Shown here: positions 1 to 64,000 of the stretch, one piece after another
How positions within the stretch are numbered: the first letter of the stretch is position 1
Layout of the letters: each line of letters opens with the position of its first letter
NCBI GenBank assembly: GCA_964016885.1
Contig: OZ024757.1
Coordinates: 1,240,001 to 1,304,000, forward strand
Direction of reading: 5' to 3'
DNA: 64,000 nt
Origin: Eledone cirrhosa
Taxonomy: Eukaryota
Translations under genes and position numbers: made by a program
Notes under the pieces: model-generated
What the model was told of the DNA's origin: nothing
The model's database searches: none
Seen by the model: the letters and a program-made list of their open reading frames with translations, nothing else

Positions 1-3000
1 GCAAGACATTTTATTTCATGTTGCTCCAGTCCACTGTGTCCTTGAGCAAGACACTTTATTTCACGTTGCTCCACTCCACTGTGTCCTTAAGCAAGACACT
101 TTATTACACATTGCTCCAGTCCACTGTGTCCTTGAGCAAGACACTTTATTTCACGTTGTTCCAGTCCACTGTGTACTTGAGCAAGACACTTTATTACAGG
201 TTGTTCCAGTCCACTGTGTCCTTGAGCAAGACACTTTATTTCATGTTGCTCCAGTCCACTCTGTCCTTGAGCAAGACACTTTATTTCGCATTACTCCAGT
301 TCACTGTGTCCTTGAGCAAGACACTTTATTTCACATTGCTCCAGTCCACTGTGTCCTTAAGCAAGACACTTTATTTCATGTTGTTCCAGTCCACTGTGTC
401 CTTGAGCAAGACACTTTATTTCACATTGCTCCAGTCCACTGTGTCCTTGAGCAAGACACTTTATTTCATGTTGCTCCAGTCCACTGTCTCCTTGAGCAAG
501 ACACTTTATTTCATGTTGCTCCAGTCCACTGTGTCCTTGAGCAAGACACTTTATTTCACGTTGCTCCACTCCACTGTGTCCTTAAGCAAGACACTTTATT
601 ACACATTGCTCCAGTCCACTGTGTCCTTGAGCAAGACACTTTATTTCACGTTGTTCCAGTCCACTGTGTACTTGAGCAAGACACTTTATTACAGGTTGTT
701 CCAGTCCACTGTGTCCTTGAGCAAGACACTTTATTTCATGTTGCTCCAGTCCACTCTGTCCTTGAGCAAGACACTTTATTTCGCATTACTCCAGTTCACT
801 GTGTCCTTGAGCAAGACACTTTATTTCACATTGCTCCAGTCCACTGTGTCCTTAAGCAAGACACTTTATTTCACATTGCTCCAGTCCTCTGTGTCTCCTT
901 GAGCAAGACACTTTATTTCATGTTGCTCCACTCCACTGTGTCCTTGAGCAAGACACTTTATTTCACATTGCTCCAGTCCACTGTGTCCTTGAGCAAGACA
1001 CTTTATTTCACATTGCTCCAGTTCACTGTGTCCTTGAGCAAGACACTTTATTTCACATTGATCCAGTCCTCTGTGTCTCCTTGAGCAAGACACTTTATTT
1101 CACATTGCTCCAGTTTACTGTGTCCTTAAACAAAACACTTTATTTCACATTTCTCCAATCTATTGTGTCCTTGAGCTAGACACTTTATTTCACGTTGCTC
1201 CAGTCCACTGTGTCCTTGAACAAGACACTTTATTTCAGGTGCTCCAGTCCACTGTGTCCTTGAGCAAGACACTTTATTTCACATTGCTCCAGTCCACTGT
1301 GTCCTTGAGCAAGACACTTTATTTCATGTTGCTCCAGTCTACTGTGTCCTTGAGCAAGACACTTTATTTCATGTTGCTCCAGACCACTGTGTCCTTGAGC
1401 AAGACACTTTATTTCACATTGCTCCAGTCCTCTGTGTCTCCTTGAGCAAGACACTTTATTTCATGTTGCTCCACTCCACCGTGTCCTTGAGCAAGACACT
1501 TTATTTCACATTGCTCCAGTCCACTGTGTCTTGAGCAAGACACTTTATTTCACATTCCTCCAGTTCACTGTGTCCTTGAGCAAGACACTTTATTTCACAT
1601 TGATCCAGTCCTCTGTGTCTCCTTGAGCAAGACACTTTATTTCATGTTGCTCCAGTCCACTGTGTCCTTGAGCAAGACACTTTCTTTCACGTTGCTCCAC
1701 TCCACTGTGTCCTTAAGCAAGACACTTCATTACACATTGCTCCAGTCCACTGTGTCCTTGAGCAAGACACTTTATTTCACATTGCTCCAGTTCACTGTGT
1801 CCTTGAGCAAGACACTTTATTTCACATTGATCCAGTCCTCTGTGTCTCCTTGAGCAAGACACTTTATTTCATGTTGTTCCAGTCCACTGTGTCCTTGAGC
1901 AAGACACTTTATTTCATCTTGCTCCAGTCCACTGTGTCCTTGAGCAAGACACTTTATTTCGCATTGCTCCAGTTCACTGTGTCCTTGAGCAAGACACTTT
2001 ATTCCATGTTGCTCCAGTCCACTGTGTCCTTGAGCAAGACACTTTATTTCGCATTGCTCCAGTCCACTGTGTACTTGAGCAAGACACTTTATTACAGGTT
2101 GTTCCAGTCCACTGTGTCCTTGAGCAGGACACTTTATTTCACATTGCTCCAGTCCACTGTGTCCTTGAGCAAGATACTTTATTTCACATTGCTCCAGTCC
2201 ACTGTGTCCTTGAGCAAGACACTTTATTTCATGTTGTTCCAGTCCACTGTGTCCTTGAGCAAGACACTTTATTTCACATTGCTCCAGTCCACTGTGTCCT
2301 TGAGCAAGACACTTTATTTCATGTTGCTCCAGTCCACTGTCTCCTTGAGCAAGACATTTTATTTCATGTTGCTCCAGTCCACTGTGTCCTTGAGCAAGAC
2401 ACTTTATTTCACGTTGCTCCACTCCACTGTGTCCTTAAGCAAGACACTTTATTACACATTGCTCCAGTCCACTGTGTCCTTGAGCAAGACACTTTATTTC
2501 ACGTTGTTCCAGTCCACTGTGTACTTGAGCAAGACACTTTATTACAGGTTGTTCCAGTCCACTGTGTCCTTGAGCAAGACACTTTATTTCATGTTGCTCC
2601 AGTCCACTCTGTCCTTGAGCAAGACACTTTATTTCGCATTACTCCAGTTCACTGTGTCCTTGAGCAAGACACTTTATTTCACATTGCTCCAGTCCACTGT
2701 GTCCTTAAGCAAGACACTTTATTTCATGTTGTTCCAGTCCACTGTGTCCTTGAGCAAGACACTTTATTTCACATTGCTCCAGTCCACTGTGTCCTTGAGC
2801 AAGACACTTTATTTCATGTTGCTCCAGTCCACTGTCTCCTTGAGCAAGACACTTTATTTCATGTTGCTCCAGTCCACTGTGTCCTTGAGCAAGACACTTT
2901 ATTTCACGTTGCTCCACTCCACTGTGTCCTTAAGCAAGACACTTTATTACACATTGCTCCAGTCCACTGTGTCCTTGAGCAAGACACTTTATTTCACGTT

Positions 3001-6000
3001 GTTCCAGTCCACTGTGTACTTGAGCAAGACACTTTATTACAGGTTGTTCCAGTCCACTGTGTCCTTGAGCAAGACACTTTATTTCATGTTGCTCCAGTCC
3101 ACTCTGTCCTTGAGCAAGACACTTTATTTCGCATTACTCCAGTTCACTGTGTCCTTGAGCAAGACACTTTATTTCACATTGCTCCAGTCCACTGTGTCCT
3201 TAAGCAAGACACTTTATTTCACATTGCTCCAGTCCTCTGTGTCTCCTTGAGCAAGACACTTTATTTCATGTTGCTCCACTCCACTGTGTCCTTGAGCAAG
3301 ACACTTTATTTCACATTGCTCCAGTCCACTGTGTCCTTGAGCAAGACACTTTATTTCACATTGCTCCAGTTCACTGTGTCCTTGAGCAAGACACTTTATT
3401 TCACATTGATCCAGTCCTCTGTGTCTCCTTGAGCAAGACACTTTATTTCACATTGCTCCAGTTTACTGTGTCCTTAAACAAAACACTTTATTTCACATTT
3501 CTCCAATCTATTGTGTCCTTGAGCTAGACACTTTATTTCACGTTGCTCCAGTCCACTGTGTCCTTGAACAAGACACTTTATTTCAGGTGCTCCAGTCCAC
3601 TGTGTCCTTGAGCAAGACACTTTATTTCACATTGCTCCAGTCCACTGTGTCCTTGAGCAAGACACTTTATTTCATGTTGCTCCAGTCTACTGTGTCCTTG
3701 AGCAAGACACTTTATTTCATGTTGCTCCAGACCACTGTGTCCTTGAGCAAGACACTTTATTTCACATTGCTCCAGTCCTCTGTGTCTCCTTGAGCAAGAC
3801 ACTTTATTTCATGTTGCTCCACTCCACCGTGTCCTTGAGCAAGACACTTTATTTCACATTGCTCCAGTCCACTGTGTCTTGAGCAAGACACTTTATTTCA
3901 CATTGCTCCAGTTCACTGTGTCCTTGAGCAAGACACTTTATTTCACATTGATCCAGTCCTCTGTGTCTCCTTGAGCAAGACACTTTATTACACATTGCTC
4001 CAGTCCACTGTGTCCTTGAGCAAGACACTTTATTTCACGTTGTTCCAGTCCACTGTGTACTTGAGCAAGACACTTTATTACAGGTTGTTCCAGTCCACTG
4101 TGTCCTTGAGCAAGACACTTTATTTCATGTTGCTCCAGTCCACTCTGTCCTTGAGCAAGACACTTTATTTCGCATTACTCCAGTTCACTGTGTCCTTGAG
4201 CAAGACACTTTATTTCACATTGCTCCAGTCCACTGTGTCCTTAAGCAAGACACTTTATTTCATGTTGTTCCAGTCCACTGTGTCCTTGAGCAAGACACTT
4301 TATTTCATCTTGCTCCAGTCCACTGTGTCCTTGAGCAAGACACTTTATTTCGCATTGCTCCAGTTCACTGTGTCCTTGAGCAAGACACTTTATTCCATGT
4401 TGCTCCAGTCCACTGTGTCCTTGAGCAAGACACTTTATTTCGCATTGCTCCAGTCCACTGTGTACTTGAGCAAGACACTTTATTACAGGTTGTTCCAGTC
4501 CACTGTGTCCTTGAGCAAGACACTTTATTTCATGTTGCTCCAGTCCACTCTGTCCTTGAGCAGGACACTTTATTTCGCATTGCTCCAGTTCACTGTGTCC
4601 TTGAGCAAGACACTTTATTTCACATTGCTCCAGTTTACTGTGTCCTTAAACAAAACACTTTATTTCACATTTCTCCAATCTATTGTGTCCTTGAGCTAGA
4701 CACTTTATTTCAGGTTGCTCCAGTCCACTGTGTCCTTGAACAAGACACTTTATTTCAGGTTGCTCCAGTCCACTGTGTCCTTGAGCAAGACACTTTATTT
4801 CACATTGCTCCAGTCCACTGTGTCCTTGAGCAAGATACTTTATTTCACATTGCTCCAGTCCACTGTGTCCTTGAGCAAGACACTTTATTTTATGTTGCTC
4901 CAGTCCACTGTGTCCTTGAGCAAGATACTTTATTTCATGTTGCTCCAGTCCACTGTGTCCTTGAGCAAGACACTTTATTTCACGTTGCTCCACTCCACTG
5001 TGTCCTTAAGCAAGACACTTTATTACACATTGCTCCAGTCCACTGTGTCCTTGAGCAAGACACTTTATTTCACGTTGTTCCAGTCCACTGTGTACTTGAG
5101 CAAGACACTTTATTACAGGTTGTTCCAGTCCACTGTGTCCTTGAGCAAGACACTTTATTTCATGTTGCTCCAGTCCACTCTGTCCTTGAGCAAGACACTT
5201 TATTTCGCATTGCTCCAGTTCACTGTGTCCTTGAGCAAGACACTTTATTTCACATTGCTCCAGTCCACTGTGTCCTTAAGCAAGACACTTTATTTCACAT
5301 TGCTCCAGTCCTCTGTGTCTCCTTGAGCAAGACACTTTATTTCATGTTGCTCCACTCCACTGTGTCCTTGAGCAAGACACTTTATTTCACATTGCTCCAG
5401 TCCACTGTGTCCTTGAGCAAGACACTTTATTTCACATTGCTCCAGTTCACTGTGTCCTTGAGCAAGACACTTTATTTCACATTGATCCAGTCCTCTGTGT
5501 CTCCTTGAGCAAGACACTTTATTTCATGTTGCTCCAGTCCACTGTGTCCTTGAGCAAGACACTTTATTTCAGGTTGCTCCAGTCCACTGTGTCCTTGAGC
5601 AAGACACTTTATTTCACGTTGCTCCACTCCACTGTGTCCTTAAGCAAGACACTTTATTACACATTGCTCCAGTCCACTGTGTCCTTGAGCAAGACACTTT
5701 ATTTCACGTTGTTCCAGTCCACTGTGTACTTGAGCAAGACACTTTATTACAGGTTGTTCCAGTCCACTGTGTCCTTGAGCAAGACACTTTATTTCATGTT
5801 GCTCCAGTCCACTCTGTCCTTGAGCAAGACACTTTATTTCGCATTGCTCCAGTTCACTGTGTCCTTGAGCAAGACACTTTATTTCACATTGCTCCAGTCC
5901 ACTGTGTCCTTAAGCAAGACACTTTATTTCACATTGCTCCAGACCACTGTGTCCTTGACCAAGACACTTTATTTCACATTGCTCGAGTCCTCTGTGTCTC

Positions 6001-6262
6001 CTTGAGCAAGACACTTTATTTCATGTTGCTCCAGTCCACTGTGTCCTTGAGCAAGACACTTTATTTCACATTACTCCAGTCCTCTGTGTCTCCTTGAGCA
6101 AGACACTTTATTTCATGTTGCTCCAGTCCACTGTGTCCTTGAGCAAGACACTTTATTTCACATTGCTCCAGTTCACTGTGTCCTTGAGCAAGACACTTTA
6201 TTTCACATTGCTCCAGTCCTCTGTGTCTCCTTGAGCAAGACACTTTATTTCACGTTGCTCCA
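1..6262 (+). repeat. 45-bp tandem satellite (about 139 units, runs off the window start), consensus GTGTCCTTGAGCAAGACACTTTATTTCACATTGCTCCAGTCCACT
   Basis: Direct periodicity. The 15-aa repeating ORFs are by-products. The unit matches the core of SINE copies at 21885-21925 and 52298-52345. Confidence 0.98.
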
Positions 6263-6516
6263 ATCCCGGTTAAAATGAAGAATGTGTTTTACATGTTGTA
6301 ACTCAACTGGAACACTGACCTTCTCAAATCATGGAGACACGACAACAACAACAACTTCTTATATAAGCCATTGTTATATAATTTTGTTGTTATGTCACGT
6401 TAAGACCTAAATGTCCAGAAATGCTGTAATCACCAGAAATGGGTGACATATCCTGTCTTTTAATCTGGGTTTCCCTTCTCACCATGGAAATGGTAATTAT
6501 TTTGTCACTTCTTTTC

Positions 6517-6543
6517 TATATATATATACACATATATATATGA

Positions 6544-6619
<76 letters not shown>

Positions 6620-6686
6620 GTATATATGTGAATATATATATATATATGTATATGTATATATATATACACATATATATATATATGAA

Positions 6687-6746
<60 letters not shown>

Positions 6747-6864
6747 CATATATATATACATATATATATATACATATATATATACATTTATATATATATA
6801 CATATATATATACATATATATATACATATATATATATATATACATATATATATAAATATATACT

Positions 6865-6922
<58 letters not shown>

Positions 6923-6950
6923 CATACACGTATATATATATATATATATG
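6517..6950. repeat. (TA)n microsatellite, representative of many such tracts (e.g. 12964-13308, 16623-16740, 21585-21801, 51580-52235, 63280-64000)
   Basis: Direct. Source of all the YI/CV-repeat ORFs. Confidence 0.99.
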
Positions 6951-7270
6951 TGAAAAAATGGGGAGAAAAATACTGCTGGTAGCACATGGATAACATGTAA
7001 TAAAATAAGTCCCTCATCAGTGATTTGCTGACGATCATAGATATTTCATTGCATTAAAAATCATATACCTCACGTCGGTGCAATAATAACTAAATTAAGT
7101 TATTAGGACAATTAAAACGCGTAAAGCGAGTGAGACAAGATAACAACAAAGAGGAGAGCTAACCGTAGAAGGAAGGAAACAAGCTTCATAGTTATTCTGT
7201 TAGCATAAGCTAGGTGAATATATGAGCGCTTAGAAAAAAGACCTTTCGTGAACGAATCCAATGTGAGAAA
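6950..7270. mobile_element. Unclassified interspersed repeat abutting (TA)n; diverged inverted copy at about 54630-54945
   Basis: GTGAAAAAATGGGGAGAA...TAGAAAAAAGACCTTTCG is the reverse complement of 54647-54945 with scattered substitutions. Confidence 0.8.
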
Positions 7271-7369
7271 GAGAGAAATTGTTTTCATCGCGAACGGGGT
7301 GAAGTGAAAGGAGGAGAAACAGTGAGTGAGTGAGTGAGTGGAAGTGTGAGATATATATGTATATAGGCA

Positions 7370-8762
7370 AACATCTTAGTTATGAGCTTTTCTGGGTGGG
7401 TAATGATGATGGGTTAGGTGGGATGGGCATATTACTGGCTGAGAGATGGATCAATAAGACAATAGAGGTAGTTAGAGTTAGTGATAGAATAATTAAGCTT
7501 AGATTAGTTGTAGCCAAGAGACTACTGACAATCATCTCTGCCTATGCTCCCCAAGCAGGCCTAGGTAAAGAAGAGAAAGACTGCTTTTACGAGCAACTTT
7601 TACTAACAGCCTCAATGACAGAGGACAGAGACATCGTTATGCTAGCAAGGGACTTCAATGGACATGTTGGACAGCTCCAGGTTGGATACACTTGAGTACA
7701 TGGTCGGCACGGTTACGGCTCAAGAAATGAAGAAGGAGTGAGGCTTCTTGAATTTTGTGATGCAAATGCACTAACCATTTGCAGAACTAACTTCCAGAAG
7801 CCTACCAACCTCGTAATAACCTACAAATCAGGCGAGCACATAAGCCAGATTGACTTCTTACTAGTTAGGCAGTGGGACAGGCAGATAGTGTCTAATACCA
7901 AGGCATACCCTGGGGAAGAATGTACCCCACAGCATAGGTTAGTCATTAGTGATATCTCAGTAAGCAAGAGATGGAATGAGACATACAGGAAGGTGTGGAA
8001 AAGAAAGGTCTGGAAGCTAGAAGACCTTTCATTAAAATATAAATTTAGCAAAGCCCTTCAAGATGTATACGACGAAAAAGAAGACGATTTAGAGTTGTAT
8101 GACATAGATGATAACTGGAATTTCTTGCGTGACAACATACTGCAAGCTACTGAAGAAACTTATGGTTAGGGCAGAGCTTCAATCAGACAGAGAGTGCCAT
8201 TAGAGACAAAAGATAGCATGGAAGGCTTGGAAAAATGGTTAGAGTAGGGAAGGATACACAGCCGCTAAGAGAGAAGCTAGACGTCAGGTGTACTTAGCAC
8301 GCAGGAAGGCTGAGAGTAGGAGGTTTGCCAAAGTTTTGCGACGGGAAGATCAGAGGCGTGCGGTGTTCCGCATTGCAGGGCAGTGTGTCAATGCAAATCA
8401 GGATGTTGTTGGAGATAAGAGAGTCCGGAATGATGCCGGTGTACTTAGTGTCACGAATGATAAAAAAAAAGGAGGCCTGCAATGTCACAATGAGAGACTG
8501 ATGAATGTGGAGAATGAATGGGACTGAGAGAAATTACTCCCAGTAGACCCAACAGAGAGACCAGCTATTGAGATTGACGAATATAGGGTACAAGAGGCAA
8601 TTAAAGAAATGAAGAATGGTAAGGCTGCTGGACCCTCGGGAATAGTTGCTGAGATGCTTAAGGTGAAGTAGGCATTAAACTGTTTGCACACATCGTCAAT
8701 CAAGCTATATATGGTGGTGTCATACTGGTGCAGCAGTATTCTCATAAATTGCTACAAAGGTA
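7370..8762 (+). pseudogene. Degraded RTE-clade LINE fragment (APE endonuclease to start of RT)
   Basis: [42 protein letters not shown]; collinear with the RTE ORF at 13611-16622; contains stops and frameshifts. Confidence 0.92.
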
Positions 8763-9863
8763 ATGAAAGGGTTAAATACACCAGGAGTGTCTTTCATTAG
8801 TAATATGGTAATGAAAGAGTTAATGACATAGACAGTGTCTTTCATTAGAAATATGGTAATGGAAGTAGTATTATAAAATTACTAATGAAGGACACTGTCT
8901 ATGTCATTAACCCTTTCATTAGCATATTTCTAATGAAAGACACTACCTATGTCATTAACCCTTTCATTCCCATATTTCTAATGTAAGACACTGTCTATGT
9001 CATTAACCTTTTCATTATCATAGACATATGGTAATGAAAAGGTTAAAGACATAGACAGTGTCCTTCATTAGTAACATGGTAATGAAAGGGTTAATGATAT
9101 AGGTAGTGTCTTTCATTAGTAATATGGTAATGAAAGGGTTAATGATATAGGTAGTGTCTTTCATTAGTAATATGGTAATGAAAGGGTTAATGACATAGAC
9201 AGTGTCTTTCATTAGTAATATGGTAATGAAAGGGTTAATGACATAGACAGTGTCTTTCATTAGAAATATGGCAATGAAAGGGTTAATGACATAGACAGTG
9301 TCTTTCATTAGAAATATGGTAATGAAAGGGTTAATGACATGGACAGTGTCTTTCATTAGAAATATGGTAATGAAAGGGTTAATGACATAGACAGTGTCCT
9401 TCATTAGTAATATAGTAATGAAAGGGTTAATGACATAGACAGTGTCTTTCATTAGTAATATGGTAATAAAAGGGTTAATGACATAGACAGTGTCTTTCAT
9501 TAGAAATATGGTAATGAAAGGGCTAAAGACTGAGACAGTGTCTTTCATTAGAAATATGGTAATGAAAGGGTTAATGACATAGACAGTGTCCTTCATTAGA
9601 AATATGGTAATGAAAGGGTTAAAGACTGAGACAGTGTCTTTCATTAGAAATATGGTAATGAAAGGGTTAATGACATAGACAGTGTCTTTCATTAGAAATA
9701 TGGTAATGAAAGGGTTAATGACATAGACAGTGTCTTTCATTAGAAATATGGTAATGAAAGGGTTAATGACATAGACAGTGTCTTTCATTAGAAATATGGT
9801 AATGAAAGGGTTAATGACATAGACAGTGTCTTTCATTAGAAATATGGTAATGAAAGGGTTAAG
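8761..9863. repeat. 48-bp minisatellite (AATATGGTAATGAAAGGGTTAATGACATAGACAGTGTCTTTCATTAGA) with an internal inverted block at about 8875-9020
   Basis: Direct periodicity. The 16-aa repeat ORF 9018-10085 is an artefact. Confidence 0.95.
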
Positions 9864-10579
9864 TTCTGAGTCAGTGTCAGGAGATGGGGTTAGATATATA
9901 TTTGAAAAGATATTGCAGTTTGTTCGTTGACATTTGCTGTCTGAAACAATGTAAAGTTCTTCCCAAACATTGTTGGTCTTACACGTAGTAAACCTGAACT
10001 GGAAAGACAATACAAATGTTTGCATAACAGAGCTAACTATCATTAGAGTCTGTTTACAAATATTATGTGCTGTATGGCCTTCCATAGAATGACGTCATTA
10101 AGCTAGGTTATTGATCACATGTAAATATCCTGATGGAGTTATTCCAACATGTGTGTGAGTGGGGGGGGGAGGTGGGTCGTAGCTGGAATGTTTTTTATCT
10201 TTGATCATAGTCTCATCACTAACAGCTGACCTAGGGCTAAACAACAACAACAGTAACAACAATATACCAGTGAAGTTAGTGTGATCTAGGAGGGGATGGG
10301 TCTAACTGGGGTGTCTTTTAACTTTGCCCATAGCTGACCTTACTGACCTTACGGCTAAACAAGTGAATTTATTCCAATATAACTTATTATTTATCTGGTG
10401 TTTGGAACATAACTTAATAAAGGTTCTTTCATAAAATTACAACGGAATATTTTTAGATAAATATAAACACTTTAACCCTTTTGCTACCAGATTTCTAATG
10501 GAACATAACTTAATATAGGTTCATACATAAAATTATGATGGAAGATTGTTAGATAAATATAAACACTTTAACCTTTGTT

Positions 10580-11380
10580 AAATGTAGTGTCATGAACTAT
10601 GTTAATATATAAAGTAGATGTGGTCCAAACTCTACAATGTAGTGTCATAGACTGTGGTAATATATAAAGTAGATGTGGTCCAAACTCTACAATGTAGTGT
10701 CATAGACTATGGTAATATATAAAGTAGATGTGGTCCAAACTCTACAATGTAGTGTCATAGACTGTGGTAATATATAAAGTAGATGTGGTCCAAACTCTAC
10801 AATGTAGTGTCATAGACTGTGGTAATATATAAAGTAGATGTGGTCCAAACTCTACAATGTAGTGTCATAGACTGTTGTCCAAACTCTACAATGTAGTCTC
10901 ATAGACTATGGTAATATATAAAGTAGATGTGGTCTAAACTCTACAATGTAGTGTCATAGACTGTGGTAATATATAAAGTAGATGTGGTCCAAACTCTACA
11001 ATGTAGTCTCATAGACTGTGGTAATATATAAAGTAGATGTGGTCTAAACTCTACAATGTAGTGTCATAGACTATGGTAATATATAAAGTAGATGTGGTCC
11101 AAACTCTACAATGTAGTCTCATAGACTGTGGTAATATATAAAGTAGATGTGGTCCAAACTCTACAATGTAGTGTCATAAACTATGGTAATATATAAAGTA
11201 GATGTGGTCCAAACTCTACAATGTAGTCTCATAGACTATGGTAATATATAAAGTAGATGTGGTCTAAACTCTACAATGTAGTGTCATAGACTATGGTAAT
11301 ATATAAAGTAGTTGTGGTCCAAACTCTACAATGTAGTGTCATAAACTATGGCATATATAAAGTAGGTGTGGTCCAAACTC
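10580..11380. repeat. 55-bp minisatellite (AATGTAGTGTCATAGACTGTGGTAATATATAAAGTAGATGTGGTCCAAACTCTAC), about 14 units
   Basis: Direct periodicity (10636, 10691, 10746...). Confidence 0.95.
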
Positions 11381-11381
11381 T

Positions 11382-11650
11382 TGTGGCCTATTGGTAAGAG
11401 TGTTGGACTTAAGATCATAATGTCGTGGGTTCGATTACTGGGTTGTGTGCTGTGTTTTGAGGGAAACAAAACACTTCATTTCACGTTACTCCAGTATACT
11501 CAGCTGAAGTGAGTACCAGCAATACCTGGGAGTTTAACCTTGCGATGGACTGGCGCCCTGTCCAGGGCCGAGTTATGTATTTTCAGTCACTTCACACGAT
11601 AGAAACCGGAATAAGCACCGGCCTAACGAGTCTCCTGGGTGAGACAGTCT
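11382..11650 (+). mobile_element. tRNA-derived SINE with a CORE-like central domain
   Basis: A box TGGCCTATTGG, B box GGTTCGATTAC, core ACACTTCATTTCACGTTACTCCAG, then GCGATGGACTGGCGCCCTGTCCAGGG. Sibling at 52238-52495. Confidence 0.85.
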
Positions 11651-11949
11651 GGGTGAGACTGAGAGAGAAACTGGAAATACCGTGTGACAAGACTAAGAAA
11701 GTGAACCAGAACAAATTAATGAAACTCCTCCAAAGGCGTGGGATCTCTTAGCAAAATTGGACAACAATGGTTTCATTATCATTTTATTATTACTGTTATT
11801 TGAAACTTCTTTTGAATCTGTTTCTTTACCAAACCACGCCAAGTGTCAAGCTGACACCTGAGGTAATATTTCATAATACACATATTTTACAATCACAAGT
11901 GAATAAGAGCCATGAAACCCAAGTAAGACAATGATGATGATTATGATCC

Positions 11950-12186
11950 ATAAATGCTAATGACTAATTTCTCATAGCTGAATGTTCAGTAGAATGAGTA
12001 CCACAAGAGACCAACATCAGCCTTTGTGAGGTTCTTAAGTTGATAAAGCCCTTCTCAGGACATGGACAGTAGCAGTCAATATTATATTTCTGTATCTCTT
12101 GGAGAGATGACTTTCCAGGTATCCGGTCCAAATATTTTCCAGTTCCCTTTTTATCATTCCAAGTGCACGAAATATCACTGGTATTG
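11950..12186 (-). pseudogene. 3' fragment of an R4/Dong-like (RLE-type) non-LTR retrotransposon
   Basis: Frameshifted peptide IPVIFRALGMIK/KGTGKYLDRIPGKSSLQEIQK/IILTATVHVLRRALS resembles the R4/Dong C-terminus. Confidence 0.7.
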
Positions 12187-12367
12187 TACACACACACGCA
12201 CACAGTTGTCTAGACACACACACACACACACACACACAGAGTTAACTAGACACACACACACAGACAAACACACACACACACACTAACACACACACACATA
12301 CACACACACACTGACACATATACACACACACATGTATGCTTGAAACAAAATAAAGACAATTATATAT

Positions 12368-13306
<939 letters not shown>

Positions 13307-13307
13307 A

Positions 13308-16300
13308 TATCATCATCATCATCATCATCACCGTTTTACGTCCGTTCTTCCACGCTAGCATGGGTTAGACGGGTTGTCCTGTTGTGGGCAGTGTCTGGTC
13401 GGCTGACCATGCCTTGCTCATACAGGAACTGATCTGGCTTGATTTCTACAGCTGGATGCCCTTCCTAACACCAACCTCATTTACAGTGAGTGCTGGGTGC
13501 TTTTTCGTGGCGCCTACACGTCCACTTTACAGTGTGGGCTGGGTGCTTTTTTGCCGTGGCACCTCCACGACCACCTTGCGGTGGGGGGGGGGGCATATTG
13601 TTTATATGCTTCAGCATGTACCCATGGGAGGTCGGGTACCCTGTATTACTGCGTGACGCCAGAAGTCACGGTCGTGTGTCATTGACTTTGAGAGGTGTAG
13701 TTGGGTAAGGTCGGCTTTTATCACCTCATCCCAAGTCATCTTGGGTCTCCCCACTCCGCGGTTTCCATCAACTTCTAGTGCTCTGCACCTTTTTATGCAG
13801 CTGTCATCCTTCATACGCATCACATGTCCATACCAGCGTAACCGCCTCTCCTGCACGCAGCATTTGATTCCTCTTATGCTCAGTCTCTCTCTCAATTCAT
13901 TTATGCTTTGTCGTTCACGTATATTACTGTTACACATCCATCGGAGCATGCAGGCTTCGTTTCTCTCTAATCTACGTAAGTCTTCCACCTTCAGCGCCCA
14001 GGTCTCACTACCATGCAACATCGCTGTTCGGATACACGCATCATACAGTCTGCCTTTCATTCTGAGGGAGAAGCCTTTTGCAGCTAGCAGTGGTAGTAGT
14101 TCCCTAAACTTCTTCCATCCCGTTCTTACCCTAGTTATTGTACTTTCTGAGCACCCACCTCCGTTGCTAATTCGGTCACCTAGGTAGCAGAAGCTGTCTA
14201 CTGTTTCTACAGGGCCCTCCCAGAGATTGGTGGTACTTGTTTCCTGTGGCTGTTTGCTTGCTGTTTCAGCACAGCTGCTGCATGTGAATCCTACATTCTT
14301 AATTAAGCTTCCTGAGATCCCGCTACATCTCTTGTGTACCCATTGTTTGCATTTGGGGCAAAGAATGGAGTTCCTACCTACACCTTTCCTACATACTGAG
14401 CAAGGCCATTTCCCTGAGGGGATCTGGGTTCTGTTTTCTCGTCTACTTATAAGGACCTTAGTCTTTGTCATGTTGACTTTGAGGCCCTTTCTCTCTAGTC
14501 CCTGCTTCCAGGTTTGGAATTTATTCTCTAGTTCTACCATAGATTCAGCTATGAGTGCGAGGTCATCAGCATACAGGAGTTCCCATGGGCATCCGGTCTT
14601 AAACTCCTCCGTTATTGCCTGCAGGACTATGATGAACAGGAGAGGGCTAAGAACAGAGCCCTGGTGGACCCCAACCTGTACGCTAAATTCCTCGCTATAC
14701 TCATTGCCAATCCTAACTTTGCTGACTGCTCCCCTATACATGGCTTGTACCGCTTTCACAAGCCATTCATCTACTCCTAGTTTTCTAAGAGCCCACCAGA
14801 TTACTGCACGTGGAACTCTGTCAAAGGCTTTCTCAAGGTCGACAAATGCCAAGTAGAGTGGCTTACTTTTAGCTAGGTACTTTTCCTGTAATTGCCTCAC
14901 AAGGAAGAGCGCATCAGTGGTGCCTTTCCCTGGTACAAACCCAAATTGCATCTCGTCTATATTCACCCGGTCCCTAATCAGCTGTGCTATAACTCTTTCT
15001 GTTACTTTCATGACCTGGTCCATCAACTTTATACCTCTATAGTTTCCTCTATCTAGTGCATCGCCTTTACCTTTGTAGCAGTTGACAATGATGCTACTGC
15101 ACCAATCTTTTGGTATGGCCCCCTCTAGTATTACCTGGTTAACGATACGTGTGGTTATAGTGTGACCTACAGACCCAGATGCCTTCAGCATCTCGGCAGC
15201 TATACCCGATGGACCGGTTGCCTTCCCTATCTTCATATCTCTGATTGCCTTACTTACTACGCTGCCGCTGACTTGTACTGCTGGTCCCTCTATAGGGTCT
15301 ACGTGGGGTAGGGTCTCTTCTTCCCATGCATTCTCCTCATTTAGTAATCTATCATAATGACTCTTCCATGCATCTTTCTTCTCAGCACTTGTGAGGGCAA
15401 GCTCACCTTTATCATTCCGGATACACTTCTCTCCAATGACATCACAACTATCTCTGACACACTGCCTCGCAATCTTGAATACCTCCTGTTTCTGGTCCTC
15501 ACGTTGTAAAACATGCTTGAATTTTCTATCCTCTGCTTCCCTCCTAGCTAAGTATACTTGTCGCCTAGCTTCCCTCTTGGTCTCTATGTAATGTACCCTG
15601 CTCCCCCCGTTCTTCCATTCTTTCCATGCCTGTCTCTTGGCCTTGACTGCTTCATCTACCTTATTGTTCCACCACCAAGTCACTCTCCTCCTGCTTGAGG
15701 TCTTACTCCAGCCACAAACCTCATCCGTCGCCTCTAGTAAGTTATTTTTTAGGAACTCCCAGTTCTCTTCTACGTTAAATGTCTCTATCTGTTCTTCTTT
15801 ACTGTCGTAGGCGTTGAGTAAAATATCTTTAAATCTGTTACTGGTTGAGGGGACTTTCAGCTTCCAGATCTTTCTTCTCCAGGTTGGCCTCTGTTTCAGG
15901 GCTCGTCTAGTTCTGACCGTGAGGTCGCTGACAACTAAGCTATGTTGGGATGTACATTCCTCACTAGGGAAGGCTTTTGTGTTTACGACCGTCCATCTGT
16001 CACGTCCTCTGATGAGGATAAAATCTAACTGACTAGAGTGCTCCCCTGATCTATAGGTGATCAGGTGGTTGTCGGGTTTTTTAAAGTTTGTGTTACATAT
16101 CGACATGTCATTGGCGTCGCAGAATTCCTCATTCCTTGTGCCAACTCCATGGCCTCCATGTACTCTATTGAAGCCGTCGCAGTGTTTACCTACGTGTCCG
16201 TTAAAATCTCCTGCAATGATTAGGAAGTCCTTGTCGTCTGTTAGAGCAGTAGTGTGTATTAGGGACTCGTAAAACCTATCCTTAAGTTCGTCTGGCAGCC

Positions 16301-16622
16301 CCGATTGGGGTGCGTAAGCTGATATTATTGTGGTAATTGTCTTATTCAGGACTAGTCTGAGTTTAATGATTCTTGCATTTACCCTGTACACTGAGATTAC
16401 TTTATCTACCCACTTGTCAGCTAATAGTATACCTACACCACCCATCCCATCGTCATTTCCCACCCAGAAAAATTTGTAGCACTGGCTTTTTCCTACAAGG
16501 ACTCTAGCAGACCCTCCTCTCCATCTAGTCTCTTGCACACAGCATACATCAACTTCCTTTCGCTCTAGCATTTCTACGATTTCTCCTGCTCTTCCTTTCA
16601 TTGAGCCTACATTGATGGTACC
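13308..16622 (-). mobile_element. RTE-clade LINE, near full length, with (ATG)n 3' tail, flanked by (TA)n
   Basis: Single APE-RT ORF, 3' UTR 13330-13610, tail CATCATCAT at 13308-13330 on the + strand. Confidence 0.95.
13611..16622 (-). CDS. RTE ORF: APE endonuclease plus reverse transcriptase with an inserted PHD-like Cys/His finger (about 1003 aa open; native start not present)
   Basis: [83 protein letters not shown]...[13 protein letters not shown]. The N-terminal 80 aa or so of the listed ORF are read-through from (TA)n and the neighbouring PLE. Confidence 0.92.
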
Positions 16623-16737
<115 letters not shown>

Positions 16738-16902
16738 TATGGGAGGAGGTTATAGTTCACTTGAAGCATTGTGTAATGAGGTATAAACGTTTGAATATGT
16801 ATAATAAAGCCAAAACAATGCAGGTATGGACATAGAAAAAAGAATGCAATTGCAAAAGATATTGTTGACAATTCGTCTTTTACCTTAGATTTATTTGAAT
16901 GT

Positions 16903-16937
16903 CCTTAATTTTCGAGATAATATCTCTTCTTCAGGGG
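16903..16937 (-). ncRNA. Minimal hammerhead motif in the inverted pLTR
   Basis: Minus strand CCC-CUGAAGA-A-GAGAU[AUU]AUCUC-GAAA-AU-UA-AGG. Stem I is weak. Confidence 0.55.
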
Positions 16938-17024
16938 GAAATAAATGTCTCAAACCAGCGTTCTAACTAGCTTACCAAGCCATGCTGACAGGAAATAGTA
17001 TAGAGTATCTGTTCTATCTCTAAT

Positions 17025-18789
17025 GTCTCGAGACTAAAACATTCCGTATTTAACATCTTACGGAAACAAGAAGAAGATAGCCCCAAACCTCTCCAGGACA
17101 CAGCAACTCGCCCTGAAGAACCTACGGAATAGGGAACTTGTATACTTACCATCCGACAAAGGTAAAGAGTTTTGCGTCATCTCTCAAGCCACATACAATA
17201 ACCTAGCCTTTGAACACCTAAGCGACAATGAGTTATACACAGAGATCCCGGGCATGACTGCATCCCAGATCGAAAAATAGACCAACTCCATTTGGTTCGA
17301 TATCTGTAGGAGAAGACAACTCCCAAATAAAGTTAAGCTCAACTACACCACTAGAAATAGCAGACTGCCCACTTTCTACCACCTCATCAAGACCCACAAT
17401 AATAGTACTAAGACGCAAATAAGACCCATCGTCTCTAGCATAGAAGGACCCCTATACAAAATTTCCTGGCTCCTCTCCCAGGTCCTCAAGCCTCTACTCT
17501 CCACCTTTCCCGGGCATGTCAGTAGCTCCGACGAAGTTATACGTAGACTACACCAACTCCAGCCAGAACAACTTAAACTAAATAAATACGCCTTTAGCCT
17601 CGACGTTGTCTCCCTCTACACTACAGTCCCCGCTCATCCAGCTGTCGATTTATTGACGGCCTGCGTGGTCGCAGAGAACATCCACTGCTACGGCCTCCAC
17701 CCGACGGACATACACCAGCTTTTGTCCTTCACAGTAGACAACCCGTACTTCACCTTCCACCACCACACATACAGACAGACAACAGGATTACCCATGGGAT
17801 CCAGCCTATCGGGCCTGCTGGCCATCACCTACATGAACCAGCTAGAATACCGAGCCCTCAACACCTGCCATTCCCATGCCTTCTTCACCCGATATGTAGA
17901 TGACATACTCATCCTTACATCATCCCGTGAGGAGGCAGATAAAATATACACAACATTCTCCAGCATGGACGCCAGTATAAAGTTCAGCATGGAACACCCC
18001 GATGACCGCGGATCCCTATCCCTACTGGACTTCCAACTCAGGGTAACAGAGGAAGGCAACATCCACACTTGCTTCTATAAAAAAACCCGCCAGCAGGGAC
18101 CTGTTCGTACATTTCAGATCGGCCCTCCCACTCGGTGCCAAGTTCGGATACATAAGGAACGAACTGGCACGTATCCGGAACAAATGCACCGACGCCAGAG
18201 ACCGAGACACACACACCACACATTTCCTGGAAGTACTCAAACTGAACGGATACACGACATCCACCACAAACCGTGCCAGAAAGAACAGAGGACACCACAC
18301 ACTTGCTTCCTGAAGCTCCCACACTTCAGTGAAGAAACAACAACAGCCATCCGCAGAGCCATCAGACGAGAGGGACTAGATATCCAACTGGCCCACTCAG
18401 GTCTTTCTCTACGCGGACAGCTAACGAAAAGACACTCCACCAGACATGACAACTGCTGCAGACTAGCCAACTGCCCCATCAACGACACAGATCTATGCCA
18501 CCAGGCTTACGTCGTATACAGACTAGAGTGTGACAAATGCAACAACTTCTACGTAGGTAGCACCACCAGACCACTCCACATAAGAATAAAAGAACACCTC
18601 AATACTAACGCTTCCTCATTTTAGAAACACCTAGTTAAATGCAAAAACACCGACAAAACCATAACAGTTAGGATAGAAACTAAGGAAAGAAACCTCGGCA
18701 ATCTTAGAATTAAGGAAGCACTAATTATAGATAAAACACAACCACCAATCAATAATAGACTAGAACACAACACCCAATTTATAACCTGA
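17025..18789 (+). pseudogene. PLE RT plus GIY-YIG endonuclease, disrupted (TAG at 17278, frameshift near 18085, TAG at 18622)
   Basis: LPSDKGKEFCVI, RPIVSS, FSLDVVSLYT, GLPMGSSLSGLLA, RYVDD, VVYRLECDKCNNFYVGSTTRPLHIRIKEH. Confidence 0.92.
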
Positions 18790-19225
18790 TAGGGCTTCTA
18801 GCCCCATATTTACACACACACCCCACACACACACGCACGCACACACACACACGCACGCACACACACACACGCTTACACCTCCACTTATTCTCTCTCACAC
18901 ATACACACACAAAACCAGTTCTAGCACCAGATAACACTTACCCCCCACACTTACGAATAGACGTATCTTCTCACACTCACACACACACACTCACATACTT
19001 ACACCTTCATGCATTCTCCCACACACTTAAACAGGCATGTATATAAAATTAAAAAATTAAAAAAATTTAAAACAAAACCCAAAACAAACCCCTTTTAAAG
19101 GGAGACTACTCTTTGTCCACCTAATTTTAACTCTTTGAATTAGAGATAGAACAGATACTCTATACTATTTCCTGTCAGCATGGCTTAGTAAGCTAGTTAG
19201 AACGCTGGTTTGGGACATTTATTTC

Positions 19226-19260
19226 CCTCTGAAGAAGTGATATTATCTCGAAAATTAAGG
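19226..19260 (+). ncRNA. Minimal hammerhead motif in the 3' pLTR
   Basis: CCU-CUGAAGA-A-GUGAU[AUU]AUCUC-GAAA-AU-UA-AGG. The AAUU palindrome replaces stem III. Confidence 0.55.
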
Positions 19261-19378
19261 ACATTCAAATAAATCTAAGGTAAAAGACGAATTGTCAACA
19301 ATATCTTTTGCAATTGCATTCTTTTTTCTATGTCCATACCTGCATTGTTTTGGCTTTATTATACATATTCAAACGTTT

Positions 19379-19456
<78 letters not shown>

Positions 19457-19516
19457 AAGCAAATTATAAATGTAAACATGTAAGTATGTTTTTGAAACGG
19501 TGTGCGAGTTTGAAAA

Positions 19517-19735
19517 TTAGAAATTAGAAATTATAAGCTTTCACCGTATTTTAGACTAAAGAAATTTCTAGCCTGATAGTGGGGTTTATAACCCTCGGAA
19601 AAATGGAAAAAGATGAATGTTGCCGTACATGGGAGGCAACACTCATCTTTTTCCATTTCTCCAAGGGTTATAAACCCCACTATCAGGCTAGAAATTTCTT
19701 TAGTCTAAAATACGGTGCAAGCTTATAATTTCTAA

Positions 19736-19743
<8 letters not shown>
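19517..19743. repeat. Near-perfect hairpin with about 110-bp arms inside (TA)n
   Basis: ATTAGAAATTAGAAATTATAAGC...GTTGCC / GGCAAC...GCTTATAATTTCTAATTTCTAAT. Confidence 0.9.
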
Positions 19744-19821
<78 letters not shown>

Positions 19822-20055
19822 ATATTGCTTCCACCCCCTCACTGACCAGCAGCTGGCGATTGCTAAATCTGACCTTTATAAAATAACCCACACCCCAAAT
19901 AACTTCTCATTCACTACCAGAAAGGGACACAGCAGTCAACCTGTTGTTGCTACCTAGATGAAAACTGCTATGAAATCCCACAATGAATTTTATACTTGAA
20001 TTTTCAAGTCTCAAATTTTAACTCTTCGTATTATTAATTTTTCTTAATATTAATC

Positions 20056-20103
20056 AACATTTGAAAAGATGGCTTTTGCAGACCCATCGAAACCGGTCAT
20101 TTT
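20056..20103 (+). ncRNA. Minimal hammerhead, U3:A8 core variant
   Basis: AACAU-UUGAAAA-GAUGG[..]CCAUC-GAAA-CCGG-UC-AUUUU. ACCGGU palindrome, GUC triplet, one stem I mismatch. Confidence 0.7.
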
Positions 20104-20203
20104 TTATACCCTTTATTATTTCCTTACCTTATAAAATTATGTTTTTTCACAAAAAAGTATTCTGTCTCTTATATATTCCATGTGCCATTACCAACCTCAA
20201 TTT

Positions 20204-20276
<73 letters not shown>

Positions 20277-21003
20277 CTAATAGGACGAAAAAACGGGTCA
20301 GTACTATACGAACATGCCAGACAACAACACGACGGTAACATAGACAACATAGAAATTAGAATAATATCTAAACATAGAAATGACCCAGCAGATAGGCAAA
20401 TCAGAGAGGCCAGTGAAATAGAACTTAGAAGGCCAAGGCTAAACAGAAAGAATAAATGGAATAACAACAACACCCAAACAAACAACACTGACCTAGTATA
20501 AATAAATAAATAGATAAATAAATAAATAAATACATACACAAGCACAATAACAACAAACACATATAAACACACACTAGTAAAGATAGAATACATTAACCAA
20601 TACACAGTCACCCAATCACGAACACGCATCAAACAAAACACTATACACACACGCAAACGCATGCGCAAAGAAGACAAAATAAAATAAACAAATAAATAAA
20701 TATATAAACAGACTAAATAAAGATGGCGTAGAAAATCCAATGTAACGGGAGGAAACAATAACACCACTGACGATATTGCAGATGTGCAACGAAAGAACTT
20801 TGATAAACTATATATATGTGTTTGTGTCTATATTGTATCTGTATTATTTTTTACCGTTGGTCAGTCAATGGCAACATTGAGGACCGAATAAATTAGATTA
20901 CCGATATAAAAGACACAGAAGCGAAAACCAACCAAACAGTGAGTGTGTTCTATGATTAATTCTGGCAATATTACACAAATATGACCCTCCCCAAGTATAA
21001 CAA
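20277..21003 (+). mobile_element. PLE 3' fragment: end of GIY-YIG domain plus pLTR; second pLTR copy at about 57800-58100
   Basis: SVLYEHARQQH...IEIRIISKHRNDPADRQIREASEIELRRPRLNRKNKW. 20710-21003 is closely similar to 57800-58099. Confidence 0.75.
20763..20804 (+). ncRNA. Hammerhead motif, slightly degenerate
   Basis: ACCA-CUGACGA-U-AUUGC[..]GCAAC-GAAA-GAAC-UU-UGAU. Confidence 0.55.
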
Positions 21004-21040
21004 TATATATATATATATCATACCTAAACTGCTCCTAGAT

Positions 21041-21130
21041 TCCTCGACTACGTAGTTTCGTGGCATAAACAAAAACAATACATCATAAAGATATAGAGTC
21101 CTTGCGAGGTCTGCCGACTTATCAAGAGGA
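21041..21130 (-). ncRNA. Hammerhead, U3:A8 variant (family of 26134-27035)
   Basis: Minus strand UCCUC-UUGAUAA-GUCGGCA...UGCCAC-GAAA-CUACGUAG-UC-GAGGA. Confidence 0.8.
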
Positions 21131-21464
21131 TACCTCATTTTACTAGTCTCAAGAACGCGTCTACACGACGTGAGAAAGAATCCCAAAAGGCGGAGGGGGA
21201 GATAGTCACGCGATATAACGGTCGAGAAACAGAGCTAAGCCTCTTATAACCCCGAAGAAAATACCACGGAGGCGGAGGGGGTATTTATATCGAAGCCGTA
21301 GAAGAGGTGGTGAAGGAGGCGAGAAGTATGAGTAATGGAAGCTTTCCAGCAGTCCCTACACTTCAAAGATTGCTCGACCAGAGGGAGTTATTAACAATAT
21401 ATTTAGAAACACACAGATGTATATGTGTGTGTCCGCATGTATCTGTGTGTTTCTAAATATATTG

Positions 21465-21529
<65 letters not shown>

Positions 21530-21582
21530 GGTATGATACATTTTATTACTAATTATATCTAAATGTTTCTTCTCTTTTCATA

Positions 21583-22090
<508 letters not shown>

Positions 22091-22289
22091 ATATATATAT
22101 ATAAAGTGTTTCCGTGGGAAAGGTAAAGGAAAAGAGAGTGCAGACTACAGAAAAGAGAGTGCAGACTACAGAGCTTTTTAGTTATGTAATAAACAACATA
22201 AGATAATTATTCCATTTACCAAAGGTAAAGAGAGACGAGCCTGACACAGACGTCTGCCTTCGGTCGTCATAATGAAAATTATATATATA

Positions 22290-22430
22290 TAACGAAGGAA
22301 GTGTGGTAAGGAACCAGGTGGTTCATAACGCATCAGAGTACTTTGGGTAGTAGAGTGGGTAATAGGGAAAGGTTCAGGACCCCGACGGCAGAGCTCAAGC
22401 CGTTTCGACGGCAATTTCTGGACTAAATTA
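22290..22430 (-). mobile_element. Short pLTR end fragment of the Naiad family at 27082-31855 (3' half of its hammerhead)
   Basis: GACCCCGACGGCAGAGCTCAAGCCGTTTCGACGGC matches 27096-27130. Confidence 0.8.
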
Positions 22431-22752
22431 ATTTTTTTTAAATATATATATATATATACATATATATAAATGTAATCTGATATAAACAGAACTGCAGACG
22501 CTAAGCTTTTAGAAAATATCATATATTTTCACTAGCTCTGACACTTTGGCAGGTGAACAGTGAGCATTGGTGTCTGCAGTTCTGTTTACATGCCAAACAA
22601 GAGCAAGAATGAAGGGTTCATTCTACTGACATGGCTATAAAGAGGCTGCTTGCATAATTGCAAACGAATCGAATATTATTATTAATATTCGAAAAACTCA
22701 GATTACATTTATTGTATTCAGCCATGTAGAGCGATAAATTCATTTTTTTTTG

Positions 22753-22789
<37 letters not shown>

Positions 22790-22947
22790 TATATATATAT
22801 GTGTGCGTGTGTATATATGTATATATATATATAATAAAAGTATGTGTCCTATATATAATTAATACATACAGGGATACAAGTAGATTTTTTGGAATTTAAT
22901 TATTTATTATTATTTTTAAAGATATTTTCTGTGTTTACACTCCCTTG

Positions 22948-23023
<76 letters not shown>

Positions 23024-23063
23024 TACAAATATTAATAAAATAGATGTTCTTTTGATCAATTAA

Positions 23064-23116
23064 ATTTTATTATACATATTTCAGAGGTACAACAGTACGT
23101 CCTCATCAGACAAAAT
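23064..23116 (-). ncRNA. Minimal hammerhead (inverted arm)
   Basis: Reverse complement of 23227-23279. Confidence 0.8.
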
Positions 23117-23226
23117 ATATGACATACCCTGAGATGTTAAATGGTTAAGATTTAATCAAGGTAGTACCTTGATTAAATATTAAATCTTAACCATTTAACA
23201 TCTCAGGGTATGTCATGTATCATTAT

Positions 23227-23279
23227 ATTTTGTCTGATGAGGACGTACTGTTGTACCTCTGAAATATGTATAATAAAAT
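23227..23279 (+). ncRNA. Minimal hammerhead
   Basis: AUUUUGU-CUGAUGA-GGACGUAC[UGUU]GUACCUCU-GAAA-UAUGUA-UA-AUAAAAU. Confidence 0.8.
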
Positions 23280-23397
23280 TTAATTCATCAAAAGAACATC
23301 TATTTTATTAATATTTGTATTTTAATATTAATAACTCTGGAAAATATTTTTCTGTAAAACTCATTCTTTGATGTACTCATTGAATTTTGTTTAATTC

Positions 23398-23476
<79 letters not shown>

Positions 23477-23479
23477 GTA

Positions 23480-24230
23480 ATAGTAATATTTATATTTATA
23501 TATGTTTGATATAACTATAAATATGGCGGGTAGTACTAAGTACGAGCCGGTTACCGGTATGACAAAAGGATCAATGCAAATTTTCAAGTGTTTTACAGAG
23601 CCGAGATACAAAGTGTTAAAACGGTCAAATTTTAGTTTAGAACATTTATTAGTTGACAATTGTTTCTTCCAGAGGGAAGTCTGGAATCATCGGAGCATAA
23701 GGAATGTCGAAACATGTAACTAAAGTCCCAGTCATTTAGAACATTTAGGGTACATAATTGTTGTTAGTGTCATAGGTAACATGTGGAGAGTCAGGAGTTA
23801 ACAAGATGTTCTGCTTGAATGAACACAATTATAGGCAGCACTGGTTGGAAGTGTAAGAGGTATAAGTAGAAAGCACAAGCAAAAAAATCACAAGCTAAAA
23901 AAACAGGCAAAAAAGTTATAAGCAAGGAAAATTGGTGTACAATGCAGGAATCAATACAGTCAATATGGCATGTCTTATTGATTGACTGTATTGACTCCTG
24001 CATTGTACACCAATTTCCCTTGCTTATAACTTTTATGAGGACGTACTGAAAAAACAACATTGTACCTCTGAAATATATATAATAAAGTATATATTTTGAT
24101 TATGAGAATATTTTTCATTTGTTAATATTTTGAATAATATTAAAAACTTCAGAAAACACACTGTTGAGTGCTTCTAATCTATTGTGAAATTGTATTCATT
24201 GAGTATTCAACGAACCATACTAATCTTTGG

Positions 24231-24232
<2 letters not shown>
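23480..24232. mobile_element. Composite PLE-end fragments: hairpin 23912-24034 followed by a 5'-clipped hammerhead and pLTR tail of the 60051-60256 family
   Basis: ATGAGGACGTACTG...GTACCTCTGAAATATATATAATAAA at 24035-24086. Tail TTGAGTGCTTCTAATCTATTGT is shared with 60187-60208. Confidence 0.75.
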
Positions 24233-24292
<60 letters not shown>

Positions 24293-24635
24293 CGGTTCTT
24301 ATTCGGATACAACTTCTGATTTAGCCTAAGAAAATATCTATATGCGTGTGTAATTTATACAAGCATATATTTATTTTTTTATTTTCAATTGAGTTCTTAA
24401 ACACGTCGGATTGATAATGTTTTCAAAAACCTAATTAACCCGCGTGTATATTATTTTTTTCCTCATTTCGTGGGTTGTCTCCCCTTCCCGCTTCGTGTCG
24501 CTATGATACTTCCTCAGTCAAAAACTGCTGGAATTTCAAATTTGGCGGTCATTCGAGGTGAGAGAGAGCTACTGTACGGATATGATTTTTGAAAGCGGTA
24601 AGAAATTTGTTTTCTTATATCAATGTTTAATGGGC

Positions 24636-24761
24636 TTCCACTGACGATTTATAAGTGCCCACCTAAATATATTCTTACATGAATATATATTAGGCTTCTA
24701 CATAAACTGGAAACATTCTCCCAAACTTGTAGAAAACTTATAATGAAACAATTGTTTGGAA
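24636..24761 (+). ncRNA. Hammerhead with a long branched stem II
   Basis: UUCCA-CUGACGA-UUUAUAAG...CUUAUAAU-GAAA-CAAUUG-UU-UGGAA. Confidence 0.75.
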
Positions 24762-25633
24762 AGAGAGATATACTTTAACTTTAATTATATCTCATAAAAT
24801 AATACAACTGGTTTTTCCACATTATACATATTGTTAGCACCCAAACACTTAAATTGGGTTTATATTTTAATATAACCTAATGTTTGTTGAGTGAGATGGT
24901 TACCAGTCAGAGTTTAGCTTTAAACTATCTCTGTTATTGTATTAAATATTTACTCTTGATTGGCCAGAGGTGTTTATTTCCAGGTACCTTATGAATTTGA
25001 CTTTCCGTATTTATTACTGTTGTGAAATATTGTGGCTTTTTTTGGTTGTAACTTCTCTGTTTTTTAGCCTAAGAAAATATATATATATGCCTACGTATAT
25101 AATTACATGCATATACGTATTTATTTTCTTTTATTAATTGAGTTCTTTACACGAGGAATTGATATTGGTTTTGAAATAACTAATTAACCCGCGTGTGTTT
25201 TATTTTTTACTCTTAATTCGGCCGGAGAATTATATTCCCATTTGCCCTTTATAACATAACTTTCTGCATTTACTGCGGTTATGAGAAGCGGTTCTTATTC
25301 GGGTACAACTTCTGATTTAGCCTAAGAAAATATCTATATGCGTGTGTAATTTATACAAGCATATATTTATTTTTTTATTTTCAATTGAGTTCTTAAACAC
25401 GTCGGATTGATAATGTTTTCAAAAACCTAATTAACCCGCGTGTATATTATTTTTTTCCTCATTTCGTGGGTTGTCTCCCCTTCCCGCTTCGTGTCGCTAT
25501 GATACTTCCTCAGTCAAAAACTGCTGGAATTTCAAATTTGGCGGTCATTCGAGGTGAGAGAGAGAGCTACTGTACGGATATGATTTTTGACAGCGGTAAG
25601 AAATTTGTTTTCTTATATCAATGTTTAATGGGC

Positions 25634-25759
25634 TTCCACTGACGATTTATAAGTGCCCACCTAAATATATTCTTACATGAATATATATTAGGCTTCTACA
25701 TAAACTGGAAACATTCTCCCAAACTTGTAGAAAACTTATAATGAAACAATTGTTTGGAA
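25634..25759 (+). ncRNA. Hammerhead with a long branched stem II (second copy)
   Basis: Same motif 998 nt downstream of 24636. Confidence 0.75.
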
Positions 25760-26015
25760 AGAGAGATATACTTTAACTTTAATTATATCTCATAAAATAA
25801 TACAACTGGTTTTTCCACATTATACATATTGTTAGCACCCAAACACTTAAATTGGGTTTATATTTTAATATAACCTAATGTTTGTTGAGTGAGATGGTTA
25901 CCAGTCAGAGTTTAGCTTTAAACTATCTCTGTTATTGTATTAATTATATATAATATATATTATATATATATATATAATATATATATATATATAATATATA
26001 TATATTTATTAAATA

Positions 26016-26066
<51 letters not shown>

Positions 26067-26372
26067 AATTGTTTCTACGTTAGGAACAAGGCCAGCAATT
26101 ACCCAGTGCATTACTGGTACTTTATATATATATACAATAATGAGAAATACACAGATACATGCGAATACATACTATACATGCATATACACATATATATATT
26201 TCACAAGTGTGTGAAATTGTGTGGTGCCAACCTTAACCGTTGTTGCTCTATGATTAAGAGGGACAAAATAATCTGAATGAATTAAATTGACTCAATATCA
26301 GAGCTATATAATACATTATAAAGAAAGAAGAAACACTGGACATAAATAAATAAATACCTATTATTTCTTCAC

Positions 26373-26466
26373 ATTCTCGACTGTACAGTTACGTGGCTAC
26401 TTTGCAAAACTCCTATATCATAGAGATGTAGTATTCTTGTGAGGTTTGCCAACTTATCAAGAGAAT
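26373..26466 (-). ncRNA. Hammerhead, U3:A8 variant, probably inactivated (GAAA changed to GUAA)
   Basis: Reverse complement of 26877-26970 with a core substitution at 26391. Confidence 0.65.
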
Positions 26467-26876
26467 ACCTCATTTAAAGTTTCAAAACACGTCCGCAACG
26501 CGTGAGAGCGAATCTCGGCAAGGCGAAGGGGGAATTTATCACGTGATACAGCGGTCAAGAAACAGAGCTAAGTCCCTTATAGCCATGAGAAATGCCACAA
26601 ATGGCGGAGAGGGCATTAATACCTAGGCTACAGACGAGGTGGCTAGAAGTGTAAATAGTGTTAGTTTGAAAGCAGTCACTATACTTCCGTGGTTACTCTA
26701 CCGTAGGGAGTTATAGACAATAATGAGAAATACACAGATTCATGCGCTATAAGGATACATGGCTATAAGGGACTTAGCTCTGTTTCTTGACTGCTGTATC
26801 ACGTGATAAATTCCCCCTCCACCTTCCTGGGATTCTCTCACGCGTTGCGGACGTGTTTTGAAACTTTAAATGAGGT

Positions 26877-26970
26877 ATTCTCTTGATAAGCTGGCAAACC
26901 TCACAAGAATACTACATCTCTATGATATAGGAGTTTTGCAAAGTAGCCGCGAAACTGTACAGTCGAGAAT
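26877..26970 (+). ncRNA. Hammerhead, U3:A8 variant
   Basis: AUUCUC-UUGAUAA-GC...GC-GAAA-CUGUACAG-UC-GAGAAU. Confidence 0.8.
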
Positions 26971-27029
26971 GTGAGGAAATAATAAGTATTTATTTATTTA
27001 TGTCCAGTGTTTCTTCTTTCTTTTTAATG

Positions 27030-27086
<57 letters not shown>

Positions 27087-27096
27087 AACCAGTAAG

Positions 27097-27190
27097 ACCC
27101 CGACAGCTGAGCTCAAGCCGTTTCGACGGCTAATTCTGGACTAAATGAAAATTTATCCTGGTATTTAAATAGCCGATCTTCTCAAGGGGT
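27097..27190 (-). ncRNA. Hammerhead, U3:A8 variant, GUC triplet (inverted arm)
   Basis: Minus strand ACCCC-UUGAGAA-GAUCGGCUA...UAGCCGUC-GAAA-CGGCUUGAGCUCAGCUG-UC-GGGGU. Confidence 0.82.
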
Positions 27191-28393
27191 AATTCCATAT
27201 ATGGTCAAAGTGATTGTCAAAAATCAGTAGTAATTCTGTGGTTGCAAATTAGTAGGGGAGATGGTGGCTAAACCTGCTAGTAGGAGAAAGAGGGGAGGGG
27301 GTGGAGTAGACCCAATCAAGCGTTGGTAGTGCCAGCTACAGCTGGGCATGAGGTCATAGAAGACACAGGGGAGGGGGAGGGGGAGGAAGTCGGAACGGTA
27401 GGTAGAACAATGGGGGGTAGAAATATATAGGAAAGAAAAAATACTGAGAGTGAAGAAAAGCAAATAAGTGTAAAGAAAAAAGTAAAGTGAATTAAATTCT
27501 ACGACATAGGTCTCTAGCTATTGTTAGGCTAGAATAAATAAATAAAGAAAGAAAGAAAGAAAGAAGTAAAGAAAGAAATAAAGAAATAACGAAATAAGTA
27601 AAAGAACTAGGTGGGACGGAATAGGCAAGGACCCTTTTAAGAGGTATAAGTACGTAAATGATACGGTGACGGGTCAACAAAAGGGGCCAAAATACTAAAG
27701 AGACTACCACGAAATAAACAATAAAGGTTTCCATCCCGGGCACAATGCCAGCAACCACCCAGTGCAGCAAAGTGAACTAGTACGAGATAATAATTCTGAG
27801 TCCCGAGAAAAATATATACTAATGCTAACTCTAAAAGATCTAAAACAAGCTACATGAAAGTTCGTACGAAGTAAAGGTAGAATACGGAAAAATAAATTCA
27901 GAATCCACCCCGCCCAAAAGAAAAGCGAAGAAAGAAATACTGAAACGAAAAAATAAGGCATAAGTGCCACTAAGAAATATAGAGGGCACAGAGAATAGTG
28001 GGAGCGGTCGGAAAAAGGGGACAAGTATCCGGGGTCTAAACCAACTGCTATAAAGGGCGGAGTCCGCCAAATCTATCATAGACTAGGGGAGGGGGTGGGG
28101 GTACTAAGGCTACAAGGGGCCAAAGGGCAGCCTCGGGTGGGCGAGAAAAGACGCCGACAAAGGAGAAGAGCTGGGGTAGAAGGACTAAGGAGAGAGGGGG
28201 GAAGGAAATAAAGGAAGCGATAAAAGAATACAAAGAAGATCTTACGTCTGCCCTGGCAAGCAGGGGTTACCCATTGCAAAATCGGCAAGTGGGGTGTTAT
28301 AGCCCTGGTCTACCCCCCCCCCCCTGGTCATTATGGGGTTTGAGGGCGAGGTAAGTCCTACGCAATCTATGTTTACATGCAGTAACCAGCACC

Positions 28394-30556
28394 ATGCGAA
28401 AACACAACATTGACTTCTCTACCAAGAACATCCCAATCCCACCGAAAAAACTTTACCTTCGGATGCTCACGCAAAAAATCGATCTATTTGCGAAAAGACT
28501 TAGATGGAGAACTTTTTTCTATGACAGATATTGCGACAACCAAGACTTCGGCACCAAGGAGAGATTCGGATTTATTACCTACAAATCTCCGCCCCTGAAC
28601 CCCTTGCTCGCACCCTTCGAGAATGACCTCTTCCAACTGGTCAAGAACATTAAATTTAAACCCAGACACAACCGATTCCTACAAAAACTCCGTAGCAACT
28701 TAACAGAGTATGATAACACAAATGACATCATGGTGCATTCGGATAAAACTGGGAACCTATACTTTGTCAACCCTGACAGATACCACACACTGATCAGGAG
28801 CAGCCTAAACTCCACCTATAAAAAGGCCAACCACTCTTGCATCGAGGACATAAATCGAGATGGACAACAAATCACCTCCAGCCTCGGGGTCGCCGACCGC
28901 ACGGAACCTCTAGACCCACAGACACCATACTTCACACTGAAGGACCATAAATCCGATTTTGACCGTAAACCCTCTATCAGGCTTATTAACCCAACGAAGT
29001 CCGACATAGGGAGAATCAGCAAAAAAATCCTAGACCGCGTGATACCAAAAGTCAAGCAACACACCCGACTTAGCCTATGGATCAACACCCAGGAAGTAAT
29101 CTCCTGGTTCAGCAATATGGAGGATAAACGAGAAACTAAATTCATACAGTTCGACATAGAGAGCTACTATGCTTCAATCACCTTACCGCTACTTACTGCC
29201 GCCTTGGACTTCGCCGAAACACTTGTGCCCATCACCGACCAGGAAAGAAAAATCATCCTCCACGCCAGGAAGACAGTCTTACTCTTTGACGACTCTAAAT
29301 GGATAAAAAGAGCTCCCGACTCACCCTTCGACGTCAGCATGGGCGCCACGGATTCGGCGGAGGTCACAGATCTTATAGGATTATTCCTAATAGCCAAACT
29401 CACTGATATGTTTCCTGCATTCGGTGGTGGATTGTACCGTGATGATGGGCTCCTTACCCTTAAAGGGTACAACCCCAGTAGTACAGATCGGGTCCGGAAA
29501 CAATTAATCAGATTCTTCCGCGACTGGGGATTTAAAATAACCCTACAAACGTCCCTGACCCGAGTAAACTTCCTGGACGTGACCCTTGACTTCGAAAACG
29601 ACCTGTACTACCCATACAGGAAACCTAATGACAATCTGCACTACATCCACCGCCGATCAAACCATCCTAGGAACATCACAAACAACCTGGTCAAAAACAT
29701 CTCCCTCCGCATATCCCGTTTGTCAGCTAATGAGCGGATATTCGATAAACATGCGCCTTATTACAACCAGGCCCTCAAGCGGAGTGGTTTCCGGGAGGAA
29801 ATATCCTACTGTCCAGCTCCCATTAGCGGAACCAGCAGGAGACACCGCCGCTCACGCAATGTAACATGGTTCAATCCTCCCCACAACGCAGAGGTGACAA
29901 CTCCCATCGGGAAACTATTCTTTAGGCTCATTGAAAAACACTTCCCATTACAACACCGCTACCACAACATAATTAACAAAAATACCATCAAACTCTCTTA
30001 CAGCACTACACCAAACTTCGCACAAAACATCGTCTCCTCTAACAACAAAAAACTCAACCCCGATGGCAGAAATAACCTAAATAGCAGTGGAGAACCGACC
30101 AGGAGGTGTAACTGCCCGGATAGATCTATTTGCCCACTCGACAATGGATGCAGAGACCGTAATGTGATCTACCAGTGCAACGTGAAGACGGATACCTCCA
30201 ACAAAGCCTATATAGGACTTACCGCATGTGACTTCAAGACCCGGCTATACCAACATAGACATACCTTCCGAAACCCGGCCCGGCGTCACGCCACTACACT
30301 TTCGGGCCACATATGGGACCTCAAGGACAACAACATCACCTATGATCTCACTTGGAGATTACTGTCCAGAGCCAATTCTTACACGGGAGGACGCCGTCCG
30401 TGCAATTTATGCTCGGAGGAAACTTTACAAATGCTGTTTTCGACGGACCAACTCCTAAACAAGAAAGATGAACTGGTTACTGCATGTAAACATAGATTGC
30501 GTAGGACTTACCTCGCCCTCAAACCCCATAATGACCAGGGGGGGGGGGGGGGGTAG
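28394..30556 (+). CDS. PLE polyprotein, 720 aa: reverse transcriptase plus C-terminal GIY-YIG endonuclease (Naiad-like)
   Basis: FSTKNIPIP start, SDKTGN, RLINPTKSDIG, FDIESYY, VSMGATDSAEV, LYRDD, NFLDV, WFNPP, CNCPDRSICPLDNGC, VIYQC..AYIG, CNLC.EE. ATG in CACCATG context. Confidence 0.93.
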   Translation: MRKHNIDFSTKNIPIPPKKLYLRMLTQKIDLFAKRLRWRTFFYDRYCDNQDFGTKERFGFITYKSPPLNPLLAPFENDLFQLVKNIKFKPRHNRFLQKLRSNLTEYDNTNDIMVHSDKTGNLYFVNPDRYHTLIRSSLNSTYKKANHSCIEDINRDGQQITSSLGVADRTEPLDPQTPYFTLKDHKSDFDRKPSIRLINPTKSDIGRISKKILDRVIPKVKQHTRLSLWINTQEVISWFSNMEDKRETKFIQFDIESYYASITLPLLTAALDFAETLVPITDQERKIILHARKTVLLFDDSKWIKRAPDSPFDVSMGATDSAEVTDLIGLFLIAKLTDMFPAFGGGLYRDDGLLTLKGYNPSSTDRVRKQLIRFFRDWGFKITLQTSLTRVNFLDVTLDFENDLYYPYRKPNDNLHYIHRRSNHPRNITNNLVKNISLRISRLSANERIFDKHAPYYNQALKRSGFREEISYCPAPISGTSRRHRRSRNVTWFNPPHNAEVTTPIGKLFFRLIEKHFPLQHRYHNIINKNTIKLSYSTTPNFAQNIVSSNNKKLNPDGRNNLNSSGEPTRRCNCPDRSICPLDNGCRDRNVIYQCNVKTDTSNKAYIGLTACDFKTRLYQHRHTFRNPARRHATTLSGHIWDLKDNNITYDLTWRLLSRANSYTGGRRPCNLCSEETLQMLFSTDQLLNKKDELVTACKHRLRRTYLALKPHNDQGGGGG

Positions 30557-31666
30557 ACCAGGGCTATAACACCCCACTTGCCGATTTTGCAATGGGTAAC
30601 CCCTGCTTGCCAGGGCAGACGTAAGATCTTCTTTGTATTCTTTTATCGCTTCCTTTATTTCCTTCCCCCCTCTCTCCTTAGTCCTTCTACCCCAGCTCTT
30701 CTCCTTTGTCGGCGTCTTTTCTCGCCCACCCGAGGCTGCCCTTTGGCCCCTTGTAGCCTTAGTACCCCCACCCCCTCCCCTAGTCTATGATAGATTTGGC
30801 GGACTCCGCCCTTTATAGCAGTTGGTTTAGACCCCGGATACTTGTCCCCTTTTTCCGACCGCTCCCACTATTCTCTGTGCCCTCTATATTTCTTAGTGGC
30901 ACTTATGCCTTATTTTTTCGTTTCAGTATTTCTTTCTTCGCTTTTCTTTTGGGCGGGGTGGATTCTGAATTTATTTTTCCGTATTCTACCTTTACTTCGT
31001 ACGAACTTTCATGTAGCTTGTTTTAGATCTTTTAGAGTTAGCATTAGTATATATTTTTCTCGGGACTCAGAATTATTATCTCGTACTAGTTCACTTTGCT
31101 GCACTGGGTGGTTGCTGGCATTGTGCCCGGGATGGAAACCTTTATTGTTTATTTCGTGGTAGTCTCTTTAGTATTTTGGCCCCTTTTGTTGACCCGTCAC
31201 CGTATCATTTACGTACTTATACCTCTTAAAAGGGTCCTTGCCTATTCCGTCCCACCTAGTTCTTTTACTTATTTCGTTATTTCTTTATTTCTTTCTTTAC
31301 TTCTTTCTTTCTTTCTTTCTTTATTTATTTATTCTAGCCTAACAATAGCTAGAGACCTATGTCGTAGAATTTAATTCACTTTACTTTTTTCTTTACACTT
31401 ATTTGCTTTTCTTCACTCTCAGTATTTTTTCTTTCCTATATATTTCTACCCCCCATTGTTCTACCTACCGTTCCGACTCCCCCCCCCCCTGTATCTTCTT
31501 TGACCTCATGCCCAGCTGTAGCTGGCACTACCAACGCTTGATTGGGTCTACTCCACCCCCTCCCCTCTTTCTCCTACTGGCAGGTTTAGCCACCATCTCC
31601 CCTACTAATTTGCAACCACAGAATTACTACTGATTTTTGACAATCACTTTGACCATATATGGAATT

Positions 31667-31760
31667 ACCCCTTGAGAAGATCGGCTATTTAAATACCAGG
31701 ATAAATTTTCATTTAGTCCAGAATTAGCCGTCGAAACGGCTTGAGCTCAGCTGTTGGGGT
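31667..31760 (+). ncRNA. Hammerhead, U3:A8 variant, GUU triplet (3' pLTR)
   Basis: ACCCC-UUGAGAA-GAUCGGCUA...UAGCCGUC-GAAA-CGGCUUGAGCUCAGCUG-UU-GGGGU. Confidence 0.8.
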
Positions 31761-31850
31761 CTTACTGGTTCCTATTACCCACTCTACTACCTCAAGTATT
31801 GAGTACTTTGGTGCGTTATGGTCCACCTGGTTCCTTACCACATTTCCTTC

Positions 31851-31892
<42 letters not shown>

Positions 31893-31899
31893 TACATAC

Positions 31900-32295
31900 A
31901 TGATGTCTGCAAACTTTGATAAGCGTATTGCAATCGCTTGTCAGATTCAGATGTGTGACGCTCGGATATGGCTTTTCAAGCCTGCCAGAGACTTGCACTC
32001 CTTCGCACAGACGACAACAATGGATCTCCCTGGCCTCAAGTTTTGCATCAGGTTGCCCGTGAACCCTCACAACACTGTGGAGATCATAGTTCACTGGTAC
32101 TCTCTGAACATGGCTGCGACTGTGGCTCCTGAGACCAGATTTTCCCCTGCAAATCTTTCCACACTCAGGGCACACCAATTCAATGGAGACACCGATCATT
32201 TCAAGAGATACAGCAGAGCATTGTGGCTGTGAAAGCCTAAAAGTGCACCATTTTCTGTAATTTGACAGGCGATTGCAAAACTCTTAACAGCCATC
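31900..32295 (-). pseudogene. Probable LINE 3' end (RTE/BovB-like) with a terminal C2H2 finger
   Basis: LVCPECGKICRGKSGLRSHSRSH, isolated between (TA)n tracts. Confidence 0.55.
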
Positions 32296-32314
32296 ATATA
32301 TATATATATAAACA

Positions 32315-32364
<50 letters not shown>

Positions 32365-32367
<3 letters not shown>

Positions 32368-32700
32368 TGGAATAGAATGAAACGAAATTTCATTTCTCAC
32401 TCTTAATACGGCACTTACTTAAATGTAAGTATGTATGTATGTATACGTACATACATATATGTATACAGACGTACATTAGTATGTTTATATATACATACAT
32501 GCACACATATATATATGCACGTATCGGTTTACCGAACATTTATTGTAATGCTCGGCTGTTTACAAACAGACCGAGCATTATAATAAATGTTCGGTAAACC
32601 GATACGTGCATATATATATGTGTGCATGTATGTATATATATACATACTAATGTACGTCTGTATACATATATGTATGTACGTATACATACATACATACTTA
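32365..32700. mobile_element. Fold-back element; relative at 52505-53030 has an internal 60-bp tandem
   Basis: Hairpin centred near 32562 (TCGGTTTACCGAACATTTATT / AATAAATGTTCGGTAAACCGA). GAATAGAATGAAACGAAATTTCATTTCTCAC recurs inverted at 52828-52858. Confidence 0.8.
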
Positions 32701-32707
32701 TATATAT

Positions 32708-32762
<55 letters not shown>

Positions 32763-33818
32763 AATGTAGAAAAGTAACACATGAGTTGCTATATATAAAA
32801 ACAAATAGTAGAGAAGAAAAAGATTGTTTCAGTAGAAAATGCTGAAGAGATTCTTTCAGTGTAATATCAAAACATTTATTTATGACATCTGGCTGCTATT
32901 TCTATTTATCTCAGTCGGTGTCAACAACGACGATATGACAACAATTCTTCTATCGTCACTTCAACCACACTCAGTCTCTAACTCTTGATACAGACAGCTT
33001 CCTTGCCACTATGGATTTACTACTACCTGTGCTGAGGTATTGGGGTGTTAGTAGGGCATATTTAAGCCGAGTGGAGCCCACCCCTCCGCGGGTTTGAAAC
33101 ACAGCAGGTTTCTACCAGAGAATGATAGAAAGTGAGAGAAAGGAAGTGAGAAAGAGATATAGAGGAAGAATCGACACCAGTATTAGACTGGTACTTTTTA
33201 TTGACCTCGGCCTGATTTGAACTCAGCGAGTAGAGAGCCAGAACGAATACTACAAAGCATTCTATCTGACGTTCTAACGACTCCACCAGTTAGCCGCCTG
33301 TTTAATAAATACTGCTGTGGCTGCTGCTGTTGCTGCAAAAGTATGGAAGGGGGGTCTAATAAGCAAGTTTTGGGAAAATATTAGTCACCATATGGTTCTG
33401 TCGCGTGTTTCAGAGCCTGGGCTTATGTGGCCATAAATTAATGCAAGTGCAACCATTAATAATATGCAAGGGCCCGCTTGCAAGTTTAATCTACCTCTGG
33501 TAACAAGATACAAACCAGGTTTAGTAGGCTGCTTCACAGAATCTCGGCTTGGGTTGGGGTTAGGCTTCAAGACATTCGGTTGACGTAATATGTTTTCAAA
33601 CTAATTAAGCTATTTGTTTACATGGCCCATATTTAATATATATCATATATTTATGTGTGTATATATATGTGTATGTGTGTGTATATATGTGTGTATATAT
33701 ATATATATGTATATATATATGTATATATATATATATGGGTGGGGAAGCACGGGCATGTGAATAGGTGGATACATGTATGTATGCCTATAACATGGACACA
33801 ACTTTATATTCATGCATA

Positions 33819-33883
<65 letters not shown>

Positions 33884-34338
33884 GTATATGTATATATATA
33901 TGTATATATATATATATGTATATATATGTATAAATATATATGTATAAACAATTAAGTTAAAAATGTACATCTACATATGCATACTGAAATACTAGTGTGC
34001 ATATGAATACACACACGTATACAACCAGTAAAGCAACCAGTGAAGGACTTGTTACATCTGCATATGTATACGTGTGTGTATTCATATGCACACTAGTATT
34101 TCAGTATGCATATGTAGATGTACATTTTTAACTTAATTGTTTAAGCGTCAGTCATACAAAAGTGAGTTACAAACGAAGCGAAATTTAATTTCGTTTCGTT
34201 ATTTGTTTTTATCGTCTCCGCTGAACCGGTGCGTACTCACACTCTATGCAAATTAGTCTGCCCACTACTAATTTTCATAGAAAAAGCATATAACGATATG
34301 TGCTTTTACAATTCTCCAGAAGGGCCGGTAGATAGGTA

Positions 34339-34383
34339 AATATTGCTGATGAGTTGTAACAACAACGAAACTAGTTCAATATT
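34339..34383 (+). ncRNA. Canonical minimal hammerhead ribozyme
   Basis: AAUAUUG-CUGAUGA-GUUGU[AACA]ACAAC-GAAA-CUAG-UU-CAAUAUU: 7-bp stem I, 5-bp stem II, ACUAGU palindrome. Confidence 0.9.
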
Positions 34384-34805
34384 CCTTGTCTGGCTTTCTG
34401 GAGAATAGAGGGAAGGTGTTCCCTCGAAAACCAGTATGACTCTAAAAACCGGTTTGTCTGTGTGTTTACATACAAAATAGCTGGGTTGCTCACAGTAAAG
34501 CAACCAGTGAAGGACTTGTTACATCTACATATGTATACGTGTGTGTATTCATATGCACACTAGTATTTCAGTATGCATATGTAGATGTACATTTTTAACT
34601 TAATTGTTTAAGCGTCAGTCATACAAAAGTGAGTTACAAACGAAGCGAAATTTAATTTCGTTTCGTTATTTGTTTTTATCGTCTCCGCTGAACCGGTGCG
34701 TACTCACACTCTATGCAAATTAGTCTGCCCACTACTAATTTTCATAGAAAAAGCATATAACGATATGTGCTTTTACAATTCTCCAGAAGGGCCGGTAGAT
34801 AGGTA

Positions 34806-34850
34806 AATATTGCTGATGAGTTGTAACAACAACGAAACTAGTTCAATATT
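34806..34850 (+). ncRNA. Canonical minimal hammerhead ribozyme (second unit)
   Basis: Identical to 34339-34383, 467 nt downstream. Confidence 0.9.
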
Positions 34851-35170
34851 CCTTGTCTGGCTTTCTGGAGAATAGAGGGAAGGTGTTCCCTCGAAAACCA
34901 GTATGACTCTAAAAACCGGTTTGTCTGTGTGTTTACATACAAAATAGCTGGGTTGCTCACAGTAAAGCAACCAGTGAAGGACTTGTTACATCTACATATG
35001 TATACGTGTGTGTATTCATATGCACACTAGTATTTCAGTATGCATATGTAGATGTACATTTTTAACTTAATTGTTTAAGCGTCAGTCATACAAAAGTGAG
35101 TTACAAACGAAACGAAATTTAATTTCGTTTCGTTATTTGTTTTTATATATGTATATTTATATATGTATAT

Positions 35171-35228
<58 letters not shown>

Positions 35229-35499
35229 ATATATTTATATATATATGTATAAGCATGTATATACACATAAGTACACTCACACACACACACACATATGTGT
35301 GTGTGTGTGTGTGTGTATGTATACATGTTTATGTGGTGTGTATATTGGGCATATATATATAATAAGTAGGCTAGCGCATCAGACGAAATGTTTTGTAGAC
35401 TGTTGACACTCTGGCTTGAGATCTCCCAGTCGGGAGTTCAAACCCTGCAAACTTTACTTCATAAGTTAAAGTTTCTAAAGTAGATTGTTTGTTGACCAA

Positions 35500-36045
35500 C
35501 AGACAGCTGGTGAAGTTAACGTACGGCTGAGTAATTCACAAACACGTGTAGCCGTAATGTAGTTGTCACTGTGTGTAACAGGACCTGGAGTCTGTTATTA
35601 ATTACGGGTACAACTTGTAGTTATTTTACCTGCTGAGTTGACTAAGTGTCTTGCTCAAGGACACAGTGAACTGGAGCAATGTGAAATAAAGTGTCTTGTT
35701 CAAGGACACAGTGGACTGGAACAATGTGAAATAAAGTGTCTTGCTTAAGGACACAGTGGACTGGAGCAATGTGAAATAAAGTGTCTTGTTCAAGGACACA
35801 GTGGACTGGAGCAACGTGAAATAAAGTGTCTTGTTCAAGGACACAATGGACTGGAGCAATGTGAAATAAAGTGTCTTGTTCAAGGACACAATGGACTGGA
35901 GCAATGTGAAATAAAGTGTCTTGTTCAAGGACACAATGGACTGGAGCAATGTGAAATAAAGTGTCTTGTTCAAGGACAAAACACATAACTGGAAATTGAA
36001 ACCACGATTTTAAGAACGTGAGTGAAACATTCTAACACTTTCCCA
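35500..36045 (-). mobile_element. CORE-like SINE whose core is amplified in situ to about 7.5 x 45-bp units (35643-35978)
   Basis: Degenerate tRNA head at 35985-36045, units matching the 1-6262 satellite, tail downstream. Confidence 0.82.
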
Positions 36046-36985
36046 CAAGGTGGGGTGGACTTCGCTAATGGAAGTCAAGGGCCATGTGATAGCGGTCAGC
36101 TCTGCTTCTAATTCATTTCAATGAAATTTCCCAACCACCTGTACATAGTCATATGTTCAACAATCCGTGCACAAACACTTACGTTGTTGTTTTGTGAGGT
36201 TTCGTTTTCAACAAGATTATGGGTGTAACGAATATATAATTACTAACTGCGTTCATCTTTACGCACATTAATTTTCCTTGTGCACTTTGTACAAAGTTTG
36301 CGTGCACTTTCACGTGATTCTCTTATTTTGATCTGGGAGACTAAAAAGCTCGCGGACCTGTCAATGCTGCCCAGACAATCTTCACCGCCTCTTTACTAAT
36401 ATATAAAACAAAACATTACAATGGCCTCTCATTTAAGCAGAAGATCAATTTGGGGGAGGGGAAGGGCGATTAAATCGACCCCAGTGCGTTACTGGTACTT
36501 TATTTTATCGAAACTGTAAGGATAAAAGGCGAAGCTACCCTCGACTGGATTTAAACTCAGAACGTAAAGGGCCGTAACTATATGCCGCAATGTATGTCAT
36601 CTGACGCTCTACCACCGCCCTACGGTACATAATAAGATGGCCTGTACTTATGATTCAAAGTACCAGGCTTGTGGCACACGCAACTTCAACTTGAATCTCC
36701 CTGAGAATTAGGGTTCACGTGTCTATGAAATACTCACCTACTTGTATGTTAATTTTTACGCTGAATCTCCCTGAGAATTACGTTAAAGTTACATGTGTCT
36801 GTGGAATAGATAGACATTTGTACCTTAATTTTCGACTGAATCTCTGGTGTCCTTGGGCCCCGCACTGTCTGACTTGGAGACCTTCTCCAAGGTTGCCTTT
36901 TTAGATTGATATTAATGATAAATTATATATATAAATAGTATAAAGAAAACGAAAAATCAGTGATACATCTGGACTCAATTCATTG

Positions 36986-37075
36986 CGTGTTACAATTGTT
37001 TCGCCGGCAGGCAGCTCGAGACACGGTCCCTGCATGGATCTGGTCGACTCCACCCCTGCGGGCCCCCCAGACACG
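36986..37075 (-). ncRNA. Degenerate hammerhead (core CUGGGGG)
   Basis: Minus strand CGUGU-CUGGGGG-GCCCGCAGG...CCUGCCGGC-GAAA-CAAUUG-UA-ACACG. Confidence 0.55.
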
Positions 37076-37446
37076 GAGCAAACCCTATCACTCATTTTTC
37101 GTTTTCTTTATACTATCTACACTCTACTCTGCTAATTTTGGCATACCGCCTATGGAAGCACCATAGCTACCATTATACACAACTATATATATATATTAAA
37201 ACAGCAGAGGTCCGACGGACTTTTGATTCTAGAGTCAGGCCAGATCGATACGGAACAAACCTTGAGCTGATCAATAGCGAAACGCGCGTCACCAATCAAT
37301 AAACGTAATGAAGGCTTAACAAATCGTCCTTGTCTTATTAAATTTACATTCTGTTTAGCTCTACACCTCGCTACTGATGTGTACCTGAACATCGAGTGCT
37401 CACCTGGGTGAACTTAGAGTAACTTACATTATACTCCCTGGAGATA

Positions 37447-37489
<43 letters not shown>

Positions 37490-37529
37490 ACAGGTGGCTG
37501 GAATGGTGTAATTTCTTAAAATTTCTTAA

Positions 37530-37589
37530 AATACGATGAACATTTCAAAGACCAGGTTCAGTATGAATCCGGTGACATCATCAGGTATT
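37530..37589 (-). ncRNA. Hammerhead motif with a decayed stem II base
   Basis: Minus strand AAUAC-CUGAUGA-UGUCACCGGAUUCA[UAC]UGAACCUGGUCUUU-GAAA-UGUUCA-UC-GUAUU. Confidence 0.6.
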
Positions 37590-37761
37590 CCGAAATTTAA
37601 CAACGGAATATAATAGACGCAATCCATGGGGCTGAAAAAGCAGAAAGACGAGAAGGCAGCCAAAAATTAGCAGTTGCCAGTCCGGTGTTCTCCCTAATAT
37701 TACATCAATGTTGACTATACGGTATGACCAGTTCTATCCAGTGGTTAACCAACAAACCTAA

Positions 37762-37884
<123 letters not shown>

Positions 37885-37980
37885 ACGTCCAGTTGTCGTA
37901 GATTCACCAAAGTGGGCACTTGATGCGTATTTGCCAGTAAGTATAGAGGTGTAGTACAAAGCAGAGTGTAATAATAATAA

Positions 37981-38164
37981 TTGTTTCTACTTTAGGCACA
38001 AGGCCAGCAATTACCCAGTGCATTACTGGTACTTTATTTTATCGACCCCGTAAGGATGAAAGGCAAAGTCAACCTCGGCGGGATTTGAACTCAGATCGTA
38101 AAGGGACGTAACTATGCTGGAAAGCATGGCGTCCGACCCTCTACCGATACTGCCAATCCACCGT
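37981..38164 (-). mobile_element. tRNA-derived SINE with GCCTTTCATCC...GGGGTCGATAAAATAAAGTACCAG (Meta-domain-like) core and (TTA)n tail; 19-bp TSD
   Basis: B box GAGTTCAAATCC. AGAGTGTAATAATAATAAT at 37963-37981 and 38166-38184. Other copies: 36478-36620, 42140-42210, 42227-42411, 49186-49360 (+), 49407-49590, 59095-59185 (+), 33175-33300. Confidence 0.88.
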
Positions 38165-38184
38165 TAGAGTGTAATAATAATAAT

Positions 38185-41100
38185 GGTTTCATTTATTGGC
38201 CACAAGGGCCGACATATTTGGGACAATACAATAGACGAGGGCAGTGGGGGGGTTACACAAAAATCGAGTAAAAAAATATGAAATTAATAAGAATAAACAA
38301 GAAAATTACAAACAACATAAGTTCCCCAATAAGGGGGATAACCACCCAGGGTCGACTCAGGTACCCAATGAAATGGTTGATGAGGGATTGGCCGAAGAGA
38401 AAAGTGTCTATCTTCAGTCCTTTCAATCTGGTCCACTATATAACCTCTTTCGCAACTGCCACCAGAGAGGAAAATTGCCTGCTCTTCCTGGCCAAAGGAA
38501 GGCGGCGGGTCGATCTTCACTATGGACTCGGCCGATAGCCGGGTCCGTTCTACACGCGACAACAGCTGTTCGACATAACTCCACAAGTCAGTAATTCACG
38601 GACACTGGATGAGTGCGTGCAGAACGGTTTCGTCGCTCTGCACGCATCTCGGTAAGGTCCGTCTGACAGCACTTCCGTGCCTGTAGAGTTTATCTCGAAC
38701 CGGCAGTGCCCCCCGGTAGCACTGCCAAGCGAGGGATTTTTGGAAGCTATCCATCGCCCCCGGCTCGAAAGTCCTCCGGAACAGACTGGTCAGTTCGACT
38801 TCGTTGACGCCCAAAGCCTCTCCGAGTGCGTCGTCGCACTTGCCCACCACTAATCCTCTATAGAACTCGACAGTGGAAGTTCCACTGACCACATTGCCCG
38901 CCTGGTAGAAGGTAGTGAGTGCCTGGCAACATTCCAGGTGCCAGTCACCCAGTCTCGGTCTTTTCTTGACCCAGGACTGCAGCTCAGTCATAGAGATCAG
39001 CTGCGGAAAGGCTCGTCTGATAAACGGTGACCACACCTGTTCACCGTTTAGGCAGAATATATGAAGATGCCGCAGCCTCAGTGTATGTCTGCGCATCATT
39101 AGCCACTGCATGCCCAGCCCTCCACGTAGAGGGTGCTGGCAGCAGATGGACCGCCTCACCAACAGAATCTGTCCTCTCCACAAGAAGTTGAAGAGGAGCC
39201 GTTCCAACTTGACGAGGCACGACGTACGGGAGCGAGGCACGTCGGTCAGGTGGTAGTAGATGACGAGTGCGATGTACGCATTCGCCACTCCCGCGCGACC
39301 TTTCAGTGACAGCTTCCTCACAGCCCATTTCTGGGTGAGACTGGCTACCCTGTTCGTTACCTCGTTCCAATTCTTATCCCCCTGGAGGTCTGGTCCGAGC
39401 AACTTTACCGGTCCGTCCGTCCAGCGCCCAACGACGCTGTTGGACGGCATGGACTTCTCCAGGTGCCGAGCTGGAAGCCCACCTACTTTTCCAGATTAAA
39501 TTTCGTTCCTGACAACTTTTCATATTCCTCCAATAAGATGCCGACCACCTCGATTTCCGAGGTGCCTGACACCGTCACTGTAATGTCCGCATAAGCAGAC
39601 ACAGCCTTTTCGCGTCTGAAGTTATCGACCTTTCGCAGCGCTCAGCGTCGGCCGTCGTGAGACGCGGCAAGCCGTTGAGGTAGGCACTGAAGTTCGCTAC
39701 CGTCTTTGACCCGCCACTTACCCCGAGCAACCTAGCAAAGTGCAGGCAAAAAGCCTCACATCCGCCTGGAATCGCTCAGCTCGTGTCCGTCTCGGTCCGT
39801 CAAAGAGCGAATTGTGGTTTTATTGCCACGCTGCGCCTCTCCCACGCGGGCCCATCGAACAGCTTTGGTTCCCTCGTTTCTCAGAACACGCGCCTTAGCT
39901 CTGACAATGTAACCTTCGTGTTTCGCATTGAAGAAATGGTCTAATGCCATTCTCGCCGCTAGCACGTCCGTTGCAATGCCACTACCAATAGCCTCGTCTA
40001 ACTTATCTACCAGCTCCCCCTCCTTTCTATTTTACTCTAACGCTACTTCTTTGCTAAACCCTATCGAAGTTACTCTAATCTCTCTTTTGAGAGCCCCCCA
40101 CCATCTGTTATTGGCGACCCCCCCCCCCCCCCGTCAACTTTTGCTTAACTAAATTATAAGCCTTACGTGCCGGAAATGATATGTTCAGCTTCCAGTAACC
40201 ATGTCCTAACCTACGCATCTTATCTAGGTCGACTATACAGATCACAAACTTGTAATCTGAATAGGCGACCGTTTTAAAACGTGGACATCCTACACTATTT
40301 CTATTTTACGATCTAGATGACCCTATGCGGTTGGTCCAGGTCCACACTGGCGCATTAGGGAAATCTAGTCGGTACCTGTCAGACAGTTGGTACTGGCTGA
40401 TCAGGTATTTGAGGCTTTTGCACCCCCCACTCCTATAAGCTACTCCCACACAATCCCAGCCTGCGTCTAAGATGCTACTCCAGTTCCCCGCTAACATTAA
40501 AGGGTGAGACATACCAAGAAAGGCTTCCAGGCGCCTAAAGAAGTCTGGCTGCCTGGCCCCGGTAGACGGCCAGCAGTCTAAAGGCACCACCTTCGCTATT
40601 GTTCACGTCCAGGACCTCCAACTTACCGTCTTACCACCCCACCTCCCATTTCCGGTCAACTAACAGATGCGAAGATCTGATAGTCGTCGAAAATGGGGGC
40701 TAGCGCGCGCATGTCGGAAGCCCTCGTCTCGCTGACGGCAATTACATCCATCTCTAGAGAGCTGAGGTCGTTGAGCAGGTGACCTTGCTTCCAGGATGAC
40801 CCCAGGCCACGAACATTTAAACATCCTACTCTTAATATGGCCATGTTGGCAGGCTAAAGGAGAGAGGAAAGGTTCACTTACCTCCCGGAGTCTTGTGGAG
40901 GTCGGGTAGTTTGACCTCTATGGTTGGTGAGGTTTCCATTGGGAACCCCTTTGGAAGCCTACTCGTGGCACCCTCACCAATCGCAGTGTTTGGGGCATTT
41001 TGAGGCTGCAGGTGCCAAAAATCTCAACCTCGTTCTTAATGTCTTTACTTTGTCTCAATGCCATTAGTTGTTTGTTGGCCCTCCTTAGTAACACGAAGTT

Positions 41101-42112
41101 TGGTGTGTCTGTTGCCTTTGGTGTCTGAGTGAGTTTTCTTTTGTTTGGAATGACTTGCACTTGTGCCAGTGTTGTTGGCGATTGTGGAGTTGGTGTTGCT
41201 GTCGGTGTGTTTTGTGTGCTTGTTGGTGTGTGTGGAGCTGGATTTTTCTTTTTTCTTTTTGTGCTTTTTTAATTTTTTGGGGTTCCCCCTCACTTGGAGA
41301 AGTGGAGGAACTCGTGTCTGGGGGTTCTGTGTCAGTGGGTGTGTGTTTACGGGTGTGTGCGTTTTGCTCTGTGTGTGATTGAAAGAGCAGGGGAGAGCTT
41401 GTTTGAGCGACAACCTGGGTGAATCTAATTGTCCTTGTTAATGGTGTTGTTTCATTTTCTGTTCCCTCCTCCCGACACCGGTGTTGGCAGCAACGGAGGT
41501 TTGCGACCCCCTGAAGTTTTCAGTTGGGGGCAAAAAGCTCTCAGGTTTGTGGCTTCACCACACATGAAACAATGCGGCCATTTGCTCTCCGTGACTACCT
41601 GGATTTCGTACCCGTCCGGTAGTTTGATATGGTCAGGTATGTTCTTTATATCTTCATTTGGAGAAGAATCTCCAAACCAGTCCGGGACCACCTCTCTTTC
41701 TCTCTCTCTCTCCCTCTCTCTCACCCTCCTCTCTCCCTCTCCCTCTCCCCCTCTCTATCTCTCTCCCTCTCTCTCAATCTCTTTCTCTCTTTGTGAATTT
41801 AACGTCAAGGGGGATGTCAGGACCCTCTACCACCACCCATCCCAGGAACCACCATAAATCCAGTCCTGGCGGAATCCTGGGAACACGGACCCTTACTGTT
41901 CTCCTCCCCATGTAGGACGGGTACATAATTATTTGGTCCGTTTTGCAGGGGACCTCAGAATGCTTTATAGCAAGGGCCTCAGTTTTGAAAAGCACCAATA
42001 TGCTCCCAAACTGCCTGGCCCTTATTATATGGTCTATGTTATTATTATCAATGTATTTCAGCTCTGCCCCTACCTGCCCCTCAGAGACATTCTCCGTTCT
42101 TCGAGATTTGAG
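38185..42112 (-). mobile_element. Tx1-like (L1 clade) LINE, degraded, RT core largely deleted
   Basis: ORF1 remnant with CFMCGEATNLRAFCP knuckle; MAILRVGCLNVRGL APE start; LSLKGRA, GGLGM and ETVLHALIQCP C-terminal motifs. Confidence 0.88.
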
Positions 42113-42430
42113 CGAAATAATAATAATATTAATAATAATTGTTTCTACTTTTGGCACAAGGCCAGCAATTACCCAGTTCATTACTGGTACTTTATTTTAT
42201 CGACCCCGTAATAATAATAATAATAATTGTTTCTACTTTAGGCACAAGGCCAGCAATTACCCAGTACATTACTGGTACTTTATTTTATCGACCCCGTAAG
42301 GATGAAAGGCAAAGTTAACCTCGATGGGATTTGAACTCAGATCGTAAAGGGACGTAACTATGCTAGAAAGCATGGCGCCCAACCCTCTACCGATACTGCC
42401 AATTCACCGCCCTATAATAATAATAATAAT

Positions 42431-45400
42431 GCTTTCTTTATTAACCACAAGGGTTTACACAAAGTAAGACATTAAGGACAGTACAGGACAATACAGGACG
42501 GTACAAATGGGCATTTCTGCGTGTAGAAACAAAAACAGAGGATGTAACAAAAAAATTCCCCAATGGGGGGGGGGGGGGAGACTTCCAAGGGACATTCGCG
42601 GAGAAAGCCCACTAAAAAAGCCATGGTGACCCTGACCACCAGGGCAAGTGCCCTCTCCCAGTTTTCCACCTTCAATTTACAGGCACATACTCATATTCAC
42701 TCGGGCCATTCTTGCCTCTCTCACCTATCTTTCAACAAAATGCTGGAAAGAGAGCACTTCCCTCTCTACCCTGATTTTCCTTTTCAAATGAAATTTGAAA
42801 AAGTTAATCAGGGCATCACCGATGAGGTAAGTGCTCGTCTTCAGCCTTTTCAAACGAGTCCACCATACTATCTCTTTCGCCATGGCCACCAGGCAGATAC
42901 AAACTGCCTGCGCTTCCCGGCTAAAGACGGCGGGGCAATCCTCACCATGGACTCAGCTGATAGCCGGGTCCGTCCTACATACGACAGCAGGTGTTCGACA
43001 TAAACCCACAAGTCAGCAATGCTCGGACACTGGACAGTGCGTGCAGGACGGTTTCGTCGCCCTACGCGCATCTCGGACATGCCCTGCTGACGGCACTTCC
43101 ATGCCTGTAGAGTTTATCCCGAACTCGCAGAGCTCCTCGGTAGCACTGCCAGGCCAGGGATTTCTTGAAGTTGTCCATAGGCCAGGCCCGGAAGTTCTTC
43201 CGAAGAGATTGGCTAGTTGATTTTCGTCGACGCCTAGAGTTTCTCCCAGTACGTTGTCGCTCTTCCCCTCCACTAATCCTCTATAGAAAGCCAAGGTGGA
43301 GTTTCCACCGTTCACATTGCCCGACTGGTCGAGGGCTGTGAGCGCCTGAAGACATTCCAGTCTCCAAGCGCTCCTTCTCGGTCTTCGCTTGACCCAGGAC
43401 TGCAGCTCCGTCAAGGAGACAAGCTGAGGAAAGACGCGTCTAACAAACGACGACCACACCTGATCACCGTCGAGGAAAAGGTGGAGATGTCGTAGCCTGA
43501 GCGCGTGTCTGCGCATCATCAGCCACGGCATGCCCAGCCCTCCACGTAGCGGCTTTTGACAGCAGATGGACCGCCTGACCATTGGAGCGCGTCCCTTCCA
43601 CAAAAATCGAAAGAGCAAACGCTCCAGCGCAGTCAGGCGAGGCTTAGGACAAGGCAGGACGGCCAGGCGGTAGTAGATGACGGACGCGATGTACGCATTC
43701 GCCACCTCCGCTCGACCTTTCAGGGATAGCTTTCTCTCTGCCCATTTCTGGGTGAGAGAAGCCACCCTGCTCGTCACCACGTCCCAGTTTTTGTCTGTCT
43801 GGAGGTCCCGACCGAACCAGACCCCTAGCAATTTAACCGGTCCGTCCGTCCAGCGCCCGACGACGCTGTTGGACGGCTTGGACCTGCCTCTCCAGGTGCT
43901 GAGCTGCAGCCCCACCGACTTTTCCTGGTTGATCATTGCTCTTGTCACCGCCTCGTATTATCTTAGTGTAGTGCAGATCGCCTCGATGTGTTTGGCGTTC
44001 GACATCACTACGGTGATATCGTCCGCATATGCTGACACGGATCTTCCGCATCCTAGTTCGCGCGGGACCCCCTCAACGTCTCCAGTTTGTGCAGTAATGG
44101 CTCGAGAGTAAATACGTACAACATTGACGAGAGGGGACATCCTTGGCGGACCGATCGCATGATGTTGAACGGTTCCGAAAGGTGACCTTCACTCTCACCA
44201 CAGAGCAAATGTCGCTGTGCATGGCAGCGATCCAACCTCTGAAGACAGGCCCAAAGTCAGCCACCCTCAGGACTGCCGCCAGATAACGATGGTCGACCCT
44301 ATCGAAAGCTTTCGGCTGATCTAAATTGATCAAAGACCCACCTGTGCCAGGTTCCCTAGCTACCTTCTCCACGATGTATTGCATGAGGTGGAGGTTGTCG
44401 TGGATGGATCTGTCTGGAATAGCGCATGTCTGCGCCTTTCGCACAAGACTACCAACCTCTTTGCTAGCACCAACCTCTTTGCTAACACCTTGGCCAAAAT
44501 CTTGAACTCTGTGTTTAGCAGAGTCATGGGCCTGAAATTATCTATGTTATCCCCCTTGTTCGGATCCTTTCTCAGCAGCGCCACCGCTCCTCGGCTCACA
44601 GAGTTGGGAATTCTCCCGTTCTGTTGCCAGTTGCAGTAGACGTCCGCCAAGAGGCCTCCGAACAAGTCTGGCATGTGTACGTAAAGTTCATAGGGCAGAC
44701 CATCCAAACCAGGCGATTTACCCCTTGTGCAGCCAGTCATTGCCTCCCGTATTTCAGCAGCTGTTATCGGCTTTTCGCAACATTCCGCCACATTCCGCCG
44801 CAGTGGCCGAGAGCCGCGGAAGTCCGTCGAGGTAGGCACTAAAGTCCATCCCGCGATTCGGCCCGCCGCTGCCTCCGAACAGCTGAGCGAGGTGTCGCTG
44901 AAAAGCTTAACACATTTTCCCGGGATCGAATAGCATGCGCCCGTGTGGTCCACCAAAGACCGGATCGTGGCTTTGTTGCCACGAGGCACCTCCGCCACTC
45001 GGGCCCATTGAACGGCTTTCGTCTGAGAGCACGCACCCTAGCTCTGACAACTCAGCCTTCGTGCTTTGCATTGAAGAATTGGTCAAGGGCCAATTTCGCT
45101 GCAAGTACGTCGGTCGCGATGCCTTTGCTAAGCGCCTCGTCTAATTTTCTAAATAGTTCTCCCTCTGCTCTATTTTTCTCTATTGCTAAAGCCTTACTAA
45201 ACCTAATGGACGCTATTCTAATCGCCCTTTTCAGTGCAAACCACCATTTGTTGTTGACGAAGGCCCCCGTCAACGCCCGCTTAACTAGCTCGTTAATCCG
45301 GTCTCTGTAGGCCTTGAGCGCTGTTAAAGACGCGTTTAGCTTCCAGTAGCTGGATCCCTGTCTATGAGGCCTATCAGATCACGAATTTGTGGTACGTATA

Positions 45401-48243
45401 GTCGACTATCTTGAATTGTGGACAGCCTATGCTAGACCTATCTATTTCCCTACAAAATACCCTATCTAGATATGATCTGGATGACCCGATATGGTTTGTC
45501 CATGTCCACATTGGCACATTTGGGAAATCCAGACGGTACCTATCAGGCAGTTGAAACCGTCTGAGCAGGTTTGCGAGGCTTTTACACCCTCCTCCCCTAT
45601 TCGCTAATCCCACACAGTCCCAGCGTTCATCTAAGATCCCGTTCCAGTCGCCCACTAACACTAAAGAGCGGGACGTTCCAAGAAAGGTCTCTAGACGCCG
45701 GAAGAAATCAGGCCGCCCTGCTCCTGTGGGGGCATAGACGGCCACTAGCCTGAAAGCTTGCCCGTCTCCGCTGGTCACGTCCAGCACCATCAACTTACCT
45801 TCTAGAAGATGGCCCGTATGGCGAGGTCGAAGCCTCTCCGAAAAAGCACAGCAACTTCTCCCCCGATCCTGGACGGTTGGGAGATGCGTATACATCGTAG
45901 CCGCCGAAGATTGGTGCGAAGGCTAGTGCTTCGGAGATTCTGGTCTCGCTGATGGCCACCACATCTATGAGGTCGTTGAGCAGGTGGCCCTGCTTCCATG
46001 ACGACCCCAGGCCACGCGCATTTATGCTGCCTATTCTGAGTGAGGTCATGTTGAAAAGGAGTGGAAAAAGATGGGAAAGACCACTTACCTCACTTCTCGT
46101 GAAGGAAGGATGGTTTTTCCGTCCTTCTTACTGCTTGTGGCCTCCTCCGGAAGGATATCTTTATAAATCCTCCTGGAGAGTGTTTGTCGGAAGTCTCCGA
46201 TGTCCTTGGGGAATTTTAATTCTAGTGTCGTGTACGTTTTCTGTGTGATGCGAGTGATTTGTATGTGGAGGTAGTGTGAATTTTGGGGGTATTGTGTAAT
46301 CTTCTTCTGTGATGCTGGTGTTGTGTTGGATGTAGAGTAATAATTGGTTGTTGTTCAAATTTAATGCTATGTAGTTGTGTATCGTTTTGGTTGCTTTTTG
46401 TTTGCGTTTGTTGTGGGTTTGTTTCTGTTTCGCTTGTTGGTGATGGTGGTGTTTGGGTTAATGATGGTGATGGTGTTGGTGTTTGTGGTGATGGGGCTGG
46501 TGATGTTGGTGTGGGTGGTGACATAGCTGTCTTAACTTTTTTGTTTGTTTGTTTGCTTCACCCTGCATTTTGTTTTTGGAGGGGGAAGGAAGAGGATTTT
46601 TTATTTTTGGGGTTCTTCTTTTTTCTTTTTTCCTGATACCAGTTCCCACTCCTCCTCATCGTCACAATCTGTCTCCAGTTGCGATAGGTCGGGGAGTGGA
46701 AAATCCTCTACAGGCGTTGGTTTTGGTTGTGGCGTGGTGGATGGTGGAGGCGCTGGTGCTAGTTCTGGCGTGGTGGGTGGTGGTGGTGTTGGTTTTGCTA
46801 CTGTTGCTGGGGTTGTTGCTGCTACAGTTGCTTCTGTTGTTGCCATTTCTGCTGCTGGTTTTGATGGTTGACTCAGTGGGGTGGGTAGGAGAGGTGGCCT
46901 CAACTTTTTAGCCTGAGGGCAGAAAGCCTTTAGGTGGGTTCATTCGCCACAAACGACACACCTAGGCCTTCTACCCTCAACGATTACGGTGAAGTGACTG
47001 CCGTCATTGAGGTCTATCACCTCTGGAATTTCCTTAATGTTTTTTTGGTCCGCTTGGATCAGAAGCTCCAGCCCAGATCCGGACCAGTTCTCCTTCTTTT
47101 CTTTTGTTACCTCAATTATTTTAGTGTTGGCCTCGATGTCGGCGAGGACGGCAGCCATTAGCTAGGGAATTTCGATGGCCGGCGGAACGTGGGTCACCCT
47201 GATCTTCACGAGTCTCTGACCACAATAGCTTGGGACGAGTGTGAATTCGTCACTTCTTAATGGGCCCATGGAGTGCTCTCTGGCTTCCTGTGAGGTTCCA
47301 AAGAACACGTCCACGGTTCCATATTTCTGCCCACGTCTGATGTGGGTTTTTTCGCCCACACATGTCCCAAAGCTTTTTGTATCTGGGACTCGGATGCCCG
47401 TTCCACTCGGCGTGATTTTGTGATTATCGTCCGATATGACACGGTGCATAGGCGCCGATGCTCCATTTTATTAGATGGGGGGGGGGGGGCTGACCCTGTA
47501 CCCATCTTTTTTTACCATTCGCTTGGCTTCATTCAATTCATCCTGGCTTATCTCGGTTGTTTCGCTTTTCTTGGCTGCTTTGGCAAATGACACATTTTGT
47601 TTTGCGCTGGTGTTGATGTTGTTGTTGTTATTCTCATTGTTGTTGTGGTTGCTGTTGTTGTTATTGTTATTTTTAGTTTCAGTTGTGGTGGAGGTGTCTG
47701 TGGTATTCGGCGTGGAAGTTGATTCTGGGCGAATCCATTTCGATGTCACGAGATAATAATTTATTTTTTGTTTCTGTTGTCGCTGTGGTGGTGGCGGTGG
47801 TATCAGTGGTGTTGGTTGTTCTTTTTTAAATGGTGGTGGTGGGGGAGGGGCTCTTTAACACCTGCAGTTATTGGTAATGGCGGGAAATCCATGTCTTTAT
47901 GCGGCAAATCTAAATAATTGAGACTGCTATTAATTATATTTTCAGTGTTGGCGCCCGTGACAAGGCTTACAATGGTGGTGGGGGGGGGGGGGGATGTTGG
48001 TCTGTTAAAAACAGGAGATTTGTCGTCTATGTTTTTTTCAAAGAAATATTTTGTTTGATAAATAAAAAGTTTAAATATTCGGCTCAAGGCCCCAATATTA
48101 TTGAGTGTCCTTTTCAGAAAGCAATATATCTGAACTTATAAACACTTATCAACAAAAATTCTTCATAACTGGCAATTTGAAACAACTGAAAACAACAAAC
48201 CTTTGTGGAGCTCACGATAATACGATTTCCTACGTAGGTCGCC
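42431..48243 (-). mobile_element. Tx1-like LINE, near full length (ORF1 about 47750-46100, ORF2 about 46049-42650), many frameshifts
   Basis: RRPRCVVCGE knuckle; MTSLRIGSINARGL, VLVGDWN, SYLDRVF, GKSPGLDGLPYE, NFRPMTLLNTEFKILAK, DQPKAFDRVDH, VRQGCPLS, AYADD. Confidence 0.92.
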
Positions 48244-48269
48244 AATAACAAGAACAACAACAATAATAA

Positions 48270-48715
48270 TAAGGGCGATTTGTTAGGTCTTCATTACTTT
48301 TATTGAGTAGTGACGCGCGTTTCGATATTGATCAGCTCAAGGTTCGATCTGTATCGATCTGGCCAGACTCTAGAATCAAAAGCTCGTTGGACTTCTGTTG
48401 TGGTAATGACACAATGAACCTCTTAGGGCTTTGAAACTGTATATAACGATTCACATTCATTATGGGGGTCAGTTTTAGTTGGTTTTGACTGGTTTTGTTA
48501 GAAGGAACGTTTGGGTATGTGTGATAGGTGGGGGGGGGGGTTATAATGAAGGGGTGGTGAGAGAGAGATGGTGGAGGAGTTGTGGGGGTGTGGTGTTTTG
48601 TTTGTTTCATAGACATTATGACATTTATGTGGTGAAGTGAGGTTGTAGAGGTGGTTAAGGGTGATAGGCGGTGGAAGATTAAAGGGTGCAGTGCTGGACC
48701 AAAGTTCCTCCCTGC
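48270..48715 (-). mobile_element. Probable PLE 3' end/pLTR; relative at 37197-37345 (+)
   Basis: Shared TTTTGATTCTAGAGTC...CTGATCAATA.CGAAACGCGCGTCAC. Confidence 0.6.
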
Positions 48716-49052
48716 CACAGACGGAAGCCCCCATTCTCAGCACGATTTTAGAAGACTCCTCCTCGCCACAGACGGAAGCCCCCATTCTCAACACAACTTT
48801 AGAAGACTCCTCTTCGCCACAGACGGAAGCCCCCATTCTCAGCACGATTTTAGAAGACTCCTCGCCACAGACGGAAGCCCCCATTCTCAGCACAACTTTA
48901 GAAGACTCCTCTTTTCGCCAGAGACGGAAGCCCCCATTCTCAGCACGACTTTAGAAGACTCCTCTTCGCCAGAGACGGAAGCCCCCATTCTCAGCACGAC
49001 TTTAGAAGACTCCTCTTCGCCAGAGACGGAAGCCCCCATTCTCAGCACGACT
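48713..49052. repeat. 51-bp minisatellite, about 6.5 units
   Basis: GACGGAAGCCCCCATTCTCAGCACGACTTTAGAAGACTCC recurring at 48720, 48771, 48822... Confidence 0.93.
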
Positions 49053-49146
49053 CTATGTCAAGCTCATTTGCAGTAGAACTACTCTAGCGTGTTAACTACA
49101 TCAGCAGCAGCAACACAACCACTACCACCACCATCATAATAACAAT

Positions 49147-49187
<41 letters not shown>

Positions 49188-49727
49188 TCGGTAGAGCGTT
49201 AGACGCCATGCTTTGCAGCACATAGTTACGTTCCTTTATGATCTGAGTTCAAATCCCGCCGAGGTTAACTTTGCCTTTCATCCTCACGGGGTCGATAAAA
49301 TAAAGTACCAGTAATACACTAGGGTAATTGCTGGCCTTGTGCCAAAAGTAGAAACAATTATTTTCCTTATTTAAATTAATAAGTGTAGCCTGTCTAATAA
49401 TAATAATTGTTTCTACTTTTTGGCCCAAGGCTAACAATTACCAGTGCATTACTGGTACTTTATTTTATCGACCCTGTAAGGATGAAAGGCAAAGTTAACC
49501 TCGGCGGGATTTGAACTCAGAATGGCAAGGGCCGTAACTCTATGCGTCAAAGCATGCCGTCCGACCCTCTACCGATACTGCCTATCCAACAATAATAATG
49601 ATGGTTCTGAATCTCCCTGAGAGCTATGTTAAGGGTACTCGTGGTTGTGGAATACTCAGCCACTTGCAGGTTAATTGTATGATTAACTGCTCCGTCGGTC
49701 ACACAACTGGAATAGTCATTATTGTAG

Positions 49728-50341
49728 GGCTGGCCTAGGCTGTTAAATACCCAGGTACATATTGTAGAACTAACCTAGGGTGCTAAATACCCAGGTACAC
49801 ACTGTAGAGCTAGCCTAGGGTGTTAAATACTCAGGTACATATGATAGAGCTAGCTTAGGGTGTTAAATACCCAGGTACATATTGTAGAGCTAGCTTAGGG
49901 TGTTAAATACCCAGGTACATATTGTAGAGCTAGCATAGGGTGTTAGATACCCAGGTACATATTGTAGAGCTAGCCTAGGGTGTTAGATACCCAGGTACAT
50001 ATTGTAGAACTAGCCTAGGGTGTTAAATACCCAGGTACATACTGTAGAGCTAGCATAGGGTGTTAAATACCCAGGTACATATTGTAGAGCTAGCTTAGGG
50101 TGTTAAATACCCAGGTACATATTGTAGAGCTAGCCTAGGGTGTTAAATACTCAGGTACATATTATAGAGCTAGCCTAGGGTGTTAGATACCCAGGTACAT
50201 ATTGTAGAGCTAGCCTAGGGTGTTAGATACCCAGGTACATATTGTAGAACTAGCCTAGGGTGTTAAATACCCAGGTACACACTGTAGAGCTAGCATAGGG
50301 TGTTAAATACCCAGGTACATATTGTAGAGCTAGCTTAGGGT
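49728..50341. repeat. 40-bp minisatellite (TAGCCTAGGGTGTTAAATACCCAGGTACATATTGTAGAGC), about 15 units
   Basis: Direct periodicity. Confidence 0.95.
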
Positions 50342-51185
50342 CCTGTCAGAAACCACCATATCAACTGATCCGGCTAGATCCCCAAGCAAGACCAACCAAG
50401 CTCATGGAGATTATCTAACCATCTTGCTTGGGGTCTACCCCTGAGTATCCTGCACGTTGGTTTTGTCCGTAGAATATGTCCAGTGATTCTTTCCTGAGAC
50501 ATTCTAACCACATGTCCATAGTATCGGAGCTGTGATCTCTCAATTCTGAGAAGTAGCAGCTCTACCTGGAGTGACTCTCTGATCTCTGAGCTACAAATGT
50601 ACAGTGATTCTTTCCTGAGACATTCTAACCACATGTCCATAGTATCGGACCTGTGATCTCTCAATTCTGAGAAGTAGTAGCTCTACCTGGAGTGACTCTC
50701 TGATCTCTGAGCTACAAATGTACAGTGATTCTTTCCTGAGACATTCTAACCACATGTCCATAGTATCGGACCTGTGATCTCTCAATTTGGAGATCCTTTC
50801 CTGAGACATTCTAACCACATGTCCATAGTATCGGACCTGTGATCTCTCAATTCTGAGAAGTAGTAGCTCTACCTGGAGTGACTCTCTGATCTCTGAGCTA
50901 CAAATGTACAGTGATTCTTTCCTGAGACATTCTAACCACATGTCCATAGTATCACAGCTGTGATCTCTCAATTTGGAGATCCTTTCCTGAGACATTCTAA
51001 CCACATGTCCATAGTATCGGAGCTGTGACCTCTCAATTCTGAGAAGTAGTAGCTCTACCTGGAGTGACTCTCTCATCTCATGAGACATGCTAACCACATA
51101 TCCATATCACTGCTGTGATCTCTCAATTCGGAGAAGTAGCAGCTCTACCGAGGAGGGTGACTCTCTGATCTCCAAGCTACAGACT
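50342..51185 (-). pseudogene. RTE-like LINE C-terminal fragment, tandemly reiterated (about 119-bp and 62-bp units)
   Basis: Repeated IRESLQVELLLLRIERSQLRYYGHVVRMSQER, ending RGRPQARWLD. Confidence 0.85.
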
Positions 51186-51758
51186 TTATTGAGTAACTTT
51201 ACTCCAAACACTCTTGGAAGAACCCCATTTCGGCCGCTTGTATTCGGGATTGTATTCTTTTGGTCATCACCCCTGGGTCTATTGTCGGTTAATTTTGCCC
51301 GTAAAATCTATCAAGTGATTCTTTTCTTAGACGTTCTAACTACATGCATCTGAACAGCCGGTGAAAAGAATTACTAAGCCTGCAATGTCCGCTATACAGA
51401 CCACCCTCACCGACGCCACTACAGTGTTATATTTGATAACCAGTAATAATCAGGTTACTCAGTCGCACATCTTAACCTGTTAAGCTGGGTAAATGTTAAG
51501 ATACCTAAATATAGCAAGACTTCAGTTACTAGTACCTATTTACTTCAGGTCGTGTAGGCTGGGGGAGGGGGGAGTATATAGGTGTGTGTGTGTGTGTGAG
51601 TGTATATATGTGTGTGTGTGTGTATATATATATGTGTGTCTGTGTGTGTGTGTGTATATATATATGTGTGTGTGTATGTGTATATATATATGTGTGTGTG
51701 TGTGTGTATATATATATGTGTGTGTGTATATATATGTGTGTGTGTGTATATATATATA

Positions 51759-51789
<31 letters not shown>

Positions 51790-51938
51790 GTGTGTCTGTG
51801 TGTGTGTATATATATATGTGTGTGTGTGTATATATATATGTGTGTGTGTGTATATATATATATATGTGTGTGTGTGTATATCTATATATGTGTGTGTATA
51901 TATATATATATGTGTGTGAGTGTATATATGTGTGTGTG

Positions 51939-51970
<32 letters not shown>

Positions 51971-51998
51971 TATATATGTTTGTGTGTGTGTATATATA

Positions 51999-52031
<33 letters not shown>

Positions 52032-52098
52032 GTGTGTGTATGTATATATATATATGTATGGGTGTGTGTGTGTGGATCTCTCTCTCTATATATATATA

Positions 52099-52163
<65 letters not shown>

Positions 52164-52237
52164 ATATATATATTTGTGTGTGTGTTTGTTCATATGTGAG
52201 TGTGTATATATATATATATACATGTATATGTATATAG

Positions 52238-52495
52238 TGGAAAGGGTGTTAGACTTACAATCATAATATTGTGGGTTCTATTCCTGGGTTGCGTGTTGTG
52301 TTCTTGAGCAAGACACTTCATTTCACGTTACTCCAGTATACTCAGCTGACAATGAGTACCAGCAATAGCTGGGGGTTTAACCCTGCGATGGACTGGTGTC
52401 CTGTCCAGGGGGATTCTTGTACTCTCAGTCGCTTCACACCATGAAACTGGGATAAGCACCGGCCAAATGAGCCTTCTGGCTTAAGACAGACTTTA
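52238..52495 (+). mobile_element. CORE-like tRNA SINE (same family as 11382-11650)
   Basis: GGTTCTATTCC B-box-like, TTCTTGAGCAAGACACTTCATTTCACGTTACTCCAG, CCTGCGATGGACTGG. Confidence 0.85.
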
Positions 52496-52857
52496 GACTT
52501 TACATATATATAAATGTAAGTATGTATGTATACGTACATACATATAAGTATACAGACGTACAGTAGTATGTATATATATATGTATACATATATGTATGTA
52601 CGTATACATACATACTTACTTACAGTAGTATGTATATATATGTATACATATATGTATGTACGTATACATACATACTTACTTACAGTAGTATGTATATATA
52701 TGTATACATATATGTATGTACGTATACATACATACTTACTTACAGTAGTATGTATATATATGTATACATATATGTATGTACGTATACATACATACATACT
52801 TACATTTAAGTAACTGCCGTACTAAAAGTGAGAAATGAAATTTCGTTTCATTCTATT

Positions 52858-52906
<49 letters not shown>

Positions 52907-53028
52907 TATGTACACGTACATACATATATGTATACAGACATACAGTAGTATGTATATATATATACATACATGCACACATATATATATGTACGTATGGATT
53001 CACCAAACATTTATTATAATGCTCGGTG

Positions 53029-53083
<55 letters not shown>

Positions 53084-53663
53084 CCCACTCTCCAGGGCGT
53101 CAAATTAATAAACATTCGTTGTACTGCCTCTCTGTTTTGTTCCTGTTCAAATTTTTCCATTATATATATAATGGAAAAATTTCTTGTAAATAAACATTCA
53201 CTTCCATCCTGACGTCACTAGCCCCGTTTTTTCCTCATGTGCTTTTTCATAAATACACATGAAGGCGAACTAGCCAGTTTTAGAATTTCCTTTTTCGGAT
53301 TATATTACTGTGAGAGCCCTGGTTTCTGTTGAGCTCTGCTGATGAATGAAATCCAACCGTGACCATCTCCACTAAAAGTTTTCATGAAATAGTCTTTTAA
53401 GACTATACAGAGCATTTGATGTTATTCCAAATTGAAGGATAAGTGTTTCAAACTTTATTTTATCATGAGTTAAAGGTCTATAGATTTTTCCCTGGATTTT
53501 ACTAAATTCTGTGGATGAATTTATATCCTGATTCTCTTTTGAGATGAGTTTGAGTTATTTTTCCTAAATCTTTCGTTAACTACTTTTCCCATCTTGACGT
53601 TATAATCGCATATATGTTATAAAATGCCGTTAGCTTCTTGCTAAAACAATCTCTATACCTCTC

Positions 53664-53731
<68 letters not shown>

Positions 53732-54029
53732 ATGTATGTATGTATATGCGTATATTCATATGCACACCCACACATACATACATACATACATCCACCCACC
53801 CACACACACATACACCCATACCTACATACACCCATACTTACATACACACCCATACATATATACACACATACACACATACCCACACATACATACATACACA
53901 CACCCATACATAGTAAAAGTGTTAAAACAATTAAACAAAATTCAAAGTTTGAAAGTCACAGCTGGTGTGTGTGTGTGTGTGTGTGTGCATATACACACAC
54001 ACACACACGCACGCACACACACATATATC

Positions 54030-54196
54030 TATAACAAAGGAGTTGTGGTCAGGAACCAGATGGACTATAACGCACCAGAGTACACAAAATAGGAAAAAGT
54101 ATGTCACCGACGGCAGAGCTCAAGCCGTTTCGACGGCTATTTCTATAATAGCCGTCGAAACGGCTTGAGCTCTGCCGTCGGGGTCATACTTTTTCC

Positions 54197-54200
<4 letters not shown>
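54030..54200. mobile_element. Tiny fold-back relic of the Naiad pLTR (palindrome 54089-54199 built from the hammerhead 3' half)
   Basis: CCGACGGCAGAGCTCAAGCCGTTTCGACGGCTATT / AATAGCCGTCGAAACGGCTTGAGCTCTGCCGTCGG. Confidence 0.85.
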
Positions 54201-54231
<31 letters not shown>

Positions 54232-54472
54232 TGGTATATGTGTTCACACACAGACATATATATATATATATGTGTGTGTGTGAGTGTGTGTGTGTGTATG
54301 TGTGTACACACACAGATATATATATATATGTGTGTGTGTGTATGTGTGTACACACACACATATATATGTATATATATATGTTAAGTGTTTCCGTAGAAAG
54401 GGTAAAGGAAAGAGTGCTCTATATATAGTAGAGAGCTATTTAATTATGTAATAAACAACACAATATAATTAT

Positions 54473-54541
54473 TCCATTACCCAAGGTTTCACGAAGTCAG
54501 ACGATAGTAAGAGAGGTGTCTGAAGTCGTTCATCAGATAGA
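54473..54541 (-). ncRNA. Hammerhead ribozyme motif
   Basis: Minus strand UCUAU-CUGAUGA-ACGACUUCAGAC[..]GUCUGACUUCGU-GAAA-CCUUGGG-UA-AUGGA. Host element 54383-54620 is related to 22104-22280. Confidence 0.78.
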
Positions 54542-54942
54542 AATCTGTTAGAATATTCTGACTTCGTGAAACCTTAGGTAATGGATAGTGTGTTGTTTAT
54601 TATGTGATTAAACAATTTCCTTCTTTCTTACATTTGGATTCATCTCGAAAGGTCTTTTTTCTACGCGCTCATATATTCACCCAGCTTATGCTGACAGAAT
54701 AACTATGTAGCTTGTGCCCTTCCTATCTACGGTTAGCTTTCCTCTTTGTTGTTTACTTGTTTCACTCGCTTTACGCGTTTTAATTGTCCTAATAACTTAA
54801 TTTAGTTATTATTGCACCAACGTGAGGTATATGATTTTTAATGCAATGAAATATCTATGATCGTTGGCAAATCACTGATGAGGGACTCATTTTATAACAG
54901 GTTATCCATGTGCAACCTGCAGTATTCTTCTCCCCATTTTTT

Positions 54943-55004
<62 letters not shown>

Positions 55005-55180
55005 GTTCTCATTTTAAACTTATTACGGATTAAGCTATGACCTCTGACCTATACTTGCCTCTAAGTATTCCTCTGAACATACCATTAATGGTAAAATTCG
55101 TTTGCTGTTGTATAGATTGAACTTCCTTCCAGCAACATCATTGAAGACATTTATATATATATATTAGTTTTATATATATA

Positions 55181-56289
55181 CTAGCAGTAAAGCCCGGCGT
55201 TGCTCGGGGTCGCTCAGTAGCTGTGTTAAAGTTACAATGTTAAGTTTCTTTTTTGGCTTAAAAACTGTAGTGTCTACTGTGCAGACTTGCATGTGGTGTT
55301 TTTGATTAATATTCCCTCAACCAACAATATGCCTTATGAAGTTAAGAAAACATAACGATAACCCGAATGTTATAACAAAAGAGGATGCTGGAGATAAAAA
55401 CTACACTGGTTATTTATTAACAAAGATCGAAAATGTAAACACTGCAACGCAGAGAAAAACATTAGCGTAACCAAATTATCAGTTATGTCTGTCTGCACGC
55501 CTATATCACCTCTCTGCACGACTGTCTGTCTGCACGCGTATATCACCTCTCTGCACGACTGTCTGTCTGCACGCGTATATCACCTCTCTGCACGACTATC
55601 TGTCTGCACGCGTATATGACCTCTCTGCACGCCTAACGAAATTTACAGATACATATATTTTAAATAAACTTATATAATTTTTGCTTTTTTTTACGAAATA
55701 TTTGCTTGTTTTACGTAGTCTTTAAATAGACTTGTTTTCAAGTAAAAATATTGTTTTAAAAGGCTTTTAAATGGAAATGAAGCAAAACGGAAGCTTAGTG
55801 TTCGAACTGATGAATTTTGCAGGTCAAAATTTTGCTGGCTCGACAACTGTTCGTGTATTATGTTAATGTCATTTTAAACGCTGAGAAAGCCAGCGTAATT
55901 TTTTTAATTTTTGCCAGCGTAATTTTTTTAATTTTTGCACGCAGAAAATGTAAACAGAACGTAAGACGCTACGCTGAATGTAAACAGAACAAAGGGAAAT
56001 CATTTTTTTTATTTTTGCACGCAGAAAATGTAAAGAGAACGTAAGACGCTACGCTGAATGTAAACAGAACAAAGGGAAATAACTGATCACTTACGCTCAA
56101 AAATCGATACATTATATTCGATTTCGTCAGATAGGGCGGGTCAATTTGAAATATTTTTTTTCCGATGTCTTCGCTAGGGCTCAATGTACAAGTATAGCAA
56201 TTTCGGTGCAATTCCGTGAGAGATTCTAAGAGGAGATGTGTGCCAAAAATCGATAGACAGACAGACAACCTCAGTTTTATATATATAGA
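55181..56289 (-). mobile_element. Non-autonomous Helitron, copy 1
   Basis: Minus strand starts TC(TATATATATAAAACTG) and ends with hairpin CCCGAGCAACGCCGGG plus CTAG; inserted between A and T; internal 37-bp CTGT-rich minisatellite. Confidence 0.88.
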
Positions 56290-56310
56290 TATTAGTTTTA
56301 TATATATATA

Positions 56311-57680
56311 CTAGCAGTAAAGCCCGGCGTTGCTCGGGGTCGCTCAGTAGCTGTGTTAAAGTTACAATGTTAAGTTTCTTTTTTGGCTTAAAAACTGTAG
56401 TGTCTACTGTGCAGACTTGCATGTGGTGTTTTTGATTAATATTCCCTCAACCAACAATATGCCTTATGAAGTTAAGAAAACATAACGATAACCCGAATTA
56501 AAGTAAATTCAGCCTTATAAGACCGTAAAATTAATTTAAACGTTTAATAGGAAAAGTTTGCTAACCGTCGTAATAAAAAAATAAATATCAATAACTTACG
56601 AAGTAATGAACTCGCCGAACTTTTAAAGCGTTGTAGCATACAAAGGCAGTACAGTGCAAATGAAGCTATTAAACAAACTGGAGATTCCAATTCACTCTAC
56701 TAAAGATTTACTTAATCGTCTGCACATTCGCTAATCGTCTGCTCATTCCATAAAAGGGAAATAATCGCCTATATCACCTCTCTGCATGACTGTCTGTCTG
56801 CACGCCTATATCACCTCTCTGCATGACTGTCTGTCTGCACGCCTATATCACCTCTCTGCACGACTATCTGTCTGCACGCGTATATCACCTCTCTGCACGA
56901 CTGTCTGTCTGCACGACTGTCTGTCTGCACGCCTAACGAAATTTACAGATACATATATTTTAAATAAACTTATATAATTTTTGCTTTTTTTTACGAAATA
57001 TTTGCTTGTTTTACGTAGTCTTTAAATAGACTTGTTTTCAAGTAAAAATATTGTTTTAAAAGGCTTTTAAATGGAACTCTGCACGACTGTCTGTCTGCAC
57101 GACTGTCTGTCTGCACGCCTAACGAAATTTACAGATACATATATTTTAAATAAACTTATATAATTTTTGCTTTTTTTTACGAAATATTTGCTTGTTTTAC
57201 GTAGTCTTTAAATAGACTTGTTTTCAAGTAAAAATATTGTTTTAAAAGGCTTTTAAATGGAAATGAAGCAAAACGGAAGCTTAGTGTTCGAACTGATGAA
57301 TTTTGCTGGCTCGACAACTGTTCGTGTATTGTGTTAATGTCATTTTAAACGCTGAGAAAGCCAGCGTAATTTTTTTAATTTTTGCCAGCGTAATTTTTTT
57401 AATTTTTGCACGCAGAAAATGTAAACAGAACGTAAGACGCTACGCTGAATGTAAACAGAACAAAGGGAAATAACTGATCACTTACGCTCAAAAATCGATA
57501 CATTATATTCGATTTCGTCAGATAGGGCGGGTCAATTTGAAATATTTTTTTTCCGATGTCTTCGCTAGGGCTCAATGTACAAGTATAGCAATTTCGGTGC
57601 AATTCCGTGAGAGATTCTAAGAGGAGATGTGTGCCAAAAATCGATAGACAGACAGACAACCACAGTTTTATATATATAGA
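56311..57680 (-). mobile_element. Non-autonomous Helitron, copy 2 (different internal segment and a duplication of about 185 bp)
   Basis: Same termini as copy 1; A|TC...CTAG|T. Confidence 0.88.
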
Positions 57681-57851
57681 TTAGTTTTATATATATATAT
57701 TAGTTTTGCGAGGTTTTTGATATGAAATCGTGTGTCGAAACAAATATTGTTATACTTGGAGAGGGTCATATTTGTGTAATATTGCCAGAATTAATAAGAG
57801 ACTAAATAAAGATGGCGTCGAAAATACAATGCAACGGGAGGAAACAATAGC

Positions 57852-57893
57852 ACCACTGACGATGTTGCTGATGTGCAACGAAAGAACTTTGAT
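57852..57893 (+). ncRNA. Hammerhead motif (family of 20763)
   Basis: ACCA-CUGACGA-U-GUUGC[UGAUGU]GCAAC-GAAA-GAAC-UU-UGAU. Confidence 0.62.
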
Positions 57894-58098
57894 AAAGTAT
57901 ATATATGTGTTTGTGTCTATATTGTATCTGTATTTTTTTTTACCGTTGGTCAGTCAATGGTAACATTGAGGACCGAATACATTAGATTACCGATATAAAA
58001 GACACAGAAGCGAAAAGCGAAAACCAACCAAACAGTGAGTGTGTTCTGTTATTAATTCTGGCAATATTACACAAATATGACCCTCCCCAAGTATAACA

Positions 58099-58138
<40 letters not shown>

Positions 58139-58190
58139 ATATATTAATTCAAAATATTAATAAATATAGACATTCATGTAATCAAATATA

Positions 58191-58252
58191 TTTTATTATA
58201 TATATTTCAAAGGTACTGAGCTATTTCCTCAGTACGTCCTCATCAGATAAAA
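58191..58252 (-). ncRNA. Minimal hammerhead (sense pLTR, weakened stem II base)
   Basis: Minus strand UUUUAU-CUGAUGA-GGACGUACUGAG[..]CUCAGUACCUUU-GAAA-UAUAUA-UA-AUAAAA. Confidence 0.72.
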
Positions 58253-58511
58253 TATATAAATTGATGTATGACATACCTCAACTGTGCTGATGGTTCAATT
58301 CCAGTCTTGGCAGTGATTAATTATAACAAAACTCAATATTTATATACCATAAGCAGTAACATGACAAACTACATAGAATGGAGAGGGTGAGTAGGAAAAC
58401 ATGTAGAAAAAAATACATTAATAGAAAAATAAAATACATAAATACATAAGTACATAAATGTTAAATATTTAAAAAATTAAATATGTAAATATCCGTATTA
58501 GAGAAAAAAGC

Positions 58512-58584
<73 letters not shown>

Positions 58585-60050
58585 AAAGGAAAAGATAGAG
58601 AGATGAAGATAAAAACGAAGAGAGGGAGATATAGATGGTATAATATAACTACATAAGGAAAAGAAAGAAGAATATAGGTATATGTTGCGTGACCGGTTTT
58701 TTTTCAAATATTAAGTTAGGTAGAAACGATCAATTAAATACCGTGAAATGTTTACTCTATTATATTTGATAGAAATTATACTATTATATTATATCAAAAT
58801 TAAAACAATATAGAATAATATAAAATAATATAACAATTTCAATGATAATCTGGAGCAAATTTAAATTAGTAAATACATGCAATAATTTAGTTATAAAATT
58901 CAAAATTATAAATATTATTAACTAACAATGGTGCTTACAAATATAGTAAATATGATATTATTAAACTTAACTTGGATATTAGCAACTGTATATGCATTTT
59001 ATATGATTAGAAATATAAATATTATAAACAATACTATTTAAATCGATATTTGTCAATTACATATAGGATTAATTATTAGTTATATTTACACTTGAGAGTT
59101 TCATCCTTACGGGGTCGATAAAATAAAGTGCCAGTAATGTACTGGATAATTTCTGGCCTTGTGCCAATAGTAGAAACAATTATTATTTCGATTCAACCAA
59201 ATTTTACTGTATTCAATACTATAGATCAAGTTAAATACAGATTATTAATCAATTTGGATAAAACGAAACTTATACACGATAAATGTAAACAATATCTCCG
59301 TAGGACGTATCTAAACGTTTAAATTAATTAAACGGTTTGAAAGCCTGAAGATATTACAGATCTCAAATTTATAAAATTCAAGATTTAAAAAGAGGATTCT
59401 AAATCGAACTAAAGGTATTGAATCGATCAAGAGATTATCATACTCTTTTAAAGAACAGGTATGCATTTCCTAAGGTGAGGTAGAACATTATACACAATAT
59501 CAATAACAATAATAGCAATAATAGTAGCATTACAAGAATTATTAATAAGAGTCAATATCTTTTCTCACTCAGTCAATGTTTTTTCCTAATTTTATGTGAT
59601 GCTTGAAATGTTGTTGCAGATTTATGGAGGCAATTTGAGAATAACTCACTTTTTTTATTAATTAAATTAGCATAATTAGCAATTATTAATAGAGTCTCAG
59701 TATTGCAAAGATTGCAGTTAGGTGAGATAGAGTTATTCCGGTAAACTTCACAGTTCCGAAGTTTAGTCCAAGAGATTGAGTATTTTATATTTTTCTCTTT
59801 TAAAGACCATATTGATTGTGATAAAGAAGTAGAAATTTCTTATCCGGATTAGAAAAAGAATGTTTCTGATTGGAAAATCTCAGTTTAAAGTTCGATGAAG
59901 TTGCACCTATGTAGTTATAGGTCATATTATTATTTGCTTTAATGGTACATTTATATACTAAATTCTTATCAAGGCAGTTATTTTGCAAAGGGCATTCAGA
60001 TTTTCTTCTACAGTTACAGTTCGATTTCATGGTATTTCTATAATCTAAAC

Positions 60051-60112
60051 TTTTATCTGATGAGGACGTACTGAGGAAACAGCACAGTACCTCCGAAATA
60101 TATATAATAAAA
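60051..60112 (+). ncRNA. Minimal hammerhead ribozyme
   Basis: UUUUAU-CUGAUGA-GGACGUACUG[..]CAGUACCUCC-GAAA-UAUAUA-UA-AUAAAA. Confidence 0.85.
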
Positions 60113-60254
60113 TATATTTGATTACATGAATGTCTATATTTATTAATATTTTGAATTAATATTAATAACTCCAGAAAACTTTTCTTTTGAGTGCTTCTAA
60201 TCTATTGTAAAACAAGGTTCATTGATTAATCAATGAACCTTGTTTAACTTTTGG

Positions 60255-60340
<86 letters not shown>

Positions 60341-62079
60341 GATTTCTTTATTGGCCACAAGGGCTGACATCAAGAAAAACATCACAGACGGAACAGGACG
60401 GTACGATGTGGGTTTTGTGCGTGTAAATATTTTTATTATTTATATAAGAAAACAAAAAAGACATAAAACATATATATATATAAACAATAAAATGAAAATT
60501 GAAACAATGAAAAATTCCCCAATAGGGGGGAAACCTCCGAGGGTTATTCGTGGCGAAAACCACACAAAAGACCACGGCCACCCTGACTACCAGGGCAAGC
60601 GCCCTCTCTCAATTTTTCCATCTCTCAAACTACAGACGTATATTCAGAGCGGTCCTGTTCACTCGGACCATTCTCGCTACATTCACCCACCTTTCAACAA
60701 ACTTGCTAGAAGGCAGCACTTGCCTCTCCACCCTGATTTTCCTCTTCAAGTGAAACTTGAAAAAGTTAATCAGGGATTCGCCGAAGAGGAAAGTCTTTGT
60801 CTTTAATCCTTTTAACCTTGTCCACCACACAATCTCTTTCGCCATGGCCACCAGGCAGATGAAAACCGCCTGCCCTTCCTCCTCAAAGGAAGATGGCGAG
60901 ACCATCTGCACAATGGACTCAGTCGACAACCGGATCAGTCCCACACGTGACAGCAACTGTTCGACATAGCTCCACAAGTCAGCAATGCTCGGGCACTGAA
61001 CGAGTGCGTGCACAACGGTTTCGTCGCTATGCGCGCATCTCGGACAGGCTCGGCTGACGGCACTTCCGTGCCTGTAGAGCTTATCTCGAACCGGCAGCGC
61101 TCCCCGGTAGCACTGCCAGGCCAGGGATTTTTGGAAGTTATCCATATGCCCCGGGCTGAAAGTTCTCCGGAAGAGAGCAAGCAGCTGATCTTCTTCGACG
61201 CCCAGGATCTCTCCGAGAACGTCGTCGCTCTTCCCCTCCACTAGTCCTCTATAGAACGCCGAGGTGGATGTTCCACCGATACTGGTGCCCAACTGGGAGA
61301 GGGCAGTGAGCGCCTGGAGACATTCCAATTTCCAAGCGCTATCCCTCGGTCTTTTTCTGACCCAGGACTGCAGCTCCGTCAAGGAGACGAGCTGTGGGAA
61401 AATGTGCCTGGCGAACGGCGACCACACCCGTTCACCATCAAGGAAGCACCAGAGATGTCGCAGCCTCAGCGCATGTTTACGCATCATCAGCCATGGCATG
61501 CCCAGTCCTCCACGCAACGGGTGTTGACAGCAGATGAATCGTCTGACCATGGGAGCGCGTCCCTTCCACAAAAAGCGGAAGAGGAGGCGCTCCATTTTGG
61601 TGAGAGTTGGGCTGGAGCAAGGGACAACGGTGAGGCGGTAGCAGATGACGGATGCAATGTACGCATTCGCCACTTCCACCCGGCCTTTCAGGGACAGCCT
61701 CCTCTCAGCCCATTTCTGGGTGAGGGAGGCCACCCTGCTCGTCACCTCGTTCCAGTTTTTCTCCATCTGGAGGTCCGGTCCGAACCAGACCCCGAGCAAT
61801 TTAACCGGTCCGTCCGTCCAACGCCCCACGACGCTGTCGGGCGGCATGGACTTGCCTCTCCAGGTGCCTAGCTGCAAGCCCACCGACTTTTCCTGGTTTA
61901 TCTTTGCTCCTGTCACCGTTTCGTATTCCTTGAGAGCGGTGCCGAGCATCTGGACGTGTCTGGTGCTCGACACCACCACAGTGACGTCGTCAGCGTAAGC
62001 CGACTCGGATTTCCCGCATCCTAGTTCGCGTGGGACGCCCCTCATCGCCCCCAGTTTGTGCAGTAACGGCTCGAGAGCC
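60341..62079 (-). mobile_element. Young 5'-truncated Tx1-like LINE; ORF2 3' part open for about 480 codons (62079 to 60630)
   Basis: ALEPLL, AYADDV, GAKINQEKS, LSLKGRV, GGLGMP, CPRCAHSDETVVHALVQC. (AAT)n on both sides. Confidence 0.93.
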
Positions 62080-62147
<68 letters not shown>

Positions 62148-62634
62148 TGTTTCTACTTTTGGCACAAGACCAGCAATTACCCAAATAATAATATTACGTA
62201 TGTAGGGTGTGTGTATATGTGTACTTTGTGTTTTGTTTGACGTACGTCCGGGAACATATGTGTATTTACATGTAGGTATGTGTGTGCGCGCGTTATATAC
62301 GTATTTATGTGTGTATATATACGTTTATTTAATTATGTATACACGCACACACACACATATATATATATATTTTTTTATATATATTTTATGTGTATTTGGT
62401 GTATACATTCGTATGTGTGCGGGTACAGGCGTTGCGTGGGTTCTGTATGTGCGTGCGGGGTTTGTTTGTTTTTTGTTACGTGCTTGTATTTGCATACCCA
62501 TGGCGTGTGTTTTCGCGTATGCTTGTGTATGTACGTATTTGGATGCGTGTATGTATATATTTAGTTTCAATTACCTCTGTATTTTATTTACTTTATTCTT
62601 AACTATGAAGCCGAGAATCATTCAGTTTCCTAAA

Positions 62635-62915
62635 TAGAATTTTAGTCTACGACTTTAGTTATACCATTTACGTGGTTTTGTCTTTGCGTGTAATTGTTCT
62701 CAGCGATCCACATAATGACGTATTATTTTCGTTTTTTTTTCATTCATTGCCAGAGAACGTCTCCATGAACCACCTAATAGAATATTAGTCTACGACTTCA
62801 TTTATACCATAAATGTCGTTTTGTCTTTGCGTGTAATTGTTTTCACCGCACCAAATAATGACGTATTATCTTCGTTTTTTTCCGTTCTTTGCCAGGGAAC
62901 GTCTCCACGAACCAA
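62635..62915. repeat. Diverged tandem duplication, period about 143 bp
   Basis: TAGTCTACGACTT...TTTGTCTTTGCGTGTAATTGTT...GAACGTCTCCA occurs twice. Confidence 0.8.
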
Positions 62916-63275
62916 AGTATCGTCTTCCTGTCTTCCTTCGGTGGCAACGTTTTTTGAAATATTTACTTCTGCGTTCACAGATTGACTTTTTTAGTTTCAG
63001 AAGATCCCGTTAAGGGTGAAAGCAGCGATTCTTTGCTTAAACTTTAATCTGTTATTTTTATAAATATATATGTGCAGTGAAAGCAAGCAAGAGAAATATG
63101 CAATAAAGCCATGCAATAAAATGAGGTCTGTCCATAGTTCGATTTTACTATCAACTAGGTCTATTGGTTCATATATTGGTAGATCTCAATCTAATGGATC
63201 GAATTGTGATTTTGTCCTCTGAAACAATTGTAAACAAATGAATATTTTTCAAGAATTTTGGTTGTTTATTCTTCT

Positions 63276-63380
<105 letters not shown>

Positions 63381-63494
63381 TGTGTGTGTCTGTGTCTGTG
63401 TAGATATGTATATATATGTGTGTATATATATGTATATGTATATATATATATAAAAAAATATGTTTCATATATGGTACAATAGCAATATAACAGG

Positions 63495-63631
<137 letters not shown>

Positions 63632-63648
63632 GTGTGTATATATTTATA

Positions 63649-63803
<155 letters not shown>

Positions 63804-63831
63804 ATATATACATGTATATATATATATATAT

Positions 63832-63862
<31 letters not shown>

Positions 63863-63943
63863 CATATACACACATATATATATATATATATATATAAATA
63901 TATACATATATACACACATGTATATATATATATATATACGCAT

Positions 63944-64000
<57 letters not shown>

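Follow-up and report, generated by a model that had tools for sequence, protein, structure and literature searches.

The locus carries a Penelope-like element (PLE) with an open ORF of 720 aa, encoding a reverse transcriptase (RT) followed by a C-terminal GIY-YIG domain, and with a hammerhead motif in each of two oppositely oriented arms. The features of this element, and of two relics in the 64-kb window (the whole stretch of DNA that was analysed), are as follows.

22280-22431, minus strand: tailed relic of the 3' end, from a sister subfamily, 84% identical to 31708-31864
27082-28389, minus strand: left arm, an inverted, 5'-truncated copy of the 3' end; the short end, closing in (TA)n
27097-27190, minus strand: type I hammerhead of the left arm, U3:A8 core with U3 at 27185, GUC triplet
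28394-30556, plus strand: ORF, RT and C-terminal GIY-YIG, assigned by order and motifs to the Hydra clade of PLEs
30557-31666, plus strand: 3' untranslated stretch, pyrimidine-rich, about 1.1 kb, long for the Hydra clade
31667-31760, plus strand: type I hammerhead of the right arm, UUGAGAA core at 31672-31678, GUU triplet, stem III at 31736-31754
31742-31749, plus strand: loop III palindrome UGAGCUCA, which permits a two-molecule duplex
31776-31856, plus strand: tail of about 80 nt, on one arm only; the long end, closing in (TA)n
31781-31807, plus strand: conserved Hydra-clade hairpin ACUC-[U..A]-UU-GAGU-ACU, 6-8 nt past the short end
54023-54199, no single strand: short back-to-back relic with inverted arms and a tail on one side, lacking the 5' strand of the core

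Domain order and motifs place the element in the Hydra clade of PLEs. Its single ORF has the RT (YRDD at residue 348) ahead of GIY-YIG (591-608), an order that we read from motifs and homologues, and it contains the motifs described for the clade: RWK as RLRWR (35-39, K replaced by R), DKT as SDKTG (DKT at 117-119), the CxCx5C linker as CNCPDRSIC (572), with no CX2-5CxxC finger, and the CxxC and CxH around the conserved E and N as CNLC (670) and CKH (698). Among 7994 candidates scored, 1992 are homologues of the ORF at E<=0.001; a Pfam search of the 720-aa ORF returned no family match, and the eight pattern matches in viral contigs include no relative. Compared by eye, the ORF reads like published Hydra ORFs, our trees being built on homologues that carry no family names. 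The (TA)n insertion typical of the clade is seen at both element ends, and contigs of runs X1 and X2 likewise pass into (TA)n behind 31775. At about 3.5 kb the sense copy (28390-31856) exceeds the usual size of Hydra elements (<3 kb), which is a tendency and not a diagnostic trait. The element is ORF-intact and likely young.

The original prediction had assigned the pLTR to a Naiad element, and this identity is rejected. Naiads have an N-terminal endonuclease and no canonical hammerheads (PMC8557442), whereas here GIY-YIG lies C-terminal of the RT, DKT stands where Naiads have DKA, the sole CxC is the CxCx5C after the RT rather than one between EN and RT, and a three-stem motif is present in both arms. 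The (TA)n insertion, the inverted arm and the tail would suit a Naiad, but they are general to PLEs. That the element is a Naiad, carrying the first true pLTR hammerhead of that clade, is extremely improbable, as the domain order already refutes it and the ORF resembles those of Hydra elements.

The left arm joins the sense copy 4 nt ahead of the ATG. The resulting inverted repeat (27082-28389 and 30473-31775) is 98.6% identical over 1312 nt; the two arms are thus one sequence and do not provide independent evidence for the motif. The tail recurs in the relics, at 22280-22431 and 54023-54144.

Both arms contain the motif ACCCC-UUGAGAA-GAUCGGCUA(37 nt)UAGCCGUC-GAAA-CGGCU-UGAGCUC-AGCUG-UH-GGGGU, in which UH is UU at 31667-31760(+) and UC at 27097-27190(-). 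It has the type I core, N3-UGA-N-N8-A / GAAA / UH, with complementary positions 3 and 8, G10.1-C11.1, three helices and an open stem I. In the active hammerhead fold position 3 pairs with position 8, so that U:A here takes the place of C:G. Stem III has 6 bp and a 7-nt loop, the right-arm stem II consists of 2 bp, a U bulge and 6 bp, and the cut is predicted after 31755 in the right arm and between 27102 and 27101 in the left. A chance motif is rejected, since the descriptor scan gives each copy a score of 18 and none of 20 shuffled windows exceeded 13; the relaxed scan yields 0.05 U:A matches per shuffled window at a score of at least 13. The U3:A8 motif with a full stem III in both arms, and the palindrome in its loop, are thus present as first described. 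A canonical CUGANGA had been named as the observation that would count against this motif, and none occurs on either strand of 28390-31860. Rfam hammerhead models give no match to the motif at E<=10 and nothing relevant on 31560-31850, while the 150 of 238 matches listed for the 64-kb window comprise low-complexity miRNA noise and two C3:G8 HH9 matches. The motif is real: a Penelope pLTR hammerhead whose core is U3:A8 and whose stem III has 6 bp. As CUGANGA-only descriptors and Rfam models miss U3:A8 ribozymes, hammerhead-free PLE families may be over-counted.

The core is unchanged in contig pieces of three other runs from two studies (X2 piece 16, X7 piece 31 and X6 piece 24). The two differences in X6 piece 24 are accounted for by 31752 and 31755, positions at which C is the family majority among the 40 of 336 variant rows listed. 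A sister subfamily, seen as loose ends in X1 and X2, has free position 7 changed and A6, A8 and A9 kept, with position 3 out of view. We further note that the second pair of stem II covaries among the window copies, being A-U at 31672, U-A at 21125 and C-G at 26883. The relics near 22380 and at 54088-54199 had also been offered in support of the helix. They do carry CGGC/GCCG in stem III, but their fifth pair is U.U, and because they begin within loop II, without the UUGAGAA strand, they are uninformative on the core and are rejected as support for it. The change from G-U to G-C in stem III is likewise rejected as a compensation, since it is one-sided and G-C is the family majority.

The hammerhead is the minimum-energy fold of a stretch of 121-151 nt, in which its helices have pair probabilities of 0.5-1.0. 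The strictly active fold takes an ensemble share of 0.18 in the left arm and 0.03 in the right, sense arm, which has the minority GUU triplet. In global folding with 100-200 nt of upstream flank the probability of stem I is 0.00-0.06, and the z-scores of the fold, -0.3 to -1.3, are weak. The predicted stem I continues beyond a 6-nt bulge, with no contact identified between this bulge and loop II. Our main reading, to which we assign a probability of roughly 0.7, is that this is an ORF-intact Hydra-clade PLE in (TA)n, with an inverted truncated 5' copy, whose arms each carry a U3:A8 hammerhead that would fold as a monomer and cut weakly.

Natural U3-A8 hammerheads are reported as active in vitro (PMC3088659). 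The fold could nevertheless be nearly inactive alone and be kept as a protein-assisted ribozyme or a protein-binding fold, a serious contender although one that we place well below even odds. The hammerhead of Anolis Poseidon cuts only with its own protein, and its catalytic mutants leave in vitro insertion unaffected (PMC11167929). Activity is low among metazoan PLE hammerheads, in one construct U:A failed to rescue, and long sequence context disfavours the fold seen here. Against this, the core positions and the 3-8 complementarity are all kept across runs and families, and stem III is of monomer length, as in the fungal PLE hammerhead that cuts efficiently alone. Cleavage might instead require two RNAs paired through the GAGCUC of loop III, as in minimal PLE hammerheads, which we regard as unlikely. 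The loop palindrome is preserved in the intact copy and the relics, the 19-nt stem III stretch (31736-31754) is predicted to form a 16-bp homoduplex of -26.3 kcal/mol against -4.9 for the single hairpin, and dimeric action has been proposed for most animal PLE hammerheads (PMC4209133). However, the 6-bp stem and 7-nt loop form intramolecularly with a probability of 0.75-0.96 in short context, and with the two arms oppositely oriented a single transcript carries only one sense copy. The intact copy provides a natural test of the preferred, single-molecule reading, namely whether a U3:A8 hammerhead can cut as a monomer when its stem III is full.

Three families in the window use U3:A8 and five use C3:G8 (3/8 and 5/8). 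Besides the core described above, the UUGAUAA motifs at 21125(-) and 26883(+) and the UUGAAAA motif at 20061(+) are present as had been predicted, the last having a stem I of only two clean pairs and then a mismatch. The description of this core as rare is borne out for Hydra elements, where it is found in 0 of 26 published rows and in 2 of 51 distinct motifs among metagenome relatives. It is less apt for PLEs at large, for which U3-A8 has already been reported, with about 1,300 motifs in Schistosoma (PMC4209133), and the core by itself is of little weight. The metagenome counts are from a relaxed sense-strand scan outside the ORF, limited to C:G or U:A cores, because strict scans of 77 loci missed short-stemmed motifs and included G-U-rich antisense noise. 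From the proportion of families in this one window, it is plausible that U3:A8 is common in the host lineage.

These three families had also been called unrelated, which is doubtful because two of them, the 31672 and the 21125/26883 families, seem to be of Hydra type and have in common the GUC triplet, a GGC/GCC stem II with a bulge, a long loop II and a Hydra-type downstream hairpin. No ORF remnant of the 26883 family was found in the window, and its kinship rests on RNA architecture. Separate origins in three unrelated families, under a pressure acting across the host, for instance AT bias or loss of CpG, would agree with the share of window families that use U3:A8, with the distinct, minimal design of the 20061 motif and with a careful tree of Hydra relatives (47 rows, six near-duplicates left out) that requires two core changes; a quick tree needs three. 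We nonetheless judge such origins improbable, since C3:G8 is retained by another Hydra family of this window that is AT-rich (58246/60057) and an AU test on the three U3:A8 proteins does not reject a single origin for them (p=0.64, with a free search that missed a better tree). In a DNA alignment of the three U3:A8 families, the cores are in register only in the 5' part. U3:A8 together with the long bulged stem II was probably inherited within a single Hydra sub-lineage of the host, and not invented three times.

The conserved hairpin at 31781-31807 outweighs the U3:A8 core in importance. Of the 43 loci whose downstream sequence is long enough, 36 contain it, compared with 0.6% of shuffles, and its inner pair is fully covarying, being C-G or U-A in all 85 distinct instances; a second hairpin is not visible in the 64-kb window. 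This hairpin is likely a signal, as yet putative, for the start of reverse transcription. In a Poseidon PLE, uncut RNA is the template and reverse transcription has two internal start sites, one at each boundary of the tail (PMC11167929).

In the mechanism that we propose, the hammerhead of each arm would fold within one RNA molecule, with weak cutting after its GUC or GUU triplet. Where copies stand in tandem, the transcript would have its 5' end trimmed by the upstream ribozyme, and the 3' ribozyme would have to remain uncut in the RNA being copied, since the two ends in the genome are some 20 and 100 nt beyond its cut site. Reverse transcription would likely start shortly before one or the other of two conserved hairpins, giving the short end or the tailed end. 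More tentatively, and at somewhat less than even odds, the 3' RNA module of Hydra PLEs may combine a deliberately slow hammerhead, which leaves the template uncut, with one or two conserved bulged hairpins for the RT start. Slowness would here come from U3:A8, a competing AGCCGU-CGAA-ACGGCU hairpin and the dimer-capable loop, and the RT would bind the hairpins GCUC..UH-GAGC-RCU and start copying 6-8 nt upstream. If true, this two-part module would be a clade-wide internal-initiation signal that accounts for the tail as well as for both ends. The choice of internal RT start in PLEs becomes directly testable with a covarying hairpin that keeps a fixed distance from the genomic ends and stands beside an intact ORF.

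The closest known system is the Hydra clade (Craig et al., 2021, PMC8557442; Hydra-1_Obim, Hydra-1_Ajap and Penelope-13_HM), with which the element shares domain order, RW[KR], DKT, CxCx5C, CxxC/CxH, the (TA)n target, an inverted 5'-truncated copy and a type I hammerhead near the 3' end. In the consensus published for Hydra-2_Amil, the downstream hairpin sequence is present too. The element differs in having U3:A8, where the published members have C3:G8 (all 26 Hydra rows of File S2 open with CUGA), in a stem III of 6 bp with a 7-nt loop rather than about 4 bp with 1-3 nt, and in its bulged stem II with a 37-nt loop, 1.1-kb 3' UTR and 80-nt tail.

Other likenesses are drawn from the part of Cervera and De la Pena (2014, PMC4209133) available to us. 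The Cercyon PLEs of Schistosoma mansoni also have a pLTR type I hammerhead with U3-A8, a long stem II and a 5-bp stem I, but theirs is minimal, without a real stem III, and dimer-dependent, whereas here stem III is full and the PLE clade is another. Fungal and protist PLE hammerheads similarly have a large helix III that makes a monomer fold possible, although those elements are endonuclease-deficient and telomere-associated, and in the Drosophila virilis Penelope hammerhead one nucleotide of helix II is bulged and helix III carries a palindromic insert; that part of the source reports no U3-A8 for the fungal, protist or D. virilis hammerheads. The AC-rich stem-loop of Anolis Poseidon PAc (PMC11167929) offers a parallel for the hairpin, with two ends that bound an optional tail, 3' of a hammerhead and beside a stem-loop. 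In PAc, a single element, RT starts in a stem-loop that is part of the ORF, whereas here a conserved bulged hairpin of putative role lies 6-8 nt 3' of the ends across the clade.

The original prediction assigned this element to the Naiads, but it is a Penelope-like element (PLE) of the Hydra clade: its ORF has a C-terminal GIY-YIG domain and a DKT motif, and a hammerhead is present. Naiads, in the accessible text of Craig et al. (2021; PMC8557442), have an N-terminal GIY-YIG and DKA and lack canonical hammerheads. The element comprises the following features.

31667-31760, plus strand: type I hammerhead of the right (sense) arm, ACCCC-UUGAGAA-GAUCGGCUA, a 37-nt loop, then UAGCCGUC-GAAA-CGGCU-UGAGCUC-AGCUG-UU-GGGGU
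27097-27190, minus strand: type I hammerhead of the left (inverted) arm, identical but with UC for UU
28394-30556, plus strand: open frame of 720 aa, RT followed by C-terminal GIY-YIG
31781-31807, plus strand: Hydra hairpin, ACUC-UACUACCUCAAGUA-UU-GAGU-ACU, its outer pair now A-U, 6-8 nt past the short end (the genomic end near 31775)

The ORF carries RLRWR (residue 35), SDKTG (116), FIQFDI (250), YRDD (348), CNCPDRSIC (572), VIYQ..YIG (591-608), CNLC (670) and CKH (698), and lacks CX2-5CxxC. For the Hydra clade the same text lists a C-terminal GIY-YIG, RWK, DKT, CxCX5C, CxxC/CxH and insertion at (TA)n, and the Hydra ORFs published there resemble the focal ORF when compared by eye. No Pfam family was found in the ORF, while homologues made up 1,992 of 7,994 scored candidates and retained the clade motifs. 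A sense copy, an inverted truncated copy on its 5' side, a tail at one end and (TA)n flanking both sides constitute the standard PLE layout described in the available parts of PMC8557442. The sense copy begins 4 nt upstream of the ATG and therefore lacks an upstream sense pLTR.

The 3-8 pair lies in the hammerhead active site, and cleavage follows H17. Both hammerheads, with a UUGAGAA core and stem III in each arm, lie where they had been predicted, and each reached a score of 18 when the window was scanned with a type I descriptor; scores from 20 locally shuffled windows stayed at or below 13. The two sites share one inverted repeat (27082-28389 / 30473-31775; 98.6% identity, four substitutions, a few gaps in G/C runs) and thus count as one observation, not two. 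CUGANGA, the canonical core that would point away from UUGAGAA as the family's ribozyme, occurs on neither strand of 28390-31860, and no Rfam model matched the focal U3:A8 hammerhead.

The finding is real, but it is an already known core variant under the wrong clade name. Natural U3-A8 cores, which the original prediction called rare, were reported by Perreault et al. (2011; PMC3088659), whose available text also cites earlier in vitro activity. They are known from PLEs as well: the accessible part of Cervera and De la Pena (2014; PMC4209133) gives about 1,300 U3-A8 versus about 2,000 C3-G8 minimal hammerheads in Schistosoma, linked to Cercyon PLEs. Rarity does hold within the Hydra clade. 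All 26 Hydra rows in the accessible File S2 of PMC8557442 begin CUGA, the authors' descriptors having been built on the canonical core. Among metagenome loci that encode relatives, 52 of 77 have a motif on the sense strand and outside the ORF (distinct motifs: 49 C3:G8, two U3:A8), as do 10 of 12 further loci, all C3:G8. Stem III in these relatives extends 2-3 pairs past A15.1-U16.1, versus five in the focal element. The two U3:A8 loci (L050:2103 and L066:1938) are Hydra-like with ordinary short stems. RT-region trees require three core changes in one case and two in another, in which L050 and L066 are weakly supported sisters (94/55); a single U3:A8 origin is not rejected (p=0.64). The Hydra-type PLEs with hammerheads at L078-L089 come from contigs classed as bacterial MAGs and probably represent contamination by host-animal DNA. 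No Hydra element in the portions of the published tables compared combines a U3:A8 core with a full stem III and a stem II that is long and bulged.

Folding results predict that the focal hammerhead is competent as a monomer, depending on context. For the GUC (left) arm, stretches of 121-151 nt have the hammerhead as their minimum-energy fold, and the junction is closed by an extra pair in the GUU (right) arm; the strictly active fold takes 0.18 and 0.03 of the respective ensembles, and a competing hairpin, AGCCGU-CGAA-ACGGCU, up to 0.24. With 100-200 nt of upstream flank, stem I is lost in global folding (0.00-0.06); when pair span is limited to at most 150 nt, it is retained in the left arm (0.83-0.96) and mostly lost in the right (0.03-0.31). 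Stem III is worth -4.9 kcal/mol alone versus -26.3 as a 16-bp homoduplex formed through the palindrome. Cleavage with U3:A8 may be slow, because when one type III hammerhead was mutated pairwise, a G:C swap alone rescued the 3-8 pair (PMC9901934, accessible part).

Contigs from four public sequencing runs were compared with 28330-31830. The core is unchanged in contig pieces from X2, X6 and X7. Loose ends in X1 and X2 read AAAA-GUUCGGCUA and ACAA-GUUCGGCUA before 31703, position 3 lying beyond them, and mark a sister subfamily with the free position 7 altered and A8-A9 retained. Among the 40 of 336 variants listed, C makes up 65%, 79%, 100% and 100% of the total contig depth at 31752 and 97-100% at 31755, so at the stem III G-U pair this copy has the minority letter, and only its sense arm has GUU. 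Last-bin depth in X1 is tens of times ORF depth; depth is no copy number, and the excess fits many short 3'-end relics. In X1 and X7 contigs, 28388 is joined to 29869 or 30345, which may reflect other copies with the same inversion breakpoint and different sense starts, or an inverted-arm artefact.

Other elements in the window bear on how widely the core is shared.

26305-27038 and 21041-21418: UUGAUAA-family element, short and back-to-back
58099-60351: second Hydra-type family, inverted arms 58141-58252 / 60051-60162 with canonical CUGAUGA hammerheads
16638-19482: another PLE (RT + GIY-YIG, frameshifted, 17281-18624) with inverted arms

The window scan found U3:A8 at five sites in three families and C3:G8 at eight sites in four families; a fifth C3:G8 family was seen by eye (16935, minus; 19229, plus). 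The three U3:A8 families had been taken as unrelated, yet the 21125/26883 family and the focal element both have a stem II in which GGC/GCC is joined by two pairs and a pyrimidine bulge, together with a long loop II, GUC and a downstream hairpin. This family is probably a Hydra-type relative, although no ORF remnant of it was found in the window. The relics at 22280-22431 and 54023-54199 do have the predicted stem III CGGC/GCCG, but with U.U above, and they start within loop II and have no UUGAGAA strand. The Hydra elements in this genome include users of both cores, since the inverted arms of the C3:G8 family at 58246/60057/23109/23234 link to a Hydra endonuclease remnant (59600-60069, minus); relatives of the 58099-60351 family lie at 22973-23501 and 24035-24289.

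A minus-strand UUGAUAA-family copy near 26400 has GUAA for GAAA, breaking the core. A minimal UUGAAAA hammerhead at 20061 (plus) has a damaged stem I and includes the palindrome CCGG. Some 200 nt further on, with a (TA)n run between, lies a short frame (20270-20490, plus) that presumably resembles a PLE endonuclease C-terminus. The PLE at 16638-19482, with a minimal CUGAAGA hammerhead at 16935 (minus) and 19229 (plus), is inserted at (TA)n where a LINE ORF begins. A long open LINE-type frame at 13611-16904 (minus) encodes AP endonuclease, RT and a PHD finger. A tandem 467-nt repeat at 34026-35146 appears retrozyme-like, with one canonical type I hammerhead per unit (34339, 34806; Rfam HH9, below gathering score). 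Positions 1-6270 hold a large tandem satellite (unit 45 nt) that contains long open frames, and a dispersed copy lies in inverted orientation at 35644-35981.

Behind the ribozyme lies a conserved hairpin. Among 43 loci with 120 nt or more of downstream sequence, 36 have the motif GCUC-[Y..R]-U(U/C/A)-GAGC-RCU 68-106 nt past the core, compared with 0.6% of shuffles. The motif occurs in 40 of all 54 loci examined, 20 having two copies by script count, and across 89 loci 100 instances are sense-strand versus nine antisense. The pair within the bulge was left free in the motif search; among 85 distinct instances, 53 have C-G there and 32 have U-A, a count inflated by related copies. Four two-copy loci have a (TA)n end. 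In three of them a hairpin begins 6-7 nt beyond that end, and in the fourth, L025, the pattern missed a variant motif. The focal tail folds into the 31781-31807 hairpin, and an isolated 40-nt piece favours another register. Variants follow the hammerheads at 60057 (ACUC..GAGU-GCU at 60168, 6 nt beyond the short end), 54536 and the 26883 family. The C3:G8 hammerhead at 54536 belongs to 54330-54545 (minus); the hairpin follows at 54436, and some 60 nt further on comes a (TA)n end. The UUGAUAA-family tail (26305-27038 / 21041-21418) has the variant GCUC-UGAUA-UU-GAGU; none was seen behind a canonical CUGAUGA type I hammerhead at 53333-53413 (plus), whose loop II is long and whose stem III has 7 bp.

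We found no published account of the hairpin in the text of the open literature searched: "hairpin" and "stem-loop" are absent from the main text of PMC8557442, and no description was found in the accessible parts of PMC7229834 or bioRxiv 10.64898/2026.07.22.740005. A clade-wide hairpin is likewise absent from the portions of the published tables compared; the published Hydra-2_Amil consensus contains the sequence.

Alongside the observed anatomy, clade motifs, core, stems, ends and hairpin conservation, we propose a mechanism. In a tandem arrangement, the upstream pLTR would be cleaved to set the 5' end of the transcript. Both genomic ends fall beyond the predicted cut, by about 20 and 100 nt, so the copied RNA would be uncut at its 3' ribozyme, and a slow or protein-gated ribozyme would suit such a template. 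RT likely docks on the hairpin and starts 6-8 nt upstream; the short end would likely come from the first hairpin, and from a second one, not seen in the window, the tailed end (near 31856, after a tail of about 80 nt). In the accessible text on the Poseidon PLE (Frangieh et al., 2024; PMC11167929), RT starts at two internal sites bounding the tail, the start involves an AC-rich stem-loop on an uncut RNA template, and the hammerhead requires protein.
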